Source of the DNA: a virus
Direction: 5' to 3' (one strand)
Length of the DNA stretch: 64,000 bases
IMG/VR virus record: IMGVR_UViG_3300045988_119787
Coordinates: 1 to 64,000 of that record
Numbering within the stretch: the stretch's first letter is position 1; every line of letters starts with the position of its first letter. Under the pieces are notes generated by a model. That model was not told where the DNA came from, did no database searches, and saw only the letters and a program-made list of their open reading frames with translations. Made by a program: the position numbers and the translations under genes. Below, in pieces: positions 1 to 64,000 of the stretch.

Positions 1-62
1 ACCCCAACGGAATCACTAAGTCGTTATCAAATAACGCTAAAAATAGAATTTTATCTAAAAAG

Positions 63-110
63 AATACGGATGTAAGTCACTTATAATCAAGTACTTATCT
101 CCGTATTTTT
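63..110 (+). terminator. Rho-independent terminator-like hairpin, probably ending a host gene left of the window
   Basis: AATACGGATGTAAGT (63-77) pairs 13/15 with ACTTATCTCCGTATT (93-107), followed by TTT. Confidence 0.5.
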
Positions 111-232
111 CGTTTAGGGGTGTTCTTGGTGTTAGGAATAGGCTGACATTTACTGGTCGTTGACTGGTCTACGCCTAAAAACACCTTAACTCTCTGAAAA
201 CCAGCCAAATTAGCTGTCATGATAATAAATGT

Positions 233-240
233 TAAATTTG
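233..240 (+). promoter_or_regulatory. Bacteroides-type -7 promoter box (TAAATTTG) for the integrase gene
   Basis: Matches TAnnTTTG, 49 nt upstream of the int ATG at 289. Confidence 0.45.
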
Positions 241-245
241 GGGTG

Positions 246-287
246 TGTTATCAAATTGTTATCAACTCCGTAAAATTATGTTATCAA
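246..287 (+). repeat. Three direct TGTTATCAA repeats (246-254, 257-265, 279-287) between the int promoter and the int ATG; a fourth GTTATCAA lies at 23-30. Candidate arm-type or autoregulatory sites.
   Basis: Exact 9-mers read in sequence, spaced 11 and 22 bp (1 and 2 helical turns). Confidence 0.5.
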
Positions 288-288
288 A

Positions 289-1425
289 ATGGCTAGTATT
301 AATTTAAGCTTCGTTCACAATCGGTTGAAAAGAGGAACGTCACAGAAGCCAGTTTCCATCGAATTGCGGTTCAGTTACAAATATGAACGCAAGTACATTT
401 CAACCGGCATCAAGGTCACTCCAAACCAATGGTCTGACAAGTTGCAACGCATCATCAAGCACAAGGATGCTGCTGTACTCAACGAGCGGCTGGAAGCCTT
501 TGAGGAGCGTGGTCGCATCGTATTGAACAAAATGTTGAAGGAAGGTATCACGGATTTGTCTCTGATTCCTGCGCTTTTTAATGGCGAGCAAGACAAGAAC
601 ATTTCATTCATTGACTACTGCAAGAAGAGAATGAATGAACGCAAGGTGCATGATCATACCAAGAAGCGCTACGCTGTGTTTATCAGATTTCTGAAGGGCT
701 GGGGTAAGATTATCTCGTTCAGCGACTGTAATGTGCCTAAGGTGCGTGCCATGGATGAGTATCTTCACCGTCAAGGAAAGGCGCAGTGCACCATCTACGA
801 CTATCACAAGTATCTAAAGTTATTCATCAATGATGCGATGATAGACGGACTTATTGAGAAGAATCCTTATAAGTTTCTTCCGTTCCACATCGGCAAGGGT
901 GAAAAGCAGTATGTAGACTGCTGCACCGAAGAGCAGTTCGATGAAATCAAGAAGCTTGACCTTTCCACTCCTCACTTGCAGGCGACAAGAGATTTGTTTC
1001 TCTTCCAATGCTACACCGGACTGGCTTACTCTGACCTTGCTTCATTCGATTACGCCAACTGTGTTGAGAAGGATGGCAAGATGTTCTATCATGCCAAGCG
1101 CACAAAGACAGATACTGATTTCGTGTTCCAACTGCTTTCCCCTGCTGTAGAGATTCTAGTTAAATACGATTTCTCGCTGCCAAAGATTTCAAATCAGAAA
1201 TACAACGACTATCTCAAAGTTATCGGGCAAATGGTCGGGGTTGACCGTCTACACTCTCACATGGGGCGTGCTACGGCTGCTACGCTCTTCCTTTCAAAGG
1301 GTATGTCTATCAATATCGTGGCAAGGGTGCTCGGTCATACCACCTTGCGCCAAACCACAAGATACGCCCGAACTCTGAGCAAGGACGTACAGTCTGCCTT
1401 TGATGCGCTGGAAGGCAAGATGTAA
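289..1425 (+). CDS. int: Tyrosine recombinase / phage integrase (378 aa)
   Basis: Arg-I context ATRDLFLFQCYTGLAYSDL. C-terminal HMGRATAAT...LGHTTLRQTTRYAR gives the H-x-x-R, G-H and catalytic Y. The N-terminal arm-binding/SAM-like region is typical of Bacteroidota integrases. Confidence 0.9.
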   Translation: MASINLSFVHNRLKRGTSQKPVSIELRFSYKYERKYISTGIKVTPNQWSDKLQRIIKHKDAAVLNERLEAFEERGRIVLNKMLKEGITDLSLIPALFNGEQDKNISFIDYCKKRMNERKVHDHTKKRYAVFIRFLKGWGKIISFSDCNVPKVRAMDEYLHRQGKAQCTIYDYHKYLKLFINDAMIDGLIEKNPYKFLPFHIGKGEKQYVDCCTEEQFDEIKKLDLSTPHLQATRDLFLFQCYTGLAYSDLASFDYANCVEKDGKMFYHAKRTKTDTDFVFQLLSPAVEILVKYDFSLPKISNQKYNDYLKVIGQMVGVDRLHSHMGRATAATLFLSKGMSINIVARVLGHTTLRQTTRYARTLSKDVQSAFDALEGKM

Positions 1426-1446
1426 TAAACGAATAAAGGGTAGCCA

Positions 1447-1923
1447 TTACTGACTACCCTTTTCTTTGTCTCGTTCTCTTTTCTCTTGGATTGCCTTGCG
1501 TATATACTCGCCCTTCTTGTCTAGAAGGTTCTTGAGAAACTCTAGTGTTCCCTCGTCAACCCGAAAGCATACCTTGCTGGATAGGACTTCTTCGCCCTTT
1601 CGCTTTCCTCCTGCTCCTGCTCGCCTTCCTCCCCAGTTAGGGTGGATGCTCATCTTCTTTGGCTTGCCCTTGTTGGTAAGGGTCATTTTCGACTTCAACT
1701 TATCCTTCACGTATACCTCAGCTATCAATGCGCCTGGAGTGGTGCGCAAGCATGAGATAACGATTGATTCCAGATTCTTGGCATCCGTGAAGTTGGTCTC
1801 CGTCTCGTCAATGATTACCAAATCATCATACAATACGATTCTTGCCTTTTCCATACTCGCTTCCCCTTTTATCCCAGTACTGCCATCAATATTGTGAACA
1901 GAAAGATGAACAGTACGAACCAT
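1447..1923 (-). CDS. Putative ribbon-helix-helix DNA-binding protein (158 aa; alternative start MEKARIV at 1854)
   Basis: Basic NWGGRRAGAGGKRKG tract followed by a strand-helix-helix-like segment (KVCFRVDEGTLEFLKNLLDKKGEYIRKAIQE), as in Bacteroides MobC-like RHH proteins. Lies next to int. Confidence 0.45.
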   Translation of the reverse strand: MVRTVHLSVHNIDGSTGIKGEASMEKARIVLYDDLVIIDETETNFTDAKNLESIVISCLRTTPGALIAEVYVKDKLKSKMTLTNKGKPKKMSIHPNWGGRRAGAGGKRKGEEVLSSKVCFRVDEGTLEFLKNLLDKKGEYIRKAIQEKRERDKEKGSQ

Positions 1924-1937
1924 TCCTGCTTACTCAT

Positions 1938-2207
1938 TTACTTACCTCCTTCCTCGATTACTCCTATCGGTTTGATGTCGTGTACGGTCTCATCCTCGGT
2001 GAAGAAGGAGATTTTCATGTTGTCACTCACGTATCCCATGGCGATAACGTTCTCCTTGCTATCCTTGATGATGCAAATATCCCCTCTCACTTCGTTCTGA
2101 GTTTTCAGATACTTGATTGCAGCGTCCTTCACTGCCAAAGGATTCATTTCCTTTGTAATCGTCTCCCCTGACTGAGGGAAGACGAAAATAAACTCTTTCT
2201 TGTTCAT
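1938..2207 (-). CDS. hypothetical protein (89 aa)
   Basis: ORF track; 5-nt gap to the upstream ORF on the same strand. Confidence 0.55.
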   Translation of the reverse strand: MNKKEFIFVFPQSGETITKEMNPLAVKDAAIKYLKTQNEVRGDICIIKDSKENVIAMGYVSDNMKISFFTEDETVHDIKPIGVIEEGGK

Positions 2208-2212
2208 AATCT

Positions 2213-2587
2213 CTAAAATTCAAATAATTCTAACTGTGTATAGGTCTGCTTCGGGAGAAGCTTGTTGATTTCATCAAGCAGCTTTCCTGCTTTCTTGCAG
2301 ACTGTATTGTTACTATCTTCTGATTCTATCTGTCGTAACAGATATTTCTTTGCCCATTCAAGGGCATTCTTCACGGCTGCTTCCTGCGTCTTGAACCAAT
2401 CCTTGTTGCTGAGATTGTTGCCCCAGCATCCCCCTCGGTCTACCAGCATGTATCTGATTCCGTACGTCCACTTACCTCTAATCAATGCGGTGGTGATTTC
2501 GATAAAGGCTGTATCCTTGCCAACCTTTGCCGACTGGTCGGGATTGATGCAAACACCGTGCTCATTGAACTTAAAACGCTTGCTCAT
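2213..2587 (-). CDS. hypothetical protein (start moved to MSKRFKF)
   Basis: ORF track 2213..2623. The ATG at 2587 abuts the stop of the upstream ORF (2584). Confidence 0.55.
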   Translation of the reverse strand: MSKRFKFNEHGVCINPDQSAKVGKDTAFIEITTALIRGKWTYGIRYMLVDRGGCWGNNLSNKDWFKTQEAAVKNALEWAKKYLLRQIESEDSNNTVCKKAGKLLDEINKLLPKQTYTQLELFEF

Positions 2588-2868
2588 GCTAACTCCTTCT
2601 CTGTTATTAATAACTGCTCCCAAATATACTCATTCTTGTGAGTAATCTCGAAGAGTGTCGGGTGGTCCTCGGAAACCTCATACTCACCGCAAAAGGCTTG
2701 CTCGTATGATTCCAATACCTTCTGTTTTTTCTCTGCCAGCATTTCCTTTGCCTTGGTCTTGGTGGTATAGACTCCCAAAACGTTTACCTCTGTGTCACTA
2801 TCGTTGCCATAGAGTTCTGTCAATACAAAAACTATCTGCTTCTTCTCTAGTATCGAATTGTCTAACAA
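2584..2868 (-). CDS. hypothetical protein (94 aa)
   Basis: ORF track; same-strand packing. Confidence 0.5.
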   Translation of the reverse strand: MLDNSILEKKQIVFVLTELYGNDSDTEVNVLGVYTTKTKAKEMLAEKKQKVLESYEQAFCGEYEVSEDHPTLFEITHKNEYIWEQLLITEKELA

Positions 2869-2927
2869 TACTAGGAGACTCGTTTGGGTCTATCGGTTCA
2901 TGTACTAATATATACTTCTTCATAACT

Positions 2928-3083
2928 TTACAATTTACTTCTTATCTGTCTGAGTGATACTCTTTCCTTTGGAGTGAGGTAGATGCCGTTAGCACCTTCC
3001 TCGCTGCTGACAACCTCATGTAGGATATATTTAAGTACCCACAACTGGTTAGCCGTTAACTCTAGCTTCTTTACTGTTGCCAT
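2928..3083 (-). CDS. small hypothetical protein (51 aa from the ATG; the track start at 3113 is a TTG)
   Basis: ORF track 2928..3113. First ORF downstream of the leftward switch promoter. Confidence 0.4.
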   Translation of the reverse strand: MATVKKLELTANQLWVLKYILHEVVSSEEGANGIYLTPKERVSLRQIRSKL

Positions 3084-3444
3084 AATTGTTACTGTTAAAT
3101 TGTTAAACTTCAAAATAGTGCAGGTGTACGTTTGCGCCCAACGTCTGCAAGCTATATGCAGCCTAGCTCCCTCACTTAACGTTCGTGGGTCAACGTGTTT
3201 CGATATTTCTCTAGTCTAACACGACTAGCGTTTTTACATCTTGCGTGATGAGTGTTTGAGACTTCTTTGTCTTTTGCTCTTTTACAGTCTCGCTAACTGG
3301 GTTGCATTTTCCTTTGATGTTTGAAGAGTTCTATCTCTCTGACTTTCCCGACTAATCTGTACTTTTATAGAGGTAGTTAAACGTGAAGTTCTAAACGTGC
3401 CATCTTTCCTCTTGAAATCTTGAACTTGTTCTTGATTTCGCTTG

Positions 3445-3452
3445 CAAAAGTA
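3445..3452 (-). promoter_or_regulatory. Leftward -7 promoter box (TACTTTTG on the minus strand)
   Basis: Plus-strand CAAAAGTA is the reverse complement of TAnnTTTG. It directly abuts operator 1. Confidence 0.5.
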
Positions 3453-3453
3453 G

Positions 3454-3578
3454 CGTTTTAAAACGAAACTACCAAATTAATTCTTCGTTTTTGTGCGTTT
3501 TATAACGAATATTAACTAAAAACCTGCGTTTTAAAGCGAAATATTTAAAGAAATTTACATTTGATGCGTTTAGAAACG
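3454..3578. promoter_or_regulatory. Array of four 12-bp palindromic operators, CGTTTnnnAAACG
   Basis: CGTTTTAAAACG 3454-3465 (perfect), CGTTTTATAACG 3496-3507, CGTTTTAAAGCG 3527-3538, CGTTTAGAAACG 3567-3578. Centre spacings are 42, 31 and 40 bp. A related everted element, GCGAAACTTTTCGT, lies at 3617-3630. Confidence 0.7.
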
Positions 3579-3629
3579 AATATCAAAGAAATAAATCCTA
3601 ATTTTCTTGCATAAAAGCGAAACTTTTCG

Positions 3630-3637
3630 TATCTTTG
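3630..3637 (+). promoter_or_regulatory. Rightward -7 promoter box (TATCTTTG) for the XRE repressor gene
   Basis: TAnnTTTG match 18 nt upstream of the ATG at 3655. Confidence 0.55.
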
Positions 3638-3654
3638 CCGAAAAATAGAAAGAT

Positions 3655-3969
3655 ATGATTAAATTACGTATAAAAGAGTGCTGCAAAGAGCACGGAGTTA
3701 AATTAGCTGACTTGGCTACCGCATTGGGAATAAGACAAGCAACAACGCTATCACAACAGATAAAGCGCAATAAATTCGGCATTGATAGGCTGGAAGAGAT
3801 TGCAAAGATTATCGGTTGTGATGAGGTAGAATTGTTTGCTGATTATCAGAAGGATTCATCTGTGAGCGATTTTGCTTCTTATATCCGTTATAATGGTGTT
3901 CATTACACGTCTGACAATATAGACGAGTTCTTTAAACAAGTTGATGAACTAAAGACTATCGCAAGATAG
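3655..3969 (+). CDS. XRE/Cro-CI family helix-turn-helix regulator (104 aa), likely the prophage repressor
   Basis: N-terminal HTH: IKECCKEHGVKLADLATALGIRQATTLSQQIKRNKFGIDRLEEIAKIIG. Transcribed divergently across the operator array. Confidence 0.8.
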   Translation: MIKLRIKECCKEHGVKLADLATALGIRQATTLSQQIKRNKFGIDRLEEIAKIIGCDEVELFADYQKDSSVSDFASYIRYNGVHYTSDNIDEFFKQVDELKTIAR

Positions 3970-4005
3970 CAAATTATAATAAATAACGCTTTAAAATTTT
4001 TATCT

Positions 4006-4569
4006 ATGGTATTCTTATTAATTTTATTCGTAGCATTATTAATTGCTGCGATTATGGTTTTTTATGCATCCCAAAGTAATAGTAAGCCACAGAGATCACC
4101 AGTCGTGTGTGCAACAAAACTAAGAAATGTAGTGATGTCTTCCAATCCGGTTGACGGCATTCATTTTGGTGGAGTTATGGGATTTGCGCTTGGTGATAGT
4201 TATGAATTCTGCTTGTCCAGATTCTCACATCTTGAAATTAGTGTTGATTCAATAGATAAGACTGGAGCTAACTCTATGATACTTGTTTGGGGTAAAGGAG
4301 TTTACGAAAACATCAACGAGGTTCGCTTCATATTTGAAAACAATGAACTTGCTTCTATTGTTATTGATGTTGATTTCTCTAAAGAGGGTATTAGAGATAT
4401 GTACGGCATCTTGATAAGCCGCATTTGCAGAGTGCTGAAGACTGAGCCAATATTAAGCGATTCCAAACAAACAGCTTGGGCATCGCCTAAAAGTGGTATC
4501 ATTCTGTTCAGACACCTTGTGCCAATAGCGGAAGAAGAAAACCTCTTGATACAGATAGGTAGCTTGTAG
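4006..4569 (+). CDS. Single-pass membrane protein (187 aa) co-transcribed with the repressor; candidate superinfection-exclusion or lysogeny-expressed gene
   Basis: N-terminal TM helix MVFLLILFVALLIAAIMVFYA. The position immediately after the repressor supports the role; function is inferred only. Confidence 0.55.
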   Translation: MVFLLILFVALLIAAIMVFYASQSNSKPQRSPVVCATKLRNVVMSSNPVDGIHFGGVMGFALGDSYEFCLSRFSHLEISVDSIDKTGANSMILVWGKGVYENINEVRFIFENNELASIVIDVDFSKEGIRDMYGILISRICRVLKTEPILSDSKQTAWASPKSGIILFRHLVPIAEEENLLIQIGSL

Positions 4570-4598
4570 TGATGGCGCCAGCCGCCACGGCATGGGGA

Positions 4599-4629
4599 GG
4601 GCGCTTGCGCCCGTGGGGGCGCTGCCCCC
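4599..4629 (+). terminator. Two adjacent GC-rich hairpins ending the repressor operon
   Basis: GGGCGC-TT-GCGCCC (4599-4612) and GGGGGC-GCT-GCCCCC (4615-4629), with a T-rich tract at 4644-4650. Confidence 0.6.
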
Positions 4630-4703
4630 TTATCCCCCGAAGGTTTTCTTCTACCCCCTACAGAGAGAGATACACACACATCAACCCTAACCACAAAAAA
4701 CAC

Positions 4704-4744
4704 TTCTCTAACTAGGAAAATATATTTCTCCAACTAGGAAAATA
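4704..4744 (+). repeat. 19-bp direct repeat TTCTC(T/C)AACTAGGAAAATA, two copies 22 bp apart
   Basis: 4704-4722 and 4726-4744, 18/19 identical. Confidence 0.6.
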
Positions 4745-4849
4745 AAATCTCCATTTTTTTTATTTGCAAAGAATCTTCATTTATGAAATAAAAACCACAT
4801 AAATCGTCCTTCAACCTTATCAATTCTAGATGAGCGCATTATCCTGCAC

Positions 4850-4990
4850 AAAACCATGAAATCTACGAAAAACCCACAAAATCGGCTCTAATCTGCTTGG
4901 AAATGGCGCTAAAGTGGCTCAAAACTTGCGAATTTGAGAGAAATCCCGACCATTTGCCCGAAAATCGCAAAAATCAGCGAAAATGAAAGA
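4850..4990. other. 10-bp-phased A-tract region (predicted intrinsically bent DNA)
   Basis: A3-A5 tracts start at 4868, 4878, 4901, 4911, 4921, 4931, 4941, 4961, 4970 and 4980. Confidence 0.65.
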
Positions 4991-5326
4991 GGTTCGTGCT
5001 TGTTCGTGTCAGACAAACATCAAAATAGCCTAAAATCGAAATGTTAAACTTTACTATGCGCACGTGCGTACCTATTAATGCAAACAGACTTTTGTACCTA
5101 AAATCACACCTTCATCAAAATTTATAATTATCTTTATACTAAAGTTTTGTTTCTCCTTGGGAACAGTTGAGACTAAAATCTTTATTATCAAGCTATTAGC
5201 GTTTTTGACTATTTGGCAGTTTATATTACAAAATAAGGCTTCTTGAAGGGGTTGAGGTAAACGGGAAAGCGGTTTATTGCGCCCCGACTAACAAATTTGT
5301 GGGTTTTGGCGAAAACTCGGTGTAGA

Positions 5327-5367
5327 TTGGAATACCGCAAAACGTACCCCCAAATATTATATATTTG
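5327..5367 (+). promoter_or_regulatory. Late promoter copy 1: TTGGAATACCGCAAAA element plus -7 box TATATTTG
   Basis: TTGGAATACCGCAAAACGTACCCCCAAATATTATATATTTG. The element-to-box offset is 33 nt, identical to the other three copies. Confidence 0.65.
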
Positions 5368-5394
5368 CCCTCGAAAACTCAAATAATTGCAATT

Positions 5395-6087
5395 ATGATG
5401 GAAATATTATCAAAAATCCCAAAGAATTTGACCTCATCCCCAGTGCTTGGGGAGAAGAAAGAGTGGATTGCGACTGCTGCCATGCTGGCTGGCTCTGTTG
5501 CGTCCTCTTTGTTCGGTGCTAACAAGGCTAAGAAGGCGGCTAGACGAGCACAAGCCGAGAATACGTACAGAAGCAACGCTGAGAAGGCTTGGTACGACAA
5601 GGAGTACAACACGGACTATCTAGACACCAAAGCAGGGCAGAACCTCATGAGAAGAGCGCAGGAAGTGCAGAACGAGTATATCCGCAAGGCTGATGGCGCT
5701 GCTGCTGTTGGCGGTGGAACTGCTGCAAGCGTGGCAATGGCGAAGGAAGCCGCCAACAAGACGATTGGAGACACGGTTGCCAATATCGCAGCACAAGACA
5801 CCTCACGCAAGCAGCATGTCGCAGATGCCCACCTTCAGAACACTCAGCAGTTGTCAAGAGAGCGCCAGCAGATAGAGCAGCAGAAGGCGCAGGCAACCAG
5901 CGATGCAGCGCAAAACATGTCAAATGCGCTGATGTCGGCAGGTGTGAACCAGTTGGGGTCAGAACTCGAAGGTACAAAGGCACTGAATGGCAGCAAGTTA
6001 GACAATCAGACGCCAACGCTTGATAACAGAAATGTAACGGACGTAGCTGTTGGCAAGTCTACAAGACCAATCCGAGCGGTTTACTGA
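5395..6087 (+). CDS. Ala/Gln-rich hypothetical protein, possible internal virion protein (start moved to the ATG; the track start 5365 is a TTG inside the -7 box)
   Basis: ORF track 5365..6087. First gene of the late operon. Confidence 0.6.
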   Translation: MMEILSKIPKNLTSSPVLGEKKEWIATAAMLAGSVASSLFGANKAKKAARRAQAENTYRSNAEKAWYDKEYNTDYLDTKAGQNLMRRAQEVQNEYIRKADGAAAVGGGTAASVAMAKEAANKTIGDTVANIAAQDTSRKQHVADAHLQNTQQLSRERQQIEQQKAQATSDAAQNMSNALMSAGVNQLGSELEGTKALNGSKLDNQTPTLDNRNVTDVAVGKSTRPIRAVY

Positions 6088-6237
6088 ATCCTGCCACCTC
6101 TAGCGGTCACACTCTGCTGGATGATGCTGTGGGTGAACTCAACAAGAAGAAACCGAAGGTCCCTCACGTTGGGGTGTAGAGCGGTGAGAGGCAGCGAGGA
6201 TGGCAAGGCAAGGTCGAGGCAATGGCATAGAGGGACA

Positions 6238-6362
6238 CCCCAAGACCCCCACCCCCTTTGACCACCGTTGCAAATTATAGTAGATAAATACATAAATAAA
6301 AATCCTCCTCCCCCCACCCACCCCCTCATTTTGGATTTCGGTTTTCCGATTTTCCCCACCCC
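6238..6362. repeat. Cluster of C-tracts (G-tracts on the minus strand) in a 317-nt non-coding spacer
   Basis: C4 6238-6241, C5AC5 6246-6256, C6AC3AC5 6310-6325, C4AC4 6354-6362. Confidence 0.6.
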
Positions 6363-6404
6363 TAATTTTTCGGGAAGTGTTAACAATATTAAATATTGTA
6401 GATT

Positions 6405-6629
6405 ATGAATATAACAAAGATTATTCCGTGTGGTAGAGAAGAATACGAAAGGTATCACAGACCAAAAGGTTTAGCTTATGCTTACATGAACAGAGAGCCT
6501 TTTCTAAAGAGTCTCCCGAAATTAAAGAAGAGAACATGGAATATGGCTCATGAAGATGAAGCTGATAACATTCCCTTCTCATTTGAGGAATTTGTGCATT
6601 CCTCAATAGAAATATTCACGAAAAGTTAA
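6405..6629 (+). CDS. hypothetical protein (74 aa)
   Basis: ORF track; ATG start; same-strand operon context. Confidence 0.5.
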   Translation: MNITKIIPCGREEYERYHRPKGLAYAYMNREPFLKSLPKLKKRTWNMAHEDEADNIPFSFEEFVHSSIEIFTKS

Positions 6630-6649
6630 ACATTAAAACAAGATAGATT

Positions 6650-7696
6650 ATGACATTTGAAGAAGCAAAGAAGATATTGGAGAAAGAAGGTTTTAATTTA
6701 GAGGAAAATCCTGGTAAGCCTTACGCTATTAGTGAAGAGTTTACTGAATTCGAGGACCCCAACATTTGTGAAGCCATGCAAGTTGTTAGTTCTGCCGGTT
6801 ATGCTATTATGATGGTTGAAGCAGCCTTTAATGCACGTAAGGCTCGCTTGAAGGAGGAGCTTGAAGAGTATGCTAACGCACCTGTCTCTGGTAAAGAGAA
6901 AGCAAAGGAAGGAAACCCTGCCCTTAAAGAATCAGCCTCCCAGTTCAACGATGCTTTGTTGGATGAACAGGCAAAGGAGATTAAGTGTATCAAAGAGAAG
7001 AATCTGCGTCTCGGCAGGGAGATTGCCCGACTCAAGAAGAACATGAAGATTGAGGAGTTGAGAAAGGAAAGTTCTAGACACCAAGGCGAAAAGATTAAAG
7101 TGTCCTGTGAGAATCTTGATTTGGAACAGCTGTTAAAGGAAAAGAACGCTATTTTGTCTGACGTTGCAGAGGAACTTCGCCTTTCAAAGATTCGTGAGAA
7201 GAATCTGACCGAGGTAAGCCAGAAGTACATGAAGGAGAACGAGGAGTTGAAGAATGAGTTGGAGGCTTTTAAGGAAAGTTACAAGAGAAGAATCAAAGAA
7301 GACTCTGAGCATTTTGAGCATATTCAGAAAATTTGTAATGCAGGTCTACAAAAGTGGCTTATTGAATCTGAATATTTAGAAAAAGATAAGCCTTTCCGTT
7401 TTTCAAATTATGACATTGCTAGAGGAAAGGAAAACAAGAAACCTCGCATTCCTGCACCAGAAGATCCAAAGTATGATAATAGCCGTGAGGATTTCATAAA
7501 AAAAACAATTGATAGTTTTAACATAAGAGCTGCTAACCTCGGCAGTGTTGGAAGCAAGTACGGAAACGGCATCATAGACCAGATGATTGGAGTTGATATT
7601 GCAGAGGAAGGTGCAGACCTTTCTGGAGTAATTGTTTTGTGTGGCAAGGATTTTATTGATGCACTAAAGAAAGTAAAAGACGTATGGCAGGAGTAA
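6650..7696 (+). CDS. Coiled-coil hypothetical protein (348 aa)
   Basis: ORF track. Long E/K-rich heptad-like stretch. Its stop overlaps the next start by 13 nt. Confidence 0.65.
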   Translation: MTFEEAKKILEKEGFNLEENPGKPYAISEEFTEFEDPNICEAMQVVSSAGYAIMMVEAAFNARKARLKEELEEYANAPVSGKEKAKEGNPALKESASQFNDALLDEQAKEIKCIKEKNLRLGREIARLKKNMKIEELRKESSRHQGEKIKVSCENLDLEQLLKEKNAILSDVAEELRLSKIREKNLTEVSQKYMKENEELKNELEAFKESYKRRIKEDSEHFEHIQKICNAGLQKWLIESEYLEKDKPFRFSNYDIARGKENKKPRIPAPEDPKYDNSREDFIKKTIDSFNIRAANLGSVGSKYGNGIIDQMIGVDIAEEGADLSGVIVLCGKDFIDALKKVKDVWQE

Positions 7697-9021
7697 ATAA
7701 TCAGAATACACAGCAGCCTAAGAAGGTACCCATTACGATTAGTGGGTATCCTCAGGCTGTTCAGGACATGATGAGGGCGAAGCATCCTGATTATGATCAG
7801 GTGATGAACCAGGGGATGCAGGGTGCTCCTAACGGACAGATTCCTGCCGTTGCCCCTCAGTCAGCGAGTATGAATTTCTTTCAGCCGAATGGTGGCGCTG
7901 TAGGAAAGTATGAAGCGCCAGCGGTTCAGCCTCAGCCAGCGCAGCCTGTTCAGCCAGTACAGACTGGGGAAGCACCGGTTACAGACTTCACGAATATGCC
8001 CCAGCAGCCTACTGGTTGGAATGCAGACGGAACACCAAGCTATGACTCCCTTTCTTCTGCCCTTTCAGGCGCAGCAGCATCCCAGAAGCAGGAAGCACCG
8101 GCATTCCAGTCTGACCCATCCAAGAAGGACGGTGGTTTCTTCAGGTGGCTTGGCAGTCTCATACCGAAGAAGAGACCGGGAATGAGGGAAGGGGAAACTC
8201 CTGAAGAGTATGACAGACGCAGAACCCGTAACATGGAAATGATGACTACCCTAGCCGACGCCATGCGTCACATGGGAAATATCGTGAATACTTCCAAGGG
8301 CGCTCCTTTGCAGCAGTTCAATGACCCTACCGCCATGATGGAACAGGGCTACCAGACCCGTAAGGCTCAGAGACAGAAGCAGGCTGCCCTTGATGCAGAT
8401 GCGGCTTACAAGCAGGCTAATCTCAGCTTGAAGGAACGTGCTGCCAATGCACAGAACGCCTACAGGGAACTGCTTCTTGGCATGAGAGATAGAAATAATC
8501 AGCTTGCCAGGGATAAGTTCGACTACCGTCAGGGCAAGGATGCTGCAGCAGCACAGTATAAGCAGCAGAAGGACCAGCGGGACTTCGAGTATAAGCAGCA
8601 GCGTGATAAGGCGAAGGACGAGCAGACCAACAGAAGATTGAGTATTTTGCAGTATAATGCTACCCATAAGGGAAGCGGACGTGGACGATCAGGCAAGGGC
8701 GGTAGCGGCTCTGGCGGTAAGTATTGGTTTGAGGATAAGAACGGCAAGATGCGCTATCAGCCTAACAAGACCATGTGGGAACAGGAGTACTACCGTGAAT
8801 ACGGAAAGCTTCCGCAGGGCGAGACTTCTACTTCTACCAGTACAAAGGCCATCAATCCGAAGACTGGCGCAGAGGTAACGACCACCACAAGAAGAAAGGG
8901 TGCATCTGTTACCAGTCAGGCAGCAGCTTCGCAGAATGCGGCTAGGAATGCAAGAAACAGACCGAAGCCTGCAGGCAAGTCGAAGAACGGATATAAGAAT
9001 ACAAAGAAACTTGGATTATAA
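7684..9021 (+). CDS. Low-complexity Q/P-rich protein with a strongly basic C-terminus (445 aa), possible packaged DNA-associated protein
   Basis: ORF track. PQPAQPVQPVQ and GSGRGRSGKGGSGSGG tracts; basic tail RNARNRPKPAGKSKNGYKNTKK. Confidence 0.6.
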   Translation: MAGVNNQNTQQPKKVPITISGYPQAVQDMMRAKHPDYDQVMNQGMQGAPNGQIPAVAPQSASMNFFQPNGGAVGKYEAPAVQPQPAQPVQPVQTGEAPVTDFTNMPQQPTGWNADGTPSYDSLSSALSGAAASQKQEAPAFQSDPSKKDGGFFRWLGSLIPKKRPGMREGETPEEYDRRRTRNMEMMTTLADAMRHMGNIVNTSKGAPLQQFNDPTAMMEQGYQTRKAQRQKQAALDADAAYKQANLSLKERAANAQNAYRELLLGMRDRNNQLARDKFDYRQGKDAAAAQYKQQKDQRDFEYKQQRDKAKDEQTNRRLSILQYNATHKGSGRGRSGKGGSGSGGKYWFEDKNGKMRYQPNKTMWEQEYYREYGKLPQGETSTSTSTKAINPKTGAEVTTTTRRKGASVTSQAAASQNAARNARNRPKPAGKSKNGYKNTKKLGL

Positions 9022-9037
9022 ACATTAATAATAAAAT

Positions 9038-12000
9038 ATGGCTGGAGATAAATTTGACCAACTTTATAACGCCTTGAAAGCTGATGGCGCAGTATCGGGA
9101 ACTAGAGAACATTTCAGACAGTTCGTATATGCGCCGGGCAAGCAGGGCTATCATAACAGAAAGCAGCTCTATGATGCGCTTCATGCTGATGGTGCTGTTT
9201 CCAGTAATTCCTATGAGGAGTTTGCGCAGCGGCTTGGACTCCATGCTGTAAATCCGAAGCCTCAGCAGAAGCCAATAGAGCAGCAGAAGCCAATGACTAC
9301 TTCGCAGAGGGCACAGAAGGTGGCAGCTCAGTATAAGCAGCAGAGGCAGCAGCCTCAGAGACCTCAGCAGCCTAGTACGGCTACTGCTTCTGGTACAGAC
9401 TATATGAAGAACTGGCAGTTGATGCACATGCGCAACTACCAGATGAACCCGATGCAGCAGGCTCAGGCTAGCAATATGCGCACGCGCATGCAAGGAGCAC
9501 AGGAACAGGCTGCGCGTCAGGAGCAGCAGAGAGCTACCCCTATCAGTAGAAGCAGAATAACCTCTACTGCCAAGAACTTCAACGAGACGATGCAGCAGCT
9601 TTCTACTCCTGAAGCTCGCAGGGCTAGAGCCAAGCAGCAGCGAGAGGACGATGCAAGAGCATTCGCCCAGTATGAGGTTGAGGGTAATAATTTTGCCCAG
9701 AATGACGGTAAATATGGCACCATTGCACCAGAGATTGACTCTCTTGTAGCTCCTTCGATGGAGGAGGCTGATAATTTGTCTTGGTCTCAGTATCAGCAGG
9801 CTTTGAAGAATGCTGGTAATGATGCCTATCTGAGAAACAAGGCGTGGAAGGATTTGCAGGACAACAGGATCAAGAACCGTCAGAATGTACTTGCCGACAC
9901 CCTCAGTTCTAAGTTGCAGGAAATATACTCCCAGAAGGGATTGCAGGAGCATATCTTGCAGAGTGCCGAAAAGTTGAATATGGGCGTGGAGGAGTACGTT
10001 GACAAGTATGTTACTCCTCAGATGATGCAGCGTGCCCAGAATATACTGGGTGTTAAGAATATTGAGGAGATTCTGCCTCAGAGTGCCACAGAATATGTGG
10101 TGAGAAGACTCAGCGATTCCATCTTGGGAACCTTGTCTGCCGGACAGGATAAGTCGAGAGAGCAGATTGCCAGAGAGCAGGAGGCGATGGCTATTGCAGA
10201 CGGTTTGGAGGAAATGCCTACCGTTAATGGCTACAAGGCTAACGAAGGTTACAAGTCTGGCATGGGCGCACGTTTCGTTTCTACGGCGGCTAACATGGCG
10301 ATGGACTCCCCTATTCTCGGAATGACAGGCAGCGCATCCAATTTGACCGTGGATCTGGGAAAGCAGGTCCTGATGAAAGGTCTCGCCAAGGCTGGAGTTG
10401 TGAAGATGGGAGCCAAGCTTACTGCACAGCAGTTGGCATTCAAGGCTGCAAACATGACGATGGCACAGAAGATTGCTTCTGGCTTGGTGGATGGAACGGC
10501 GAAGAGTGCGCTCAATCTGGGCGGTTACTCCAGTATCACCGCAGCCCTAGGGCAGGCATCCACCGGTGATGATACTTCATTGTCGGCATTGGGTCAGGCG
10601 GCATTGGGAGGATTCGAGCATGGTGCTACCACTGGTGCGATGTTCGGAGTATCGGGTGCTATCATGGCTCCTTGGGTGTCAAAGTTCGGTATCACTGGCT
10701 TGGAGAAGAGCACAGGCGAGAAATGGCTGCATGGCACACAGAAACTTGGTGCTACCGCCGCAGGTCTCGGCGTTGAGGCTGGGACCATGATGGTTGCCGA
10801 CAATATCACTGGCGATAAGGACATTTCCTTTGGCACATGGCTTGAAGACGTGGTGATGGTGGGCGCATTCAAGGCAGGAGAGCCTAAGAATTACGCTCAT
10901 ATCGGAAATGCGTTGTATAATCTTACTCATAATAGCGGTGGTAATTTCGTGATTGGAAAGAATACCAACGGCTCCCCTATCGCCGTGGATATTCGTCTGA
11001 CTCCTGACGAGAAGAATGAATTGATTTCTTCTGCATCGGGCAAGAATCTGATGGATGCTTTCGTGAAGGTGGACCGTGCATCGAAGACAGCTCCAAGAGA
11101 TTCGAAATACAAAACGGCATACACGGATTTTATGAACGACCCAGACGTTTCTCAGAGCACCAAAGAGAAGGTGAATGCGGCCATGGGACTGTTTAACACG
11201 ACAAGAGGTAAAAGCTACCGCAGCGTAAATGACGTGAAGAACAAACAGATTCTTGAATACACCAAGAACGGAACGCTGCTTACACGTACCTCTTATAAGA
11301 ATGCCGATGAACGCCGTGCTATCCTTTACAAGCAGAAGCTTTATCGTGACAATGACGATATGATGTCGCTGATTGGCTATTCCAAGATGAAGGATATGCA
11401 GCTGACTGATGAGGACGGAAATGTTACCAGTCTGGCACTTGGCTTCCTCCGTAATAACGGCTATGACACAAGCAAGGATGTTACAGACCCGATAAACGCC
11501 CAGCTGATTAATGACTTGCGCAACCCGAAGAGTGCGCTCTATCTTGACTGGGAGAAGTATGTGGACGTTTACGGTTCGTATGGCGATCTTAAAGTAGAAT
11601 CCGCAGACGTTGTTGGTGGTTTTATGGACACCTTGAAGAAGATGATCAACGACAAGGGAAACATGACGGTTGATATTGACAACATCATGCGCAAAGACCC
11701 GATGAAGCGCACCGACCAGGAGAACAAAATCTTCTATTATGTGAAGAAAGCACTCGAAGATGAGCTTTTCCCTAGCTGGAGGCCACACGCAGACCAGTCT
11801 GCCAGCCAAGGTAAGACGGTTGCCGAGGAGCATAGTCTGGGAACGGACGACCCGGATAGCGGCGTGGTAGTTGATGAGTTGCGCAACCTTCGCAATGCCG
11901 AGCAAGCCCTTGATGCAGCGATGGATAGCAACGATGTGTTCAAGCAAACCTTTGAGAAATTGCACCAGCAGGGCTTGACACCGGCACAGATTTACGATGC

Positions 12001-15000
12001 ACTCATTCAGAATGGATTGACCCAAGAAGAGTTAACCCCACTTGCCCAATATATCAATGCGAACGCTAGAGTGCAGGGTATGCAGCAGGCTACTGCTGAT
12101 GTCATAGAGGAAAACGTGAAGAGCTTTATTTCTGATTGGAGCTATCACGGAACATTGAACGGTCAGGCGATGAATGGCGAGCAAGCTTTGTACGTGCAAG
12201 ACAGCAACGGAAGAACACTTCTTGTTGGTTCAGGTGATGTTGCCTTCGACCAGACTACAGGTAGAGCCAAGGAAGGTAGCGGTGATATGCTTGTCTGCTT
12301 CGACCCTAACACCAGGGAAATGGTCTATGTGAAGGCAGATGAGGTTACTCTGTTTCAGAATCAGCCTATCGACCAGTTCGCTGCAGAATATCGTCAGAGA
12401 TTGCAGATGAAGAACTCTGAGCCTTATAATCAGGCGGCACAGGAACAGGCGATGCAGGATGCTGCAAAGCCTCAGCAGGAGCAGGAGGCACCACAAGATA
12501 ATACCACAAAATCGGAAGATAATACCACAAAAGAGGGTGATTTAACAAAAGATGATACCACTTTAACAAAAGTTAATACCACATCGGGCAAAGATAATAC
12601 CACAAATGAGAACTTAGCACCACAAGAGCAGCCTCAACCTAGCAGAAAGTTTGCCGATGGTTCAGATGTTCCTATGGCTACGGACAGCAAGGGAAGACCT
12701 ACACCTGACTATGAGAAAATGACTCCTGAACAGAGTGCAGAGATTCTTACTGAGGACTTCGGGGATAATGCCGAGAAGGTGGTGGACGGACAGATTCAGA
12801 AAGCAGAGAAGGCTTTGAAGGATGCCGAGAAGATGAAGGTGGACTATACCGCCGAACCTAACGACATCATGGAGCAGGAGACTTTGAAGAACCAGACTAT
12901 TGAAGCTGCCAAGAAGCAGTTGGATCACGCTCAGAATATCAAGAAGGCTATGACTGCCAAGAAGGTTGCAGAGACTGTTGGTAAGACAGAACAGACTGAG
13001 GGCGCACATGAAGCTGGTAGCGTGGCTGCACAGAAGTTTGTAAATGCACCTAGGCTTATAGGCAATAAGCGCACAAGAATGCTGCCTGACGGAGAGACCA
13101 AGATTAAGGGACACTATGAGATTGTTCCGGCTGAAAGTCTTACTCCTTCTCACGATGTGAACAATGGTTACAAGAAATCTGAGGGATTCCCTACCGATGC
13201 TGAGGGCAGAACTGTGAATGATCGTGACTATGAACACGACAAGGCTGCTCAGCAGAATACGGACCAGATTGCCAGGAAGTATAACGGTATGGCTATCGAG
13301 CAGGTGCCAGTGGTATCTGACGAGGGTATCGTATATGATGGCAACGGTAGAACGATGGCAGGACAGAAGGCGGCAAAGGAAGGCACAGACGCTGAATACA
13401 TCAACGACCTCTTGGAGAATGCCGAAAACTTCGGCTTCACAAGAGAACAGATTGAACAAAGCGGTATCGAGCATCCACGTCTGGTAATGGTTACGGATGA
13501 GAGATTGCCATACGATGCGGCTACCTTCGCCAAGTTCAACCGAAACGAGAAGAAGACACAGAGCAATACCGAACAGGCGGTAGCCAAGGCTAAGACCTTG
13601 ACTTCTGACGAGGTAGGCGCGATTGTTGCCGAGATTGAGGGAAATGGTTCTCTTGATGCATTCTTTAACAATTCCAAGGCAATAAATGACTTGGTAAAGA
13701 CGTTAGTAGATAAAGGAATCATCGGACAGAACGAGGTGGCACAAATGATGGATAGCCCTGAGCGCCTTTCAGCACAAGGCAGGGAGTACGTGAAGAACCT
13801 TCTTTTGGGTTCAATCTTCAAGCCAGAGACTATCAGAATGCTGGGCATCGACTCTACGGTGAAGAATAAGGCTATCAACGCTATCCGCTCGGTGATGGAC
13901 AACATGAAGCTGGGCGAGTTCTCTCTTCGTGATGAGATTGATCAGGCTATCCAATTGCTCTATGAGGCAAGACGGGGTGGCAACAAGGTTGATACGCTGC
14001 TGAGGACACCATCCATGTTCGGTGAGGATGCAGCTAAGCGTTACTCTTCTATCTCTCAGATGATGGCTTTGGCCCTAGAAGGTAAGGTATCTGATTTCAG
14101 AGATTTGCTTGACGAGTACAACCGTATTGCTGCAGCAAGAAATACTGGCGAGGGCGATGTATTCGGCGAAGCACCTACCAAACCAGAGTTGATAAAAGAA
14201 TTTATGGACTTTAAAAAATGGCAAGATTATGGAACAGGACATTCAGAAAATGAAAGAGGCAATGATGTTTCAGGCATTGAAGAACCTCAACAAGAAGCAT
14301 CAGGAGGAAATGAACCAGCAGAAGCAGAGCGACCAAGAGTAGAAGAACCAGAAGTAGGTTCTCTCCCACTCCTTCCAAAGGAAGAGAACCCAGACCCTCA
14401 GTTTAACCCGATTGAGGCAGCTGCAGCAGAGTTCAAGAAGGAGCATCCTTTAACCGAGGAAGAGATTATGAAGGCAGACGTGGACGATTTATCCAAGGAT
14501 ATGGCGCTTGACTATCAGAACGGAGAAGTGACAGACGATTTGCACCGTGCTATCTACGAAAGCATCTATGCTAAACGCAAGGGATTGAAGGCTGAACCAA
14601 AGGTTGAGACTCCTAAATCTGAACCATCAGCTGACCCAATGGAAGCTTTCAAGAATGCTGCAGAAGGGTTCGAGAAGGAGAAGAAGGGTAAAGCAGAACA
14701 GCCAAAGAAGCCTCAGCAGACTGCTGACGATGCAGCAGTAGCGGCTTCTAACAAGAAGGTTAATGACCTTTGGGATATGCTCAAGAATGCCGGCAAGGAT
14801 GAAATGTCTGCTTCGTTTGTTGGTCTTAACTCTAGACAGCTGGAAGTATTGCCTAAGCTGGTGAGCGCCATGGCAGAGAATGCTTATCTGAGAATCAAGA
14901 GAGGTATGCACAATCTTGAAGACGTGGTGAAGGAAATGCGCAAGGAGTTTGCTCCTGCTTCCAAGATTTTCAAGAAGGAAGACGTGGATGCTATCTATGA

Positions 15001-18000
15001 GCAGATGATGAATATCCGCTATCGTGATGGTGAACAGCGCATGAGCTTGAAGGAGTGGGCTGACTACTACGAGAAGACTTCACCTAAGCATCAGGAAAAT
15101 CTGGTGGGTGACTCCAAGAGTGCCGAGGAAAGAAAGATGGCTGAGAAGAAGTTTATTGATGTCGTGAATCTACAGTTGGGCTTCAAACATAAGTTTAACG
15201 GTATTGTTGAGCTGAGAAAGATAGCTGAGAGACTCGGCTTGAAGGATATTAAGGACACAGACCTTCAGGAGCTTGCTGAAACTGCCATTGTTAAGCGTGC
15301 AAGAGGTATCGCTTCTTCTGAATCAACCAATAATGCCGAGAAGTTCAAACGCATCAAGACACTCTATGAGAATCAGCCGAGCCTCAACCAGCGTGATTCT
15401 GAGCGAGTGATGAAGCAGCAGTACTCTACCCCTGCCCCTTATGCTTTCCTTGCGGATATGTATGTGAAGGGTAACGGTAAGGTGATTGAGAGTGCTCTGG
15501 AGCCAAGTGCCGGCAACGGTATGCTTACCATCGGTCTGCCAAAGGATAAAGTGCATGTGAACGATATTGACGATACGAGATTGCTGAATCTTAACAGACA
15601 GGGCTTCGGAAAGGTGACCAGTCAGGACGGAACTCAGCCATTCAACGTAAAGCCTGTTGATATTGTGATTACCAACCCACCATTCGGTAGTGCTACCCCT
15701 AAGGAGTATGACGGCTATAAGATTTCTTCCTTGGAAGGACAGATGGCTATCAATGCCCTGGAGAGCATGAAGGACGATGGTCGTGCTGCCATTATTATCG
15801 GCGGCAAGACGGAATACGCCAAGAACGGAAGTCTGAATCCGAAAGATAAGGCTTTCCTTGGTTATCTCTATAGCCACTATAATGTGGAGGACGTGATTAA
15901 TGTGGATGGCGGTCTCTATGCAAAGCAGGGAACCAGCTACCCTACACGTATTATATTAATAAACGGAAGACGCTTGGACGAGAATGCCTTTCCACCAGTA
16001 AAGGATAAGGCTAGAGCGGAAGCCGTGAAAGATTATGACGAACTTTATAAACGAATTGAAGATGATATACTACGAGGTGAACGGATGGATTCTTCCATCG
16101 GAGGAGAAACAAGAAGTGCTCAACCAGAACTTGATAAACAAGGCGCTGCTGGTACTCCTAAAGAGAGAGTACGAGCAGGAGAACGAGGAGGAAGCAAACC
16201 AGATGGTGAGCGAGAGTCTGACCTATTTGACTCCACTTCCGTATCAGGAACCCATGATGACTTGGAGAATCAACGAGGAACCGAGCCAAGAGAAGATGGA
16301 GGACTTTCTGGTGGAGATACTGGAACAGACAGAACAGGGACAGAGCCTTCTCAGAGCGAAGGAGCAACCGCTGGAACCAATGAACAGCGAGGAGCTGGAT
16401 CAGGAGGAGCTGGACGGAATGACGCTCAGCCAAGTACTGATGAACCTGCCAGCGCCGGGAGCGGAAGCGGACCACGGGGACAATTACAGCGAGTGGACAA
16501 ATCCGTACGTGGACTAAGCACAGAGAAAGTTACCTATACCCCAAAGAGTGGAAACCCTTTCACTCTGAAAGCCGTGATGCCTGCCGATCAGCAGGAAGCG
16601 GTAAACAAGAACCTTGAAAAGCTGGGCGATGCCGACCAGTTCCTGGTTGATGAACTTGGCTATAATGACAAGGACGATTTGTATTCTCATCTTGCAGCAG
16701 AGCAAGTTGACTCTGTAGCTCTTGCCTTGCAGCAGGCAAAGAAGGGCAACGCCTTTATTATCGGAGATATGACTGGTATCGGTAAGGGAAGACAGGCTGC
16801 TTCACTTATCAGATATGCCAAGAAGCAGGGGCAGGTTCCTGTATATTTCACTAAGACCGCTGGCTTGCTGAGCGATGTTTACCGTGACTTAGTGGATATT
16901 GGAAGCCCAGAGCTGAGACCATTTGTATTCGGTAGTGCCAAGGAAGCTGCCATTACCGACTCAGACGGAAACGTAGTATTCTCCTTGCCATCTAAGAGTG
17001 AGGTGAAGCGAGTGCTTGACTACATCGAAAAGAACGGCAAGCTGCCAGAGGAATACGACTACGTATTGACTACCTACAGTCAGGTAAGCAATGGTGTATA
17101 TGAGTTTGATGAGGACGGCAACCGCAAGGAGAGAAAGCTTGCAAAGGGTAAATCATTCGGTGCTGCTGCTCTGAGCGGACAGAAAAGACGTGATGCTATT
17201 GAAAAACTGATGGGTAACGCCTATCTTATCCTTGACGAAAGCCACACGGCTGGTGGAAATAGCGGTCAGGGTAACTATTTCCAACACATTATTCAGAAGG
17301 CAAAGAACGTTACCTTCTTCTCTGCTACCTTTGCCAAGCGACCAGACAATATGCCTATCTACGCTTTGCGTACTGCCATGAACGAGGGCGGTATGAAATC
17401 ATCCGATTTGATTGATGCGGTGAAGCGTGGTGGTGCAACCTTGCAGGAGATTATGAGCCAGACCTTGACACAATGCGGTCAGATGATTCGCCGTGAGCGA
17501 GATATGACTGGCGTAACCATCGACTGGAAGGCTATTGATGATCCTGAGCGAGTTAAGGAGCAACGAGAACAGTATGATAGTATCATCGGATTGTTTAATG
17601 ATATTATCAATTTCCAGAAGAAATATGTTTCAAGTTACGTTGATGAACGTAATATTGAATTGGCAGACATCCAATCTACGATGGATATCAAGAAGGGCAC
17701 AGAATCTTTAGGTATCAAGAATCAGCCTTTTGCCAGCAAGGCATTCAATACCGTTCAGCAGGTACTTCTCTCCTTGAAAGCGAAGTCTGCTGCAGAACGT
17801 GCAATCGACTATTTGAAGCAGGGGATGAAGCCTGTGATTGCATTGAACAACACCAATGAATCGCAGACAGGAAACCTTGCACTTGGTGAGGAAATGGACG
17901 CACCAGACTTGGGCACATCTTTGAAGAAGGGTCTGGAGGGTACACTTCGCTACACTCAGAAGGATGCCAAGGACAATAGCGAAAGCGGTTATTTCAAGCT

Positions 18001-21000
18001 TGAAGACTTGGGCGAAGAGGCTGTTAAGGCTTATCACGAACTGGAAAAGAAGATTGAGCAGACAAGTACCGGTCTTTCACTCTCCCCTATAGATGTTATC
18101 AAGAACGAGCTGCAGAAGGCAGGTTATAAGGTTGGCGAGCTGACAGGAAGACAGACCGAGTTTGTTTATAACGACAACGGAACAGTTACCAAGGTAAAGC
18201 GTGCTGATACCGACAAGAAGAAACTCGCACGCGACTTTAACGATGGTAAGATTGATGCGCTTATCCTCAACAAGAGTGCTGCAACCGGTATTTCCCTTCA
18301 TGCTTCGAGCAAGTATAAGGACCAGAAGAAGCGTGTGATGATCGTGGCGCAGCAGCAGCTTGACGTGAATGACGAGGTTCAGATGCGTGGACGTATCGAC
18401 CGAACCGGTCAGGTGGCTAGAGGTGCATACGAGTATGTGGTTTCCCTTATCCCTGCCGAGCAGCGACTGCTGATGATGTTTAAGGCTAAGTTGAAGTCAC
18501 TTGATGCCAACACGACTTCTTCTCAGAAGAGTAAGTTCAACGAAATGGAAGTTGCCGATATTACCAATAAATATGGTGACAAGGTGGTTAAGGAATACAT
18601 GGCAGAGCATCTTGACCTTTATGCACGCATGGCTGATCCATTCGGATGGGAAAAGACTTACGGTGATGATTTGAGTAGAATCAACCCACAAAACCTTGTT
18701 GTCAGTGGTGGAGGTGTCGGTGATGGTGAAGCTGGTGCCGATGCAAGCAAGTTGCTTGGACGTATGGCTTTGCTGAGAGTAAACGAGCAGGAGAAGATGT
18801 TGCAGGAGATTGGCGAGCTTTACGCCAACGAGATTCAGCGACTCAACGAAATGGGCGAGAACGATTTGGAGATTACCGAGCTGCCACTGAAGGCTAAGAC
18901 TATCCACAAGGAAGTATGGAAGCAGGGCGCTGAGCCGGGCGGCGATAACGCCTTTGCCGACAACACCTATATAGAAAAGGTGAACATGGCTATCTTGAAG
19001 AAACCGATGAAGGCTTCTGAGGTGAAAGCTTCGCAGGAAGGCTTGACTGGCGGCAAGACTTGGGATGAATACAAAACCGAAAAGAAGACTGCCGTGAAGG
19101 AATACTTCGGCCAGAAGATTGCGAACGAGACTCAGAGGTATGAGGAGCGTGCGGTGAAGGCTGCAACCAAGGCAAAAGAGAAGTATATCAAGGATGGAAA
19201 GAAGGGTCAGGAGAAATCGGGCATGACCGATGAGCAGATAGAAAAGAATGCTGAATATCAGTACGAGACTATCTACAAGCAGGAGAAGGATAAGCTGGAT
19301 GATGTAGTGAAGAACTTGAAGGAGAAGGCAGAAATGTTTGACCGTGTTCTTGACACCTTCGACACCAACCAGACTTTCGTTCTGCCTACGGACATGAACA
19401 ATCCTAACGAGTTGAGCGGATTCGGCAACAGCTACGGTAGACTGATTGACATCAAGATTACTGATAACTTCTCGCCTAACGCCTCTTCTGTTTCCTTTGC
19501 AACCTTGGATGGCAGAAGAAAGATTACCTTCCCTATCGCTGGCAAGGTTGGTGCAGGTGAAAACAAGGCAGACATTATCGGCGCCATCGACAACATGACT
19601 AAGCAGGCAATCGGTATGGGAGACAGCCATCTCAGAGTATTGAACCAAAACTTTGATAACTGGGATAGACTGACTAGCAATGAGAGCCGCAAGAATGGCT
19701 ATATCGTGACCGGTAATCTGATGCAGGCTTTGGTTGACAGTAAAGATCAGGGCTTGGGCGGTCAGTTGGTGAAATATACTACTGATACTGGCGAGGTGAA
19801 GACTGGTATCTTGATGCCAGACAGATTCGACCCTAAGGGCTTGACAACGGATGCGCCTATCAACAGCGTGACAGAGAAGTTTGAGCTTTCATCATGGCAT
19901 GGTGGTATTGACGAGGTTACTTCATCGGATGGTGAAGTAAAGGTGAAGCGCATAGACAACAATCGTGGCTACTTCTACGAGCTTCGTGTACCGAAGAGCA
20001 AGGCGAAGGGCGGCAAGTACTTCATGGATGAAGATTTGCTGAAACTGGTTAATGGCAATAACTTCGAGACCAGAGGCAACAATATGCTTGCTGAGTTTAA
20101 GCCAGAGCAGTTGAAGCCAGTACTGGACCGCCTGTCTAAAATGGGCGTGAAGGTGCAGGAGGAGCGCAAAACTTCTGAGGATGAAGGCACCCACTTCCGT
20201 GAGGACCGAGGCTTGCAGTATTCTAAAACAGATACAAAAGATGTTAAGAAAGGTAGAATCATTCCCGAAGATGTAGATAAAAATGTATCTTCGCAGATTG
20301 AAAAGAAGTTTGATTCTACCATTAAGGACATCGAAGAGCATACAGAAGACAGAGATAAATCTTTGTTTGCTGATAATCTTGAATCTGCTCTGGATGAGTT
20401 TTCTGATCTTGGTAGAAGCGTTATTGAATATTACAAGAATGATTATGAACGAAAAGTTGAAAAGTTATCAGGACAGCATACCGGAGGACATCTTGGTGGT
20501 AAGAATGACGGTAAGGGAAATAAAGGCTCTTATCTACTGCAATATTATAAGACCGTTCTCGCCGTCGCTGACAGAGAACTTGCCTATAGAGACGCTAGAG
20601 CAAAGAATCTCAGAGAGACTTGGGGATTGCAGCCAGGAGGAGCGTTCACACTTGGAGCCGTTGAACGAATTTTTAAAGAAACAAATAGAGATAAAGGAAA
20701 GGCTGAACTCTTCCAAAGAGTTCTCGATATAAACAAGCGTCTTGGTGTAAACATCAAGGTAAGTGCCGAGAGTCCGAAGAAGAGATCTGGAGAAGCAGAC
20801 ACCAATAGAAACATTGATTTGTATATTGATGGTCTGACAAAAACAATGGCTCCAGACTACGCTGCCCCTACTATTATGCTGCATGAAATGATTCATGAGG
20901 TAACAATGGGTGCTATCAATCTCGTTAAGAAAGGTAAGGCTGAGGGCATACTGACCCCTAAGCAGATAGAGGGCGTAAAGACTATCCTCAAAATCTATGA

Positions 21001-24000
21001 CAAGGTAAAGGACGATAAGGAACGCTTCAAAGAAGAGCCTTACGGTCTGACTGATGCTTACGAGTTGACTGCTCAGATGGCAGATTCTAGACAGAGAAAG
21101 GCGATGGACTTGTCTATCTGGGATAGAGTTATGAATGCAGCACACGAATTTGCAAGAAGGGGCGATCGCTCTATCTTGCAGAGAGTGAAGGATGCCATCA
21201 AGAAACTGTTTGAGGTTTCTGACAAGGATAAGATGGATAAGGCTATCAACGACATCATGGATGATTTCAATGAAACCATTGATGATATTTCCATGAATGA
21301 GATTGAACAGGATGGATTCGCCTACAAGGTTACAGACAAGGATGAGCTGGACCGCCTCAACAAGGAAAAGACTTTCAGAATGTATAGCGGAATGCAGGAG
21401 GTGGACGGAAAGTTGTACTCCCCTATGGCTGCGATCATTGACGGAAAGCGTACCGATGCTACCGAGATTGGCGCTTGGATGGGCGCAGACGAGCGACCTG
21501 ACCTTGTGAAGAACGGAAAGTTTACACTTGTGAAGACTGATAAGAATAAGGGTGTTGGCGAGGGTGATGTGCCTGCTGCCTACAATCCTTATATGCACAC
21601 CTCCACTTCTATGATGAACGACCAGTTTACCGGTGCTTACGCTAGAGGCAACATCAAGGTTGTGGAATGGGAGATTCCTGAAAGCGAGAAGACCAGTGGC
21701 TATCGTGCTGAGGGTGCAAAGGATGCTGTGGGTCTTGTACCTTGGCATTCGGGTTCGGTTAATAGTTTGCTGCCGAAGGACAGACAGAGACAGGTGATGT
21801 TGTCACGCTGGAGAAAGGCGGTGAGAGTGGTTCCTGATTCAGAGGTGGCTGAGAGTATCGCAGAACAGTTGAAGGGTACAGGCTTGGCTATCCCTTGGAA
21901 TGTGGTTACTCCTAATCAGGTTAGGGAGTTGGCTAAGCTGGGCGTACCTATCACTACCGTTGAATCGGGAAGACAGGCTCCTGAAACCAAGGAGAAGTTC
22001 TTGCAGCAGATGGCTGAACTGGAACAGGAGTTCCCTCAAGCTAAGTTCGTTAACGTGAAAATGTCAAAGGATGCCTTCAAGGTATGGGGCAAGGACGGAG
22101 GCACCAAGTTCCGCACGGACCATGGAGAAAGTAGCTACCCTACTTCATCGGTTGAGAGCCATGTGGAGAAGGTGGCTCAGAAGACTGGCGCAAAGGTGAA
22201 CATGGTTTCATCAGTTGATGAAATCACCAACAAGGCTGCTAAGGCTGCTATTGAGGAAGGTAGAAAGATTACTGGCTGGTATGACGAGAAGACTGGCGAG
22301 GTACATCTTTATATGCCTAATATCCATGACAGATATACTGCCGAGAAGACTATCTGGCATGAGGTGGTTGGTCACAAGGGAATGAGAGAGTTGTTTGGTG
22401 AAGACCGATTCAACCAGTTCCTTCGTGATGTTTGGTACGACTTGGATAAGCCTGAGAATGCCGAATTGAAGAAGCTGGTGGATGAGGAGAGAAGATACAA
22501 TCCTCTGAATATCTATGATGCCATAGAGGAAGGTATCGCCCGACTCGCCGAGGATGGCAAGGGTGAACCGGGCTTCTGGAATGGTATCAAAAACAAGGTA
22601 TCTGATTTCCTTCATGAAATCGGTTATCGTATTGCTCCTAATACTAAAGATGTGAAGTATCTGCTCTGGTTGAGCAAGAACTTGCAGAAAAATCCGAATG
22701 ACCCTTATTGGAAGCTGAGAGCCGAGGCGGTGAAATTCCGTCTCGACCATGATCGTGTGCCTGCTGTCGTGGCGCATGATGGTATGTTCTACGGAAATGA
22801 CGGTAAGGTCCGCAGTATGGAGAGCATGACCAAGAGCGAATGGAACGAGGCTACAGACGGACAGATTCACTTCCGTACTACCCCATCTGCCGGCACAGCA
22901 CTTGACAGATACCACCGTTCGCTGGATGAGCACGGCTATATGTTCACCGAGAGCTATATGGATAATATGCTTTCGTTGAAGAAGTTGATGAATGCGATTG
23001 TGCCAGATAAGAAGATTGAGGATATTGCTTCTTCGGAGAATCCTTATATACTGCAGAACACCATGCAGGGTGCGATGAGTGATGCGGCTCAGATGTTTGA
23101 GCGCAACGTAATGAAGCCGCTTGACAAGGCGATGGCTGGTGTGCTGGATGCCTTTGATGGCAAGAAGGATGATGAGAAGATTAGAAACTTCAATCTCTAC
23201 ATGATTACCAAGCATGGTTTGGAGCGAAACAGAGTGTTCTTTGTTCGTGACTTCCTTAGACAGATGAGAATGTACGAGAAGAAGAAGCAGGATGCAGACA
23301 TCTTGGAGAACCGCTGGAGTAACGAGAAGGAACGTCTGGATAACGAACTGAATGCTGGTAACATCGACCTGAAGGAGTACTACAGACAGATAGACGAGTT
23401 TATCAACAACGAAATCGACCCAGACTATAAGGCTGGCGAACACGACTATTCGGGTATTCACGCTATACAAGAGGTAGCAAAGTCTTCTGACCCATACGAT
23501 GATGCAGAGGCTATCGCTAGCGTGATGGATTCGGAAGCTAAGATGGAGAGCATCAAGAAGGGAGCTGTGAAGGACTATTGGGATAAGGTGAAGGCTGCAA
23601 CCCAGTATTCGATTGACAGCGACTACAAGAATGGTATCATCAGCAAGGAGTTGCACGGTCATGTATCTAATATGTTCAACTGGTATGTGCCTTTGAGAAA
23701 GTATGATGAGGCTACTGCAGAAGATACTTATGGCTACATTACTGAGCAGGGAGACCCGAAGAGTTACATCGGAAGCACCATCATGAGAGCAAGAGGACAC
23801 AAATATCTGAGTGAGACAAATGTGCTGGCGCAGATTGGTGCGATGGGTAACAGAGCTATCAAGAACGGCGGTATGAATGCTATCCGTCAGGCTTTCGCAA
23901 GATTCGCGCGAAATAATTCGGGCAATAATCTGATTACAGAAACGAGTGTATGGTATGAGAAGGACCCAATGACCGGTATTGTTTATGAGCGCTATCCTGA

Positions 24001-26107
24001 TATTCCTGAGGACGCTACACCAGACGAAATCAACCAGATAGTTGCAGACTTCAATACAGACATGAAGGCAAAGGCTGCACAGGGCTTGGCATCGAAGGTT
24101 TACCGCAGGGGCAGTATCGGCTATAAGTTCCAAAGAGCTGAGAATAAATCACAGCATATCGTAGACGTGAAGATTGCCGGCAAGACTCATTCTTTTGTTA
24201 TCAACGGAAATCCCAGAGCAGCGCAGGCATTGAATGGGTTGCTGGAGAACTCTAGCGCCAAGGGATTCATGAAACCTTTGAGCACTATTTCTAGAATGAT
24301 GGCACAGCTCTGTACTTCATACAACCCTGAGTTCGTGATGAGAAACGCCTTCCGTGATGCTGAGTTTGCTTCGAGCAACGTTACATCGAAGGAAGGTGCA
24401 AGATACGGGGCACTCTGGGCTAAGTACTACGCACAGCTGGGTCTGTATAAGGGCGCATCGAATATCAGCTTGAAGGATTTCAGCGGTTCTACGGGTTTGG
24501 GATTGTTCGCAAAGTATCGTAACGGCACACTTGATATTTCTGACAAGGTTCAGAGATACTTCAAGGAGTTCATGGAGAACGGCGGTGAGACTGGTTGGGT
24601 TCAGATCAAGAACATGAAGGATTGGACCAAGGAATACAAGAAAGACGTGAAGGACGAAAGAAGCAAGCTGAACAAGGGCGGTGAACTGGTACGTGATTTC
24701 TTCTTCGGTAACTTGGAGAACGTGAATGAGGTGGCAGAGAATATCGCCCGATTCACTACTTACTGTACGAGTCGTGATTATGGACGTTCCGTTATCCGCT
24801 CTGTCTATGATGCCAAGGAAGTATCTACCAACTTCAACCGTCATGGTAGCGGTGATGCCGTCAAGAGTTTCAAGAACGGTGAAATGACTGGAACCAAGGC
24901 TGCAAGAAGATGGGCATACGGATTTACTTCCGGCTATCTCAGACACTGCTCTATGTTCTTCAACGCTGGTATTCAGAGTACGAACCTTCTTGCGAAGAAC
25001 TTGAAGAATCATCCTGTAGGAACTTCCATCAACATGCTTGCCATTCCTTTTGCACTCGGTGCGCTGGCTGCACTTGGAAACAATGTGCTGATTGCGAGTG
25101 AGGACGAAAAGGACAGAAAGGGAGTGAAGGACCCATACGGTGAACTGCCTGACTACGTGAGAAGGAACAATCTCTGTATCTACAAGGGAGGCGGTCAGTT
25201 TATCACGATTCCGCTTGCCATCGAGTTAAGAGCTTTCTATGGCTTGGGTGACTTGGCTGCAGGCTTGACCTTCTCGCCAAACGTGAGCGGACAGAAGAAT
25301 CCTTACTTAGATGCCGTGGGCTGTATGTCGCAGCTGGTTCCTGTGATGGACTATCTCGGTAACTCTTCGGCAGGCAAAGAACCGATTAACGAGACCATCA
25401 AGGCTATCTCTCCTTCTGCCCTATCTCCATTCGTTGAATGGGAGTTAAATACCGACTGGAAGGGTGCGCCTATTGAGAGACGTGGCGACTGGAACGAAAA
25501 TTCCCCTGCTTGGCAGAGAGCCTACAAGGGTATTCCTGACGGTTATATGGCTGTAAACAAATGGGTGAATGCCCAGACAAACGATGTAGCCAAGGGTAAC
25601 GAGGATATGCTGGGTAATAGTTTCCTGGATATGGTAACGAACCCTAGTATGCTGAATCATTACATCGGCGGTCTTGGCGGTGGTGCTGCTACCTTTACTG
25701 AGCGTGCTATTGGTGTTGTGAAGCATGGAAATGATACGGAAACCAAGGATATTCCTTTCCTTCGCTCCCTACTCTATACGCCTAGCGAGCAAAGCAGCTT
25801 GCAGAGAACCAAGAGCAAGTGGTATAACTACAAGGACGAAATGGAAAAGACCATGGCAAATGTGGACCGTCTGAAATCCAAGAACGTTCCGATTGATAAG
25901 AGAATCACGAATATTGGGGAATATTATCACTTCCAAAACTCCAAGGAAGCTGCCAAGGTGAGAGTAATCGAGCTGGCAGAGAAACAGATGAAGCGCTGGA
26001 AGAAGATGAGGGATAAGGCTAGCGATACAGAAAGCATCAACTTCGCTAATCAGAATATTGATAGGATCATGATGGATGCGGTGGACGAACTGGATAGACT
26101 GGAATAA
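9038..26107 (+). CDS. Giant polyvalent protein (5,689 aa): ParB-like + N6-adenine MTase + strawberry-notch/DarB-type SF2 helicase + two zincin-like sites + large uncharacterised C-terminal region
   Basis: A single uninterrupted 17,070-nt ORF. Motifs are listed as separate features below. A terminator follows directly. Confidence 0.9.
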   Translation: MAGDKFDQLYNALKADGAVSGTREHFRQFVYAPGKQGYHNRKQLYDALHADGAVSSNSYEEFAQRLGLHAVNPKPQQKPIEQQKPMTTSQRAQKVAAQYKQQRQQPQRPQQPSTATASGTDYMKNWQLMHMRNYQMNPMQQAQASNMRTRMQGAQEQAARQEQQRATPISRSRITSTAKNFNETMQQLSTPEARRARAKQQREDDARAFAQYEVEGNNFAQNDGKYGTIAPEIDSLVAPSMEEADNLSWSQYQQALKNAGNDAYLRNKAWKDLQDNRIKNRQNVLADTLSSKLQEIYSQKGLQEHILQSAEKLNMGVEEYVDKYVTPQMMQRAQNILGVKNIEEILPQSATEYVVRRLSDSILGTLSAGQDKSREQIAREQEAMAIADGLEEMPTVNGYKANEGYKSGMGARFVSTAANMAMDSPILGMTGSASNLTVDLGKQVLMKGLAKAGVVKMGAKLTAQQLAFKAANMTMAQKIASGLVDGTAKSALNLGGYSSITAALGQASTGDDTSLSALGQAALGGFEHGATTGAMFGVSGAIMAPWVSKFGITGLEKSTGEKWLHGTQKLGATAAGLGVEAGTMMVADNITGDKDISFGTWLEDVVMVGAFKAGEPKNYAHIGNALYNLTHNSGGNFVIGKNTNGSPIAVDIRLTPDEKNELISSASGKNLMDAFVKVDRASKTAPRDSKYKTAYTDFMNDPDVSQSTKEKVNAAMGLFNTTRGKSYRSVNDVKNKQILEYTKNGTLLTRTSYKNADERRAILYKQKLYRDNDDMMSLIGYSKMKDMQLTDEDGNVTSLALGFLRNNGYDTSKDVTDPINAQLINDLRNPKSALYLDWEKYVDVYGSYGDLKVESADVVGGFMDTLKKMINDKGNMTVDIDNIMRKDPMKRTDQENKIFYYVKKALEDELFPSWRPHADQSASQGKTVAEEHSLGTDDPDSGVVVDELRNLRNAEQALDAAMDSNDVFKQTFEKLHQQGLTPAQIYDALIQNGLTQEELTPLAQYINANARVQGMQQATADVIEENVKSFISDWSYHGTLNGQAMNGEQALYVQDSNGRTLLVGSGDVAFDQTTGRAKEGSGDMLVCFDPNTREMVYVKADEVTLFQNQPIDQFAAEYRQRLQMKNSEPYNQAAQEQAMQDAAKPQQEQEAPQDNTTKSEDNTTKEGDLTKDDTTLTKVNTTSGKDNTTNENLAPQEQPQPSRKFADGSDVPMATDSKGRPTPDYEKMTPEQSAEILTEDFGDNAEKVVDGQIQKAEKALKDAEKMKVDYTAEPNDIMEQETLKNQTIEAAKKQLDHAQNIKKAMTAKKVAETVGKTEQTEGAHEAGSVAAQKFVNAPRLIGNKRTRMLPDGETKIKGHYEIVPAESLTPSHDVNNGYKKSEGFPTDAEGRTVNDRDYEHDKAAQQNTDQIARKYNGMAIEQVPVVSDEGIVYDGNGRTMAGQKAAKEGTDAEYINDLLENAENFGFTREQIEQSGIEHPRLVMVTDERLPYDAATFAKFNRNEKKTQSNTEQAVAKAKTLTSDEVGAIVAEIEGNGSLDAFFNNSKAINDLVKTLVDKGIIGQNEVAQMMDSPERLSAQGREYVKNLLLGSIFKPETIRMLGIDSTVKNKAINAIRSVMDNMKLGEFSLRDEIDQAIQLLYEARRGGNKVDTLLRTPSMFGEDAAKRYSSISQMMALALEGKVSDFRDLLDEYNRIAAARNTGEGDVFGEAPTKPELIKEFMDFKKWQDYGTGHSENERGNDVSGIEEPQQEASGGNEPAEAERPRVEEPEVGSLPLLPKEENPDPQFNPIEAAAAEFKKEHPLTEEEIMKADVDDLSKDMALDYQNGEVTDDLHRAIYESIYAKRKGLKAEPKVETPKSEPSADPMEAFKNAAEGFEKEKKGKAEQPKKPQQTADDAAVAASNKKVNDLWDMLKNAGKDEMSASFVGLNSRQLEVLPKLVSAMAENAYLRIKRGMHNLEDVVKEMRKEFAPASKIFKKEDVDAIYEQMMNIRYRDGEQRMSLKEWADYYEKTSPKHQENLVGDSKSAEERKMAEKKFIDVVNLQLGFKHKFNGIVELRKIAERLGLKDIKDTDLQELAETAIVKRARGIASSESTNNAEKFKRIKTLYENQPSLNQRDSERVMKQQYSTPAPYAFLADMYVKGNGKVIESALEPSAGNGMLTIGLPKDKVHVNDIDDTRLLNLNRQGFGKVTSQDGTQPFNVKPVDIVITNPPFGSATPKEYDGYKISSLEGQMAINALESMKDDGRAAIIIGGKTEYAKNGSLNPKDKAFLGYLYSHYNVEDVINVDGGLYAKQGTSYPTRIILINGRRLDENAFPPVKDKARAEAVKDYDELYKRIEDDILRGERMDSSIGGETRSAQPELDKQGAAGTPKERVRAGERGGSKPDGERESDLFDSTSVSGTHDDLENQRGTEPREDGGLSGGDTGTDRTGTEPSQSEGATAGTNEQRGAGSGGAGRNDAQPSTDEPASAGSGSGPRGQLQRVDKSVRGLSTEKVTYTPKSGNPFTLKAVMPADQQEAVNKNLEKLGDADQFLVDELGYNDKDDLYSHLAAEQVDSVALALQQAKKGNAFIIGDMTGIGKGRQAASLIRYAKKQGQVPVYFTKTAGLLSDVYRDLVDIGSPELRPFVFGSAKEAAITDSDGNVVFSLPSKSEVKRVLDYIEKNGKLPEEYDYVLTTYSQVSNGVYEFDEDGNRKERKLAKGKSFGAAALSGQKRRDAIEKLMGNAYLILDESHTAGGNSGQGNYFQHIIQKAKNVTFFSATFAKRPDNMPIYALRTAMNEGGMKSSDLIDAVKRGGATLQEIMSQTLTQCGQMIRRERDMTGVTIDWKAIDDPERVKEQREQYDSIIGLFNDIINFQKKYVSSYVDERNIELADIQSTMDIKKGTESLGIKNQPFASKAFNTVQQVLLSLKAKSAAERAIDYLKQGMKPVIALNNTNESQTGNLALGEEMDAPDLGTSLKKGLEGTLRYTQKDAKDNSESGYFKLEDLGEEAVKAYHELEKKIEQTSTGLSLSPIDVIKNELQKAGYKVGELTGRQTEFVYNDNGTVTKVKRADTDKKKLARDFNDGKIDALILNKSAATGISLHASSKYKDQKKRVMIVAQQQLDVNDEVQMRGRIDRTGQVARGAYEYVVSLIPAEQRLLMMFKAKLKSLDANTTSSQKSKFNEMEVADITNKYGDKVVKEYMAEHLDLYARMADPFGWEKTYGDDLSRINPQNLVVSGGGVGDGEAGADASKLLGRMALLRVNEQEKMLQEIGELYANEIQRLNEMGENDLEITELPLKAKTIHKEVWKQGAEPGGDNAFADNTYIEKVNMAILKKPMKASEVKASQEGLTGGKTWDEYKTEKKTAVKEYFGQKIANETQRYEERAVKAATKAKEKYIKDGKKGQEKSGMTDEQIEKNAEYQYETIYKQEKDKLDDVVKNLKEKAEMFDRVLDTFDTNQTFVLPTDMNNPNELSGFGNSYGRLIDIKITDNFSPNASSVSFATLDGRRKITFPIAGKVGAGENKADIIGAIDNMTKQAIGMGDSHLRVLNQNFDNWDRLTSNESRKNGYIVTGNLMQALVDSKDQGLGGQLVKYTTDTGEVKTGILMPDRFDPKGLTTDAPINSVTEKFELSSWHGGIDEVTSSDGEVKVKRIDNNRGYFYELRVPKSKAKGGKYFMDEDLLKLVNGNNFETRGNNMLAEFKPEQLKPVLDRLSKMGVKVQEERKTSEDEGTHFREDRGLQYSKTDTKDVKKGRIIPEDVDKNVSSQIEKKFDSTIKDIEEHTEDRDKSLFADNLESALDEFSDLGRSVIEYYKNDYERKVEKLSGQHTGGHLGGKNDGKGNKGSYLLQYYKTVLAVADRELAYRDARAKNLRETWGLQPGGAFTLGAVERIFKETNRDKGKAELFQRVLDINKRLGVNIKVSAESPKKRSGEADTNRNIDLYIDGLTKTMAPDYAAPTIMLHEMIHEVTMGAINLVKKGKAEGILTPKQIEGVKTILKIYDKVKDDKERFKEEPYGLTDAYELTAQMADSRQRKAMDLSIWDRVMNAAHEFARRGDRSILQRVKDAIKKLFEVSDKDKMDKAINDIMDDFNETIDDISMNEIEQDGFAYKVTDKDELDRLNKEKTFRMYSGMQEVDGKLYSPMAAIIDGKRTDATEIGAWMGADERPDLVKNGKFTLVKTDKNKGVGEGDVPAAYNPYMHTSTSMMNDQFTGAYARGNIKVVEWEIPESEKTSGYRAEGAKDAVGLVPWHSGSVNSLLPKDRQRQVMLSRWRKAVRVVPDSEVAESIAEQLKGTGLAIPWNVVTPNQVRELAKLGVPITTVESGRQAPETKEKFLQQMAELEQEFPQAKFVNVKMSKDAFKVWGKDGGTKFRTDHGESSYPTSSVESHVEKVAQKTGAKVNMVSSVDEITNKAAKAAIEEGRKITGWYDEKTGEVHLYMPNIHDRYTAEKTIWHEVVGHKGMRELFGEDRFNQFLRDVWYDLDKPENAELKKLVDEERRYNPLNIYDAIEEGIARLAEDGKGEPGFWNGIKNKVSDFLHEIGYRIAPNTKDVKYLLWLSKNLQKNPNDPYWKLRAEAVKFRLDHDRVPAVVAHDGMFYGNDGKVRSMESMTKSEWNEATDGQIHFRTTPSAGTALDRYHRSLDEHGYMFTESYMDNMLSLKKLMNAIVPDKKIEDIASSENPYILQNTMQGAMSDAAQMFERNVMKPLDKAMAGVLDAFDGKKDDEKIRNFNLYMITKHGLERNRVFFVRDFLRQMRMYEKKKQDADILENRWSNEKERLDNELNAGNIDLKEYYRQIDEFINNEIDPDYKAGEHDYSGIHAIQEVAKSSDPYDDAEAIASVMDSEAKMESIKKGAVKDYWDKVKAATQYSIDSDYKNGIISKELHGHVSNMFNWYVPLRKYDEATAEDTYGYITEQGDPKSYIGSTIMRARGHKYLSETNVLAQIGAMGNRAIKNGGMNAIRQAFARFARNNSGNNLITETSVWYEKDPMTGIVYERYPDIPEDATPDEINQIVADFNTDMKAKAAQGLASKVYRRGSIGYKFQRAENKSQHIVDVKIAGKTHSFVINGNPRAAQALNGLLENSSAKGFMKPLSTISRMMAQLCTSYNPEFVMRNAFRDAEFASSNVTSKEGARYGALWAKYYAQLGLYKGASNISLKDFSGSTGLGLFAKYRNGTLDISDKVQRYFKEFMENGGETGWVQIKNMKDWTKEYKKDVKDERSKLNKGGELVRDFFFGNLENVNEVAENIARFTTYCTSRDYGRSVIRSVYDAKEVSTNFNRHGSGDAVKSFKNGEMTGTKAARRWAYGFTSGYLRHCSMFFNAGIQSTNLLAKNLKNHPVGTSINMLAIPFALGALAALGNNVLIASEDEKDRKGVKDPYGELPDYVRRNNLCIYKGGGQFITIPLAIELRAFYGLGDLAAGLTFSPNVSGQKNPYLDAVGCMSQLVPVMDYLGNSSAGKEPINETIKAISPSALSPFVEWELNTDWKGAPIERRGDWNENSPAWQRAYKGIPDGYMAVNKWVNAQTNDVAKGNEDMLGNSFLDMVTNPSMLNHYIGGLGGGAATFTERAIGVVKHGNDTETKDIPFLRSLLYTPSEQSSLQRTKSKWYNYKDEMEKTMANVDRLKSKNVPIDKRITNIGEYYHFQNSKEAAKVRVIELAEKQMKRWKKMRDKASDTESINFANQNIDRIMMDAVDELDRLE
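13112..13354 (+). other. ParB/sulfiredoxin-like module within the giant ORF
   Basis: HYEIVPAESLTPSHD ... VVSDEGIVYDGNGRTMAG resembles the ParB N-terminal-domain pattern, with the DGNGRT box at 13337-13354. Confidence 0.5.
15500..15685 (+). other. N6-adenine DNA methyltransferase core motifs within the giant ORF
   Basis: Motif I LEPSAGNG (15500-15520) and motif IV NPPF (15674-15685), 58 aa apart as in gamma-class enzymes such as M.TaqI. Confidence 0.8.
16763..18412 (+). other. SF2 helicase (strawberry-notch-like) core within the giant ORF
   Basis: GDMTGIGKGRQ (16763-16795), LILDESH (DESH at 17234-17245), FFSATF, LILNKSAATGISLH, QMRGRIDRTGQ (18380-18412). Confidence 0.8.
20882..20899 (+). other. 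HExxH zincin motif (HEMIHE) within the giant ORF
   Basis: Context APTIMLHEMIHEVTMGAIN. Confidence 0.55.
22358..22375 (+). other. HExxGH zincin-like motif (HEVVGH) within the giant ORF
   Basis: Context AEKTIWHEVVGHKGMRELFG. The spacing is that of M49/DPP-III-type sites, not canonical HExxH. Confidence 0.4.
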
Positions 26108-26117
26108 TATAAAAAAG

Positions 26118-26146
26118 GGAGTGGGCTTAGTGCTCACTCCTTCTTT
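26118..26146 (+). terminator. Rho-independent terminator after the giant ORF; a second perfect 8-bp hairpin lies at 26149-26167
   Basis: GGAGTGGGC-ttagt-GCTCACTCC followed by TTCTTT, then CTCAGCAT-aga-ATGCTGAG. Lies between convergent operons. Confidence 0.65.
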
Positions 26147-26176
26147 GACTCAGCATAGAATGCTGAGGAACGGGGG

Positions 26177-26563
26177 CTAGAGGGGGCTTTTCTTGCTTGT
26201 GGCGGCTTGACAGAGGGAGCCTAGGAGGTAGCAGGGTTCTTCGGTGTTCATATTTATTAGGAACTGCTCGGATATGTGCTGAACTACATGGAGCATTTCG
26301 TGGGTGAGGCTGTTTGTATATTCCCCTTTTGAGGTGGTCCGGCCTATTACTACTATCGTTTTTCTGGTTTCTATGTTGGAATAGGTTATCCCTTTGTTTG
26401 CTTCGCCTTCGAGCACGAGATTACAGGCATCTTCGAGAGGAATGCCTGTGCATCCCAAATCCCGAAGATGCCTTCTTACCTTCATGGCATCCTTTGAGTG
26501 AACATCATACATCACATGTACCATCCAGTCATACCTTTCCAAGTAAATCTCCTGCTCTGTCAT
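26177..26563 (-). CDS. Small HExxH protein (128 aa), putative zincin-like metallopeptidase
   Basis: Motif THEMLHVVQH. Last gene of the six-gene leftward operon. Confidence 0.45.
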   Translation of the reverse strand: MTEQEIYLERYDWMVHVMYDVHSKDAMKVRRHLRDLGCTGIPLEDACNLVLEGEANKGITYSNIETRKTIVVIGRTTSKGEYTNSLTHEMLHVVQHISEQFLINMNTEEPCYLLGSLCQAATSKKSPL

Positions 26564-26566
26564 ATT

Positions 26567-26980
26567 TTACAAAATGTCTTCCCAAGGAATGCCAATACCA
26601 TTGAACGATGTATCTGCATAGAAGCGGTTGAAGATGAAACCGTCCTGCTGATCCTCATCATCTACGTAGTCTTTGATGAACTGGGCCATTTGCTTTTCCT
26701 CCGTGATAGACGAACCGTAAAAATCAGCCAGGCACATGTGTGCGATGTAAACCGCATCGTAGCCCACATTATTCTCCAGCACGATATTGTTCTTCTTCAA
26801 GATGTCCTCAATATCATCCTTGCTCATCATGCGGATAGGCTTACCGTTCTTCCGCATCTGCTTAACTGCCCACTCACACATCTTCTTATTGAAGTGCCAG
26901 CCGTTGTATCTCAGGTAAGCCTTCATTTCCTCTGGCTGGTAATCGTAGGCGTTCAAAGATTGTCTGTATTTTCTTTCCAT
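26567..26980 (-). CDS. hypothetical protein (start moved to MERKYRQ)
   Basis: ORF track 26567..27031; 3-nt gap to the downstream ORF. Confidence 0.55.
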   Translation of the reverse strand: MERKYRQSLNAYDYQPEEMKAYLRYNGWHFNKKMCEWAVKQMRKNGKPIRMMSKDDIEDILKKNNIVLENNVGYDAVYIAHMCLADFYGSSITEEKQMAQFIKDYVDDEDQQDGFIFNRFYADTSFNGIGIPWEDIL

Positions 26981-27036
26981 AATCTCAATCAATTTAAGAA
27001 AGGGGTATGCCCACTTTTGAGCACACCCCAAACTAG

Positions 27037-27312
27037 TTAGTAATCTTCTCCGTAATCACTTCTGTAATCACGTCCACGGTCTTCACGTTGGCGCATGTCG
27101 TCGTACTCTTCATGCTCTCGCATACCGCTTCTACCTCCACGACCTCTATAATCGGGCATGCGGTTGCGCTCGCCGTATCGGTCACGTCTACCTTCACGCT
27201 TCATTTCATTAAGGCAGCTCATAGCCTTGCCAAAGTAGCGCAATCCCTTCTCCACGTTCTCATACAAGCCATCAAACTTGTCTTCTGTAATCTCAACCAT
27301 TATCATAATCAT
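27037..27312 (-). CDS. Small protein with an Arg/Gly/Asp-rich (RGG-like) C-terminal tail
   Basis: ORF track 27037..27372. Tail sequence DRYGERNRMPDYRGRGGRSGMREHEEYDDMRQREDRGRDYRSDYGEDY. Start set at MIMIMVEI to avoid overlap. Confidence 0.45.
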   Translation of the reverse strand: MIMIMVEITEDKFDGLYENVEKGLRYFGKAMSCLNEMKREGRRDRYGERNRMPDYRGRGGRSGMREHEEYDDMRQREDRGRDYRSDYGEDY

Positions 27313-27344
27313 AAGATTTTTTAAGTGAATAGATAGGTAGGAGA

Positions 27345-27845
27345 TTACTTGCTCATGGTCTGCTGGAGCCATCCCATCATCTTGTCAATCTTGCCCTCAA
27401 TGCCTGAAACCTTGCCTTCCAGTTTATTGATTTTCTCGGTCTGTTCCTTCTCCTTGGCTATCTGGGGGTTGAGCTGCAGTAGCATTCCCTCACAAGATTT
27501 AACGACTCTCTCATGGTAATCTACGCTCTCCAGTATCGCCTTGGATTGTCTCAGCATCGCATCGACCTCGGCACTCATGGCTTCCTTGTTGTCGCTCACC
27601 ACAAGGTTCTTGTCGTTGGCTATCTGTCCGTTAGCAGGTAACTGTTTGAAATCCACTTCCTCATCATTGATCTTCACCTTCACATCAACCACAGTTTCCA
27701 TAGGCTGAGGCGTGAAGCCATTATTGAAAGAAGGATATCTCGTCTGAGGGTTGCTCACCGAAACAACCTGACCGATCTTCAAGTTCGGGTTCTCGCCCTT
27801 GTCGAGCACATAGAATAAAGAATTTGTTCTTAAACCTTGAAACAT
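27345..27845 (-). CDS. hypothetical protein (166 aa), beta-rich N-terminus and coiled-coil C-terminus
   Basis: ORF track. Confidence 0.55.
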   Translation of the reverse strand: MFQGLRTNSLFYVLDKGENPNLKIGQVVSVSNPQTRYPSFNNGFTPQPMETVVDVKVKINDEEVDFKQLPANGQIANDKNLVVSDNKEAMSAEVDAMLRQSKAILESVDYHERVVKSCEGMLLQLNPQIAKEKEQTEKINKLEGKVSGIEGKIDKMMGWLQQTMSK

Positions 27846-27874
27846 AATGTAATCTCCTATTATCTATTCTGTTG

Positions 27875-28219
27875 TTAAACAATACCCGTCATAAGTTGAA
27901 GGGTGTTAGTGTCTCTCTCAAACCAGAGCTGAACAACTCCAGTTCCCGGCACGTCTGCAACCGTCAAAGCATCACCATTGAATTTGGTTACGGCTTGGGT
28001 TACTCCGTTGGTCTCGAAAAGGATAGGCAGCGTACCGGTCGTTCCAGTCGGAATAGCCTGACGCAGATTTACGAAAATCGTTCCTCTGTAGCTGGCATTC
28101 ACGAAGGCGTGGTTTTTAAAGGTGAACACCACATTGGCAGTATTCACCGCCACGCCTGTAGAAGCGATAGCCGCCGAACCGTTACGATTCACCCATGTAT
28201 AAGGTCTTAACCATAACAT
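27875..28219 (-). CDS. hypothetical small beta-rich protein (114 aa)
   Basis: ORF track. Confidence 0.55.
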   Translation of the reverse strand: MLWLRPYTWVNRNGSAAIASTGVAVNTANVVFTFKNHAFVNASYRGTIFVNLRQAIPTGTTGTLPILFETNGVTQAVTKFNGDALTVADVPGTGVVQLWFERDTNTLQLMTGIV

Positions 28220-28234
28220 AGCAGCCTCCTTTCT

Positions 28235-29185
28235 TTAACCCCAGAATCCTGCATTGTTAGCAGCATTCAAACCATACAATCCTGCCTGATAAGCCACGCA
28301 GTTAGGAACCGCAGTAAATGGGCTATAAGGAGTAGTTACTGTCTCCGGCAGCTTACATTTGATGCCAGCTACCTCGTTCTGCAATCCTGCCAATACAGCA
28401 TTAATAGGTGCTACCGCCTGACCAACAATCTGTGAAGTCATAGCAGAAGACTTGAAGGTGCTGTTCTCCTCACGCAGAGAATCAATCTTGTTCTGCATCT
28501 CACGCATCTCAGCCTGCTTCTGACCGTCAACGATGGTCTGAGTGCTTTCCTTGATAGCGTTATGCAAATCGCAAGTCTGGCGCTGGGTTTCGTAAGCTAC
28601 GTTAGAGAAGCCACGCTCCTGACCTACAGCCACGTTGTTGATGGCATTCTGTAAGGTACCAGTCTGCTGGCAGATAGCCAAGCGGTTCTCGCAGCAGCAG
28701 TTTGCAATCTGCTGAGCAATCTGCATGTTACCCTGCTGTAAAGCATTGATGGTCTGCATACCACTCATACCTACCTGATTACCTACACTCTGGACCTGAG
28801 AAGTCAAGGCAGAAATGGCATTCTGAATCTGACCTTCGGTACAGTTAAGCTGAGTTGCGAGATTACTGAGAGCGTTACGATTACCGCCGATGGCATCCAT
28901 CAAGAGGCTACGACCGTAGTCATTGTTAATCTCGTTAGCGATACCGCCACGACCGTTACCGCCGAAGCCACCCCAGCCATTGCCGCCCCAACCCATAAGG
29001 AAGAAGAGGAAGATAACCCACATGAACCAACCACCTTCACCGCACATTCCATTGTTACCCTTCATGGCGAGAAGCACATTTGGATCTACACCCTGCTTCT
29101 GGAGCAGAGGAGCAAGAAGTCCAAGCATTCCGTTTGAACCTCCGTTTTGGTTTTCACCAAAGATGTATGTCTTAGATTCTGACAT
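28235..29185 (-). CDS. Gly/Trp-rich membrane-segment protein with a Q/N-rich coiled-coil and a CCC motif (316 aa)
   Basis: GGWFMWVIFLFFLMGWGGNGWGGFGGNGRGG, followed by a long Q/N/A heptad-like region. First gene after the promoter at 29228. Confidence 0.6.
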   Translation of the reverse strand: MSESKTYIFGENQNGGSNGMLGLLAPLLQKQGVDPNVLLAMKGNNGMCGEGGWFMWVIFLFFLMGWGGNGWGGFGGNGRGGIANEINNDYGRSLLMDAIGGNRNALSNLATQLNCTEGQIQNAISALTSQVQSVGNQVGMSGMQTINALQQGNMQIAQQIANCCCENRLAICQQTGTLQNAINNVAVGQERGFSNVAYETQRQTCDLHNAIKESTQTIVDGQKQAEMREMQNKIDSLREENSTFKSSAMTSQIVGQAVAPINAVLAGLQNEVAGIKCKLPETVTTPYSPFTAVPNCVAYQAGLYGLNAANNAGFWG

Positions 29186-29227
29186 AATAAAATAGATTAT
29201 TCGTTTCGTCCACTATTGAACTTGGTG

Positions 29228-29235
29228 CAAAGTTA
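29228..29235 (-). promoter_or_regulatory. -7 promoter box (TAACTTTG on the minus strand) for the 29185-26177 operon
   Basis: Plus-strand CAAAGTTA, 43 nt upstream of the ATG at 29185. Lacks the late-promoter element. Confidence 0.5.
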
Positions 29236-29402
29236 CGAAGGCCCAAGCGCTCTGCCTAACTATGCTCAAAATAAAGTTTTTAAGGGTTAGATGGTTGTTT
29301 TTCAGACGTTTATGATGAGTAAGATAATACTCACTTATTTAGATTCAACCTAAACTACGAAGAAAGTAAGCTTTAGACTGTACAACCTATTGGATTTTTT
29401 CG

Positions 29403-29410
29403 TACTTTTG
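29403..29410 (+). promoter_or_regulatory. -7 promoter box (TACTTTTG) for the moron cassette
   Basis: TAnnTTTG match 30 nt upstream of the ATG at 29440. Confidence 0.5.
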
Positions 29411-29439
29411 TAGGAAAATAACGTTTTAGTATATTATCA

Positions 29440-29979
29440 ATGAAGAAATTATTGTTTTTGTTTTATTTAGTATGTTTCCCTATTGCTATACTTGCACAAG
29501 ATTCAGTGTTAGGTATAAATTTCGGGAACAGTTATAGTTCCGTCAAGTCTTCCCTTGAAAATAGATATGGCACTTTGAGCGTGATGGAAGATAAAGGAAC
29601 GCTAAGAGTCTTCGATATTTCTGTTGGTGACTACACGTTTAATATGGGAGAATTTGATTTTCAGTATAGCGGAAGTGATTCATACTTTTATTATGCGGAA
29701 TTTCAAAAAAACTTTTCTGTAAATGCTTCTCAACAGGCTAAAGACTTTAGAGAAAACTTGCGGTTTACATTGAGCCGGAAATATACAGCAGGCTATATAT
29801 GGACAAACGAACAAGGTTACAAATGCTATAATTTTGCAGAACCGGGAACAGATCCAAAAGAAAATCCTGCATGTACTTTAATAGTGCAAAAATCTAAAAG
29901 TAAGGGTGGATCAACTTATATATATGTTACTCTCTATTATGGTCCACATTATTATATAAATGAGGCTAGCGATTTTTAA
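29440..29979 (+). CDS. Secreted protein (179 aa) with a cleavable signal peptide
   Basis: MKKLLFLFYLVCFPIAILAQ signal peptide. Confidence 0.65.
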   Translation: MKKLLFLFYLVCFPIAILAQDSVLGINFGNSYSSVKSSLENRYGTLSVMEDKGTLRVFDISVGDYTFNMGEFDFQYSGSDSYFYYAEFQKNFSVNASQQAKDFRENLRFTLSRKYTAGYIWTNEQGYKCYNFAEPGTDPKENPACTLIVQKSKSKGGSTYIYVTLYYGPHYYINEASDF

Positions 29980-29981
29980 TC

Positions 29982-30200
29982 ATGAAAACATTTATACTTT
30001 TTGCGATACTGTTCTGTTCTTCCGTAGGAAGTCAAGGCGTTTATGTTTGTACTGGTCCAACAGCTTATGCTTATCACAAAACCAAAGCCTGCAGAGGTCT
30101 TAGACGATGCTCGGGAGAAATTAAGAAAATTAGTTTAGAACAAGCTAAAAAGGAAAACCGAAAAGCTTGCAAATTATGTTATAAAAAGAAACAAATATGA
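29982..30200 (+). CDS. Small secreted Cys-rich protein (72 aa)
   Basis: Signal peptide MKTFILFAILFCSSVGSQG, then six Cys (CTGP...C..L..C...C..C). Confidence 0.55.
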   Translation: MKTFILFAILFCSSVGSQGVYVCTGPTAYAYHKTKACRGLRRCSGEIKKISLEQAKKENRKACKLCYKKKQI

Positions 30201-30475
30201 GATACTTACCATTAATATTTTGTATATTTCTCCTATCTTGTGGACCATCAAAGAAAGATATGCAAGAGGAGATAGAATCTAAAAACGATACAATTATGAT
30301 TCTAAGGAGAGAAATCAACAAGCAGTCTGAGTATATAGATGAATTGCAAGAAAAGTTAGACAATGCAAGATCTTATGCGGAAGACGTTCAGGCCGCACTA
30401 GATGATGGAAGTTTTAGTGATGCTTACGATGCTGCATCAGATGCAGAATCGGAAGCTGATTATAATGATTATTAA
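30197..30475 (+). CDS. Small lipoprotein (92 aa) with an acidic C-terminus
   Basis: Lipobox-like IFLLSCG. Start overlaps the previous stop (ATGA). Confidence 0.55.
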   Translation: MRYLPLIFCIFLLSCGPSKKDMQEEIESKNDTIMILRREINKQSEYIDELQEKLDNARSYAEDVQAALDDGSFSDAYDAASDAESEADYNDY

Positions 30476-30484
30476 TAGATAGTT

Positions 30485-30667
30485 ATGAAAACAGAAGAAT
30501 GGGTTATTCTCATAGTATTTGTGTTGGTCGCCATTGAAAGATGCGGTGGTATGAATAAAGATGGTTCCGATAGAGGCGATACTTGGTATGAAGATATAAG
30601 CCTGGGAGTGCCAAACAACACTCCCATTCTTCTTTATCTATATTCTGTTTACTATCCTATCCGTTAG
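30485..30667 (+). CDS. Small membrane protein (60 aa)
   Basis: TM helix WVILIVFVLVAI. Confidence 0.4.
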   Translation: MKTEEWVILIVFVLVAIERCGGMNKDGSDRGDTWYEDISLGVPNNTPILLYLYSVYYPIR

Positions 30668-31530
30668 TCACCAGTTTGCTCCACACCTCCAATATTTATT
30701 GAAGAATAATTGCATTCTGATTTCAACTTCTTGATTGCAGCCTTTGCTGCTTCACTAGGAGTATAGGCAGATGATGTCCAAATCACAATATTCTTGTTTG
30801 AATCCTTGTTGCCTGTAAGATTTGACATATCTACCAACATGTTATTAACACTATCATTGTTATCAATAAAAACTCCTGCGCCTATATCTAACATATTTCC
30901 TGACACTTTGGAATTTGGGGCCCATGATGTAATAGTTCCACTAATTGCTTTCAAACTATTAGGAAGTGATGAAGGATTGTCTATTACCGTTCCTAGATAT
31001 TTCTCCAGCTTAACCGTTTTCATCAAGATTTCATCTGGAAAAATAATCCAAGTAGTATCTACAACATCTTCCGGATGAGCAAGTTTATCAATAGTAAATA
31101 TTTCTTTACTTGCATTTCTAATCCTATATAAGTGAATATATTCGAAATCACTCGGACTTTTGTATGGAGTAATGAAAACACCATCATAGTTTGGAAAATA
31201 GTATTTTCCCTTAATGGTGATAGTTGTTACTCCAGTATTAGGGAACTTGACAGCGTAATCTGAAATAGTCTCATCTTGAATATCTGCAAATCTAAGTGTA
31301 GTGTACTTTTTACCATTCGTTTCAAAATTACGCTGAAAGTAAGCCCCATTATCCAAGGTTGCCTCGAAATCTCCTCCTATGCTTTTTACAAAAGCTATCA
31401 TTCTCATAGAAATATAGGAATACAAAGTTTCCTTGGATTCTTTTGACACAATGAATTTAAATTCATTCAGTTTCGGAAGATTATCATTATCTACCGAACC
31501 ATAAAGTTTTGATATTAAACACTTTACCAT
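30664..31530 (-). CDS. Hypothetical protein downstream of the tail fibre gene (288 aa), possible fibre-associated or receptor-binding protein
   Basis: ORF track. AT-rich like the adjacent fibre gene. Function inferred from position only. Confidence 0.45.
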   Translation of the reverse strand: MVKCLISKLYGSVDNDNLPKLNEFKFIVSKESKETLYSYISMRMIAFVKSIGGDFEATLDNGAYFQRNFETNGKKYTTLRFADIQDETISDYAVKFPNTGVTTITIKGKYYFPNYDGVFITPYKSPSDFEYIHLYRIRNASKEIFTIDKLAHPEDVVDTTWIIFPDEILMKTVKLEKYLGTVIDNPSSLPNSLKAISGTITSWAPNSKVSGNMLDIGAGVFIDNNDSVNNMLVDMSNLTGNKDSNKNIVIWTSSAYTPSEAAKAAIKKLKSECNYSSINIGGVEQTGD

Positions 31531-31548
31531 ATTATTTATTTTTTTTAA

Positions 31549-34500
31549 TTATGATAATGAATTAATTAAATTATCAACCAAAGGAAGTCGCTCCTCTAAC
31601 CATTTCTTTACACGATATATGCTATCATAATGTCCAAGATAGAATGGTCTTTCTGAATAGTATTTTGTTACAGGAGACACGTTGGTGCAATCCTTAATAA
31701 CCTTAAATGCAAGATGCTCGAATACTACATAACTACCAGCAGTATAAGTTGTATCTTTATTCCATACCTTCTGACCAGAAGCTGTGATTCCTGCATCAGT
31801 ATATGTACATGGGGTATAGTATTCTGTGTTTATGTTACTATCCCTATGACAAGGAGATTGCTTCCATCTATCATACTCCTGCTTAAAATCATCTGTTCCA
31901 ATTCTAGAACACCAATCAGTAAGAAGGTTAATGATGTTGTCAGCAGTAAGTATAGCCTTTCTGAGTTCAGAATATCTTTTCTTCAACTCTGTTGCAAAAT
32001 ACTTATATACCCAATATGTTCCACCATATCCCTTTTTGTTTCCCATCAAGCTGATTGGCTCCATAAAATTATCTTTTGGTGAGAAGCTGAAAGTGCCATC
32101 AAAGAAATCTCCAAACACACCATCTAGGTCATAAGGATATACACCAAATCTTACTCCATTCCAAGAACCAATTTGCCAATTCTTACCAAATCCATCATAG
32201 TTAGCTATAACGTTTGAGAAACAAAGATAATCAATAATGCCATCTACATCATATCTGTTATCAATTTCATTCTTTATATCATCTTTGGTCTTGCTGCCAG
32301 CTTCTATTTGTGCTTCTACTTCAGTAAGTTCTGTATCATATTTACTTAGGGCAATGATATACTTTTTTACTTGAAATGATAGTTCCATATTCTTATTGGA
32401 AGCATCATAACTTTCAGATGTATCATCTATAAGCTCCTGCACTTTGTTTTTGTCTGCATCATATTTACTACCATCCATACAGATAAGAGACTTAGGGTTT
32501 CTTATCTCAAATCCCTGCTCACTCATCGGATTCCATGCAGTACTTGGCAATGTACCATTTGCAGAAAATAGGTTTTGTCTAATAAAACCATCCAAGTGTA
32601 TATTCTCAGCTTTATTCTTTGACATTTTCATATTGTCACGATGTTTCTTTAATTGCCAAGAAAAAACACCTAAGAACTCTCCTTCGAAATAGACTATGCA
32701 AGGAAATCCATCAGGAAAAGTTCTTGCTTCATCACCAAAGTCATAAGCAATTTCTGCATTTTGATTTATGCCATAAGATGCAGATGTGGAATCTTTATAG
32801 TATCTCTTATAAGCCCTGTCATTATGCAATCCACGACTTTTTGATATTTCATCAAACAATTTATAGCAAACAACTCCTGCACCTCTAAAGGCATCAGTAT
32901 AATATGCCTTAAAATGAAAACTGTCTTGTGATACCCAATTACCGATTTTTACTTTGCAGGTATCATCACCAATCCATTCATCATTGCATATAACTACTGC
33001 AAAATTCTTCTTTGCCAAATAGAGTGAACTACTTCCTTGCGCATTGAGAATTACACGTTTCTTAAAGTATATGCCTTCTAATGTCCATACTTCTATCCAT
33101 GCATGTAGATTCTGGGTTTTAGATGTTGGCATGTTTGATACTCCTGAAATGTTAACTATAGCCTTTCTTGGTTGATTTGGGATTCTTATATGATCATCAT
33201 TGCTCATGTCACAAGCATTGATGTTATATCCTTTACTTTTCAAATATTTAATGAAATCATTTCCGTCTTCAACATGGAGGCTGGCAACACGCATTTTTTT
33301 CTCAACCTTTGTACCATCTTTTTCACGGAAACCAAGAATTTTATCATCAGAATCAGTTATCAATTCCATGCGTTCCTCTTGGTCTTCAAAGGATTTTTTT
33401 GAATTTGCTACATCTTCATTGATAAGTGTTTTACCTACCTCCTTATTAACCTTTGTATCAAACGTTTCTGATTTCAAGTCATACACATAATGGCTTCCAT
33501 CATTGTATGTAGCAGAAAGAATCCTTCCGTCTGCATCTTTCTCTACTGCAAGGTACTCAGGATTCTCCTGCAAAGAGAAAATATCAAGAAGTTCTTGTAG
33601 ATTGGTATCTATTGTACCTACCTTCTCCTGCAATGATGCAAGGTCTGATTGAAGCTGAGAGATAACTTTCTTCAAGGCATTGACTGCATGAATCTCACCA
33701 ATGACCTCTCCGTCTCTTCTAAGACCAAGTAATACTTTATCGTCAGTAGTAACCCAAGCAGCAAAGTATTCTTCGCTCTGAATGACGTGATACATTTCAT
33801 TAAGAGGATAATATGGCTTGCCAGTTGCTCTGTAGAAGCCAAACAGTACCTTATCATCTGAATCCACTATAGCTTTGAGAAATTCTTCATTCTCAATTAT
33901 TCTAAAGCACTCTTTTACTTCATCTTCAATGAGTGATTTGCCTTCTTCCTTGTCAACCTTTGTATCTTGAAGATTCTTGATGTCCTCTCCAAACTTAGTA
34001 TTGAGACTATTGAGGTTTGCAAGAATGCTTGTAAGGGTCTGCGTATTCTCAATCTCAGCAAAGAACTTCTTCAACTCATTCATGGTATCAATGACATTTG
34101 TTGTGTCCTCATCACCCATGATGGTTGCTACTCTCTCTGCAAGAAGAGTTACTTGTGACTGCAATCTGTCCTCTACAGCACTTGTCTTACCAAATACTGG
34201 AGTGGCATCCCATTGGATACCAAAGAGAAGCTTGTCCTCTGCGTCCACCTTGGCAAAGATGAACTCTTCATTCTGAATGTAGCGGAAAGGAGTTTCTACT
34301 ACAGTTCCTTCCTCATCCTTGATAGCTACTTTATCTACTACTTCCTGCATTGTGCCAAGAGTCTGCTCTGTCTGCTCTCTAGAATCATCAGCCTTCTGGG
34401 CTGCTTCATTGGCTTTTAATGTAGCTTCTTCTGCCTTGGTTGTGGCAGCTTTAGCTTGCTCTGTAGCCTGAGCAGATGCTGTTGTTGCATTGGTTGCTAA

Positions 34501-34821
34501 CTGGGTAGCATTGTCAGCCGCTTCCTTTGCTGCTGTGGCTGCTGCTGTAGCTTGCTTTGCATTTTCTGTAGCTTGATCAGCTTTGGCGGTAGCTTCTTTT
34601 GCCTTCTCGGTTGCCTCATTTGATGCAGTTACAGAATTATTTATCTCTTGCCGGATAGACGGGGCAAGCTTTTGGGCTGTAACCGCACCGTCAGCCAACT
34701 TCTCGGAAGTAATATTGCCGTCACGAATCTTGTCTTTTGTAACAGATTGGTCATTATAATCATCTGTTTTCATCATTGGCACCATACCACCTATTTTTGT
34801 ATCTTGTCTAAATGTAGGCAT
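31549..34821 (-). CDS. Tail fibre protein (1,090 aa) with an Ala/Thr/Lys coiled coil, five ~30-aa repeats, a CotH-kinase-like domain and a CBM5/12-like C-terminal module
   Basis: The N-terminal repeats DGNITSEKLADGAVTAQKLA are typical of phage fibres. CotH-like strings: QGSSSLYLAKKNF, FPCIVYFEGEFLGVFSWQLKK, ANYDGFGKNWQIGSWNGVRFGVYPYDLDGVFG. CBM-like string: VWNKDTTYTAGSYVVFEHLAFKV. Confidence 0.7.
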   Translation of the reverse strand: MPTFRQDTKIGGMVPMMKTDDYNDQSVTKDKIRDGNITSEKLADGAVTAQKLAPSIRQEINNSVTASNEATEKAKEATAKADQATENAKQATAAATAAKEAADNATQLATNATTASAQATEQAKAATTKAEEATLKANEAAQKADDSREQTEQTLGTMQEVVDKVAIKDEEGTVVETPFRYIQNEEFIFAKVDAEDKLLFGIQWDATPVFGKTSAVEDRLQSQVTLLAERVATIMGDEDTTNVIDTMNELKKFFAEIENTQTLTSILANLNSLNTKFGEDIKNLQDTKVDKEEGKSLIEDEVKECFRIIENEEFLKAIVDSDDKVLFGFYRATGKPYYPLNEMYHVIQSEEYFAAWVTTDDKVLLGLRRDGEVIGEIHAVNALKKVISQLQSDLASLQEKVGTIDTNLQELLDIFSLQENPEYLAVEKDADGRILSATYNDGSHYVYDLKSETFDTKVNKEVGKTLINEDVANSKKSFEDQEERMELITDSDDKILGFREKDGTKVEKKMRVASLHVEDGNDFIKYLKSKGYNINACDMSNDDHIRIPNQPRKAIVNISGVSNMPTSKTQNLHAWIEVWTLEGIYFKKRVILNAQGSSSLYLAKKNFAVVICNDEWIGDDTCKVKIGNWVSQDSFHFKAYYTDAFRGAGVVCYKLFDEISKSRGLHNDRAYKRYYKDSTSASYGINQNAEIAYDFGDEARTFPDGFPCIVYFEGEFLGVFSWQLKKHRDNMKMSKNKAENIHLDGFIRQNLFSANGTLPSTAWNPMSEQGFEIRNPKSLICMDGSKYDADKNKVQELIDDTSESYDASNKNMELSFQVKKYIIALSKYDTELTEVEAQIEAGSKTKDDIKNEIDNRYDVDGIIDYLCFSNVIANYDGFGKNWQIGSWNGVRFGVYPYDLDGVFGDFFDGTFSFSPKDNFMEPISLMGNKKGYGGTYWVYKYFATELKKRYSELRKAILTADNIINLLTDWCSRIGTDDFKQEYDRWKQSPCHRDSNINTEYYTPCTYTDAGITASGQKVWNKDTTYTAGSYVVFEHLAFKVIKDCTNVSPVTKYYSERPFYLGHYDSIYRVKKWLEERLPLVDNLINSLS

Positions 34822-35110
34822 ATTTTATTTCTTTTGGTTCTGATGAAGTGAATATCTGAATTTTAACATTCTCCGGGATAATTCTCATCCTGAGATAGAA
34901 CTTATCCATGTTTTTGTGCGCTCGGATGGGTGCTCTTGGCTTTTTGCCATCGCCAATATCCTGACGAATGATAAGCTTGCCAGGGCTTTTGAGCTTAATC
35001 ATCAAATAGATGTCTCGCTGCAAGGGAATATCCTTTGTTATCCACGCACGTTCCTCTTCGCTATATGTTGAAACTACGTATTCCATTGCTTTGTAAGATA
35101 TTTCGTCCAA
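34808..35110 (-). CDS. hypothetical protein (100 aa)
   Basis: ORF track; start/stop overlaps with neighbours on the same strand. Confidence 0.5.
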   Translation of the reverse strand: MDEISYKAMEYVVSTYSEEERAWITKDIPLQRDIYLMIKLKSPGKLIIRQDIGDGKKPRAPIRAHKNMDKFYLRMRIIPENVKIQIFTSSEPKEIKYAYI

Positions 35111-35451
35111 CTGTAATGAGGTCTGTTATAAGGATAGACGGGGTATTGCTGATACGCACGTGCTTCCTGCTCGAAAGAGATTGCCCGATACGCCTTGTGA
35201 GGGTTGCGGATAACCAAGAGACGAATGAGCCATTCCAATACATACCAGAGATAGAAGAAGACATATAACATTTCCTGCATCTGCTTGGTATGGATTTGTT
35301 CATGAACTACCGTTTGCTGCGAGAGGGTTTTGTTTCCTCTGACAAACAACACTCCAAAGAGGTTTATTGCAATGAATCCCTTTGGAGGGATAAGGTTATT
35401 TCTAATTATCTTCATATCCTTATTATTTAATAATCCAGAAAGTTTGTCCAT
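35074..35451 (-). CDS. Small HExxH protein (125 aa) with a hydrophobic helix, putative zincin-like metallopeptidase
   Basis: VHEQIHTKQ, followed by LYVFFYLWYVLEWLIRLLV and FEQEARAY (ImmA/IrrE-like spacing). Confidence 0.45.
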   Translation of the reverse strand: MDKLSGLLNNKDMKIIRNNLIPPKGFIAINLFGVLFVRGNKTLSQQTVVHEQIHTKQMQEMLYVFFYLWYVLEWLIRLLVIRNPHKAYRAISFEQEARAYQQYPVYPYNRPHYSWTKYLTKQWNT

Positions 35452-37207
35452 TGTTATAGAATCCTACTATGTCGTATGCACCATAGTCCAATTCCTTCTT
35501 TCCCGATTTCGGAAGTTCCGTCTTTTCGGAAGCCAACTGCAGAAACACATTTGTGCTTATGCATTGCAAGATAGGGGCAGGGCTGCTTCTGGTAATCAAC
35601 GGTGCGTACAGTTTGAGATTCACGTAACCGTCTTCTGCCGTCAATGCCGGCATCGAGTAGGTTCCGCCACCCAACAACAAGGATCCACTGAGAATGTTGT
35701 CGTGGGAAGAAGAGATTTTGAGGCGAACAGTCTTGGCACGAATATCGCCAGCTACTTTCAGATTGCCCGAACTGTCCAATTTCAAGTTCTCGGAATCAAT
35801 CTCAATCTGTCCGGAAGCGAATTTCATCGTCTTACCTTTCAGATTAATCTGGTCTGCTGAGACTACGGCACTGGAAATGCCATCCTGAACCATGGTACGT
35901 ATCGTTGCCTCGGAAACAACCTTCCCATCAACATACTCTCTTGATGCAAGCGTTGCCTTATCTGCAGTAGTCATAAGACCCGACTTATTCTTTAGCGAAC
36001 CGTCCTCGTTAAATCTGCTGTTTGCAATCTCAATACTATTAGCGTTCTGTGAAATTTTAGAACTCAGCTTTTCGAAGTTTCCATCAGCATCTTTCTTGTT
36101 TGCCTCAATGGTAGAAGAAAGAGAGCTGGAAGTGGCTTCAAGCTTGTTGGTTATATTCTCAATAGAACCGTCTGCGTCCTGTTTGTTTGAGGATATTGTT
36201 GCCGACAAGCCTCTTGCTGTCTGCTGAAACTCGGAATAGTACTTTTCAAGCTTCACGCCCTGCTCGTCAAGTGAATTGCTCAATTCCGTGAACGTCTGCT
36301 TGAACATCTTCTGATTGCTCACCAAGGTAGTATAGAAAGTCCGCGTATTCACGAATACACGAACAATCGTAGAGTATACCAAATCACTTCCACCGATTTT
36401 GCAATCTACAGCAACCTGTGCCTGCGTGACAGGAACCTTGATGGAATTGCCATCCAAATCTGTAGTATGGACCGTTTGAAGGTCGCTTCCCCTGAGATAG
36501 AATGATTTTCCATCAGATTCAGCTGACAAACCGTTGGTAAAATTGGTAGTGCTTAGACCGACAATCGTAACATCATCAATCTCCTGACCGCCAAGATAGG
36601 CTTTCATTCGAATCAACTTATCTTGACTGGAAGAAATATTTCCCTTAGAATCGGTATTGAATGTAACAGAAGCCGGATCGGCTGAGATTCCGTAACCACT
36701 CATACCATCATCACCGTTTGAGCCAGAAGGAATACCGAAGTCAAGAACTGCAGCATTTGATGTTCCAGAATTGCGAACATAGGCAGCGGCTCCTGAATGC
36801 AGCGTTTTCACGTCACCAATCTCAATGGTAGCAGCCCTACCGATGGTGGAAGAATCACGGTCGGTATTGAGAGTTACCACTTCAAGGGCAACATTAGGGT
36901 TGTCTGTACCCTGCTCTTCCTCGCTATGAGGGACCAGCTCGAAAGCTTCGGTCTTGTCAATTGTGCTCAGATTGCCGTTAGTTGTATCACGGCACACCAA
37001 GGTATAGACTCCACAATACTTCTGCTGAGAACCAGAAAACTCGAAAGAAATAATATTCCCCTTGATGGTGAAATCTGGGATGGTTATCACCTTATTATAT
37101 ACGACAAGCTGCACTTGCAAGGTCTTTGCTTCAAGTGATTCCTGCTTGCCGTTGGTAGTGATTCCCCAACTAACATGAATGTCATTATGTAATCGAATCT
37201 TCTTCAT
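35423..37207 (-). CDS. Tail fibre/spike-like structural protein (594 aa)
   Basis: Beta-rich N-terminus. Repeated I(S/E)xNK(Q/K)DADG(S/N)(I/F)E coiled segments. Sits in the tail module. Confidence 0.5.
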   Translation of the reverse strand: MKKIRLHNDIHVSWGITTNGKQESLEAKTLQVQLVVYNKVITIPDFTIKGNIISFEFSGSQQKYCGVYTLVCRDTTNGNLSTIDKTEAFELVPHSEEEQGTDNPNVALEVVTLNTDRDSSTIGRAATIEIGDVKTLHSGAAAYVRNSGTSNAAVLDFGIPSGSNGDDGMSGYGISADPASVTFNTDSKGNISSSQDKLIRMKAYLGGQEIDDVTIVGLSTTNFTNGLSAESDGKSFYLRGSDLQTVHTTDLDGNSIKVPVTQAQVAVDCKIGGSDLVYSTIVRVFVNTRTFYTTLVSNQKMFKQTFTELSNSLDEQGVKLEKYYSEFQQTARGLSATISSNKQDADGSIENITNKLEATSSSLSSTIEANKKDADGNFEKLSSKISQNANSIEIANSRFNEDGSLKNKSGLMTTADKATLASREYVDGKVVSEATIRTMVQDGISSAVVSADQINLKGKTMKFASGQIEIDSENLKLDSSGNLKVAGDIRAKTVRLKISSSHDNILSGSLLLGGGTYSMPALTAEDGYVNLKLYAPLITRSSPAPILQCISTNVFLQLASEKTELPKSGKKELDYGAYDIVGFYNNGQTFWIIK

Positions 37208-37212
37208 ATATT

Positions 37213-37869
37213 CTAGCTTTTAGAAGTTTGTGCTCCCAGCTGCTGCAAGGCGATGGTGTACATCTGGGTAGCTTTTGTATCATCGTAAGCAGAGAGCAAC
37301 AGATAGGCGATATAGTAGATGAAAGCATTCTTTAGCATATCCGGAACGGCAATATCGGAAGAAGACTCAGTATTGATGTTCTTTGGAACGCCAACAAAAG
37401 AAACGGTTGCCTCTTCTGCCATTGGCTGTAGGAGAATCCGAATAGGATTTTCCCGAAGGATGGTAGCCTGGGGGCGGTCTTTGGTCCCCTTGGCGGTATC
37501 ATCAAACATCATGAGTGCTTCATCGGAAGTATCTTCTACCGGCACTACAGCCTTGAACCAGTCCTTGCCACGAATGCGAGAGACATTGATAATCTCTGTA
37601 TTGGCATCCATTGAGACTACTCCAATGCCCAGTTGCTCATTGTAGGTAGAAACCTGCAAGGTAGAAGTAGTAGCGCCAATCTTCTTGGAATCAGCCAAGA
37701 CAGCGGAAGAGGATGCCGTGATGGTAAGCCAATGCAAAGCATCATTAATCTTCGACTTGATGATGTTATCCATATACAAATCGTCCTTCTCATCGGTGAT
37801 TTCCGATGTGTTGTTGGATTCCTCGTCTATGCACCAACGTACTGCCTTTATGATTTCCTCTACACTCAT
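37213..37869 (-). CDS. Virion-module hypothetical protein (218 aa), possible head-tail connector
   Basis: ORF track and position between the capsid and fibre genes. Confidence 0.45.
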   Translation of the reverse strand: MSVEEIIKAVRWCIDEESNNTSEITDEKDDLYMDNIIKSKINDALHWLTITASSSAVLADSKKIGATTSTLQVSTYNEQLGIGVVSMDANTEIINVSRIRGKDWFKAVVPVEDTSDEALMMFDDTAKGTKDRPQATILRENPIRILLQPMAEEATVSFVGVPKNINTESSSDIAVPDMLKNAFIYYIAYLLLSAYDDTKATQMYTIALQQLGAQTSKS

Positions 37870-37889
37870 TACACCTTATTATATATATG

Positions 37890-38369
37890 TTACTCGTTTT
37901 CGTTAAAGTCTGGGAAAACAAGACCAGCCTTAGAAGCATGCTTCATGGCAGTAGTAAGGGTCTTGCATTCCTTGTCAAAACGATTATTTACGTAATTGAT
38001 AACCTCGTCTGCTGTGCGAATGTCTCTTACCTCTTCTTTCATTGGAGGCTGAGTTGTCTTCTTGACAGGCTCATTTGCGACTCCCGGCTCAACATTCGGC
38101 TCTAATGCCGCTTTCTTCTCCTCTTCAAGTTTAGCCTTTTCGCCAGGGAACTCTTCTTCCTCATGGTCGAGAACAATGGTGTTGCTGGCAAAAAGCAAGC
38201 TAGACTCAAGTAAATCCTGTGCGTAACGATTACGAAGCGTAATTGATGGATATTTGTTAGTTACCACATTGCCATTCGTAAAATTGTATCGCATTTGATT
38301 ACCGTGCTTACCAAGAAGCAGATAGCTAATATTGTTGTTGTTTACTCTTGCTTTATATGTCTTAATCAT
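37890..38369 (-). CDS. Virion-module hypothetical protein (159 aa), possible capsid decoration or accessory protein
   Basis: ORF track; immediately downstream of the putative major capsid gene. Confidence 0.45.
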   Translation of the reverse strand: MIKTYKARVNNNNISYLLLGKHGNQMRYNFTNGNVVTNKYPSITLRNRYAQDLLESSLLFASNTIVLDHEEEEFPGEKAKLEEEKKAALEPNVEPGVANEPVKKTTQPPMKEEVRDIRTADEVINYVNNRFDKECKTLTTAMKHASKAGLVFPDFNENE

Positions 38370-38387
38370 ATTTTCTAATTTTAAAAC

Positions 38388-38416
38388 GGAGGCAGGGCAT
38401 TTGAACCTCTGCCCCC
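38388..38416 (-). terminator. Hairpin after the putative capsid gene (attenuator or RNA-stabilising stem)
   Basis: On the minus strand GGGGGCAG pairs with CUGCCUCC (8 bp including one G-U), then a U/A-rich tract. Confidence 0.35.
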
Positions 38417-38448
38417 GTGGATATATATTTGGATGATAGAGACTCCTG

Positions 38449-40143
38449 TTACTGAGCTACATCCTGACCTGTATAGACAGTCCAAGCGCTGCCGGTATAA
38501 TAGTATACAGTACCAGCCTCGTACGTAACATCATCAGTAGGAGAATTAGTACCCTTCTTTACGTAGTCCTTTGTAAGAGCAACCTTCATGCCCTTTGCAG
38601 GAGTATCAGGAAGTTTATTCATTGAAATGATAGCATTGAGCGATTCAGTTGCAATCTTTGCGATTCTATCCTTTGGACCAACCAAGATAGAGTTGAAGCC
38701 ACGAAGTGCAACAGAATCTGCCTCCTGATGAATCCAACGCTTAGCGTCACGAACTTCGCCACCACCCGTAGACATATCGTTGGTCTGTTCCTTCTTGCCA
38801 ATCTTCACGTAACGTCGAGAAGCCTTAGGGTCAAAGATTACCATAAAGTCGGACATACCCACAAGGTCGAGATTCTGACACCAGACGAAATCAAGCGAGC
38901 CGAATGTATCCTTGAAACGTTTGAAGTTAAGATCAAACTCGTTATGATTGATGAAGTCATTCTGGTGGCTACCCTCCAGCTTGATATTCTCCAAACGCTC
39001 AATAGCATTCTTTCCGCAGAATGCGAAGCAGCGGTTGTTCTCTGAGAACTCAGTAAACTGGAGCTTAGAAATTGCGATAAGGTCAGCCAATGTATAGGTA
39101 TCGTCAATACCGTAGGTATTTGTCAACTGGTTAATGATACCCTCAGAGGTATAAACGTCCTCTATCTGACCATCACCCGTTTCTACCTTGAAACGAGACT
39201 TACAGCCTAAGAGGTAAGTACGCTCTGCACGCAGATTATACTTGATGATTGCGTCTGTTTTAAGGTCGGCAACAGTAATAGGCTGCTCCTTCTTAACCTT
39301 CTCGTAATCATCGGTGAAGACAATGTTCAAAAGCTTCTTCTGAACATATACTTCCTTCTCACGTGGCTGATAGTTCTCTGGGGTAATTGTAAGCTGAGAC
39401 TCGGATGCAGCAGAAGATGCAGCAAGGAATGTGGCGCCAACAGGAATCTCAGGACAGGTCATGTTGTCAAGATTCAAGCGTGTATCGCCGGCATTCTTTG
39501 GCTTACCATTAACCGCCTGAAGAGTAGCCTTCTTGCCGTTAGCTTCGATAACAAAGAGCATCAGATAACCCTCTCGCTTCTCCTGAGAGCCTTCTGCGTA
39601 ACCAGCTACTTCCGGAACGATAACGGTAGTGCCCTTGTAGAATGGACGAATAGAGCCAGAGAAATTGGTTGAGTTAATCTCAATGGTGTCTCCAGTTTCG
39701 ATTTTTACGGTAACCTGACCATCAAGAGTATCACCACCAACACGCATGTGCGAGATTGACCAGTTACTGATTGTGACGGTCTTAGCCATACGGCGAACGA
39801 TTGAAAGGATCGGTGTCTTATAAGGGTAGAACTGAACAATCTCCTTATCCCATTCCTTATCAAGCAAACCGCCCTCTTTAAGCTGAGTAGAAGAAGCCTG
39901 AGAGCCTGTAAGGTCTTGACCATCTTTATTGCCGCCTGGACTAAGGCGATCAGACTTGCCTGCCTCTACTGGTTCGGTAGCCTTAACGGTTGCATCGCTT
40001 GCAAGATTAGGACCTTCGTCACCAATCTGAGGTTCAACGAGATCTGCCATAGCCATTGCGCCACCGCCTGTAACTACTGCAAGAATCATCAGAATCATCT
40101 TACAGATGAACTGAGTAGAAAAATAATTAATTACTTTCTTCAT
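38449..40143 (-). CDS. Putative major capsid protein (564 aa; true start may be an internal Met, e.g. MAMADLV)
   Basis: Size, position directly after the acidic scaffold-like gene, and divergence from the portal operon. Not confirmed by any motif. Confidence 0.5.
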   Translation of the reverse strand: MKKVINYFSTQFICKMILMILAVVTGGGAMAMADLVEPQIGDEGPNLASDATVKATEPVEAGKSDRLSPGGNKDGQDLTGSQASSTQLKEGGLLDKEWDKEIVQFYPYKTPILSIVRRMAKTVTISNWSISHMRVGGDTLDGQVTVKIETGDTIEINSTNFSGSIRPFYKGTTVIVPEVAGYAEGSQEKREGYLMLFVIEANGKKATLQAVNGKPKNAGDTRLNLDNMTCPEIPVGATFLAASSAASESQLTITPENYQPREKEVYVQKKLLNIVFTDDYEKVKKEQPITVADLKTDAIIKYNLRAERTYLLGCKSRFKVETGDGQIEDVYTSEGIINQLTNTYGIDDTYTLADLIAISKLQFTEFSENNRCFAFCGKNAIERLENIKLEGSHQNDFINHNEFDLNFKRFKDTFGSLDFVWCQNLDLVGMSDFMVIFDPKASRRYVKIGKKEQTNDMSTGGGEVRDAKRWIHQEADSVALRGFNSILVGPKDRIAKIATESLNAIISMNKLPDTPAKGMKVALTKDYVKKGTNSPTDDVTYEAGTVYYYTGSAWTVYTGQDVAQ

Positions 40144-40163
40144 TTTATACTTATATTTATGGA

Positions 40164-40949
40164 TTAATTACTTCTAATATCATCAAAGAAACTTTCACGT
40201 TTCTGTTTTCTGGCAGGCTTGTTTCCTGCACCCGAACTAGACAGCGAAGGAGGAATGCCCTCTGCTGCAGAAGAGCGGACCTTATTCTGAATCTTCTCAT
40301 TTCGGGCTTGCATGGCAGCCTCTTCACGTGCGGAAGAAATATCAGAATCGTAGTTGTAGGCATTCTTGAAGAGATTCCATGTCTCGGAAGAGATATTGCC
40401 CTCTTCTGCATCCTGAATGACGCCCCAAACCTTACCGTAAAGGTCGTTTGCCTCATCATCGGAAAGACCTAACTTTAGCAAAGCCTCATAAGACTTTCTC
40501 ATATTTTCATCCAACTGCTGGCTGTGCTTCTCCTGCTCGGCTACCTTCTCTTGGAACTTGACAATCTGATCGGCAACCTTCTTGGAAAGCTCTTCATCTT
40601 CAAGAGCAGCCTTGATGTCAATACCCTGCGAAGCCATCCACTCCAATGGGTGCATGCCCTTGCGTGTAGCATCAAGAACCATGGCGCCAAGCCACTTGTT
40701 GTTGTCAAGCATCTTACTCAATGCCTGACCGTTCTTTTCATACTCGCCGAGTCTGTCAGCATCATCATTCATGGCAGCATAACGGGCTTCCTTGTCTTCG
40801 AAGTCGATGTCAGAATGGCGCTGCGAGAAACGCTTGGAGAAGGCTGTACGATTAGGTCGCTCGTCAACAGGTGGAGTCTCCTGCTCTGCTGGAGCTTCCT
40901 GCTGCGTAGCATCCTCTGCGTTCATTTTTTCTAATTCTTCTTTTGTCAT
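40164..40949 (-). CDS. Putative scaffolding protein (acidic, helical; start moved to the ATG at 40949, since the track start 40979 is a TTG inside the -7 box)
   Basis: E/D/K/A-rich helical sequence. First gene after a late promoter and immediately upstream of the capsid gene. Confidence 0.5.
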   Translation of the reverse strand: MTKEELEKMNAEDATQQEAPAEQETPPVDERPNRTAFSKRFSQRHSDIDFEDKEARYAAMNDDADRLGEYEKNGQALSKMLDNNKWLGAMVLDATRKGMHPLEWMASQGIDIKAALEDEELSKKVADQIVKFQEKVAEQEKHSQQLDENMRKSYEALLKLGLSDDEANDLYGKVWGVIQDAEEGNISSETWNLFKNAYNYDSDISSAREEAAMQARNEKIQNKVRSSAAEGIPPSLSSSGAGNKPARKQKRESFFDDIRSN

Positions 40950-40976
40950 AGTTATAACTGTTTGAAAACTTTTCGG

Positions 40977-41017
40977 CAAAAATGCAAAGAAAACAAAGAA
41001 GTTTTGCGGTGTTCCAA
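40977..41017 (-). promoter_or_regulatory. Late promoter copy 2 (leftward): TTGGAACACCGCAAAA element plus -7 box CATTTTTG
   Basis: Minus strand reads TTGGAACACCGCAAAACTTCTTTGTTTTCTTTGCATTTTTG; 33-nt offset. Confidence 0.6.
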
Positions 41018-41036
41018 ATCAGTATATATCAGCCGA

Positions 41037-41077
41037 TTGGAACACCGCAAAGAAAGCTTTGATTTTACCTATTTTTG
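41037..41077 (+). promoter_or_regulatory. Late promoter copy 3 (rightward): TTGGAACACCGCAAAG element plus -7 box TATTTTTG
   Basis: TTGGAACACCGCAAAGAAAGCTTTGATTTTACCTATTTTTG; 33-nt offset; 30 nt upstream of the portal ATG. Confidence 0.65.
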
Positions 41078-41106
41078 CGCCTATAATTAACAATGTGTAA
41101 ATAAAT

Positions 41107-43125
41107 ATGGCAAAGGCAAAGTTATTAACACTTAGTAGAGTGATGCCTCGGCATAACAAATATGATTCGGTCAAGGCTCGAAAGCGGAGACAGGAGCACG
41201 GCAAGGACTGGGAGCTTCTTACCCGATGTAAGAACGACTGGAATAACCTGAGTGGCGTAAGGGAGACGAGAGCAAGAACCATGAGATACTGTAACGGTGA
41301 ACAATGGAGCGACACCATCAGAGTTTATCATCGTGGCTATTGGGAAGAAATGTCTGAGAAAACCTATATGCAGAAGCGAAATCAGACACCAATGAGCAAC
41401 AACATCATGATAAGTATCTTGGAATCTATTGCCGGTCTCTACGCCAAGCAGGGCACGGAACCCGTCTGCTTTGCAAGAGATAATGACTCCCGACAACTGA
41501 GCGACATGATGAGTGCTACGATGCAATGCAACTGGCAGACCACCGGCATGCAGGATTTACTGAATCACCTTATCAAGGATTATCTGCAGGGCGGTCAGAT
41601 GTTCGTGAGGGAAAGCTGGGAAGACCGAGAACTTGAAATGCCCGATGCTTGGACGGACGCAATGGAACCGGACCACATGTTCTTTGAGTGCGGAAGCGAC
41701 CCAAGACACAATGACGTTTGTCTGATAGGTTGTCTGCATGACGTAAGCAAGGAAGACCTGTATCAGAAGTTTGCCAGAAGGGAATACGGACTGACGGTTG
41801 ATGATCTGAATAGGATTTTTGACATTCATGATGTAGACGATAGCAGTTATGGCTACGAGTTCAACGAGGAAAAGGCTTTGGACAATCTCAGCTTCGATTA
41901 CACCAACAAGGGCAGACACTACGTAAGAGTGATTGAGGTATGGAGTACGGAAACCAAGCCTAGACTGCAATGCTTCGACCCTATTGCCAAGAACATGAAC
42001 AACGCTTGGTTCCGTGTGGATTTGGAAGACACGGCTATGATAAACAAGCTGATTCAGGAAAACGAGAAGCGCAAGAAGCAGTATGATGAATACGGTGTGC
42101 CGGAAGAAGACCGTGCCTACATCACATCGGAAGATCTTTCTGATAAATACTGGTACTATACCTTCATGGCTCCTGACGGTACGGTCCTCTGTCGTGGCGA
42201 ATCTCCTTACGATTTCAAGAGTCACCCATACACCATGAAGCTTTATCCGTTCATCAACGGAGAGATTCATCCTTTCATGACCAACGTGATAGACCAGCAG
42301 CGCTACATCAACCGCCTGATCGTGATGAACGACATGAGTATCAGAAGCAGCTTCAAGGGATTCAAGATGATTCCTACAACCGTACTGGGTGGAAGAACAC
42401 CAGAGCAGTTCATGGAAGAGGCAATAGAATACGATGGATGGATATTCTACACACCAAAGAGAACGATGCCGAACGTGAAGCCAGAGATTATCACTTCGAA
42501 TGCGGTAAACATCGGAACAAACGAACTCTTGCAGATAGAGCTGAACCTTATCAGAGAGGTGACCAACGTGAGCGGTGCCTTGCAGGGCAAGACTCCTTCG
42601 GCTGGTACATCGGCTGCAAGATATGCACAGGAGAGTCAGAACGCAACCACTTCGCTCTACACCATCCTATCCGATATGGAGATTTTTACGGAGAAGCTGG
42701 CAATGAAAAAGTGCTCAGTTATCCAACAGTTCTACGAGGACGGAAGAAAGATTTTCAACAAGGACGGTCTGAACACCTACAGCTATGACAGGCTATCAGC
42801 AAGAGACATTCATTTCAAGATAAGCATCAAGAATGCAGCTGCATCTGCTGCCTTCAACACTTTGCAGAATGACGACTTGAAGGAGTTGCTGCAGATGGGT
42901 GCAATCAACCTGATTCAGTACTTGCAGAATGTAAACAAGCCTTATGCAGACAAGTTGCTTGCCAGCGTGCAGGAACAGCAGGCGCAGCTGGAACAGATGT
43001 ATCAGCAACAACAGGCGATGGCTCAACAGCAAGGAGGCGGTCAGGTAGTAAATGGCGTGGTACAGGGTGCAGACCAGAACGCAGTGGCACAAGCTATGAA
43101 TTTGTATAACAATCAAGCAGCATAA
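41107..43125 (+). CDS. Portal protein (672 aa)
   Basis: RYCNGEQWSD and NNIMISILESIAGLYAKQGTEPVCFAR are portal-like N-terminal motifs. Size, Q-rich C-terminus and location in the head module agree. Confidence 0.7.
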   Translation: MAKAKLLTLSRVMPRHNKYDSVKARKRRQEHGKDWELLTRCKNDWNNLSGVRETRARTMRYCNGEQWSDTIRVYHRGYWEEMSEKTYMQKRNQTPMSNNIMISILESIAGLYAKQGTEPVCFARDNDSRQLSDMMSATMQCNWQTTGMQDLLNHLIKDYLQGGQMFVRESWEDRELEMPDAWTDAMEPDHMFFECGSDPRHNDVCLIGCLHDVSKEDLYQKFARREYGLTVDDLNRIFDIHDVDDSSYGYEFNEEKALDNLSFDYTNKGRHYVRVIEVWSTETKPRLQCFDPIAKNMNNAWFRVDLEDTAMINKLIQENEKRKKQYDEYGVPEEDRAYITSEDLSDKYWYYTFMAPDGTVLCRGESPYDFKSHPYTMKLYPFINGEIHPFMTNVIDQQRYINRLIVMNDMSIRSSFKGFKMIPTTVLGGRTPEQFMEEAIEYDGWIFYTPKRTMPNVKPEIITSNAVNIGTNELLQIELNLIREVTNVSGALQGKTPSAGTSAARYAQESQNATTSLYTILSDMEIFTEKLAMKKCSVIQQFYEDGRKIFNKDGLNTYSYDRLSARDIHFKISIKNAAASAAFNTLQNDDLKELLQMGAINLIQYLQNVNKPYADKLLASVQEQQAQLEQMYQQQQAMAQQQGGGQVVNGVVQGADQNAVAQAMNLYNNQAA

Positions 43126-43128
43126 GAT

Positions 43129-43620
43129 ATGGAATTACAGATAACGATAGACTGGAGTCATGTCAAGAATGCAGTAAAGAAGCATCTTGCCATCATGGGC
43201 AAAAGGCAGAAGAACCCGGAAGGGAACACTGCCTTTGCTGGAATCACCCTATCAAGTGCGGAAGAGGACGTGATGAAGCAATACATCAATGCTGCCGTGG
43301 AAACCTTTGTGGGAGAAATGGCGCAGCTGGTAACCTATTATGATAGTGGCGATTTTCTGATATTTAAGATAAACAATTCACGCTGGGCAGGGACAGAGAC
43401 GAGCGTAACGGTTCCATTCGAAGGGAATCTGATAGGCTATGTTGTGGCTTACGTGGCAAACGCCGTACTGGGAATGAATTATCCGGAGCTGGCAAAGAAG
43501 TATGAGAGCGACATGAGCAATCACCTGAATGCCGCCATCAAGCTGGTTTTTCACAAGACCCCACCGGCAAGCAGCAACACAAGTTTGACAGACATGACTG
43601 GCGAAATAATAATTGACTAA
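43129..43620 (+). CDS. Putative head-tail connector/adaptor (163 aa)
   Basis: LSSAEEDVMKQYINAAVETFVGEM resembles gp6-like connector proteins. Follows the portal gene. Confidence 0.4.
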   Translation: MELQITIDWSHVKNAVKKHLAIMGKRQKNPEGNTAFAGITLSSAEEDVMKQYINAAVETFVGEMAQLVTYYDSGDFLIFKINNSRWAGTETSVTVPFEGNLIGYVVAYVANAVLGMNYPELAKKYESDMSNHLNAAIKLVFHKTPPASSNTSLTDMTGEIIID

Positions 43621-43632
43621 AAAGGATAAGTT

Positions 43633-44424
43633 ATGATCATAAAATTTCAAATTATCAAATCGGTAGTGATGGAGGCAGTAAAGTCGACAACCTACCTGAA
43701 AGCAAAGATAGATACTGCGGCAGACGAAAAAGCAGCGAAAGTAAGCTTTAACGAGGCTGCCGGCGACGATGAGGTTCACGAAAGAACGCTGACCCACGAC
43801 TTTGATACAGCATTGGAAGTATTGAAGACCATCTTCGTAGACTATCTTGTACCAACGCCTCAAACTATTGGCGACAACGCCATCTACTACGGAAGCAGAA
43901 CGGATGATATAGTGGAGTTCACCCTATCAGTATCAAGACGTTATAACGGAACGCTGACCGACGCGCTGGCAAGGCTGTCAGCAAGATACGTGGAGGACTA
44001 CATGATATACCAGTGGTGGCTGAAAACAACAAACCTGAAACAAGCGGAGCCATACCAAGCTACACTTGCATCAGATGAGATAGCCATCAGAAAGTGCTTC
44101 GTGATGAGTGGTCCGCTGGTCCCAAAGGTTCCTTATTCTTCCACATTGACCGCCAAGGTTGACGGAAGCGACACGGACGGTGGCGTTACAATAGCAGTAG
44201 AGAACGATGAAGTGACCCTATCCTACTCTATTGACGATGGGGCTATTGACGATATTGAGGCAAGAAGCAGCGACCCTTGTATCTTGGAAGTTCACAGAAT
44301 GCAGGAGCCTCATACCTTTTGGCTGAAACCGCTGAACACTGGAGTGGCTTACGTGACATTATTCTCACGTCACAGCGACAATCTGAAAAAGGAAATAGAA
44401 GTAACCATAGCAAAGGAGGTATAA
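43633..44424 (+). CDS. Virion protein (263 aa) with an Ig-like (Big_2-like) C-terminal domain
   Basis: C-terminal VTLSYSIDDGAIDDIEARSSDPCILEV...GVAYVTLFS pattern. Confidence 0.4.
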   Translation: MIIKFQIIKSVVMEAVKSTTYLKAKIDTAADEKAAKVSFNEAAGDDEVHERTLTHDFDTALEVLKTIFVDYLVPTPQTIGDNAIYYGSRTDDIVEFTLSVSRRYNGTLTDALARLSARYVEDYMIYQWWLKTTNLKQAEPYQATLASDEIAIRKCFVMSGPLVPKVPYSSTLTAKVDGSDTDGGVTIAVENDEVTLSYSIDDGAIDDIEARSSDPCILEVHRMQEPHTFWLKPLNTGVAYVTLFSRHSDNLKKEIEVTIAKEV

Positions 44425-44425
44425 G

Positions 44426-45034
44426 ATGGAGTTCAATTCATTACACCCTACGCATTTCCTCAGAGAGAAAGGATGGAAGCCTGAGCCAAATCCTTTCCTT
44501 CCGAAACCTCCACGTCCTGCCCATGTGTATTTCGACAAGCACATCTTTATCTATTCCAACCAACTTTGGTATGATATAGATGCAACAACCCACATGATGG
44601 GCAGAGTAAGACAGGAGAGCGACCCAAATATAGCGAATACCGTTCCGACAAGTGAGAACACGCAGGAAAGACCACTTTTCTATAGATGGTTCGACAAATA
44701 CCTGAAAAAGGCAGAAGGTCTGCTTTCTGCCTACATCATGAAACCGCAGGGCGTGGTAAGAGACAATGCCTTGAAGGAATGGGATGAGAAGGAAATGTGG
44801 CTGAGGATGCCAGATTACTGGGACGATGCAAGACTAGACGAACTGGTGCAGGCAATACATCATTATATATCAACAGGCGCTCTGTATGAATACTTCCTGC
44901 TGACATTGACAAGCAAAGACCCGCTGACCGTTGACAAGGCTACACAGCTGGAAGACGATGAGCTGGAGATTCTAGACGCAGCCAATGCCAGCAAGCCGGG
45001 TGGAATGATTCATACATTGAAGCCATTTGGATAA
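44426..45034 (+). CDS. hypothetical virion-module protein (202 aa)
   Basis: ORF track; 1-nt gap from the previous stop. Confidence 0.5.
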   Translation: MEFNSLHPTHFLREKGWKPEPNPFLPKPPRPAHVYFDKHIFIYSNQLWYDIDATTHMMGRVRQESDPNIANTVPTSENTQERPLFYRWFDKYLKKAEGLLSAYIMKPQGVVRDNALKEWDEKEMWLRMPDYWDDARLDELVQAIHHYISTGALYEYFLLTLTSKDPLTVDKATQLEDDELEILDAANASKPGGMIHTLKPFG

Positions 45035-45051
45035 AAAGGAAAGGAAGGCTT

Positions 45052-45450
45052 ATGGAAGATTTGGAATATGACGAGTTTAAATCGGTAAGGGAATTTCAGA
45101 AGGAGAAGAAGGAAAAAGCCAAGACCATTCTTCCGGCAAGGAAGAGTGCGCAGAAAGAATATATCAGAGATTTCCTTGCAAGGAATCAGGAAAAGTTTGA
45201 AGAGTGCATGGATCAGCTGGCAGAATATGACCCTAAGACATACGTCACCATCTACAAGGACCTGACCAAACACATGATACCTAAGCAGAGTGAGGTAAGC
45301 GTGACGCATGGACTGGACGAAGACTTCAAGCAGCTGGCAGCACTGGCACAGACCAAGACAGACAACAATGCCTTGGACGTTACGCAAGTTCCGCAGATAA
45401 TGGATGCGGATTTTGAAGAAATAAAGGAGTTGGGCGATGGCATTAGTTAG
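45052..45450 (+). CDS. Candidate small terminase subunit (132 aa)
   Basis: Position only: a small charged protein whose stop overlaps the TerL start. Confidence 0.3.
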   Translation: MEDLEYDEFKSVREFQKEKKEKAKTILPARKSAQKEYIRDFLARNQEKFEECMDQLAEYDPKTYVTIYKDLTKHMIPKQSEVSVTHGLDEDFKQLAALAQTKTDNNALDVTQVPQIMDADFEEIKELGDGIS

Positions 45451-47569
45451 AGAAGTAGATATTGATGAACTCGTTGCCGAGAACAAAAGACGGTATGATG
45501 AGATTTATGGCACCTACGACCCTTGGACGGGCGAAGGGTGTTATGATTTTGAACATCGCGAACTGCTGGAACTTCCGGACTTCATGATTTCGAAGATGTG
45601 GGTCCCCAAAGAATGTATGCGTACCTTATTATATAGGGGACTGAAACAGCTGGGCAGCATGAAGGAATACATCATCAGAGTATGGGGCAAGCAGTATGAA
45701 GAGAAGAGTTATTACACCAGACAGCTTAAAATGTTGCTCACCTTCGAAATCATGAAAGTCAGATTCAGAGAAGACCCTGAATTTGCCCTTTATTCTACCG
45801 ACAAGATTGAGGATAAGGTAAGCGGTGACATGATACCTTTTAAGCTGAACTATCCTCAGCGAAAACTCTTGAAGATTTTTGAGGACTTGAGAACCGGTGG
45901 CAGGGCTATCCGTGTAGTTATCCTAAAAGCTCGACAATGGGGTGGTTCTACCCTCACCCAGCTTTACATCAAATGGTTGCAGGATTTCAGAAAGGACGGT
46001 TGGAATGCTATCGTACTTGCCCAGCAGAAGAACACAGCAAAGAAAATCAAGGCAATGTATCGAAAGGCTTTGGAGAACCAACCGGGATGGACGATTGGCA
46101 GACCGGGAGCGAAGCTTCAATTCTCTCCTTACGAGAACTCGCCAGACGATTTCCAAGTTACAGACGGAATGAGGGCAATCCGAAGAAGTACACTGACTGT
46201 GGCTTCTTTCGAGAACTTCGATTCCGTGCGAGGTAGCAACTTCCACTGCGCTCACTATTCCGAGGTTGCTTACTGGAAGAAGACTCCCGAGCATGATCCT
46301 GAGGGTGTGATTTCGTCAATATCGGGTGGTATCAGAAACCAAGAGGATAACCTAGAGGTATTCGAGAGTACCGGCAAGGGTAATTCGGGATTCTTCTATG
46401 ACAAGTGCCAGTTGGCGATGGACCCAAAGAACAATGATGCCTATTCGTTCCTGTTCATTCCTTGCTTCTTTATCGAGCATGATATGGAAGAGGTGAAGGA
46501 TGAGCGTGCCTTTGCAAGATGGCTGCTGGAGAACAGAGACAAGAGTACCAACCCGAAGGGCTACCGAGAAACAGGAAAGTTCTTCTGGCGAATGTGGGAG
46601 AAGGGTGCTTGCTTCCAAGCCATTGAGTGGTACAGAAACTTCCGCAACAAGTTTACCACCCATTCATTCTGTGCTACAGAGGCGCCAGTGGACGAAGAGG
46701 ACGCTTTCAGAAACTCAGGTAACTTGGTATTCAATCCGTACAGTATTGATGATTTGCAGAAGAAGTACAAGCGTGAACCGCTCTATACGGCAGACATCAT
46801 TGTTGACGGAAACAAGAATGACTCAACCATTGAGAAGTCGAAGGTGAGCATCAGAACAGATGGTGACGGAGACTTGAAAATTTGGGCTGTTCCTAACGTC
46901 CTGCAGGTGGAGAACAGATACTTGGTGAGCGTGGATATTGGCGGTAAGAGTACCACTTCTGACTATACCGTCATGACGGTGATAGACCGATTCGGAATGA
47001 TTCCGACCGTCAAGGGCAAACCGAAGGTAGTAGCTAGATACAGAGGTCATGTAAGACACGACAAGCTGGCGTGGATGGCTGCTGCCCTAGCCCATTACTA
47101 TGATGATGCCCTGCTGGTGATTGAGAGTAATACGGCTGACCGAGAGAAGAACAACAATACGGAAGGTGACCACTTCGGAAGCATCCTGAACGAGATTGCC
47201 GACTACTACGATAATCTTTATCAGCGAACCACAAGTCCGGAAGACGTGACCGATGATGTGCTTGCTAAGTACGGTTTCCAAACCAACAAACTGACAAAGG
47301 GATGGATAATTGACAACTTGGAGCAGTTTGTGGATGATATGCTCTGGGATGAGCCAGACAAGGAAATGTATCATGAGCTGAGAATCTATGAGCGACATGA
47401 TGATGGAAGTCTCGGCAACATCGTGGGCAACGGTAATCATGATGATGTTCTGATGAGTACGGCAATCGGTCTTTGGGTGAGTGCCAACGACATGGAGAAG
47501 CCTCAATGGAAGAAGAAAGAAAAAACAAGAAGCGGTGGTGACGGTGTGTATACTGCTGCAAAAATATAA
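45437..47569 (+). CDS. terL: Terminase large subunit (710 aa)
   Basis: Walker A-like KARQWGGST; coupling region FHCAHYSEVAYW; RNaseH-like nuclease motifs YLVSVDIGGKSTTSDYTVMTV and NHDDVLMSTAIG. Confidence 0.85.
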   Translation: MALVREVDIDELVAENKRRYDEIYGTYDPWTGEGCYDFEHRELLELPDFMISKMWVPKECMRTLLYRGLKQLGSMKEYIIRVWGKQYEEKSYYTRQLKMLLTFEIMKVRFREDPEFALYSTDKIEDKVSGDMIPFKLNYPQRKLLKIFEDLRTGGRAIRVVILKARQWGGSTLTQLYIKWLQDFRKDGWNAIVLAQQKNTAKKIKAMYRKALENQPGWTIGRPGAKLQFSPYENSPDDFQVTDGMRAIRRSTLTVASFENFDSVRGSNFHCAHYSEVAYWKKTPEHDPEGVISSISGGIRNQEDNLEVFESTGKGNSGFFYDKCQLAMDPKNNDAYSFLFIPCFFIEHDMEEVKDERAFARWLLENRDKSTNPKGYRETGKFFWRMWEKGACFQAIEWYRNFRNKFTTHSFCATEAPVDEEDAFRNSGNLVFNPYSIDDLQKKYKREPLYTADIIVDGNKNDSTIEKSKVSIRTDGDGDLKIWAVPNVLQVENRYLVSVDIGGKSTTSDYTVMTVIDRFGMIPTVKGKPKVVARYRGHVRHDKLAWMAAALAHYYDDALLVIESNTADREKNNNTEGDHFGSILNEIADYYDNLYQRTTSPEDVTDDVLAKYGFQTNKLTKGWIIDNLEQFVDDMLWDEPDKEMYHELRIYERHDDGSLGNIVGNGNHDDVLMSTAIGLWVSANDMEKPQWKKKEKTRSGGDGVYTAAKI

Positions 47570-47580
47570 ACAAAAGAGCT

Positions 47581-50244
47581 ATGGAGAGAAACTTGGAAAG
47601 AAAGACTTTGAGTTTTGGTAAGGGAATGACGAATGTGCCGAGTGACTTGCTTTCAGACGATTCAGAATTACTGGAGTCTGACGGCTTTATCTTTCGTGAT
47701 GGGGAAATGAAACCTATTCAGAATCCTGTCAAGATTGGTGAGATTGCGGGGCAGAAGATCATGTACGTTCACAAGATGGCAGACTATGAGAACATCATTG
47801 CTTACGATGAAGACCGGACTATCTACTGGTATATTAGAGGAAGCAACGGAATCGAAATGCCGCCTAGTGGAGTTCCTGCAAGTTTTGAAGTTGGAAAGGT
47901 AAAGGACATCAAGAGTGTGGGCAATACGCTGGTTGTTGCTACAAAGGGTGGCTTGCATTACCTTAAATATAAAGGGAACAGGTATAAGAACCTAGGAACG
48001 GAGTTGCCTAAGCCAGAAGTGCATTTCTATATGTTTTATGCAGGAAACGTAAAAGCTGATTCAAGCATTAAATATGAAGGGTTCGTAAATCGTAAAAAAC
48101 TAACCATCCAATATGATGCCAATGGTAACGTGTGCAAAATCCAAAAGCTCCGCTACATAAACAATAGAGGTGATACAGGCTTGAACAATATTAATGTTAC
48201 AACAAATCCCCCAATGAGCAAGGAAGAGTTTTGGGCGTATGGAGTGACCAACGATGAAGATAACAACAAGAACTTGTTTCAGTCAGCTGTAGTTGGTCAT
48301 GTGTCTTCCATTATCAACAAAGCAGCAGAAGATAATATTTTCCTGTTTCCGTTTTTCGTAAGGTCTGCGCTTAAATTATTTGATGGAACGTACGCACGCA
48401 TTTCAAATCCGGTTGTCTGCTATCCATGCGTCACAGCAAACTGCAATTCCTATGTTTACGAAAAGGAAGCGAGTATCAATCTGTACGGCTATACTCTTTC
48501 CTATTCCATTTCTATACCAAATAGTGATGATTGGAAGGATATCGTTAAGAATATCAGCCTGTTTGCTACCAAAGGCGTGCAACCATTCAAGCTGGATAAA
48601 GACTGGAAGTTTGCCTATCCCGACGAAGTGTACGGAAAAGCATTTAATGACTTCCTAAGTGGCGATGTTTATAAGAAATCTATATTTTCAAGAAATGGTG
48701 GTTCTACAGACGAGCCATGTATGAGAATCATGCCTGAATATAAAACGGAAGACGATATTAGGGAAGAACTACTTGACAGAAGCGTGTTTTATAAGATAGA
48801 ACAGATAGGAATCAACTCTTCTAAGTTGAACGGCACAACACAGAAGGCAGAAATAAAGGACGGTGTTTTGTCCAATCTTGAGACACAGGAACAGCTGCAG
48901 AAAGATGATTACTACGGCTGGGCACACTACGTTTTTGACAAGATGTTTGCATACAACGGGAGACTGAACTCTTTTGGCGCAAAGAGAAAGCCTTTCGATG
49001 GGTTTAATCATTTCACGGCTCTAGATGGTGAACCACGAAACGAATACAAATACTACGTGAAGATTGAAGCAAACTCCATGTCAACATGGGTAGAATCAGA
49101 GGCGGGCATCGGAAGGACATGTGCGCTGACCGGTTGGTTCTATTATCCTGACCCTAATGCGTCAGAGGTAATCATATATGATCCACAGCATCAGAGAGGA
49201 ATCCGATTTGAGCTGCAACAGCATCCTCGTCTGAACGGTGCTTACCATTTCGGAAAACTGGAAAATGATGTAAGTTGGGATACAAGCATAAGCATTCCTT
49301 CAACTGACAACGGTGCTCAGGAAGATTTGAACTCTCAGATATTTACGTCTGTCGTGAACAACCCGTTTGTGTTTGAAGCATCTGGAGACAATACAGTAGG
49401 CACCGGCAGAATATTGGGCATTGCAGCCAACACCGAGGCGGTAAGCCAAGGACAGTTCGGTCAATATCCATTGATTGTATTTACGGACGAAGGAATCTAC
49501 GGCATGTCGGTAAATTCAGAAGGTTTGTATAGCGCCAGCCATCCAATTTCAAGAGAAGTATGTAATGAAGATTCACCATTTGTGCCTACAGACAGACTGG
49601 TATACTTTACGTCAAAGAGAGGATTGATGGCTTCTAGCGGTGGTCAGGTAGCGTGCATGAGCGAACAGCTCAGAGGGCGCACACCAAGAAACTTCATATC
49701 CGTGGGTGATGGAAAGTTCCTGGAGTTTTTGGCGAATTGTCTTATCGCCTACGATTATCGGGATTCCCTGTTGAGAATATTCAGCCAAGACAAGGACTAC
49801 CAATATATATATAATATGGTAGACAAGACTTTCTCTATAGCGAACAGCGGAATAATGGCAAAGGCTGTAGTGAATGATTATCCTGACAACCTGATTCAAG
49901 ACATCGACGGAAATGTATATTCGCTCATGGCTAAGCCGGACATCAACGATGATACGGACAACTACAGAGGCTCCTTCACTACCCGACCATTGAAGCTGGG
50001 CGGTAGCATGAACTTGAAATCGCTCAGAGCAGTGAAGCATCTGTTTGATTCCGATAACGGAAAGATTGCCATGGAGATTTACGGAAGCAACGACTGCAAG
50101 CACTGGTGCAAATTGATTTCGCTCGGTGGCAAGCCTTGGAAATACTTCACGTTCAAATATGCGTTGACGAACTTCAAGGCAACAGATTCCTTTGCAGGAA
50201 GCATTGTTGAGGTACAGAACAGAAGAGAAGACAAAATAAGATAA
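47581..50244 (+). CDS. Large virion-module protein (887 aa), function unknown (possible tail/nozzle component)
   Basis: ORF track. Last gene of the rightward head operon; a hairpin follows. Confidence 0.55.
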   Translation: MERNLERKTLSFGKGMTNVPSDLLSDDSELLESDGFIFRDGEMKPIQNPVKIGEIAGQKIMYVHKMADYENIIAYDEDRTIYWYIRGSNGIEMPPSGVPASFEVGKVKDIKSVGNTLVVATKGGLHYLKYKGNRYKNLGTELPKPEVHFYMFYAGNVKADSSIKYEGFVNRKKLTIQYDANGNVCKIQKLRYINNRGDTGLNNINVTTNPPMSKEEFWAYGVTNDEDNNKNLFQSAVVGHVSSIINKAAEDNIFLFPFFVRSALKLFDGTYARISNPVVCYPCVTANCNSYVYEKEASINLYGYTLSYSISIPNSDDWKDIVKNISLFATKGVQPFKLDKDWKFAYPDEVYGKAFNDFLSGDVYKKSIFSRNGGSTDEPCMRIMPEYKTEDDIREELLDRSVFYKIEQIGINSSKLNGTTQKAEIKDGVLSNLETQEQLQKDDYYGWAHYVFDKMFAYNGRLNSFGAKRKPFDGFNHFTALDGEPRNEYKYYVKIEANSMSTWVESEAGIGRTCALTGWFYYPDPNASEVIIYDPQHQRGIRFELQQHPRLNGAYHFGKLENDVSWDTSISIPSTDNGAQEDLNSQIFTSVVNNPFVFEASGDNTVGTGRILGIAANTEAVSQGQFGQYPLIVFTDEGIYGMSVNSEGLYSASHPISREVCNEDSPFVPTDRLVYFTSKRGLMASSGGQVACMSEQLRGRTPRNFISVGDGKFLEFLANCLIAYDYRDSLLRIFSQDKDYQYIYNMVDKTFSIANSGIMAKAVVNDYPDNLIQDIDGNVYSLMAKPDINDDTDNYRGSFTTRPLKLGGSMNLKSLRAVKHLFDSDNGKIAMEIYGSNDCKHWCKLISLGGKPWKYFTFKYALTNFKATDSFAGSIVEVQNRREDKIR

Positions 50245-50275
50245 AATTCTTTTTCCATAAGTTGATAACATAAAA

Positions 50276-50308
50276 GAAGGCGGCTACTCGTGATGAGCAG
50301 TCGCCTTC
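50276..50308. terminator. Hairpin between convergent genes
   Basis: GAAGGCG...CGCCTTC 7-bp GC stem with inner partial pairing. Confidence 0.5.
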
Positions 50309-50326
50309 GCAGTTAATAACTAAAAA

Positions 50327-50812
50327 TCAACTGAACCTATGAAACATTTTACGAAGAAATCCTATAGAATATCCTAACCAGAAGCAATATAGATGTAGAG
50401 TTCCATTGACATCATTCAACAGCATGGTAAAGAGAATGAACGGCATTGCCTTCTTGGTAGCCTCTTTCCACCTGCCGGTCTTTCCCCACATGATGCCGAG
50501 TGCGGAAAAGAGAAATCCCGACAACCCCATTGTCGGCTCTGTAACGAACATGGGCAGGAAGCTGGCTGCTACTGCTGTCACGAACGAAAGGGTTACATCT
50601 ATCTTATTCTTTATACTCCAAAGCACCATCAGATTGATGAGCAGATGGAATAAGTTGACATGAAAGAAGCTGTAGACGAAATGATTTTCAATCGGGCAAC
50701 CCTGATAGAAGCCTACGTGCTGCGTGCATAGAACCAGGCAGACAAGACTAAGAATCAGCTTGATCAGAAAGTTTCTTCTTGCGAAGGTCCATTTCCCTAT
50801 AACTCTTTCCAT
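50327..50812 (-). CDS. Rhomboid-family intramembrane serine protease (compact, 161 aa, six predicted TM helices)
   Basis: TM2 FFHVNLFHLLINL (GlpG-like H-x4-H-x3-N), TM4 MGLSGFLFSALG (GxSG catalytic Ser), TM6 TLHLYCFWLGYSIG (catalytic His, GxxxG). Confidence 0.8.
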   Translation of the reverse strand: MERVIGKWTFARRNFLIKLILSLVCLVLCTQHVGFYQGCPIENHFVYSFFHVNLFHLLINLMVLWSIKNKIDVTLSFVTAVAASFLPMFVTEPTMGLSGFLFSALGIMWGKTGRWKEATKKAMPFILFTMLLNDVNGTLHLYCFWLGYSIGFLRKMFHRFS

Positions 50813-51203
50813 ATCTTTTGCAATAATTGAAGATGAACATCATGTTCTTTGGCTTGATGAAGAATTCCGGTGCAGGCTCACTCACCAAGAACTGACAGAT
50901 GAACCAGAGCGATTTCCCAAGGAACTCTTTTTTCTGTGACATTTCCATCAGCTTATCATACAAGGAGTAATACATTCTCCTCTTGTTGGGCTTCATGTTG
51001 TCAACGGTTGAGAAATCGCCAACAACCATTTTTTCGAGCTTTCTGTACGCCTGCTTGGGAGATACATAATATCTCGGAGCTGGCGACTTCACCACCTTCT
51101 CGTATGCTTCCTGCTGCGAATGGCAGGTAGGGGCTATAGCACGATACGCCTTCATCAGGTCGTCCCTCTGTCTTTCAATCAGTTCGAAATTTGTCTTCGT
51201 CAT
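50748..51203 (-). CDS. hypothetical protein (151 aa from the ATG; the track start 51236 is a TTG)
   Basis: ORF track. -7 box 23 nt upstream of the ATG at 51203. Its 3' end overlaps the rhomboid start by 65 nt. Confidence 0.55.
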   Translation of the reverse strand: MTKTNFELIERQRDDLMKAYRAIAPTCHSQQEAYEKVVKSPAPRYYVSPKQAYRKLEKMVVGDFSTVDNMKPNKRRMYYSLYDKLMEMSQKKEFLGKSLWFICQFLVSEPAPEFFIKPKNMMFIFNYCKRYGKSYREMDLRKKKLSDQADS

Positions 51204-51225
51204 AAACACGCTAGTTAAGATGGTG

Positions 51226-51233
51226 CAAATATA
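51226..51233 (-). promoter_or_regulatory. -7 promoter box (TATATTTG on the minus strand)
   Basis: Plus strand reads CAAATATA. Confidence 0.45.
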
Positions 51234-51325
51234 CAATTTATTTAGATTCTAACCAAATAAGCGTATAAAGATTTAAATAAGTTTAATATTAGACCGATTT
51301 TCATGGCATTACGAAAGAAAAAGCT

Positions 51326-51333
51326 TAATTTTG
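51326..51333 (+). promoter_or_regulatory. -7 promoter box (TAATTTTG), followed by a TGAGAT-GCAA-ATCTCA leader hairpin at 51342-51357
   Basis: TAnnTTTG match 71 nt upstream of the ATG at 51404. Confidence 0.45.
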
Positions 51334-51403
51334 CAACAAAATGAGATGCAAATCTCAGAAAAAGTTAGCAAAAAGTAAAATTAAACCATAAAATCATAAC
51401 AAA

Positions 51404-51574
51404 ATGAGAACAAAACAGGAAACACCTCTCTCGGAAGAGGAGAAAGCCTTAGTTATGGAAGGCTTATTGAGTAGGAAGATTTGGAGGTTCTATGAACTTC
51501 TAGCAAAGTGGGCACCCATACTGTTGATGCTTGGCCATTGGTATGGAGTATGGGACTATGGGCGTTATCCCTAG
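51404..51574 (+). CDS. Small ORF (56 aa) below the track threshold, hydrophobic C-terminus
   Basis: Hand translation: MRTKQETPLSEEEKALVMEGLLSRKIWRFYELLAKWAPILLMLGHWYGVWDYGRYP. Confidence 0.35.
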   Translation: MRTKQETPLSEEEKALVMEGLLSRKIWRFYELLAKWAPILLMLGHWYGVWDYGRYP

Positions 51575-51890
51575 ACCTACCATCACAGATACCGACTGCA
51601 ACGGTAACTGCATCATCTGGATTTACGTGCTGTCGTATATCTATATGCCTTTATCCATGATTCCCGTGAGTTTCTTTTTCAGATACTGCTGGATTTTCCG
51701 CATCCCATTCTTCTATTTCATTGGCATCAATGCCATCAGACTGTATTACCATCACTGGCTCATCACTCCAGAGCAACTGGAAATGCACCATGTGTTCATT
51801 ATATTCACTTTAATGCTATACGCTTATGGATTTATCAAAATCGCTCTATCACGTAGCAAAATCTGCATTCCACATGCTACAAAACGATGA
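51543..51890 (+). CDS. Polytopic membrane protein (about 115 aa), overlapping both neighbours in other frames
   Basis: ORF track 51531..51890 (TTG start); ATG at 51543; several hydrophobic helices. Confidence 0.4.
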   Translation: MEYGTMGVIPRPTITDTDCNGNCIIWIYVLSYIYMPLSMIPVSFFFRYCWIFRIPFFYFIGINAIRLYYHHWLITPEQLEMHHVFIIFTLMLYAYGFIKIALSRSKICIPHATKR

Positions 51891-52287
51891 ATGCGGATTC
51901 ACAGAGGAAGAAGAGCAAATCGTTCAACGTAATCTCCTATACTGGATGGAGAGAAGACATCACTTCGATGAGCACTCAGGAAGAGCCTGCATTGCGAACA
52001 TCTACTACTTTGACAGTGATGTACACAAGGAGTATGCGCCTTACTTTGACTTTGAGGAGCTGAAGAAGGAGTATGATCGTTTGGCTTGGGACATTCCCGA
52101 CTACAACTTCTGGGATTTTGCAGTGACGATGAATAAGATGTACGCTGACCACATTGACGTGGTAGGTAGATGGTCCAAAAGCAAGGAAACAACAAGGAAA
52201 AGAATTTCTGAACTGTCTGTCAGTTTCCTTTGCGACGAGTCAACAAACCACCCTACTGATAAAATCTGGTGGTACATGAATAGCTAG
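51826..52287 (+). CDS. hypothetical protein (153 aa)
   Basis: ORF track. Confidence 0.5.
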   Translation: MDLSKSLYHVAKSAFHMLQNDECGFTEEEEQIVQRNLLYWMERRHHFDEHSGRACIANIYYFDSDVHKEYAPYFDFEELKKEYDRLAWDIPDYNFWDFAVTMNKMYADHIDVVGRWSKSKETTRKRISELSVSFLCDESTNHPTDKIWWYMNS

Positions 52288-52288
52288 T

Positions 52289-52329
52289 TTGGAATACCGC
52301 AAAACGTATTGGGAAGACCAGTAACTTTG
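52289..52329 (+). promoter_or_regulatory. Late promoter copy 4: TTGGAATACCGCAAAA element plus -7 box TAACTTTG, driving the lysis cassette
   Basis: TTGGAATACCGCAAAACGTATTGGGAAGACCAGTAACTTTG. The first 21 nt are identical to copy 1; 33-nt offset. Confidence 0.65.
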
Positions 52330-52356
52330 TAGCCATTAATCAAAAATAAATGATAT

Positions 52357-52806
52357 ATGGCTGAAATAATTCATACATTCTTGCAAGAGCACCTGTATAG
52401 GTCGGCATTGATCATTGCCATCTGTATGGGTGCTCTTATCATTTCTATGGGCGTGGACCTGTTCTTCGGCATCAAGAAAGCGAAAGAGAACGGACTGGCT
52501 ACGACAAGTACAGGATTCAAGAAGACTTGCGACAAGGCAAGGAAGTATTTTTCGCCCTTCATGGTGACGGTCTGCATAGACCTGATTGCCTGTACGGTTC
52601 TCCCCTTCCCGATTTTCTCCATGATTTGGGTTGGCTATTGCGTGTTCTGTGAATTTGTAAGTGTAAGAGAAAAGAGCTGGCAGAAGGCTGAGATACGGAA
52701 ACAAGAGAAGACGGTAAGCATTCTTCTGGAGAACAAAGAGGACCTTGCTAGGGCTTTTGCCGAGATTATGAAGGAACTGGAAAAGGAGAAGGAGGCAAAA
52801 GGATGA
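52357..52806 (+). CDS. Holin (149 aa, three TM helices)
   Basis: MGVDLFFGIKKAKENGLATTSTGFKKTCDK resembles the phage holin (Holin_4_1-type) signature. Directly precedes the endolysin. Confidence 0.7.
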   Translation: MAEIIHTFLQEHLYRSALIIAICMGALIISMGVDLFFGIKKAKENGLATTSTGFKKTCDKARKYFSPFMVTVCIDLIACTVLPFPIFSMIWVGYCVFCEFVSVREKSWQKAEIRKQEKTVSILLENKEDLARAFAEIMKELEKEKEAKG

Positions 52807-53348
52807 AGATAACTAGAAAACAAATGGTGAATGCTGTAGGAAATGTTGATAAAATTGACATTCTCCTACATTATATCAACATCTATCTTGATGTCTTTGA
52901 CATCAATACTCCTCTGAGAGCAGCACACTTTATGGCACAATGCTGTCACGAAACTGGCGGTCTGAAATTCCTGAAAGAGAAGGGCAATTCCAAGTATTTC
53001 AAGAAATATGAGCAGGGAAGACTCGGAAAGATTCTTGGCAATACTCAGACTGGAGACGGTGAGAAGTACAAGGGTCGTGGCTTGCTGCACCTTACTGGCA
53101 GAGCCAACTACAAGGCTTATCAGAAGTCTGGATATTGCAAGGGCGACATCATGGAGAATCCGGAATTGCTGGAGCAACCGATTGGTGCTATCAAGAGTGG
53201 TATGTGGTGGTGGATGAAGCATAAACTGAATGCTCTTGCCGACAAGGATGCTTTCGAGGCGATTACGAGAAGAGTGAACGGTGGAACAAACGGACTGGAA
53301 GACCGAGGAAGATGGCTAAGAATTTGGAAAAAGGAGTTATGCGCATGA
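52803..53348 (+). CDS. Endolysin, glycoside hydrolase family 19 (chitinase-like) fold (181 aa)
   Basis: AAHFMAQCCHETGG ... E ... YKGRGLLHLTGRANY. Confidence 0.85.
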   Translation: MKITRKQMVNAVGNVDKIDILLHYINIYLDVFDINTPLRAAHFMAQCCHETGGLKFLKEKGNSKYFKKYEQGRLGKILGNTQTGDGEKYKGRGLLHLTGRANYKAYQKSGYCKGDIMENPELLEQPIGAIKSGMWWWMKHKLNALADKDAFEAITRRVNGGTNGLEDRGRWLRIWKKELCA

Positions 53349-53785
53349 AATGGTATGATATTAGGTTTTGGAAATGGGCGTGTGTAGCCTTGGCTATTGG
53401 TGTTATCCTGCTAGCCTTTACTGGCTGCAAGACTAAGGAATACATCAAGATTCCAGAATATCACACGGAATACATCGTGAGAACCGACACAGTTGCCAAG
53501 ACGGATAGTATATACATGAAGGATTCTGTACATGTCTTTCAGAAGGGTGATACGGTGGTGATTAGCAAGGTTGCTTATCGGGACCGCTACCATAATATAT
53601 ATAAGGTGAAGCTTGACACTATCTTTAGGCATGATTCTATTGAGGTTCCTGTGCCATGTGAGCGGACGCTTACCAAGAGCGAGCAGAGACTCATGACGCT
53701 AGGAAGGTGCTATATAGCCTTTCTCTTCTTAGTGGTTGTTGTCGGAATTGGGTTTGCCTTCTGGTATCATAATAAAAAATGCTAG
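53339..53785 (+). CDS. Unimolecular spanin candidate: N-terminal lipoprotein signal plus C-terminal TM anchor
   Basis: Start set at MRMKWYD. Lipobox-like LLAFTGC, a beta-rich middle, and C-terminal IAFLFLVVVVGIGFAFW. Last of the holin-endolysin-spanin order. Confidence 0.55.
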   Translation: MRMKWYDIRFWKWACVALAIGVILLAFTGCKTKEYIKIPEYHTEYIVRTDTVAKTDSIYMKDSVHVFQKGDTVVISKVAYRDRYHNIYKVKLDTIFRHDSIEVPVPCERTLTKSEQRLMTLGRCYIAFLFLVVVVGIGFAFWYHNKKC

Positions 53786-53788
53786 CGT

Positions 53789-54100
53789 ATGGCTGAGATT
53801 AGTGAAGAACTCAAGATGATAGACTCGCTCCTGATGGAATTTCACGAGCGCATTCAAAGTGGAAGATGCTTGACCAACAAGCTCCAAAATAACATGATGT
53901 TGAAGTTCTTGCACGAAATCGCCAACAAGGATGAGCCGATCAGTAAAGCTGAGGCTTGCAGTTATGTCCGTGTTTCCAGGGCTACCTTTGACCGGTTGGT
54001 CAAGGAAGGAAGACTTCCAAAAGGACAGAAGCGCAAAGGATGGACCGAACTGATTTGGTACGAAAAGGATTTGGATAAATACATAGATAAGTTGATTTAA
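53789..54100 (+). CDS. Excisionase/AlpA-type (HTH_17-like) DNA-binding protein (103 aa)
   Basis: ISKAEACSYVRVSRATFDRLVKEGRLPKGQKRKGWTELIWYEKDL. Confidence 0.55.
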   Translation: MAEISEELKMIDSLLMEFHERIQSGRCLTNKLQNNMMLKFLHEIANKDEPISKAEACSYVRVSRATFDRLVKEGRLPKGQKRKGWTELIWYEKDLDKYIDKLI

Positions 54101-54156
54101 TTTTACTTTTTTAGTTTTTCATAGGGTTTAAATTTATTATGTTAATTGTCTTTGAC

Positions 54157-54196
54157 GAAAAAAATCCCCACTCGGCTGTGATAGCTGGGTGGGGAT
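54157..54196 (-). terminator. Rho-independent terminator of the leftward early block (may act in both directions)
   Basis: ATCCCCAC (54164-54171) pairs with GTGGGGAT (54189-54196). On the minus strand a T7 run follows (A7 at 54157-54163). Confidence 0.65.
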
Positions 54197-54202
54197 TGTG
54201 GG

Positions 54203-54544
54203 TTAATCGCCAAGAATATCCTTGATTTTCTTTTCGATGAACTCATCAGAAGTACTCTCCTTTATTATGGCATCAATGTCTGGTAACTCTGCATCAACTT
54301 TGTCTTCTTTCATTTTTGAGGTAAGCATGCCAATTACCAGTTTCGTCCAAGGGCTATTAACCATATTTGCCAATGAATCCTTTTGAAGCTCATAGGCTTT
54401 CTTTAACTCTCCGTTATCACGGAAATATCTGAGCACTTCCGTCAATGCAGTAACAAAGTTCTTGTCAGACATCGGGTTGCTCTTTGCCTCTTCCAGTTTA
54501 AGCATTAGGAAGAGTAATGATGAATGTAAATCTGTTTTGTTCAT
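54203..54544 (-). CDS. hypothetical protein (113 aa)
   Basis: ORF track; 2-nt gap to the upstream ORF. Confidence 0.55.
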   Translation of the reverse strand: MNKTDLHSSLLFLMLKLEEAKSNPMSDKNFVTALTEVLRYFRDNGELKKAYELQKDSLANMVNSPWTKLVIGMLTSKMKEDKVDAELPDIDAIIKESTSDEFIEKKIKDILGD

Positions 54545-54546
54545 AA

Positions 54547-54780
54547 CTACTTCTTTTTACGACAAGGACAACTCTCTGCGTGAACAACGCAAACACCATG
54601 TTTCGTGTCCACAATCAGATAATCATGTCCTTCCTCTGTGAATACTGACATACCAATCTTCTTTGCAGGTGCATTGCTATTAGCCAACGAGCGAATGCCC
54701 TCAAATATCAATGCTCCTACAAGCAAACACAAGACGAACCAAACGGCTGACTTGATTAAGTTTAAAATCTTATTCTTCAT
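54547..54780 (-). CDS. small membrane protein (77 aa)
   Basis: TM helix AVWFVLCLLVGALIF. Confidence 0.5.
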   Translation of the reverse strand: MKNKILNLIKSAVWFVLCLLVGALIFEGIRSLANSNAPAKKIGMSVFTEEGHDYLIVDTKHGVCVVHAESCPCRKKK

Positions 54781-54792
54781 AAGCTATTTCTT

Positions 54793-55167
54793 TTAATCGA
54801 ATTTATTACCAATTCTTTCTATCCTACAAACTTCTATAACATCGTGAAGCTTATAAGAATGTTTATTATAGCAGACCACCATAAAAGAGTATTTACCTTC
54901 CGACCAAATCACTTCGGCAGTATAGCTAAACCCTACGAAATGTATTAGGTCGTGCTCAAAGATTTCTTTTCCTTTGCAGTCTTTCAGTCCTGTGAACTGG
55001 CAGATTGTATCTGTATCAACTTCATAAGTGATATTTCTGTTCAACATACTTTCTTCTTGACGATTTTCGATGATGTAGGTATTACCACATTCGGCATAGA
55101 AGTAACCTTCAACCCACTTGCCATTATCAAGACGTTTAGCCTTGAACTTGATATTTTCTATTTTCAT
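54793..55167 (-). CDS. YopX-like protein (124 aa)
   Basis: KFKAKRLDNGKWVEGYF ... ICQFTGLKDCKGKEIFEHDLI is the typical YopX pattern. Confidence 0.65.
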   Translation of the reverse strand: MKIENIKFKAKRLDNGKWVEGYFYAECGNTYIIENRQEESMLNRNITYEVDTDTICQFTGLKDCKGKEIFEHDLIHFVGFSYTAEVIWSEGKYSFMVVCYNKHSYKLHDVIEVCRIERIGNKFD

Positions 55168-55170
55168 AAG

Positions 55171-55449
55171 CTATCTTAAAATCTTAATTTTGATACCTAA
55201 GTACTTTTCCATTTCTTTCAACCCATTTTCGTTTACACTATAATAATATATATCACGAGGAGATCCACTACCATAAGGCTGAATACTTCTTTTAGCATAT
55301 CCTTTTGACCATAAGGAATCCCATAATGTATCTGGCTCATCATAATACATCACTCCATTGCGATAGGCTTCATAAACACCCTTTTTAGGGTCCTTCCAAT
55401 CTAAGCCAATGCAATGTTTCATCTTGTATAATTCGTCTGATGTAAGCAT
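55171..55449 (-). CDS. hypothetical protein (92 aa)
   Basis: ORF track. Confidence 0.5.
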   Translation of the reverse strand: MLTSDELYKMKHCIGLDWKDPKKGVYEAYRNGVMYYDEPDTLWDSLWSKGYAKRSIQPYGSGSPRDIYYYSVNENGLKEMEKYLGIKIKILR

Positions 55450-55454
55450 GGCTA

Positions 55455-55637
55455 TTATTCTTTAAAATACGACTTTATTTTATTCCAAACTTCCTTTGGT
55501 GAATAATGGCACATGACGTATATTGCAACAATCCCAAAGGCTATTAAGAAAGCTGTCTCTATATCAAATCCTTCTCCTATCTGGCGTATTATATGATATG
55601 AGCCATCACTTCCATAAGATATATAACTGTCATTCAT
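55455..55637 (-). CDS. small membrane protein (60 aa)
   Basis: TM helix AFLIAFGIVAIYVM. Confidence 0.45.
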   Translation of the reverse strand: MNDSYISYGSDGSYHIIRQIGEGFDIETAFLIAFGIVAIYVMCHYSPKEVWNKIKSYFKE

Positions 55638-55639
55638 AA

Positions 55640-56053
55640 CTATTCATCAATTTTTACACCGAACGGAGTTCCGTCGGCAAATAACAAATTCTTAAAGCTA
55701 CTTTCAAATGTCTCATCTTCATATCCACGGAAGTGACAGCCATTAGTAACTAAGCATGTAAATGCACGATGTGTTTGATAATTAGCAAAGTACTTATCTT
55801 TAACAACACCAAACGGCTGATGCTTCATCATTTCCTCCCAGCACTCTTCTGCTTGGCAAAAAGGGCGGTACTTTTGTTCTGGCTTAATGCGATACTCTGT
55901 ATTATTCCAAAACACAATCTCTTTCATTTCCGTCCAATCATTCGGAACATCTGTACCTTCTATGAAACTTGGTTTTGTCCTACACTCAATTACCTTTCCT
56001 TCTGCAAAAGCTTTCATGATAGGATAAAATTCTTTAGCTTGATTTCTGTCCAT
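55640..56053 (-). CDS. hypothetical protein (137 aa)
   Basis: ORF track. Confidence 0.55.
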   Translation of the reverse strand: MDRNQAKEFYPIMKAFAEGKVIECRTKPSFIEGTDVPNDWTEMKEIVFWNNTEYRIKPEQKYRPFCQAEECWEEMMKHQPFGVVKDKYFANYQTHRAFTCLVTNGCHFRGYEDETFESSFKNLLFADGTPFGVKIDE

Positions 56054-56066
56054 ATTACTTTACTTA

Positions 56067-56174
56067 TTAATTATCATCATTATTTGCAGGGCAATTGGAA
56101 TACTCTGGGCAATAGTCACAAGACTGCCCATCTTTAAGTCTCCAACACGTATAGCCTTCGTAAGGTTCTGTCAT
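56067..56174 (-). CDS. tiny Cys-rich ORF (35 aa from MTEPYEG)
   Basis: Track ORF 56067..56303, trimmed to the ATG that abuts the upstream stop at 56176. Confidence 0.3.
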   Translation of the reverse strand: MTEPYEGYTCWRLKDGQSCDYCPEYSNCPANNDDN

Positions 56175-56175
56175 A

Positions 56176-56520
56176 TCAATCCTCCAATTTCTTAATAGGT
56201 TTCCAATGAGTGATACGAGCCATTCTCCCTTCCCATAAGATGATGAAGTCATTACCATCTTTTGGGACGGTAGTGCTTTCCACTCTTCTGTTTTTAAAAA
56301 CATTATCAGGTGACATCTTACTTGTTACAAAGACTTCTTCTCCATAAGGTGGCAACCCATCCTCAACAGATACCCAGTCAGACTTGGAGATTTCCTTCAA
56401 GACTACCTGCAATGTGTTTATGATGTAACTTTTTACATTTCCTTGTATGTAGTCATCATCTGTAACTTTTGTAAAACGGATAGTTTTCTCTATCAGCTTT
56501 TCAACTTTCTTCTTATCCAT
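56176..56520 (-). CDS. DUF551-like phage protein (114 aa)
   Basis: The DWVSVEDGLPPYGEEVFV motif is characteristic of DUF551. Confidence 0.5.
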   Translation of the reverse strand: MDKKKVEKLIEKTIRFTKVTDDDYIQGNVKSYIINTLQVVLKEISKSDWVSVEDGLPPYGEEVFVTSKMSPDNVFKNRRVESTTVPKDGNDFIILWEGRMARITHWKPIKKLED

Positions 56521-56522
56521 AG

Positions 56523-56828
56523 TTATAAATTAAAATATTCACGTATCTGCTCACCTGTCATGCGATATACCTCAGATATTCGGCAGTCTCTAATTGGGCT
56601 ATCCCATGCACTGATATATTCATCATTACAACTACCATCAGCAACACGCTCTACGGCTTCTTCTAATCCTGTTGCAAAGCAAACGCTTAAAAGTTCCTTT
56701 TCCTCGTCACTAAGCCCTTTTCCTTCCAAAGCAATATTTAGAGCGATTTGCAACTCGTCATGAGCCTTATCTGAATAGCCTATAGCCTTATCAATATGAC
56801 TATTGATTGATTTCTCTTTCTTATCCAT
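56523..56828 (-). CDS. hypothetical protein (101 aa)
   Basis: ORF track. Confidence 0.5.
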   Translation of the reverse strand: MDKKEKSINSHIDKAIGYSDKAHDELQIALNIALEGKGLSDEEKELLSVCFATGLEEAVERVADGSCNDEYISAWDSPIRDCRISEVYRMTGEQIREYFNL

Positions 56829-56852
56829 AGTTCTATATTGTTTCTTGTTTAA

Positions 56853-56981
56853 TCACTTCGTCAAGCCTTGCCCCATCTTCTGAATGATGTTGTCAATAGT
56901 TTTGCCTTGATAGTCGGCAGCTATCTCTTGGAGGATGCGAGTTGGCTTGTTAGTCTGAATCTGTTTGATACTGTTATACAT
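56853..56981 (-). CDS. small ORF (42 aa) below the track threshold
   Basis: Hand translation MYNSIKQIQTNKPTRILQEIAADYQGKTIDNIIQKMGQGLTK. ATG overlaps the upstream stop (ATGTATAA). Confidence 0.3.
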   Translation of the reverse strand: MYNSIKQIQTNKPTRILQEIAADYQGKTIDNIIQKMGQGLTK

Positions 56982-57426
56982 TAATTCTTTCTCTCATTTT
57001 CAGTGCTTCCTCAAAAGGTATATAACGACCATTCTTTGCAAGTATAAACACTTTACTCATATCCATTTCTGTAAAATTGCAAGAAGTAGTATCATATCTA
57101 TTACAAATACAATGTTGCTCTTTATCATATTCTTTTGGTGGCATCCATAGCGTATGGCACAGTTTACTCATCTCTGAGTCTTCCCCACCACCACATAAGA
57201 CGCAACCACCCTTGCCTAGAAAGCACACCTGTTTAGTGTCTTCTTCTTTTTTATTGAAAGAAACTATAAGTTTTGTTGAACTATACAAGTCCGTAGTCTC
57301 ATGAGGATAGAACGAGCATTTTTTACCTTCTTTGTCTATGCCTTTAACGAGATAGTAGCCATTATCAATCTCGTCCATATAAGCATCATATAAAATTTCT
57401 CCTGTCTTTTTTACTTTTGCGTACAT
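56974..57426 (-). CDS. Cys-rich (zinc-binding-like) hypothetical protein (150 aa)
   Basis: CFLGKGGCVLCGGG ... CHTLW ... HCICNRYDTTSC. Confidence 0.55.
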   Translation of the reverse strand: MYAKVKKTGEILYDAYMDEIDNGYYLVKGIDKEGKKCSFYPHETTDLYSSTKLIVSFNKKEEDTKQVCFLGKGGCVLCGGGEDSEMSKLCHTLWMPPKEYDKEQHCICNRYDTTSCNFTEMDMSKVFILAKNGRYIPFEEALKMRERINV

Positions 57427-57472
57427 ATTCTTCTTAATTATCCCTCTCCCTTTTACAGAAGAGGGCGGTTAG

Positions 57473-57649
57473 TTACTTTTTATGATGGTCAACACCAGTT
57501 GTTTGCCATCTAATATAATTTATAAATTTCGGTGTTAGGCTATCATCCTGCGACCAAAATAAAACTATGAATATCCATATAAATGGTAATAAGAGTACCG
57601 TTATTAACATGAATAATAATGGGTATCTTTTACCTTTGCATTCAAACAT
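57473..57649 (-). CDS. small membrane ORF (58 aa) below the track threshold
   Basis: Hand translation MFECKGKRYPLLFMLITVLLLPFIWIFIVLFWSQDD... Confidence 0.35.
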   Translation of the reverse strand: MFECKGKRYPLLFMLITVLLLPFIWIFIVLFWSQDDSLTPKFINYIRWQTTGVDHHKK

Positions 57650-57676
57650 AATCTATCTATTTATGCCCGAAGGCGG

Positions 57677-57823
57677 TTAATCACCTAATCTTCTATCTAT
57701 TGCTTTTATCACTTCTTGTATGGAAGCTGCCTCATCGTTGGTTTTTGTATATCGTCTTTTAAATATCATCAACATATTTTTAAGGCGAATAAAATCCGTT
57801 CTCAACAACTTATCATTTCCCAT
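57677..57823 (-). CDS. small ORF (48 aa) below the track threshold
   Basis: Hand translation MGNDKLLRTDFIRLKNMLMIFKRRYTKTNDEAASIQEVIKAIDRRLGD. Confidence 0.3.
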   Translation of the reverse strand: MGNDKLLRTDFIRLKNMLMIFKRRYTKTNDEAASIQEVIKAIDRRLGD

Positions 57824-57825
57824 AC

Positions 57826-58080
57826 CTACACCTCCATTTCTGAGTTAAGTCCTAGACCGAAGAGAAGGTGCTGGAGTTCGTGGATATAATGTATCTCCAT
57901 TATAAAGATTCTGTTAATAGCAACGTATATATTTTCGCTAAGCTCTATTGTTAAGGGAATATCGTTAACGTTCTTCTCAAAGAATTTCTCATATAATTTC
58001 TTCCACCCATTCTTCTCTAGAATCTCTGGAGTAAGAGGAATTTGGTACAATATCCTTGACACAAGCGTAGCAATTTCCAT
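57826..58080 (-). CDS. hypothetical protein (84 aa)
   Basis: ORF track; overlaps the upstream ORF by 92 nt. Confidence 0.45.
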   Translation of the reverse strand: MEIATLVSRILYQIPLTPEILEKNGWKKLYEKFFEKNVNDIPLTIELSENIYVAINRIFIMEIHYIHELQHLLFGLGLNSEMEV

Positions 58081-58285
58081 AATAAAGATAACCTCTATCT
58101 CCTAATTCTGCACCTTCGATGTTCTCTAAGCAGACAACACCTTTCAGAACCGTTCCATCGTCCAACTCCAAAGTCTTTGATGTGTCTGATGATGTTACTC
58201 GGTAAACGACATTTTGTGCTGTACCACAAGGTATTTCGTTTGTCATTACCAAATCACCTGGAATATATTCTAATTTATTGTCCAT
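57989..58285 (-). CDS. hypothetical protein (98 aa)
   Basis: ORF track. Confidence 0.5.
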   Translation of the reverse strand: MDNKLEYIPGDLVMTNEIPCGTAQNVVYRVTSSDTSKTLELDDGTVLKGVVCLENIEGAELGDRGYLYYGNCYACVKDIVPNSSYSRDSREEWVEEII

Positions 58286-58298
58286 ACTCTTTACTTCA

Positions 58299-58451
58299 TT
58301 AAACTAAGTTCTTTCTAGCCCAAGCTTCTGCCTTTGGCTTAGTCTTGAACTGTTTGTTTTTTACTTCATGCCAAACTCCATAAGGAGCGGTCTTATACTC
58401 AATGAGAAACAAACCTTTCTCAATCTTTACGATTCTATATTCAAAACACAT
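58299..58451 (-). CDS. small ORF (50 aa) below the track threshold
   Basis: Hand translation MCFEYRIVKIEKGLFLIEYKTAPYGVWHEVKNKQFKTKPKAEAWARKNLV. Confidence 0.35.
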   Translation of the reverse strand: MCFEYRIVKIEKGLFLIEYKTAPYGVWHEVKNKQFKTKPKAEAWARKNLV

Positions 58452-58453
58452 AA

Positions 58454-58615
58454 TCAAAACGCAATTCTATAGTCTTTACCTTTCAAAGTAGGTCTCTTTT
58501 TGAGGATGAACTTTGTTAAATCTTCAAAATCTATCGGGAAGAGTGCGCAATATTTATACTTTAATGTGCAGATGAATCTTCCGTTGAGCATAACATCAAA
58601 TACAAATGTCTTCAT
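58454..58615 (-). CDS. small ORF (53 aa) below the track threshold
   Basis: Hand translation MKTFVFDVMLNGRFICTLKYKYCALFPIDFEDLTKFILKKRPTLKGKDYRIAF. Confidence 0.35.
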   Translation of the reverse strand: MKTFVFDVMLNGRFICTLKYKYCALFPIDFEDLTKFILKKRPTLKGKDYRIAF

Positions 58616-58629
58616 TGCTTACATCCTCA

Positions 58630-59067
58630 TTAATTCTTAAAGATTTCATCAAGAATACTTCTGAAATTTGGATTATCAATTACAGCTTGTGCATCTTCTT
58701 CGTTTCGAAAATAGACGCAGCCATAATCTGCTTCTAATCTAGAATCCACTAACAAACGTCCGGGTCTGTAAGGCTTTACGATAAAGTATTTCTTTTCTCC
58801 TACATTACCCCAGTCTGGCTTCCAATCACCGTTATAATAACTAGCGATGTTCATGAGCTTGTTTATTGCATCTAGCTTATTCTGACTCTTTATGAAAAGA
58901 GTCACTTCAGAACAACAATCTTTCGCTAATAGGGTAGACCACACATCGTTATAATTGATTAATTTCTTTTTGAACATTATAACGCCAGCCTTCAAGTCGC
59001 TTTTCTCAACATCTATCTCCATTCCTATAGGAATATTAATAGTTATCTTTTTGCCTATGATTTCCAT
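58630..59067 (-). CDS. hypothetical protein (145 aa)
   Basis: ORF track. Confidence 0.55.
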   Translation of the reverse strand: MEIIGKKITINIPIGMEIDVEKSDLKAGVIMFKKKLINYNDVWSTLLAKDCCSEVTLFIKSQNKLDAINKLMNIASYYNGDWKPDWGNVGEKKYFIVKPYRPGRLLVDSRLEADYGCVYFRNEEDAQAVIDNPNFRSILDEIFKN

Positions 59068-59069
59068 AA

Positions 59070-59453
59070 TTATCCCTCCTCGTTAATTCCATACTCCTGC
59101 TTGAGTTTCTTAACTTCGCTAATAAACATGCCGACATTATCGCACTCTATAACTTTCATGTGATGCTTACGGGCATCCTCGATAAGATGAGTGCATTCTT
59201 CCGTGAAACCGCAGATACGGTCACCTTCGGTGGTGAAGAGATAACGGTTTGTGTTGAAGTAGGCGCACTGGCATAGATTAAAACCTTGCTCTTCCAATGC
59301 CTTTCTTGCGGTAAAGTCATTGAAGCGAAGGACGATCAGCTTACCTTGGCTTGAATAATATTTATTATACTTGATACGGTCGTATACTACGACTGCTATT
59401 GCTGCCAGCCACAAGACTGCCAGCGTGATAACTGTGATGTTATTTGCATTCAT
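59070..59453 (-). CDS. membrane-anchored hypothetical protein (start moved to MNANNITV)
   Basis: Track ORF 59070..59573. TM helix VITLAVLWLAAIAVVVY. The chosen start clears the upstream stop at 59482. Confidence 0.5.
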   Translation of the reverse strand: MNANNITVITLAVLWLAAIAVVVYDRIKYNKYYSSQGKLIVLRFNDFTARKALEEQGFNLCQCAYFNTNRYLFTTEGDRICGFTEECTHLIEDARKHHMKVIECDNVGMFISEVKKLKQEYGINEEG

Positions 59454-59481
59454 GATTTCTTCGTTTTTCTGTTTAACTATT

Positions 59482-60198
59482 CTATTGTTGTTTACGTAGG
59501 TCCTTGCGATAGAACTTCTTTTCTGCCACCTTTCTCTCTTCTTCATCCTTGTAGAGCACCTGATTAACATCATGCTTGCTCATATCTACGGTGTGAATGC
59601 GATGAGTGGATTGGTCAAGGTTGTTCTTCTCGCAATAAATCTTCCAAGCTTCCATGCCATGCGGCTTCTTGGAGTCTTCGGCTGCCTTTCTTGCCTCTTC
59701 CTGCTTCTTGCGCTCGTCCTCTATCCTGCCACGCTCTGCCAGCAGGTCTTTTTGGTAGGAATCGAGCGCAATGATTATCTCCTGTGGATTGATGGTAGTG
59801 TTGTTTTCTCCGTGCTTGTGCTGATAGATCTTGCCATAATCACCCTGCATGAAGGAGATAAATGCGTAGTCGAGTTCGGCGGTGGTCCAATAGAAGTATT
59901 TGGCGCAGATTCTTGTAGCAAGCATCTGTATTTGGAACTCAGTAACGATGTCGAAGACTCCAAGAAAGGTGAAGAGTTCTATCAGTCTGCCCTTGACCCA
60001 TCCGACCAGAGAGCGTAGCCCACCCTGCTTCTGAATGTCGAGCAAGGTGGTTTTACTCTTTGTGATAGCATCTGTGTAGGAGACTGGGCGAACGTAACCC
60101 GGCTTATCCTTGATAATCGGAACCAAGGATTCTTGCTGCCTTGGCTGTGAGGTTGATAGCTCGTTGTTGTTCATGATTCTGTACTGGATAAATTTCAT
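59482..60198 (-). CDS. hypothetical replication-module protein (start uncertain; MKFIQY chosen)
   Basis: Track ORF 59482..60261; overlaps the upstream ORF by at least 71 nt. Confidence 0.45.
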   Translation of the reverse strand: MKFIQYRIMNNNELSTSQPRQQESLVPIIKDKPGYVRPVSYTDAITKSKTTLLDIQKQGGLRSLVGWVKGRLIELFTFLGVFDIVTEFQIQMLATRICAKYFYWTTAELDYAFISFMQGDYGKIYQHKHGENNTTINPQEIIIALDSYQKDLLAERGRIEDERKKQEEARKAAEDSKKPHGMEAWKIYCEKNNLDQSTHRIHTVDMSKHDVNQVLYKDEEERKVAEKKFYRKDLRKQQ

Positions 60199-60619
60199 CT
60201 TCCCATCTTGCTCCGTTGAGATAAGTAAGTGGGTGCATTCTGTATTGTTTTCTGGTTCCATCTGATGTGAAACCTGGAATAACCGTGTTTGCTACATAAG
60301 CAGGAACGGCTCTCATGCAGGCTACCTTCTCTTTCTGCTTTAGCTTATTCCACTTCTCTTCGGCTTTTTTGCGCCCCTTCTTGTAGGCATAGGCGTCCCA
60401 AAAGTCTTGGAAGGTTGGAACGATGATGCCATCTTCTATAGGAACCGTTATCTGCAAGTCCACGGTCTCCACCTCGTTCTCTTTCGGGAACATCGGCTTC
60501 TCCTTGTAATACTTGCCGGTTGCCATGAATCTTGCGCCATTCACGAATGCTTCACGCAAGGCTTCGTTGTCGGGGGCATATCTGTTTGCCTCGGCATGGA
60601 TTTCCTTTAATGTTTTCAT
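60104..60619 (-). CDS. Conserved phage replication-module protein (171 aa), family not named
   Basis: The FWDAYAYKKGRKKAEEKWNKL ... HPLTYLNGARWEDE pattern recurs in phage replication-region proteins. Confidence 0.45.
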   Translation of the reverse strand: MKTLKEIHAEANRYAPDNEALREAFVNGARFMATGKYYKEKPMFPKENEVETVDLQITVPIEDGIIVPTFQDFWDAYAYKKGRKKAEEKWNKLKQKEKVACMRAVPAYVANTVIPGFTSDGTRKQYRMHPLTYLNGARWEDEIYPVQNHEQQRAINLTAKAARILGSDYQG

Positions 60620-60639
60620 AAGCTTTCAAGTTTAAATTT

Positions 60640-61068
60640 TTATACCCAACCATCTGCACTTTCCAGTTCCTTCTTGCAGTAAGCCAAGCCAACCTTGTCG
60701 TCAATTTCCGGAATAGGTGTTCCGTTCATGCCAGCAAAGTCGAGAAAGTTGCGGATAACGCTGCTTGCTTCTGCTGTAGTAAGGGAAGAAAGCGGCTTAA
60801 AGACATCGTTGCCCTGCTTGTCTTTCTCTCCGGTATAGAAAGGTACCGGCGCTATGTGAAGCTGAATCTTATGCAAAGTATCATAGAAGGTTTCCCCATT
60901 CTTCCATGCCCAATAGCTGATCATGAAGTGGATATATCGGGCTTGCTTGTCAGATTGCTGAGGATGGAACTTCTTTACTTCGATAACCTGCTTGTTGTCC
61001 TTGTATCTTTCAATGTCTTTGAAGAAACGCAGATAGTCGTTTGGATTGTTGAGATTGTATACACTCAT
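60640..61068 (-). CDS. hypothetical protein (142 aa), possibly recombination-associated
   Basis: ORF track and position next to the MBL/RecT genes. Confidence 0.45.
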   Translation of the reverse strand: MSVYNLNNPNDYLRFFKDIERYKDNKQVIEVKKFHPQQSDKQARYIHFMISYWAWKNGETFYDTLHKIQLHIAPVPFYTGEKDKQGNDVFKPLSSLTTAEASSVIRNFLDFAGMNGTPIPEIDDKVGLAYCKKELESADGWV

Positions 61069-61082
61069 ATTTATTCTTATAA

Positions 61083-61799
61083 TTACGTTAGATTTACTAC
61101 AAGTCCTGCCTTGGCGTAATAGGTTGGAACGCCTAGAACTTGCTGGAACTTACTTACTGCTGCATTCGGGATGAGGTGTCGGGCAGAACCGTGGATGAGG
61201 ATGATTTTGCGGGCACAGTGCTCTACGTCACAGTCATGCAGCCAAGAAATGGCGTGCTCCATACTCATGTGGGATAACCGAATGCGGTCCGCTTGTCTTT
61301 TAGGAGTTAAGCCATCTGCTGTAGCCTTGTCTAGCATACTGTCCGAATAGTTGCACTCTGCAAGATAGGTTTTGCAACCTCTGATAACAAAATTCAGATT
61401 GTAGCAATCCGTAGCAAAGAAGATGGTGCCATAGGATGATTCATGAATCAGATACCCGAAGTTTTTTGCGTCATGCTCTACTGGGAATGGGGTTACACCA
61501 AACTTTCCAAAACGGAAAGTGATGTTCTCATACATCGTATCAACACCCGGATATTTCTCTGCCACTTCATCGTTTGAAGAAACATTGATTCCTGCCCTCA
61601 GATATTCGGGAATGTGCTTGGCATGATCGCCATGAACGTGGCTTATAATGCACCCTACCACCTTGCTCGTCTTGTACCCGATAGCCTTTTTCACCTCTTT
61701 CAAGGGTACGCCTGCTTCAATCAGCAGGATTTCTCCCGAATCTGATTGAAGGGCATACGAATTGCCTTGCGATGAAGAACCGATAATGATTAGCTTCAT
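61083..61799 (-). CDS. Metallo-beta-lactamase-fold hydrolase (start at MKLIIIGSSSQGN)
   Basis: HVHGDHAKH (HxHxDH) plus downstream His/Asp positions. Confidence 0.8.
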   Translation of the reverse strand: MKLIIIGSSSQGNSYALQSDSGEILLIEAGVPLKEVKKAIGYKTSKVVGCIISHVHGDHAKHIPEYLRAGINVSSNDEVAEKYPGVDTMYENITFRFGKFGVTPFPVEHDAKNFGYLIHESSYGTIFFATDCYNLNFVIRGCKTYLAECNYSDSMLDKATADGLTPKRQADRIRLSHMSMEHAISWLHDCDVEHCARKIILIHGSARHLIPNAAVSKFQQVLGVPTYYAKAGLVVNLT

Positions 61800-61800
61800 A

Positions 61801-62040
61801 CTACAACAAGTTAAGGCTAATAGCAGTACGTCTCTTAAAATCAAGATTCATATCTGCCATACGATACTCCAGAGCTTCAAGGTAGGTGGTCATGCCTACC
61901 GACTGCTTCACCATTAGCTTATACTGGTACTCGCCAACTTTCTGCAAGAAACCTTCCTTTTTCAAGGCAGCGTTCAACTTGCTTAAACGCTCTACTAGCT
62001 CATCGTGCTCTTCGCACATTCTTTTCTGAAAATCTTCCAT
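61801..62040 (-). CDS. small helical hypothetical protein (start moved to MEDFQKRM)
   Basis: Track ORF 61801..62139. The chosen start clears the upstream stop at 62045. Confidence 0.45.
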   Translation of the reverse strand: MEDFQKRMCEEHDELVERLSKLNAALKKEGFLQKVGEYQYKLMVKQSVGMTTYLEALEYRMADMNLDFKRRTAISLNLL

Positions 62041-62044
62041 ATTA

Positions 62045-62530
62045 TTAATCTTTTTTCGGTTTAATACCCCAAGCAATACATCCAAATCTAACGTCTGTGT
62101 CAATATTTGAACCATTAAATACAATCGCGTCTCCTCCAATAGATGTTAGGGTAATACCGATTGGTAATGAAGGATAGAGATATAGCGGAATCAAACGAAG
62201 TCCAAGAGTATTTTTCTCGTTGGCAACCTTTTTATCAAATTCATCCTTTGTAAGATGCCCCTTGTCTAATGCAGATTGTAAGCAAGAAATTTCTTCCTCA
62301 ATATCTTCCTCAGATTGCCAACGTCCAAAGTGCAAAGCTTTACATTGACTTTCCGTAAGAGTATTCCAATCAATGTCTTTCTTAAACTGTTCTTGAACTT
62401 TTTGCCAAGCATCATTGAGACTTTTGTTTTTATAATCTTCATCCCAATGATATACCTGAATGCATGCAATTTGATTTGCAAGCCATTTCAAAGTATTGTT
62501 AACCTTTTCTTCTAATGAAATTTGTTTCAT
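62045..62530 (-). CDS. hypothetical protein (161 aa)
   Basis: ORF track. Confidence 0.55.
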   Translation of the reverse strand: MKQISLEEKVNNTLKWLANQIACIQVYHWDEDYKNKSLNDAWQKVQEQFKKDIDWNTLTESQCKALHFGRWQSEEDIEEEISCLQSALDKGHLTKDEFDKKVANEKNTLGLRLIPLYLYPSLPIGITLTSIGGDAIVFNGSNIDTDVRFGCIAWGIKPKKD

Positions 62531-62565
62531 ATTATTAAATAATATTATGCCCGAAGGCGTTCTTA

Positions 62566-63495
62566 CTAGATCAATTTACGATGTGATGATGCTGGTGCGG
62601 CTGCTGAAGAAGCAGCGATGACAGGCTGAGCGTTGCTTTCACCTGCCGGCTGATCAATCTCACCAGTCTCAGCATCAACCACGATTACCTTCTTATCCTC
62701 AGCAAATTCCTCGTCTCGCTGCTGCTCAGCAGATGGAGCTTCGTCAATGTTGAGAATATCATTGTTCTCAATGGAAAGCTCACCCCACTTGGAGAGGAGT
62801 CTTCTCAGCACGGTCTTCAATGCCATACTCTCGAAGTTGGAATACCAGCCCACTCCATCGCTTACTCCCGATGCAGCCTGCTTTAATGCCAAATTCTTCA
62901 AGGTTTCCGATGTAACACTGTCCTTAAACTTGACGGTAGGGCTATACTGCTTGGCGTAAAGGCAAACTTCATCGAGCGACATGTAGAGAAGCTTGGAAAA
63001 TCCGTTCTTCATCTTCATGTATGCAAAGTATCCGATTGGCACATTTGATGTGCGAATACCCGACAAGTCGAGATTACCGGTCACCTTGTCATAGCCTTTC
63101 AGCTCGCCCTCATACACCACATCAGAGTTGATGGTCTCGTATTTACCAGTTCGCATTGCCAACTGGAGATAGCCCTTTGTACCCACCACGAGCGTAGGAG
63201 TCAATACTCCATGATTCTTGAAAGGCAGGATATAACACTGACCCAACTGCTTGTTGAGCGGAAGATGCAGGGATGCTGCTTTCAGAGCTTCTGCCATCAA
63301 AGCATTCGGGTTGCACTGGAGAAGGCTTTCGTCCGATGTGGCAAGCTCCATCAAGCTTGTTGTGAAAGTTCCCTTATTCTCCTTCAATGTGTTCTGCAAC
63401 AAGGTCTGGTAATAGCTGTTGTTCATTACCGCCTGAAAGTTCTTTACTGCCAGCGCCTTCTGTGAAGGCTGCTTTGCTACTGCTGTTTCTGCCAT
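62566..63495 (-). CDS. recT: RecT-family single-strand annealing recombinase (309 aa)
   Basis: LLQCNPNALMAEALKAASLHLPLNKQLGQCYILPF...LVVGTKGYLQLAMRTGKY is a typical RecT core. Confidence 0.8.
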   Translation of the reverse strand: MAETAVAKQPSQKALAVKNFQAVMNNSYYQTLLQNTLKENKGTFTTSLMELATSDESLLQCNPNALMAEALKAASLHLPLNKQLGQCYILPFKNHGVLTPTLVVGTKGYLQLAMRTGKYETINSDVVYEGELKGYDKVTGNLDLSGIRTSNVPIGYFAYMKMKNGFSKLLYMSLDEVCLYAKQYSPTVKFKDSVTSETLKNLALKQAASGVSDGVGWYSNFESMALKTVLRRLLSKWGELSIENNDILNIDEAPSAEQQRDEEFAEDKKVIVVDAETGEIDQPAGESNAQPVIAASSAAAPASSHRKLI

Positions 63496-63550
63496 GATTG
63501 TAAATTTATTTTTTTATTTACTAAAGTATTACACATTATTTACTAAAGTA

Positions 63551-64000
63551 TTATTCCATAACCGCAAGGGATGGATATTCAAACTTCAACTCGTCGTCTG
63601 TTGTCACGTTCAACCGAATCTGCTGACCGCCATGATACAGTGGTCTGTTCACGCTCTCGCATTCATCGAGCAGCATTGGAACTGAGATTTCATTGTATCT
63701 TGCGAAGGTGTAGGCGATGTCGATTCCAGCATTCACCTTTGCAGCGGTGTTGAGTCGGCTGTAAGGTACACCAACATGGTAGCACTCGCAGAACGGCTTC
63801 TTCTCTCCATCAAGCGTAGTCTTGAACAAACTCCACTTCACATAAGCGAAATGTCCGTTTACCCGGTCTTCGAGCAACTGACAAGATTTCTGATTGTATT
63901 CGTTTGCGATGTCAAGTTCCTCATCGAGTGCGTCAAGCTGAGTCTGATAGGTCTCCTTATCCTTGTTTATATCCTCAATGCGGGTGCTGATACGGTCAAA
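63551..64000 (-). CDS. C-terminal part of an SMC/Rad50/SbcC-like ATPase (5' end outside the window)
   Basis: The frame stays open to the window edge beyond the track's TTG start at 63877. A coiled-coil segment is followed by a Walker-B-like PMLLDECESV. Confidence 0.45.
   Translation of the reverse strand, partial: FDRISTRIEDINKDKETYQTQLDALDEELDIANEYNQKSCQLLEDRVNGHFAYVKWSLFKTTLDGEKKPFCECYHVGVPYSRLNTAAKVNAGIDIAYTFARYNEISVPMLLDECESVNRPLYHGGQQIRLNVTTDDELKFEYPSLAVME

Follow-up and report, generated by a model that had tools for sequence, protein, structure and literature searches.

A conserved box at four predicted late promoters of a gut Segatella prophage points to a phage-encoded late regulator

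The window analyzed here, a 64-kb stretch of viral DNA (positions 1 to 64,000 of IMG/VR record IMGVR_UViG_3300045988_119787), is a gut Segatella (Prevotella) prophage. It encodes an integrase (289-1425), a P22-type portal protein (41107-43125, matching phrog_156), a protein with a weak terminase match (45437-47569) and an endolysin (52803-53348, matching phrog_181). An open reading frame (ORF) of 5689 aa (9038-26107, +) lies inside the first late operon, and a leftward early block contains RecT and metallo-beta-lactamase-fold genes. Homologues of the portal protein are named from Prevotella/Segatella copri, and related loci were found in Segatella and Leyella genomes. A blastn search of INPHARED at the 'distant' setting with positions 38000-45900 returned no match to deposited phages, and no Rfam families were found in the window. 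The operons predicted to be expressed late are the following:

5395-26107, + strand: late operon 1, with genes for ejection-like proteins and the 5689-aa ORF
40949 to 30664, - strand: leftward late operon, with scaffold-like, capsid-like (putative) and tail genes
41107-50244, + strand: rightward late operon, with the portal and terminase genes
52357-54100, + strand: lysis cassette, with a holin-like gene, the endolysin gene and genes for a 157-aa protein and an HTH_17 protein

A previous model-made annotation of this DNA (the sequence-only reading) had named the same operons. The portal and endolysin matches, the weak terminase match and the 5689-aa ORF largely bear out its labels, and the scaffold and capsid assignments are putative.

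The counterpart of the 5689-aa ORF in a related locus (L384) is 5506 aa long and has precomputed matches to ResIII, AAA_34, SNF2-related, Helicase_C_4 and LPD38. Given these helicase-type and LPD38 matches, the window ORF looks like a DarB-type 'polyvalent' ejected protein. The ~800 nt upstream of late promoter 1 (4570-5394) contain no convincing ORF, and this segment, together with the lysogeny genes to its left, is highly mosaic among relatives. The G+C content falls to 0.34-0.35 in positions 30000-34000, compared with ~0.45 elsewhere. This stretch takes in the ORFs at 29440-30667, which are small and secreted or lipoprotein-like, and the distal portion of a 1090-aa tail-fibre-like gene, and its composition suggests a recently exchanged host-range or moron module. 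A small early protein (61801-62139, -) has a crAss001_48-related domain (PF21825, E = 1e-14), which ties this temperate phage to a family of genes that was originally named in crAss-like phages. Finally, the segment 51404-51890 (+) contains a 56-aa ORF that overlaps a hydrophobic ORF (51531-51890) in another frame. Relatives of types A and B (types as listed below) keep the stop codon of the 56-aa ORF in an ungapped alignment, and the segment would contain a pair of small membrane proteins or else a programmed frameshift.

Each of the four operons is headed by a late box, and the four late-promoter stretches align without gaps. Scanning both strands of the window for TTGGAAYACCGCAAA returned exactly four perfect matches, at 5327-5341 (+), 41037-41051 (+), 41003-41017 (-) and 52289-52303 (+), where simple arithmetic predicts ~2.4e-4 chance matches in 128 kb of both strands. 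Allowing three mismatches added five matches, which is the chance level (nine in total versus 3.05 expected from shuffles). In a second, box-agnostic scan, we searched for nAnnTTTG 15-45 nt before an ORF start and clustered the segments from -38 to -17; this returned exactly the same four sites and no others. The elements of the four promoters are as follows:

5327..5342, + strand: late box of promoter 1, TTGGAATACCGCAAAA, heading operon 5395-26107
5360..5367, + strand: -7 box of promoter 1, TATATTTG, with the ATG at 5395, 27 nt downstream
41003..41017, - strand: late box of the leftward promoter, TTGGAACACCGCAAA, heading operon 40949 to 30664
40977..40984, - strand: -7 box of the leftward promoter, CATTTTTG, with the ATG at 40949, 27 nt downstream
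41037..41052, + strand: late box of the rightward promoter, TTGGAACACCGCAAAG, heading the portal-terminase operon 41107-50244
41070..41077, + strand: -7 box of the portal promoter, TATTTTTG, with the ATG at 41107, 29 nt downstream
52289..52304, + strand: late box of the lysis-cassette promoter, TTGGAATACCGCAAAA, heading 52357-54100
52322..52329, + strand: -7 box of the lysis promoter, TAACTTTG, with the ATG at 52357, 27 nt downstream

From the first T of the late box to the start of the -7-like box, the distance is exactly 33 nt in all four copies, and the first ATG of a long ORF follows the -7 box after 27, 29, 27 and 27 nt (promoter 1, rightward, leftward and lysis promoters, respectively). 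Every copy of the late box is oriented with its downstream gene and lies ~60 nt from the ATG. In the divergent pair, the two boxes are perfect inverted copies of each other over 15 nt, with 19 nt separating the arms. The ungapped alignment and fixed 33-nt spacing described in the sequence-only reading were confirmed, and the window has no fifth exact copy of the box.

None of the four late promoters has a TTTG at 19-21 nt from its -7 box, as had been noted before. The int, 3655, 28235 and 29440 promoters likewise lack a canonical -33 TTTG, and among the promoters compared the textbook arrangement (TTTG, 20 nt, TATATTTG) occurs only at the promoter of the gene 50748-51203. Given that most non-late promoters also lack this element, the hallmark of the late promoters is the box and not the missing -33. 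The earlier statement that the element replaces the -33 box therefore holds by position, given that the 3' CAAA of the late box occupies the place of the Bacteroidota -33 TTTG, but not as a distinguishing feature. Taking the G of TAnnTTTG as -7, the late box spans approximately -47 to -32; it is asymmetric, not a dyad, and is not arranged in tandem iterons. The -7 boxes of all four predicted promoters fit the host (Bacteroidota) consensus.

A plain 15-mer scan of IMG/VR gave mostly chance matches, and adding the -7 box to the pattern retrieved true relatives. The close IMG/VR relatives carry the same four box copies and, being >95% identical, say little. More distant relatives were reached through four anchors: the portal protein (loci L135-L143), the holin-like protein (80 loci), the first gene of the giant-ORF operon (g5395; 80 loci) and the 50748-51203 protein family. 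In these relatives, from Segatella and other Prevotellaceae, the layout of box, ~18-nt spacer, -7 box and short leader is retained. The sequence of the box differs by lineage, with at least 16 types, and within one genome the late promoters share one box variant, with type G as a partial exception. The box types include the following:

Type A (window): TTGGAAYACCGCAAA
Type B: TTGGARCACGGCAAA
Types C, D and H, joint pattern: [CT]GGAAACACGG[AC]A
Type C: CGGAAACACGG[AC]AA
Type D: TGGAAACACGG
Type H: CGGAAAYACGGAA
Type G: TTGGAAYAC[GT][GA]CAA
Type E: TTAAATWACC[GA]
Type F: CTGAAACACCACAAA
Loci L141, L424 and L430: ACGAAAYACSG
Locus L384: AGTAAACACGGAA
Locus L385: TAGAAYRAGMAAA
Locus L387: GYTACWAARGGKAAA
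Locus L393: TCAAAYWCGG, at four promoters arranged as two divergent pairs
Locus L396: GGTCGGATTCGGGA, at three promoters

Loci L135, L139 and L140 carry further variants. Type B differs from the window by a C-to-G change at position 10 (C10 -> G) that is present at all four orthologous promoters, and the orthologues of promoter 1 in types B, C, D and H each carry their own box at the same position. At the position of the lysis promoter, six box types were found among 80 IMG/VR relatives. Promoter 1 and the lysis promoter lie ~47 kb apart, and their box type agreed in 44 of 44 contigs (3 of type A, 25 of type B, 14 of type C and 2 of type D), despite the mosaic lysogeny genes directly upstream of promoter 1. 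When orthologous promoters were aligned, the upstream flank and most of the spacer had diverged, and the box core and -7 box were kept. In type G, box positions 10-11 vary among the three promoters of this type, suggesting that specificity is not equally strict at every position. Given that independent drift would make the promoters of one genome differ and that the opposite was seen, a trans-acting phage factor is the simplest reading. The dedicated late factor that had been postulated earlier is thus strongly supported, as a prediction from sequence comparison, by a box that is lineage specific and uniform within genomes.

Single relatives showed further peculiarities. In locus L040 (IMG/VR 3300045988_087486, ~697-760), the leftward copy of the divergent pair reads TTGGAATACCGTAAA, a C12T change relative to the window box, and the rightward copy is intact. 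The contigs of the close relatives L138, L140 and L139/L143 were binned in metagenome-assembled genomes (MAGs) labeled 'Bacilli bacterium', 'Oscillospiraceae bacterium' and 'Tannerellaceae bacterium', labels that are probably binning errors. One MAG contains two different members of the family (L139 and L143).

We propose that a phage-encoded positive regulator of late transcription recognizes the late box in a sequence-specific manner and works with the host sigma-A polymerase in a class-II-type arrangement, a reading that we consider fairly probable. Given that a near-consensus host -7 box is retained at each late promoter, host sigma-A RNA polymerase would supply melting and -7 recognition, and the bound phage factor would supply or replace the upstream, sigma-region-4 side of the promoter. 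On its box, the factor would recruit or stabilize a sigma-A polymerase whose region 4 has no -33 to hold. Class-II-type activation geometry would explain why the spacing is fixed at 33 nt and why every box faces the same way as its genes. The inverted boxes of the divergent pair, 19 nt apart, would fire the head and packaging operons together. The factor itself would be made from a canonical promoter, necessarily controlled earlier in the cascade. Factor and site would co-evolve, leading to a private late-promoter specificity in each phage lineage, and this specificity would insulate the late genes from related co-resident phages. We infer that the factor activates rather than represses and that it uses host sigma-A.

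We also considered that a sigma-like phage protein, or a remodeling of host sigma region 4 (compare T4 AsiA/MotA), could read the box as an extended -35, in which case the late promoters would form a separate holoenzyme class. The 3' half of the box does lie 18 nt from the -7 box, the position of sigma-70-family region 4, and the spacing is rigid; however, a box of 15-16 nt reaches well upstream of a -35 hexamer, and the downstream element is an ordinary host TAnnTTTG with no distinct -10. A resemblance to ECF -35 elements is seen in several box types (GGAAC or GAAAC), but no conserved CGT-type -10 follows 16-17 nt after GGAAC, either in the four copies or across box types. The GG (positions 3-4) and GC (positions 11-12) dinucleotides are 8 nt apart, not the 10 nt of a sigma-54 promoter (TGGCAC-N5-TTGC), and the element downstream is of the -7 type. 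Sigma-54 and ECF readings of the late box were set aside on grounds of spacing and for want of a conserved -10. Two orphans beside the lysis promoter, the basic 50748-51203 protein and the acidic DUF7841 protein (51826-52287), have no assigned fold and could be imagined in a sigma-like role, but Sigma70_r2/r4, MotA and AsiA domains are absent from the scanned ORFs. Taken together, we regard this alternative as unlikely.

It is also conceivable, and in our view quite unlikely, that the box is an operator for a dedicated late-gene repressor that keeps otherwise competent, -7-only promoters from firing during lysogeny or the early phase of infection. A repressor would be just as likely to co-evolve with its site, many window promoters with a good -7 and no -33 may be active unaided, and a site at -47 to -32 could occlude RNA polymerase. 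That site, however, lies wholly upstream of the -7 box and the start, which is the textbook position of a class II activator, and strict co-orientation and a spacing fixed to the single nucleotide are needed for activation geometry, not for occlusion. The Cro/CI-type gene 3655-3969 does not agree with box type, so that this reading would also require another, separate repressor. Copies at module boundaries and the 15-nt inverted repeat of the divergent pair might suggest a non-transcriptional repeat (for module recombination, packaging or replication) or a host-factor site, but this is very improbable given that every copy is gene-oriented, with an exact 33-nt distance to a -7 box and an ATG ~60 nt away, that tandem iterons are absent, and that a lineage-specific, genome-uniform sequence is unlike a host-factor site or shared recombination linkers.

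With an activator as the favored reading, we searched the phage for the protein that would bind the box. Domain scans with Pfam, PHROGs and NCBIfam, which covered essentially all ORFs (~70) and could miss very divergent sigmas, detected no Sigma70 (r2/r4), Mor/C, Ogr, MotA/AsiA, Q or RinA/ArpU protein. Antitermination of the lambda Q type works through a Q-binding element located between the -35 and -10 and a terminator that follows a constitutive late promoter; in the window, the ATG comes within 27-29 nt of the -7 box, and the Pfam scans gave no Q-family match. The sequence-only reading had listed the HTH protein at 53789-54100 among its candidate regulators. This HTH_17 protein (+), encoded at the end of the lysis cassette, is disfavored as the specificity factor: its putative recognition helix, VSRATFDRLVKEGRLPKG, does not change among box types A-D, and the few residues of the protein that vary do so irrespective of box type. 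It is more likely to be excisionase-like or small-terminase-like. The Cro/CI-like proteins (3655-3969 and 4006-4569) were also set aside, since they are mosaic and do not agree with box type. For the Cro/CI-like gene, identity ranges over 42-100% among type-A phages, and one type-C phage has a copy at 99%. Early-block proteins had been suggested as well. The mosaic early genes at ~54.5-58.5 kb are discordant, occurring in only a minority of same-type phages, and were rejected. Some distal replication genes are also congruent with box type.

The acidic DUF7841 protein (51826-52287, +) is encoded directly upstream of the lysis late promoter and has an acidic paralogue (26567-27031, -; 14% identity) in the 29185 operon, which has no box. 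A Foldseek search of PDB with its structure model (pLDDT 85.5) gave nothing with E < 0.1, and the DUF7841 block next to the lysis promoter is missing in L385 and L386.

If the proposed mechanism holds, the most likely box-binding factor would be the protein encoded at 50748-51203, an identification to which we give a little less than an even chance. The gene and its promoter are as follows:

50748..51203, - strand: candidate factor gene, encoding a 151-aa basic orphan (phrog_27246, function unknown)
51226..51257, - strand: promoter of the candidate gene, with TTTG (51257-51254), a 20-nt spacer and TATATTTG (51233-51226), and no late box

The protein has a net charge of about +11 and an internal duplication (PAPRYYVSPK / PAPEFFIKPK; hhalign probability 86%, E = 5e-6), and its structure was modeled with a pLDDT of 92.7. 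The conserved structural/lysis block has just two transcription units that are not part of a late operon, 51203 to 50327 (-) and 51404-52287. All of the holin-anchored relatives (80 of 80) encode a homologue of the candidate, as do all distant box-bearing loci that we examined; in the distant loci, its genomic position differs, is always outside the late operons and is usually divergent from a late promoter. The family comprises ~935 cluster representatives. The rhomboid-like membrane protein encoded at 50327-50812 (-; Pfam Rhomboid, E = 1.6e-5) is co-transcribed with the candidate gene and overlaps its end, and this pairing is kept in most relatives (L385-L388) and not in L384.

Candidate proteins from phages of the same box type share 75-100% identity (at least 97% for types A and C), and those from different types share only 46-74%. 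Over 16 types, its divergence correlated with that of the box (rho 0.46-0.59, Mantel p = 0.004), a co-variation inseparable from shared ancestry given that the structural/lysis block forms one linkage group per box type. When the rest of the protein was controlled for in a partial Mantel test, the putative recognition helices had no excess correlation left (partial rho 0.10, p = 0.25), and in an 8-type test against all shared proteins, others correlated with the box as well as or better than the candidate; neither test discriminated among the possible factors. No recognizable DNA-binding fold was found in the protein by Pfam or by Foldseek in PDB and BFVD: Pfam gave no match, including with long or fused family members, Foldseek of the model gave nothing with E < 0.1, and a profile search of PDB returned spurious coiled-coil matches only. 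The sequence-only reading had also named this protein, and it is the best candidate remaining, on the circumstantial evidence that it is present in all holin-anchored and distant box-bearing relatives examined, has its own canonical promoter and diverges in step with the box. More broadly, the family could represent a novel type of promoter-specificity factor in Bacteroidota phages that substitutes for sigma-A recognition of the -33 and has radiated into at least 16 mutually orthogonal protein/box pairs, which we consider possible, if rather doubtful.

Collectively, our findings suggest that the late box is a precise cis-element that defines the predicted late regulon of a widespread Segatella copri prophage family, and the natural series of diverged box variants bears the signature of a co-evolving factor. 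The system would be a phage late-promoter/activator system that pairs a new class of cis-element with what is probably a new protein family, in a phage group that is important and little studied. Confirmation of the factor would make late genes predictable in hundreds of uncultured phage genomes, explain the absence of cross-talk between related co-resident prophages and provide orthogonal inducible promoters for Prevotella and Bacteroides genetics. If the reading of the 50748-51203 protein is true, prophages that share a Segatella cell would not cross-activate each other's late genes, and the family would offer a ready-made library of orthogonal activator-promoter pairs for Bacteroidota.

Full-text literature searches turned up neither a late-promoter motif nor a late activator described for Bacteroidota temperate phages, and a 2026 preprint on Bacteroidales prophage induction hypothesized unnamed activators only. 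The late promoters resemble the canonical Bacteroides sigma-A promoter in having a TAnnTTTG-type -7 in all four cases at a typical distance to the start codon, and differ from it in lacking a TTTG at 19-21 nt, where the box ends in CAAA. At T4 middle promoters, a MotA box stands in place of the -35 and the host -10 is retained, with sigma appropriation by MotA/AsiA. The window promoters are similar in that a phage-specific box occupies the -35 place and the host -7/-10 element is kept; they differ in that the box is longer and lies further upstream, the phage is temperate, and no MotA/AsiA homologue was found with Pfam or PHROGs. The MarA/SoxS marbox and the lambda CII sites are class II sites that are asymmetric, orientation dependent and located at the -35 with fixed spacing, and MarA has two HTH motifs. 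The late box is likewise asymmetric and orientation dependent, abutting or overlapping the -35 region at fixed spacing. The two repeated modules of the 50748-51203 protein may be compared, as an analogy, with the two HTH motifs of MarA, whereas the protein has no AraC-type or other recognizable HTH fold.

RinA, ArpU and LtrC of Gram-positive temperate phages, P2 Ogr and P4 Delta are small late activators encoded by phages, and the packaging, head and lysis operons require them (for RinA, PMC3152322). RinA acts at one promoter upstream of terS, whereas the window phage has four late promoters. None of these activators has a sequence relative here as judged by Pfam and PHROGs (and NCBIfam for RinA/ArpU); given that the defining proteins are absent, membership in these or the other known families compared here is unsupported.

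The closest functional analogue is activator C of phage Mu at Plys, PI, PP and Pmom. Mu has four late promoters (lys, I, P and mom) with a non-consensus -35 and a C site that adjoins or overlaps it (PMC4461284). The window phage differs from Mu in that Pfam detected no Mor/C-family protein in its ~70 ORFs, in that its box is asymmetric and not a dyad, in that its host is a member of the Bacteroidota with a -33/-7 promoter grammar, and in that box specificity is strongly diversified between related phages. Like Mu, it has four late promoters with a poor or absent -35 and one common site at or next to the -35 position, and, in the mechanism that we propose, it would combine the host polymerase with a phage-encoded activator as Mu does with C.

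Follow-up and report, generated by a model that had tools for sequence, protein, structure and literature searches.

Rhomboids are among the structurally best-understood intramembrane proteases, and few of their bacterial substrates are known. The WR motif of loop L1 is considered a hallmark of these enzymes. GlpG from E. coli and H. influenzae (PDB 2IC8, 2NR9) is a protein of 276 aa with an N-terminal cytoplasmic domain and a six-TM core of N-in/C-in topology, in which loop L1 comprises about 33 residues and includes the WR motif. TM2 carries the sequence HxxxxHxxxN, the catalytic Ser opens TM4 within a GxSG motif and is followed four residues later by an aromatic residue (Y205), and the catalytic His of TM6 precedes a small-x3-Gly packing motif.

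Other cellular members of the family illustrate the uses to which such an enzyme can be put. AarA of Providencia stuartii cuts the N-terminal extension off TatA and so activates it, and YqgP/GluP of B. subtilis uses its N-terminal cytosolic domain for regulation; both enzymes are cellular and carry additional TM helices or domains. Rhombosortases (TIGR03902), small bacterial rhomboid-family proteases of about 150-190 aa, act on GlyGly-CTERM proteins in Proteobacteria. Rhomboid folds are also encoded by giant viruses (Megaviridae, Yasminevirus and Aureococcus anophagefferens virus; Foldseek, BFVD). For phages and prophages, a search of the literature on rhomboids returned no functional study and no role in the life cycle of tailed phages.

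The window, a stretch of 64,000 nucleotides of viral DNA, had been described on preliminary reading as containing a phage-encoded compact rhomboid protease. The open reading frame was verified in the sequence with the coordinates, strand and length originally given, and its features are the following:

50327..50812, minus strand: coding sequence of the mini-rhomboid (ATG start, 161 aa, six TM helices, predicted N-in/C-in topology)
50633..50662, minus strand: TM2 motif H51-x4-H56-x3-N60, aligned by HMMER with H145/H150/N154 of GlpG in the oxyanion-hole region
50519..50521, minus strand: TCG (letters read directly), encoding Ser98, the proposed catalytic serine, within G96-L-S98-G99 at the start of TM4
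50393..50395, minus strand: CAT (letters read directly), encoding His140 of TM6, the proposed catalytic histidine

The three motifs quoted in the preliminary description were found in the translated sequence in the order given there. The first, FFHVNLFHLLINL (residues 49-61), supplies H51-x4-H56-x3-N60; the second, MGLSGFLFSALG (residues 95-106), contains G96-L-S98-G99; and the third, NGTLHLYCFWLGYSIG (residues 136-151), contains H140 and G147. In the HMMER alignment Ser98 was paired with S201 of GlpG (G199-L-S201-G202, GLSG), F102 was the counterpart of Y205, and G106 that of G209. G147 lies seven residues past H140, where TM6 of GlpG has the second Gly of its GxxxG motif.

The six hydrophobic segments noted earlier reappeared in the AF2 model (pLDDT 78, pTM 0.75) as six transmembrane helices with an additional short N-terminal helix, TM4 beginning at residue 98. 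The K/R residues are confined to the N-terminus, L2, L4 and the C-terminus, with none in L1, L3 or L5, and this positive-inside pattern points to an N-in/C-in topology, as in GlpG. Two differences from GlpG were evident. Only 14 residues precede TM1, so that the cytoplasmic domain is absent, and L1 is reduced to about 13 residues (31-44) and lacks the WR motif.

The assignment of this product as a compact rhomboid intramembrane serine protease is supported by sequence profiles and by structure prediction. The Pfam Rhomboid profile (PF01694) matched residues 45-141 with 25.6 bits (E 1.6e-5) against a gathering cut-off of 22.6, a score only 3 bits over that cut-off; the same profile was matched by 106 of 127 diverse members of the clade described below, with a best E of 1.4e-14. 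The AF2 fold was GlpG-like, and the top 37 Foldseek matches in the PDB were GlpG or iRhom (TM 0.6-0.7, E about 1e-4), GlpG being the best structural match. When PDB sequences were searched with the A1 profile, GlpG chains were the only matches (E 2e-3). The similarity of the single sequence to GlpG was weak (E 0.04), and no PHROGs family matched the rhomboid.

The conservation of the putative catalytic residues was then considered among homologues. H51, H56, G96, S98 and H140 were the sole invariant columns, being present in all of the 127 relatives at 22-51% identity, and N60 was kept in 126 and G147 in 112 of the same set. The position three residues past H140 was occupied by C, S, A, T or G. 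S98, H140 and G96 were also retained in each of 116 unique phage copies. The WR dipeptide of L1 was found in just 2 of the 127 clade members, with a vestigial W41/42 ... H/R44 pattern as the remnant of that region. Without the WR motif, the mini-rhomboid is an atypical member of the family, with its catalytic machinery untouched. The gene evolves under purifying selection (dN/dS about 0.19), and the reading frame was intact at 155 of 156 related loci. Judged by this conservation and selection, the enzyme is apparently catalytically competent.

Comparison with the more specific families set the protein apart from each of them. The GlpG equivalog models (NF008155 / TIGR04239) gave 12.9-13.2 bits, far from their cut-offs of 335 and 250, and the rhombosortase model, to which the protein is similar in size, matched only weakly, scoring 12.9 bits where 84 are required; no evidence of GlyGly-CTERM-type substrates was found here. 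The giant-virus rhomboids differ in being larger (207-394 aa), in belonging to eukaryotic viruses, in their low structural similarity (E 0.01-0.1) and in their unrelated genomic context.

The window protein was shown to lie within a distinct clade of mini-rhomboids of about 140-200 aa, which are characterized by the absence of a cytoplasmic domain, a very short L1 and no WR motif. No member of this clade scored below 84 bits, and no cellular rhomboid (255-442 aa) above 63. At E<=1e-10 there were 248 clusters, mostly of 145-185 aa, and representatives of the clade number 731 in all. A survey of related phages and prophages found the gene in them: 130 relatives in IMG/VR, 58 more distant ones, and three isolated Bacteroides phages. 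The proteins BF1-TP2 gp59 (PQ571263), BS-TP4 gp8 and BKO1-TP3 gp50, together with UniProt A0A8S5TE03 and A0A8S5QAB7 (Podoviridae sp.), belong to the same clade, with 27-31% identity, lengths of 155-172 aa and identical catalytic residues. Some of these relatives had already been annotated automatically as rhomboid or GlpG-like in GenBank, UniProt and JGI, and the gene is thus less unheard-of in phages than the preliminary description had supposed.

All the clade contexts examined were those of tailed phages of one Bacteroides/Segatella lineage, marked by a P22-type portal, a DUF5309 capsid protein and a giant polyvalent protein. The window phage is temperate, with an integrase at 289..1425, and its isolated relatives are named temperate phages. 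A megablast search with the 7-kb region gave no match among 50,697 phage records; the relatives were found by protein-level searches only. The window phage has only about 11 genes in common with BF1-TP2, a distant isolate, and the rhomboid and the gene upstream of it are among them; by BLASTP the number was about 10, the rhomboid included. A distant relative of TerL occurs in just one other phage record, MW202692, which lacks a rhomboid.

The gene immediately upstream had been taken as a bystander. It proved instead to be a conserved partner of the rhomboid, and in one lineage it is fused to it. The features of this part of the locus are:

50748..51203, minus strand: partner coding sequence (151 aa, soluble, all-helical; phrog_27246, function unknown)
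50748..50812, minus strand: out-of-frame overlap of 65 nt between the 3' end of the partner and the 5' end of the rhomboid

The most likely start of the partner is the ATG at 51203, as in most homologues (mostly 151 aa), and not the TTG at 51236. The protein contains an internal tandem duplication with two PAPRF(Y/W)V(S/T)P-type motifs. Its AF2 model was confident (pLDDT 90.9), and no PDB match was obtained for it by Foldseek or by sequence profile; neither Pfam nor NCBIfam was matched, the only family being the PHROG of unknown function. With a dN/dS of about 0.02, it is very strongly conserved. The partner lay upstream of the rhomboid, co-oriented and overlapping, in 86 of 87 close loci and directly upstream in 48 of the 58 distant ones, giving adjacency in about nine loci out of ten overall; at 5-7 distant loci it was not found within 5 kb. 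Homologous partners of 134-151 aa occurred across all groups, and the three isolated TP phages have this partner gene upstream and TerL next door.

The overlap of 65 nt, with the partner stop at 50748, had been reported before and is real; wherever both genes were found (86 loci), they overlapped by 29-68 nt. Because of this long overlap, gene callers have often produced a version of 100 aa that begins at Met62, and through such truncated calls the rhomboid is under-annotated in databases. Programmed frameshifting was also weighed as a way of joining the two genes of the window, and was discarded: the frame relation varies with the clade (overlap lengths of 2 mod 3 or of 1 mod 3), and in some relatives the overlap shrinks to only 4 nt. 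A true in-frame fusion was found in P0250, with the partner at the N-terminus, in one lineage represented by 9 contigs from independent sequencing runs. These observations suggested that the partner is probably a cytoplasmic subunit or adaptor of the protease, and that it may replace the cytoplasmic domain of GlpG-type enzymes. This role is argued from gene linkage and the one fusion lineage.

Two putative signals of expression delimit the pair in the window:

51226..51257, minus strand: promoter-like site of the Bacteroidetes type (TTTG-N20-TATATTTG), 23 nt upstream of the partner ATG, found by pattern search
50270..50308, minus strand: terminator-like hairpin (GAAGGCGACUGCUC...GAGUAGCCGCCUUC) followed by UUUUAU, beginning 19 nt past the rhomboid stop

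The promoter pattern had three matches in the window against 1.9 expected by chance, and the support for this site therefore comes from its position and not from statistics. A sigma-70 scan is uninformative for Bacteroidetes. The -7 box had been read as ordinary, that is, non-late. This distinction was not borne out: TAnnTTTG boxes were seen ahead of the portal and holin operons as well; they stand before early-looking and late operons alike and do not discriminate promoter classes. The hairpin, situated between the rhomboid and a convergent gene for 887 aa, had a predicted RNA folding energy of -24.3 kcal/mol (z = -3.95), and 1 of 200 shuffled sequences folded as well.

In the window the pair runs opposite to the flanking operons, as had been stated, and is a separate unit, an arrangement typical of morons too. 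The neighbouring genes are:

45437..47569, plus strand: large terminase (TerL), with PHROG terminase matches, separated by one gene from the rhomboid and on the opposite strand
51404..51890: gene for a 160-aa membrane protein, in a block beside the pair and divergent from it
52357..52806: holin-like gene of this membrane/lysis block
52803..53348: GH19 endolysin gene of the same block
53312..53785: u-spanin-like gene of the same block

A DUF7841 protein is also encoded in the membrane/lysis block. The 51404..51890 gene has a TAT_CCC_TAG_A site that is a candidate for +1 frameshifting, which would yield the junction peptide ...DYG(H/R)YPRPT.... The earlier placement of the rhomboid just upstream of the lysis region was correct for the window, but this adjacency is specific to the window clade, in which the pair is inverted, the 887-aa gene stands between it and TerL, and a different ORF of 132 aa overlaps the TerL start. 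In the wider lineage the rhomboid was found most consistently in a cluster with TerL. The window TerL is 35-41% identical to the TerL found immediately 3' of the rhomboid in six distant loci, and among the 58 further loci the partner, the rhomboid and TerL stayed clustered even where gene order differed. In most relatives the rhomboid overlaps TerL in one operon, and in the TP phages the three genes form a single operon in the order partner-rhomboid-TerL, in contrast to the window, where the pair is inverted and away from TerL. The conserved neighbours of the rhomboid are the partner gene and TerL, and not the lysis cassette; this clustering with TerL, in a phage genome, is a further difference from GlpG. 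From the operon context of the relatives alone, the pair is probably expressed late.

The genomic context was also used to weigh other roles for the gene. Lysis timing, through the processing of a phage lysis protein (holin/antiholin, spanin or small membrane protein), would fit the direct contact of the pair with the divergent membrane/lysis block in the window clade. Such a role was considered unlikely, since the endolysin of BF1-TP2 lies about 14 kb away from the rhomboid, the distant loci place the rhomboid between the partner and TerL, beside capsid genes, and BLASTP detected none of the window's lysis-side proteins in BF1-TP2; moreover, the holin-like and membrane proteins of the window do not resemble the typical N-out single-pass substrates of rhomboids. 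A moron function, in which a protease expressed in the lysogen cleaves a host inner-membrane protein and causes superinfection exclusion or an effect on host fitness, draws on the temperate nature of the phage and on the self-contained form of the window pair, which has a promoter-like site and a terminator of its own and runs against the late operons on either side. Morons are usually variable. The rhomboid belongs instead to a small conserved core, intact at nearly all loci, and shares an operon with TerL in most relatives; PADLOC-DB yielded no model that matched either member of the pair or two proteins encoded nearby (E<=0.1), and the promoter box is identical in type to those before the portal and holin operons. 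This function was likewise judged improbable.

The partner itself could be thought of as the small terminase (TerS), with the rhomboid tethering or regulating the packaging machinery at the inner membrane. The partner is of TerS-like size, helical and very strongly conserved, it heads the partner-rhomboid-TerL operon in the classical position of TerS, no other TerS candidate was recognized in the window, and the triad stays clustered despite changes of order. Against this, no TerS family or fold was matched in Pfam, NCBIfam, PHROG or PDB, and the invariant catalytic residues indicate a proteolytic and not a scaffolding function. The natural fusion would anchor TerS to a six-TM protein, for which we know of no precedent, and a separate ORF overlaps the TerL start in the window clade; on account of these last two points the idea was down-weighted and is held to be rather improbable. 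The least credible reading, that of a catalytically dead pseudoprotease or a spurious ORF shadowing its neighbours, could appeal to the Pfam score just over the cut-off, to the missing WR motif and to the many database entries of 100 aa without a Pfam match. Pseudoproteases lose their catalytic residues, whereas Ser, His and the H/H/N motif are held here over deep divergence, the gene is under purifying selection with a confident rhomboid-specific fold prediction, and the 100-aa entries are the rhomboid gene called from Met62. We regard this reading as very improbable.

Taken with the neighbourhood, these results are best accounted for by an active intramembrane protease in a minimal six-TM rhomboid form, probably of two subunits and probably late, and we consider this explanation likely. 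The partner and the rhomboid would be transcribed as one bicistronic mRNA from their own promoter, and the overlap would couple the translation of both. The rhomboid would insert N-in/C-in in the inner membrane of the host, with the Ser98-His140 dyad open to the periplasmic side and with H56 and N60 stabilizing the oxyanion. The partner, on the cytoplasmic face, would act as an adaptor or regulatory subunit, in the role of the attached N-terminal domains of cellular rhomboids. The enzyme might then cut one or several single-pass membrane proteins within their transmembrane segment. Since TerL and the morphogenesis core accompany the gene, it would be expected to be expressed late and to serve the productive cycle (takeover of the host inner membrane, or a step linked to egress or assembly) rather than lysogenic conversion. 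The resemblance to AarA and YqgP is by functional analogy only: these enzymes cut once in an inner-membrane protein, either N-out single-pass or polytopic, and thereby activate or remove it, and the cytosolic domain of YqgP would have its analogue in the proposed action of the partner.

The nature of the substrate can be guessed at. That it is a conserved inner-membrane protein of the host is a guess that could go either way, and a phage membrane protein is a more tentative one. No candidate conserved in the lineage was found among the predicted membrane proteins of the window or the small TM proteins near the distant modules, and nothing resembling TatA or MgtE was identified as a substrate. 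A BS-TP4 protein annotated as 'YajC-like' has zero hydrophobic segments. In its boldest form, which we put forward as a speculation with a low chance of being right, a two-subunit protease would be obligatory for the productive cycle of this large lineage of gut Bacteroidales phages and, as its constant company with TerL would suggest, functionally coupled to DNA packaging or morphogenesis, for example if the cleavage of an inner-membrane protein of host or phage licensed packaging, assembly or egress at the membrane. Were this true, it would be the first step of intramembrane proteolysis known in the life cycle of a tailed phage, and the first rhomboid with a cytoplasmic regulatory domain supplied in trans.

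The retention of the gene in each relative examined, its adjacency to TerL and its place in a core of about 11 genes argue that the membrane-proteolysis step matters to the phage, in a lineage that is abundant in the gut viromes of Segatella and Bacteroides. The clade may represent the smallest natural rhomboid core, of 140-165 aa with a near-absent L1 and no WR motif, which would be useful for testing the contribution of the L1 loop and of extramembrane domains. The partner, encoded separately yet fused in one lineage, offers a natural experiment on the cytoplasmic regulation of rhomboids, and the discovery of the substrate could reveal a new mechanism of host takeover, assembly or egress. 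The isolated Bacteroides phages BF1-TP2, BS-TP4 and BKO1-TP3 carry the module and provide a tractable setting; the host of BF1-TP2 is B. fragilis BL19. Automatic annotations in these relatives were sometimes wrong: BKO1-TP3 gp50 appears as 'glycoside hydrolase' and TerL as 'tail spike protein'.

Three elements of the putative rhomboid transcription unit were located on the minus strand of the window.

50327..50812, minus strand: rhomboid coding sequence, ATG start, 161 aa (ORF search)
50748..51203, minus strand: coding sequence of the partner, the gene directly upstream, 151 aa, assigned to the function-unknown PHROG phrog_27246
51257..51226, minus strand: promoter-like site of the pair, Bacteroidetes type, TTTG-N20-TATATTTG (pattern search)

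The motifs H51-x4-H56-x3-N60, G96-L-S98-G99 and H140...G147, read from the window sequence, were all where the preliminary description had placed them within this ORF, and the 65-nt overlap that it had reported with the upstream ORF, whose stop is at 50748, was confirmed. Its identification of a compact rhomboid family member was also upheld by the Pfam search, structure prediction and survey of related phages that it had suggested. The Pfam Rhomboid profile (PF01694) matched residues 45-141 with 25.6 bits, over the gathering cut-off of 22.6. In the PDB, GlpG chains alone were matched by the single sequence, weakly (E 0.04), and GlpG chains were again the only significant matches with a 35-sequence family profile (E 2e-3). 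The AlphaFold2 model obtained from the family alignment (pLDDT 78, pTM 0.75) had six TM helices, with Ser98 at the first turn of helix 4, and the first 37 Foldseek matches in the PDB were all GlpG or iRhom (TM-scores of 0.6-0.7), the scores collapsing beyond them. Lysine and arginine were present only in the N-terminus, L2, L4 and the C-terminus, and were absent from L1, L3 and L5, a distribution that points to the GlpG topology, with a predicted active site toward the periplasm.

A word-indexed search found 60 close relatives of ~160 aa, and an exhaustive profile search covering 1.84 billion representatives yielded 731 clusters; 248 of these reached E≤1e-10, nearly all of them 145-185 aa long. 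In an alignment of 127 of the profile-search relatives (22-51% identity to the query), 106 of which matched Pfam Rhomboid independently, the only invariant columns were H51, H56, G96, S98 and H140, followed by N60 (126/127), G106 (116/127), G147 and F/Y102 (112/127 each). The ORF was intact at 155 of the 156 related loci retrieved, the exception being cut by a contig end, and S98, H140 and G96 were kept in all 116 unique proteins from these loci. Since the pairwise dN/dS was, furthermore, ~0.19, both a pseudoprotease and a spurious ORF were ruled out. The catalytic set of this rhomboid-fold membrane protein is complete and invariant. Membership of the family is not new in itself, as relatives are already automatically labelled rhomboid or GlpG-like in GenBank phage records, UniProt uncultivated-phage entries and JGI, and giant viruses likewise encode rhomboids.

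The form of the protein is atypical, little more than a bare catalytic core. A cytoplasmic domain is absent, and the L1 loop has ~13 residues, whereas that of GlpG has ~33. The canonical WR dipeptide was found in only two of 127 clade members, its remnant being a partly conserved W41/42 ... H/R44, and the scores of the protein against the GlpG and rhombosortase equivalog models were far under threshold. Scores in a profile search set the mini-rhomboids apart as a distinct clade: none of them fell under 84 bits, and ordinary cellular rhomboids, of 255-442 aa, did not exceed 63. This clade, with its minimal core lacking WR and L1, appears to be undescribed.

The window is a temperate tailed phage or prophage, in which a DUF5309-type capsid protein was recognized by homology to gp56 of the Bacteroides temperate phage BF1-TP2, along with the following genes.

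289..1425, strand not given: integrase (window annotation)
9038..26107, plus strand: giant polyvalent protein encoded by one ORF of 5689 aa; domains ddrB-ParB, Sbno-like helicase (AAA_34 + Helicase_C_4) and LPD38
41107..43125, strand not given: P22-type portal (window annotation)
45437..47569, plus strand: large terminase, TerL (terminase matches)

Metagenomic contigs and the related Bacteroides phages had counterparts of the polyvalent protein, of 3633-5553 aa, one being annotated as DarB-like and another carrying LPD23 and ART-PolyVal domains. A 1090-aa protein of the structural region (31549..34821, minus strand) contained a CotH kinase domain (PF08757, E 9e-15), an unusual finding for the tail or structural module of a phage.

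The closest genomic copies were in Segatella copri-group MAGs, and IMG/VR contributed no fewer than 130 close relatives, the longest of their contigs reaching 78 kb; 58 further distant relatives were retrieved. Among 50,697 phage records, the only isolated phages with a close TerL relative were the Bacteroides temperate phages BF1-TP2, BS-TP4 and BKO1-TP3, all of which also encode a rhomboid homologue (27-31% identity), annotated as rhomboid in two and wrongly as glycoside hydrolase in the third (BKO1-TP3 gp50). The gene named 'tail spike protein' in these phages (PQ571263, PQ571277 and PQ571269) is TerL, with 35-40% identity to that of the window and Terminase_6C structure notes; both labels are likely mis-annotations. 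When all window ORFs were compared with all BF1-TP2 ORFs by BLASTP, only about ten genes were common to both: the integrase, giant protein, capsid, scaffold-like, adaptor-like, portal, TerL, an 887-aa protein, one more and the rhomboid; the partner joined this set through profile search. The rhomboid is thus a gene of the conserved core, outside the variable accessory fraction, and this standing in a widespread gut-phage lineage is apparently undescribed.

The start of the partner was set at ATG 51203 instead of the ORF-finder TTG 51236, because most homologues have 151 aa. It was homologous in every group compared and under very strong constraint (dN/dS ~0.02). In 86 of 87 close loci it lay directly upstream of the rhomboid, co-oriented and overlapping it by 29-68 nt, the 87th being confirmed by its annotation, and it was directly upstream in 48 of the 58 distant loci. 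Its model was confident and all-helical (pLDDT 91), and neither fold nor sequence search gave a PDB match; it may represent an undescribed fold or domain family. The protein is an internal tandem duplication with a PAPRF(Y/W)V(S/T)P-like motif in each half, the repeat unit being ~65 aa (helix, helix, motif strand, helix).

The strongest evidence on its role is a natural in-frame fusion of 292 aa, P0250, with the partner at residues 1-133 (E 6e-24 against the partner HMM) and the rhomboid at 153-285. Several independent sequencing runs yielded the identical protein, on nine contigs in all (Logan contigs). The setting was the usual one, with TerL immediately downstream and, on one side, divergent genes for scaffold-like and capsid proteins. 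Fusion at this end is topologically consistent with a cytoplasmic rhomboid N-terminus, and the partner is therefore read as the cytoplasmic subunit of the protease in trans. Cellular rhomboids such as GlpG and YqgP have covalently attached N-terminal domains, of which the partner would be the counterpart. An obligatory partner of this kind, natural fusion included, seems not to have been described before.

The conserved neighbour of the rhomboid is TerL, not the lysis cassette, which in the window includes the following two genes.

52357..52806, strand not given: holin-like gene (phrog_20732 / weak holin)
52803..53348, strand not given: GH19 endolysin, following the holin-like gene

The product of the last gene of the cassette (53312..53785, plus strand) looks like a unimolecular spanin, with a lipoprotein-type signal (…LLAFTGC) at its N-terminus and a TM helix at its C-terminus. 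The proximity to lysis genes noted in the preliminary description holds within the window clade, in which the partner/rhomboid pair is inverted, the 887-aa gene stands between it and TerL, and the pair abuts the lysis block; this arrangement is derived, and the proximity does not extend to the lineage, the endolysin of BF1-TP2 being ~14 kb away from its rhomboid gene. Partner, rhomboid and TerL followed one another in that order in six distant contexts; their reading frames overlapped, and the scaffold and capsid genes diverged from them. The three genes were still clustered in the 58 further loci, in variable order (rhomboid and TerL followed by an opposite-strand partner; TerL then rhomboid; TerL, two genes, rhomboid), and at 5-7 of these 58 no partner was found within 5 kb. 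Control of lysis timing, an unlikely alternative, has the layout of the window clade in its favor and the conserved TerL clustering against it. The rhomboid is genetically coupled to its soluble partner and TerL, a linkage that also appears undescribed.

In the mechanism that we propose, translation of the two genes would be coupled, the rhomboid would be inserted in the membrane N-in/C-in, and Ser98 and His140 would cleave a transmembrane segment close to the periplasmic face, with the partner as a cytoplasmic adaptor or regulator. No membrane protein conserved near the module across the lineage was found among the window membrane proteins and distant-locus neighbourhoods, nor was any relationship to a defence system in PADLOC-DB. 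An unlikely alternative takes the partner to be TerS, tethering packaging to the membrane; the clustering with TerL suits this, while the fusion points to a subunit of the protease. As to timing, the pair could instead, with low probability, be a moron expressed in the lysogen. It has its own promoter-like site and, past the rhomboid stop codon, a strong terminator-like hairpin (z = -3.95). The 'ordinary, non-late' promoter once ascribed to the upstream gene could not be sustained, because TAnnTTTG boxes were found ahead of the portal and holin operons as well; the timing is thus something we infer, and late expression, with a role within the productive cycle, would be our preferred reading. 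A full-text literature search found no paper with a published function for any phage rhomboid.

Widely replicated 100-aa 'hypothetical protein' entries (P0017, P0024, P0028 and P0029, one cluster being on 118 contigs) correspond to this rhomboid with its start placed at Met62, and so lack TM1 and the H/H/N motif of TM2. Such truncation, probably caused by a 65-nt overlap longer than gene callers tolerate, leaves the family under-annotated.

Additionally, a split gene was observed next to the unit and divergent from it.

51404..51890, plus strand: membrane-protein gene, a 56-aa ORF and a ~110-aa ORF in the +1 frame

The split is at TAT_CCC_TAG_A (CCC TAG at 51569..51574). A CCC_TAG/TAA split was present in 51 of the 64 sequences scored, window included; the other 13 were in frame, with a single 155-161-aa ORF reading ...YPRPT..., and a +1 slip on CCC (tRNA-Pro) restores exactly their protein. 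Both halves were under purifying selection (dN/dS 0.11 and 0.14). The site is a candidate for programmed +1 ribosomal frameshifting and resembles CCC_UGA, the documented +1 frameshift site of Listeria phages (PMC5009743).
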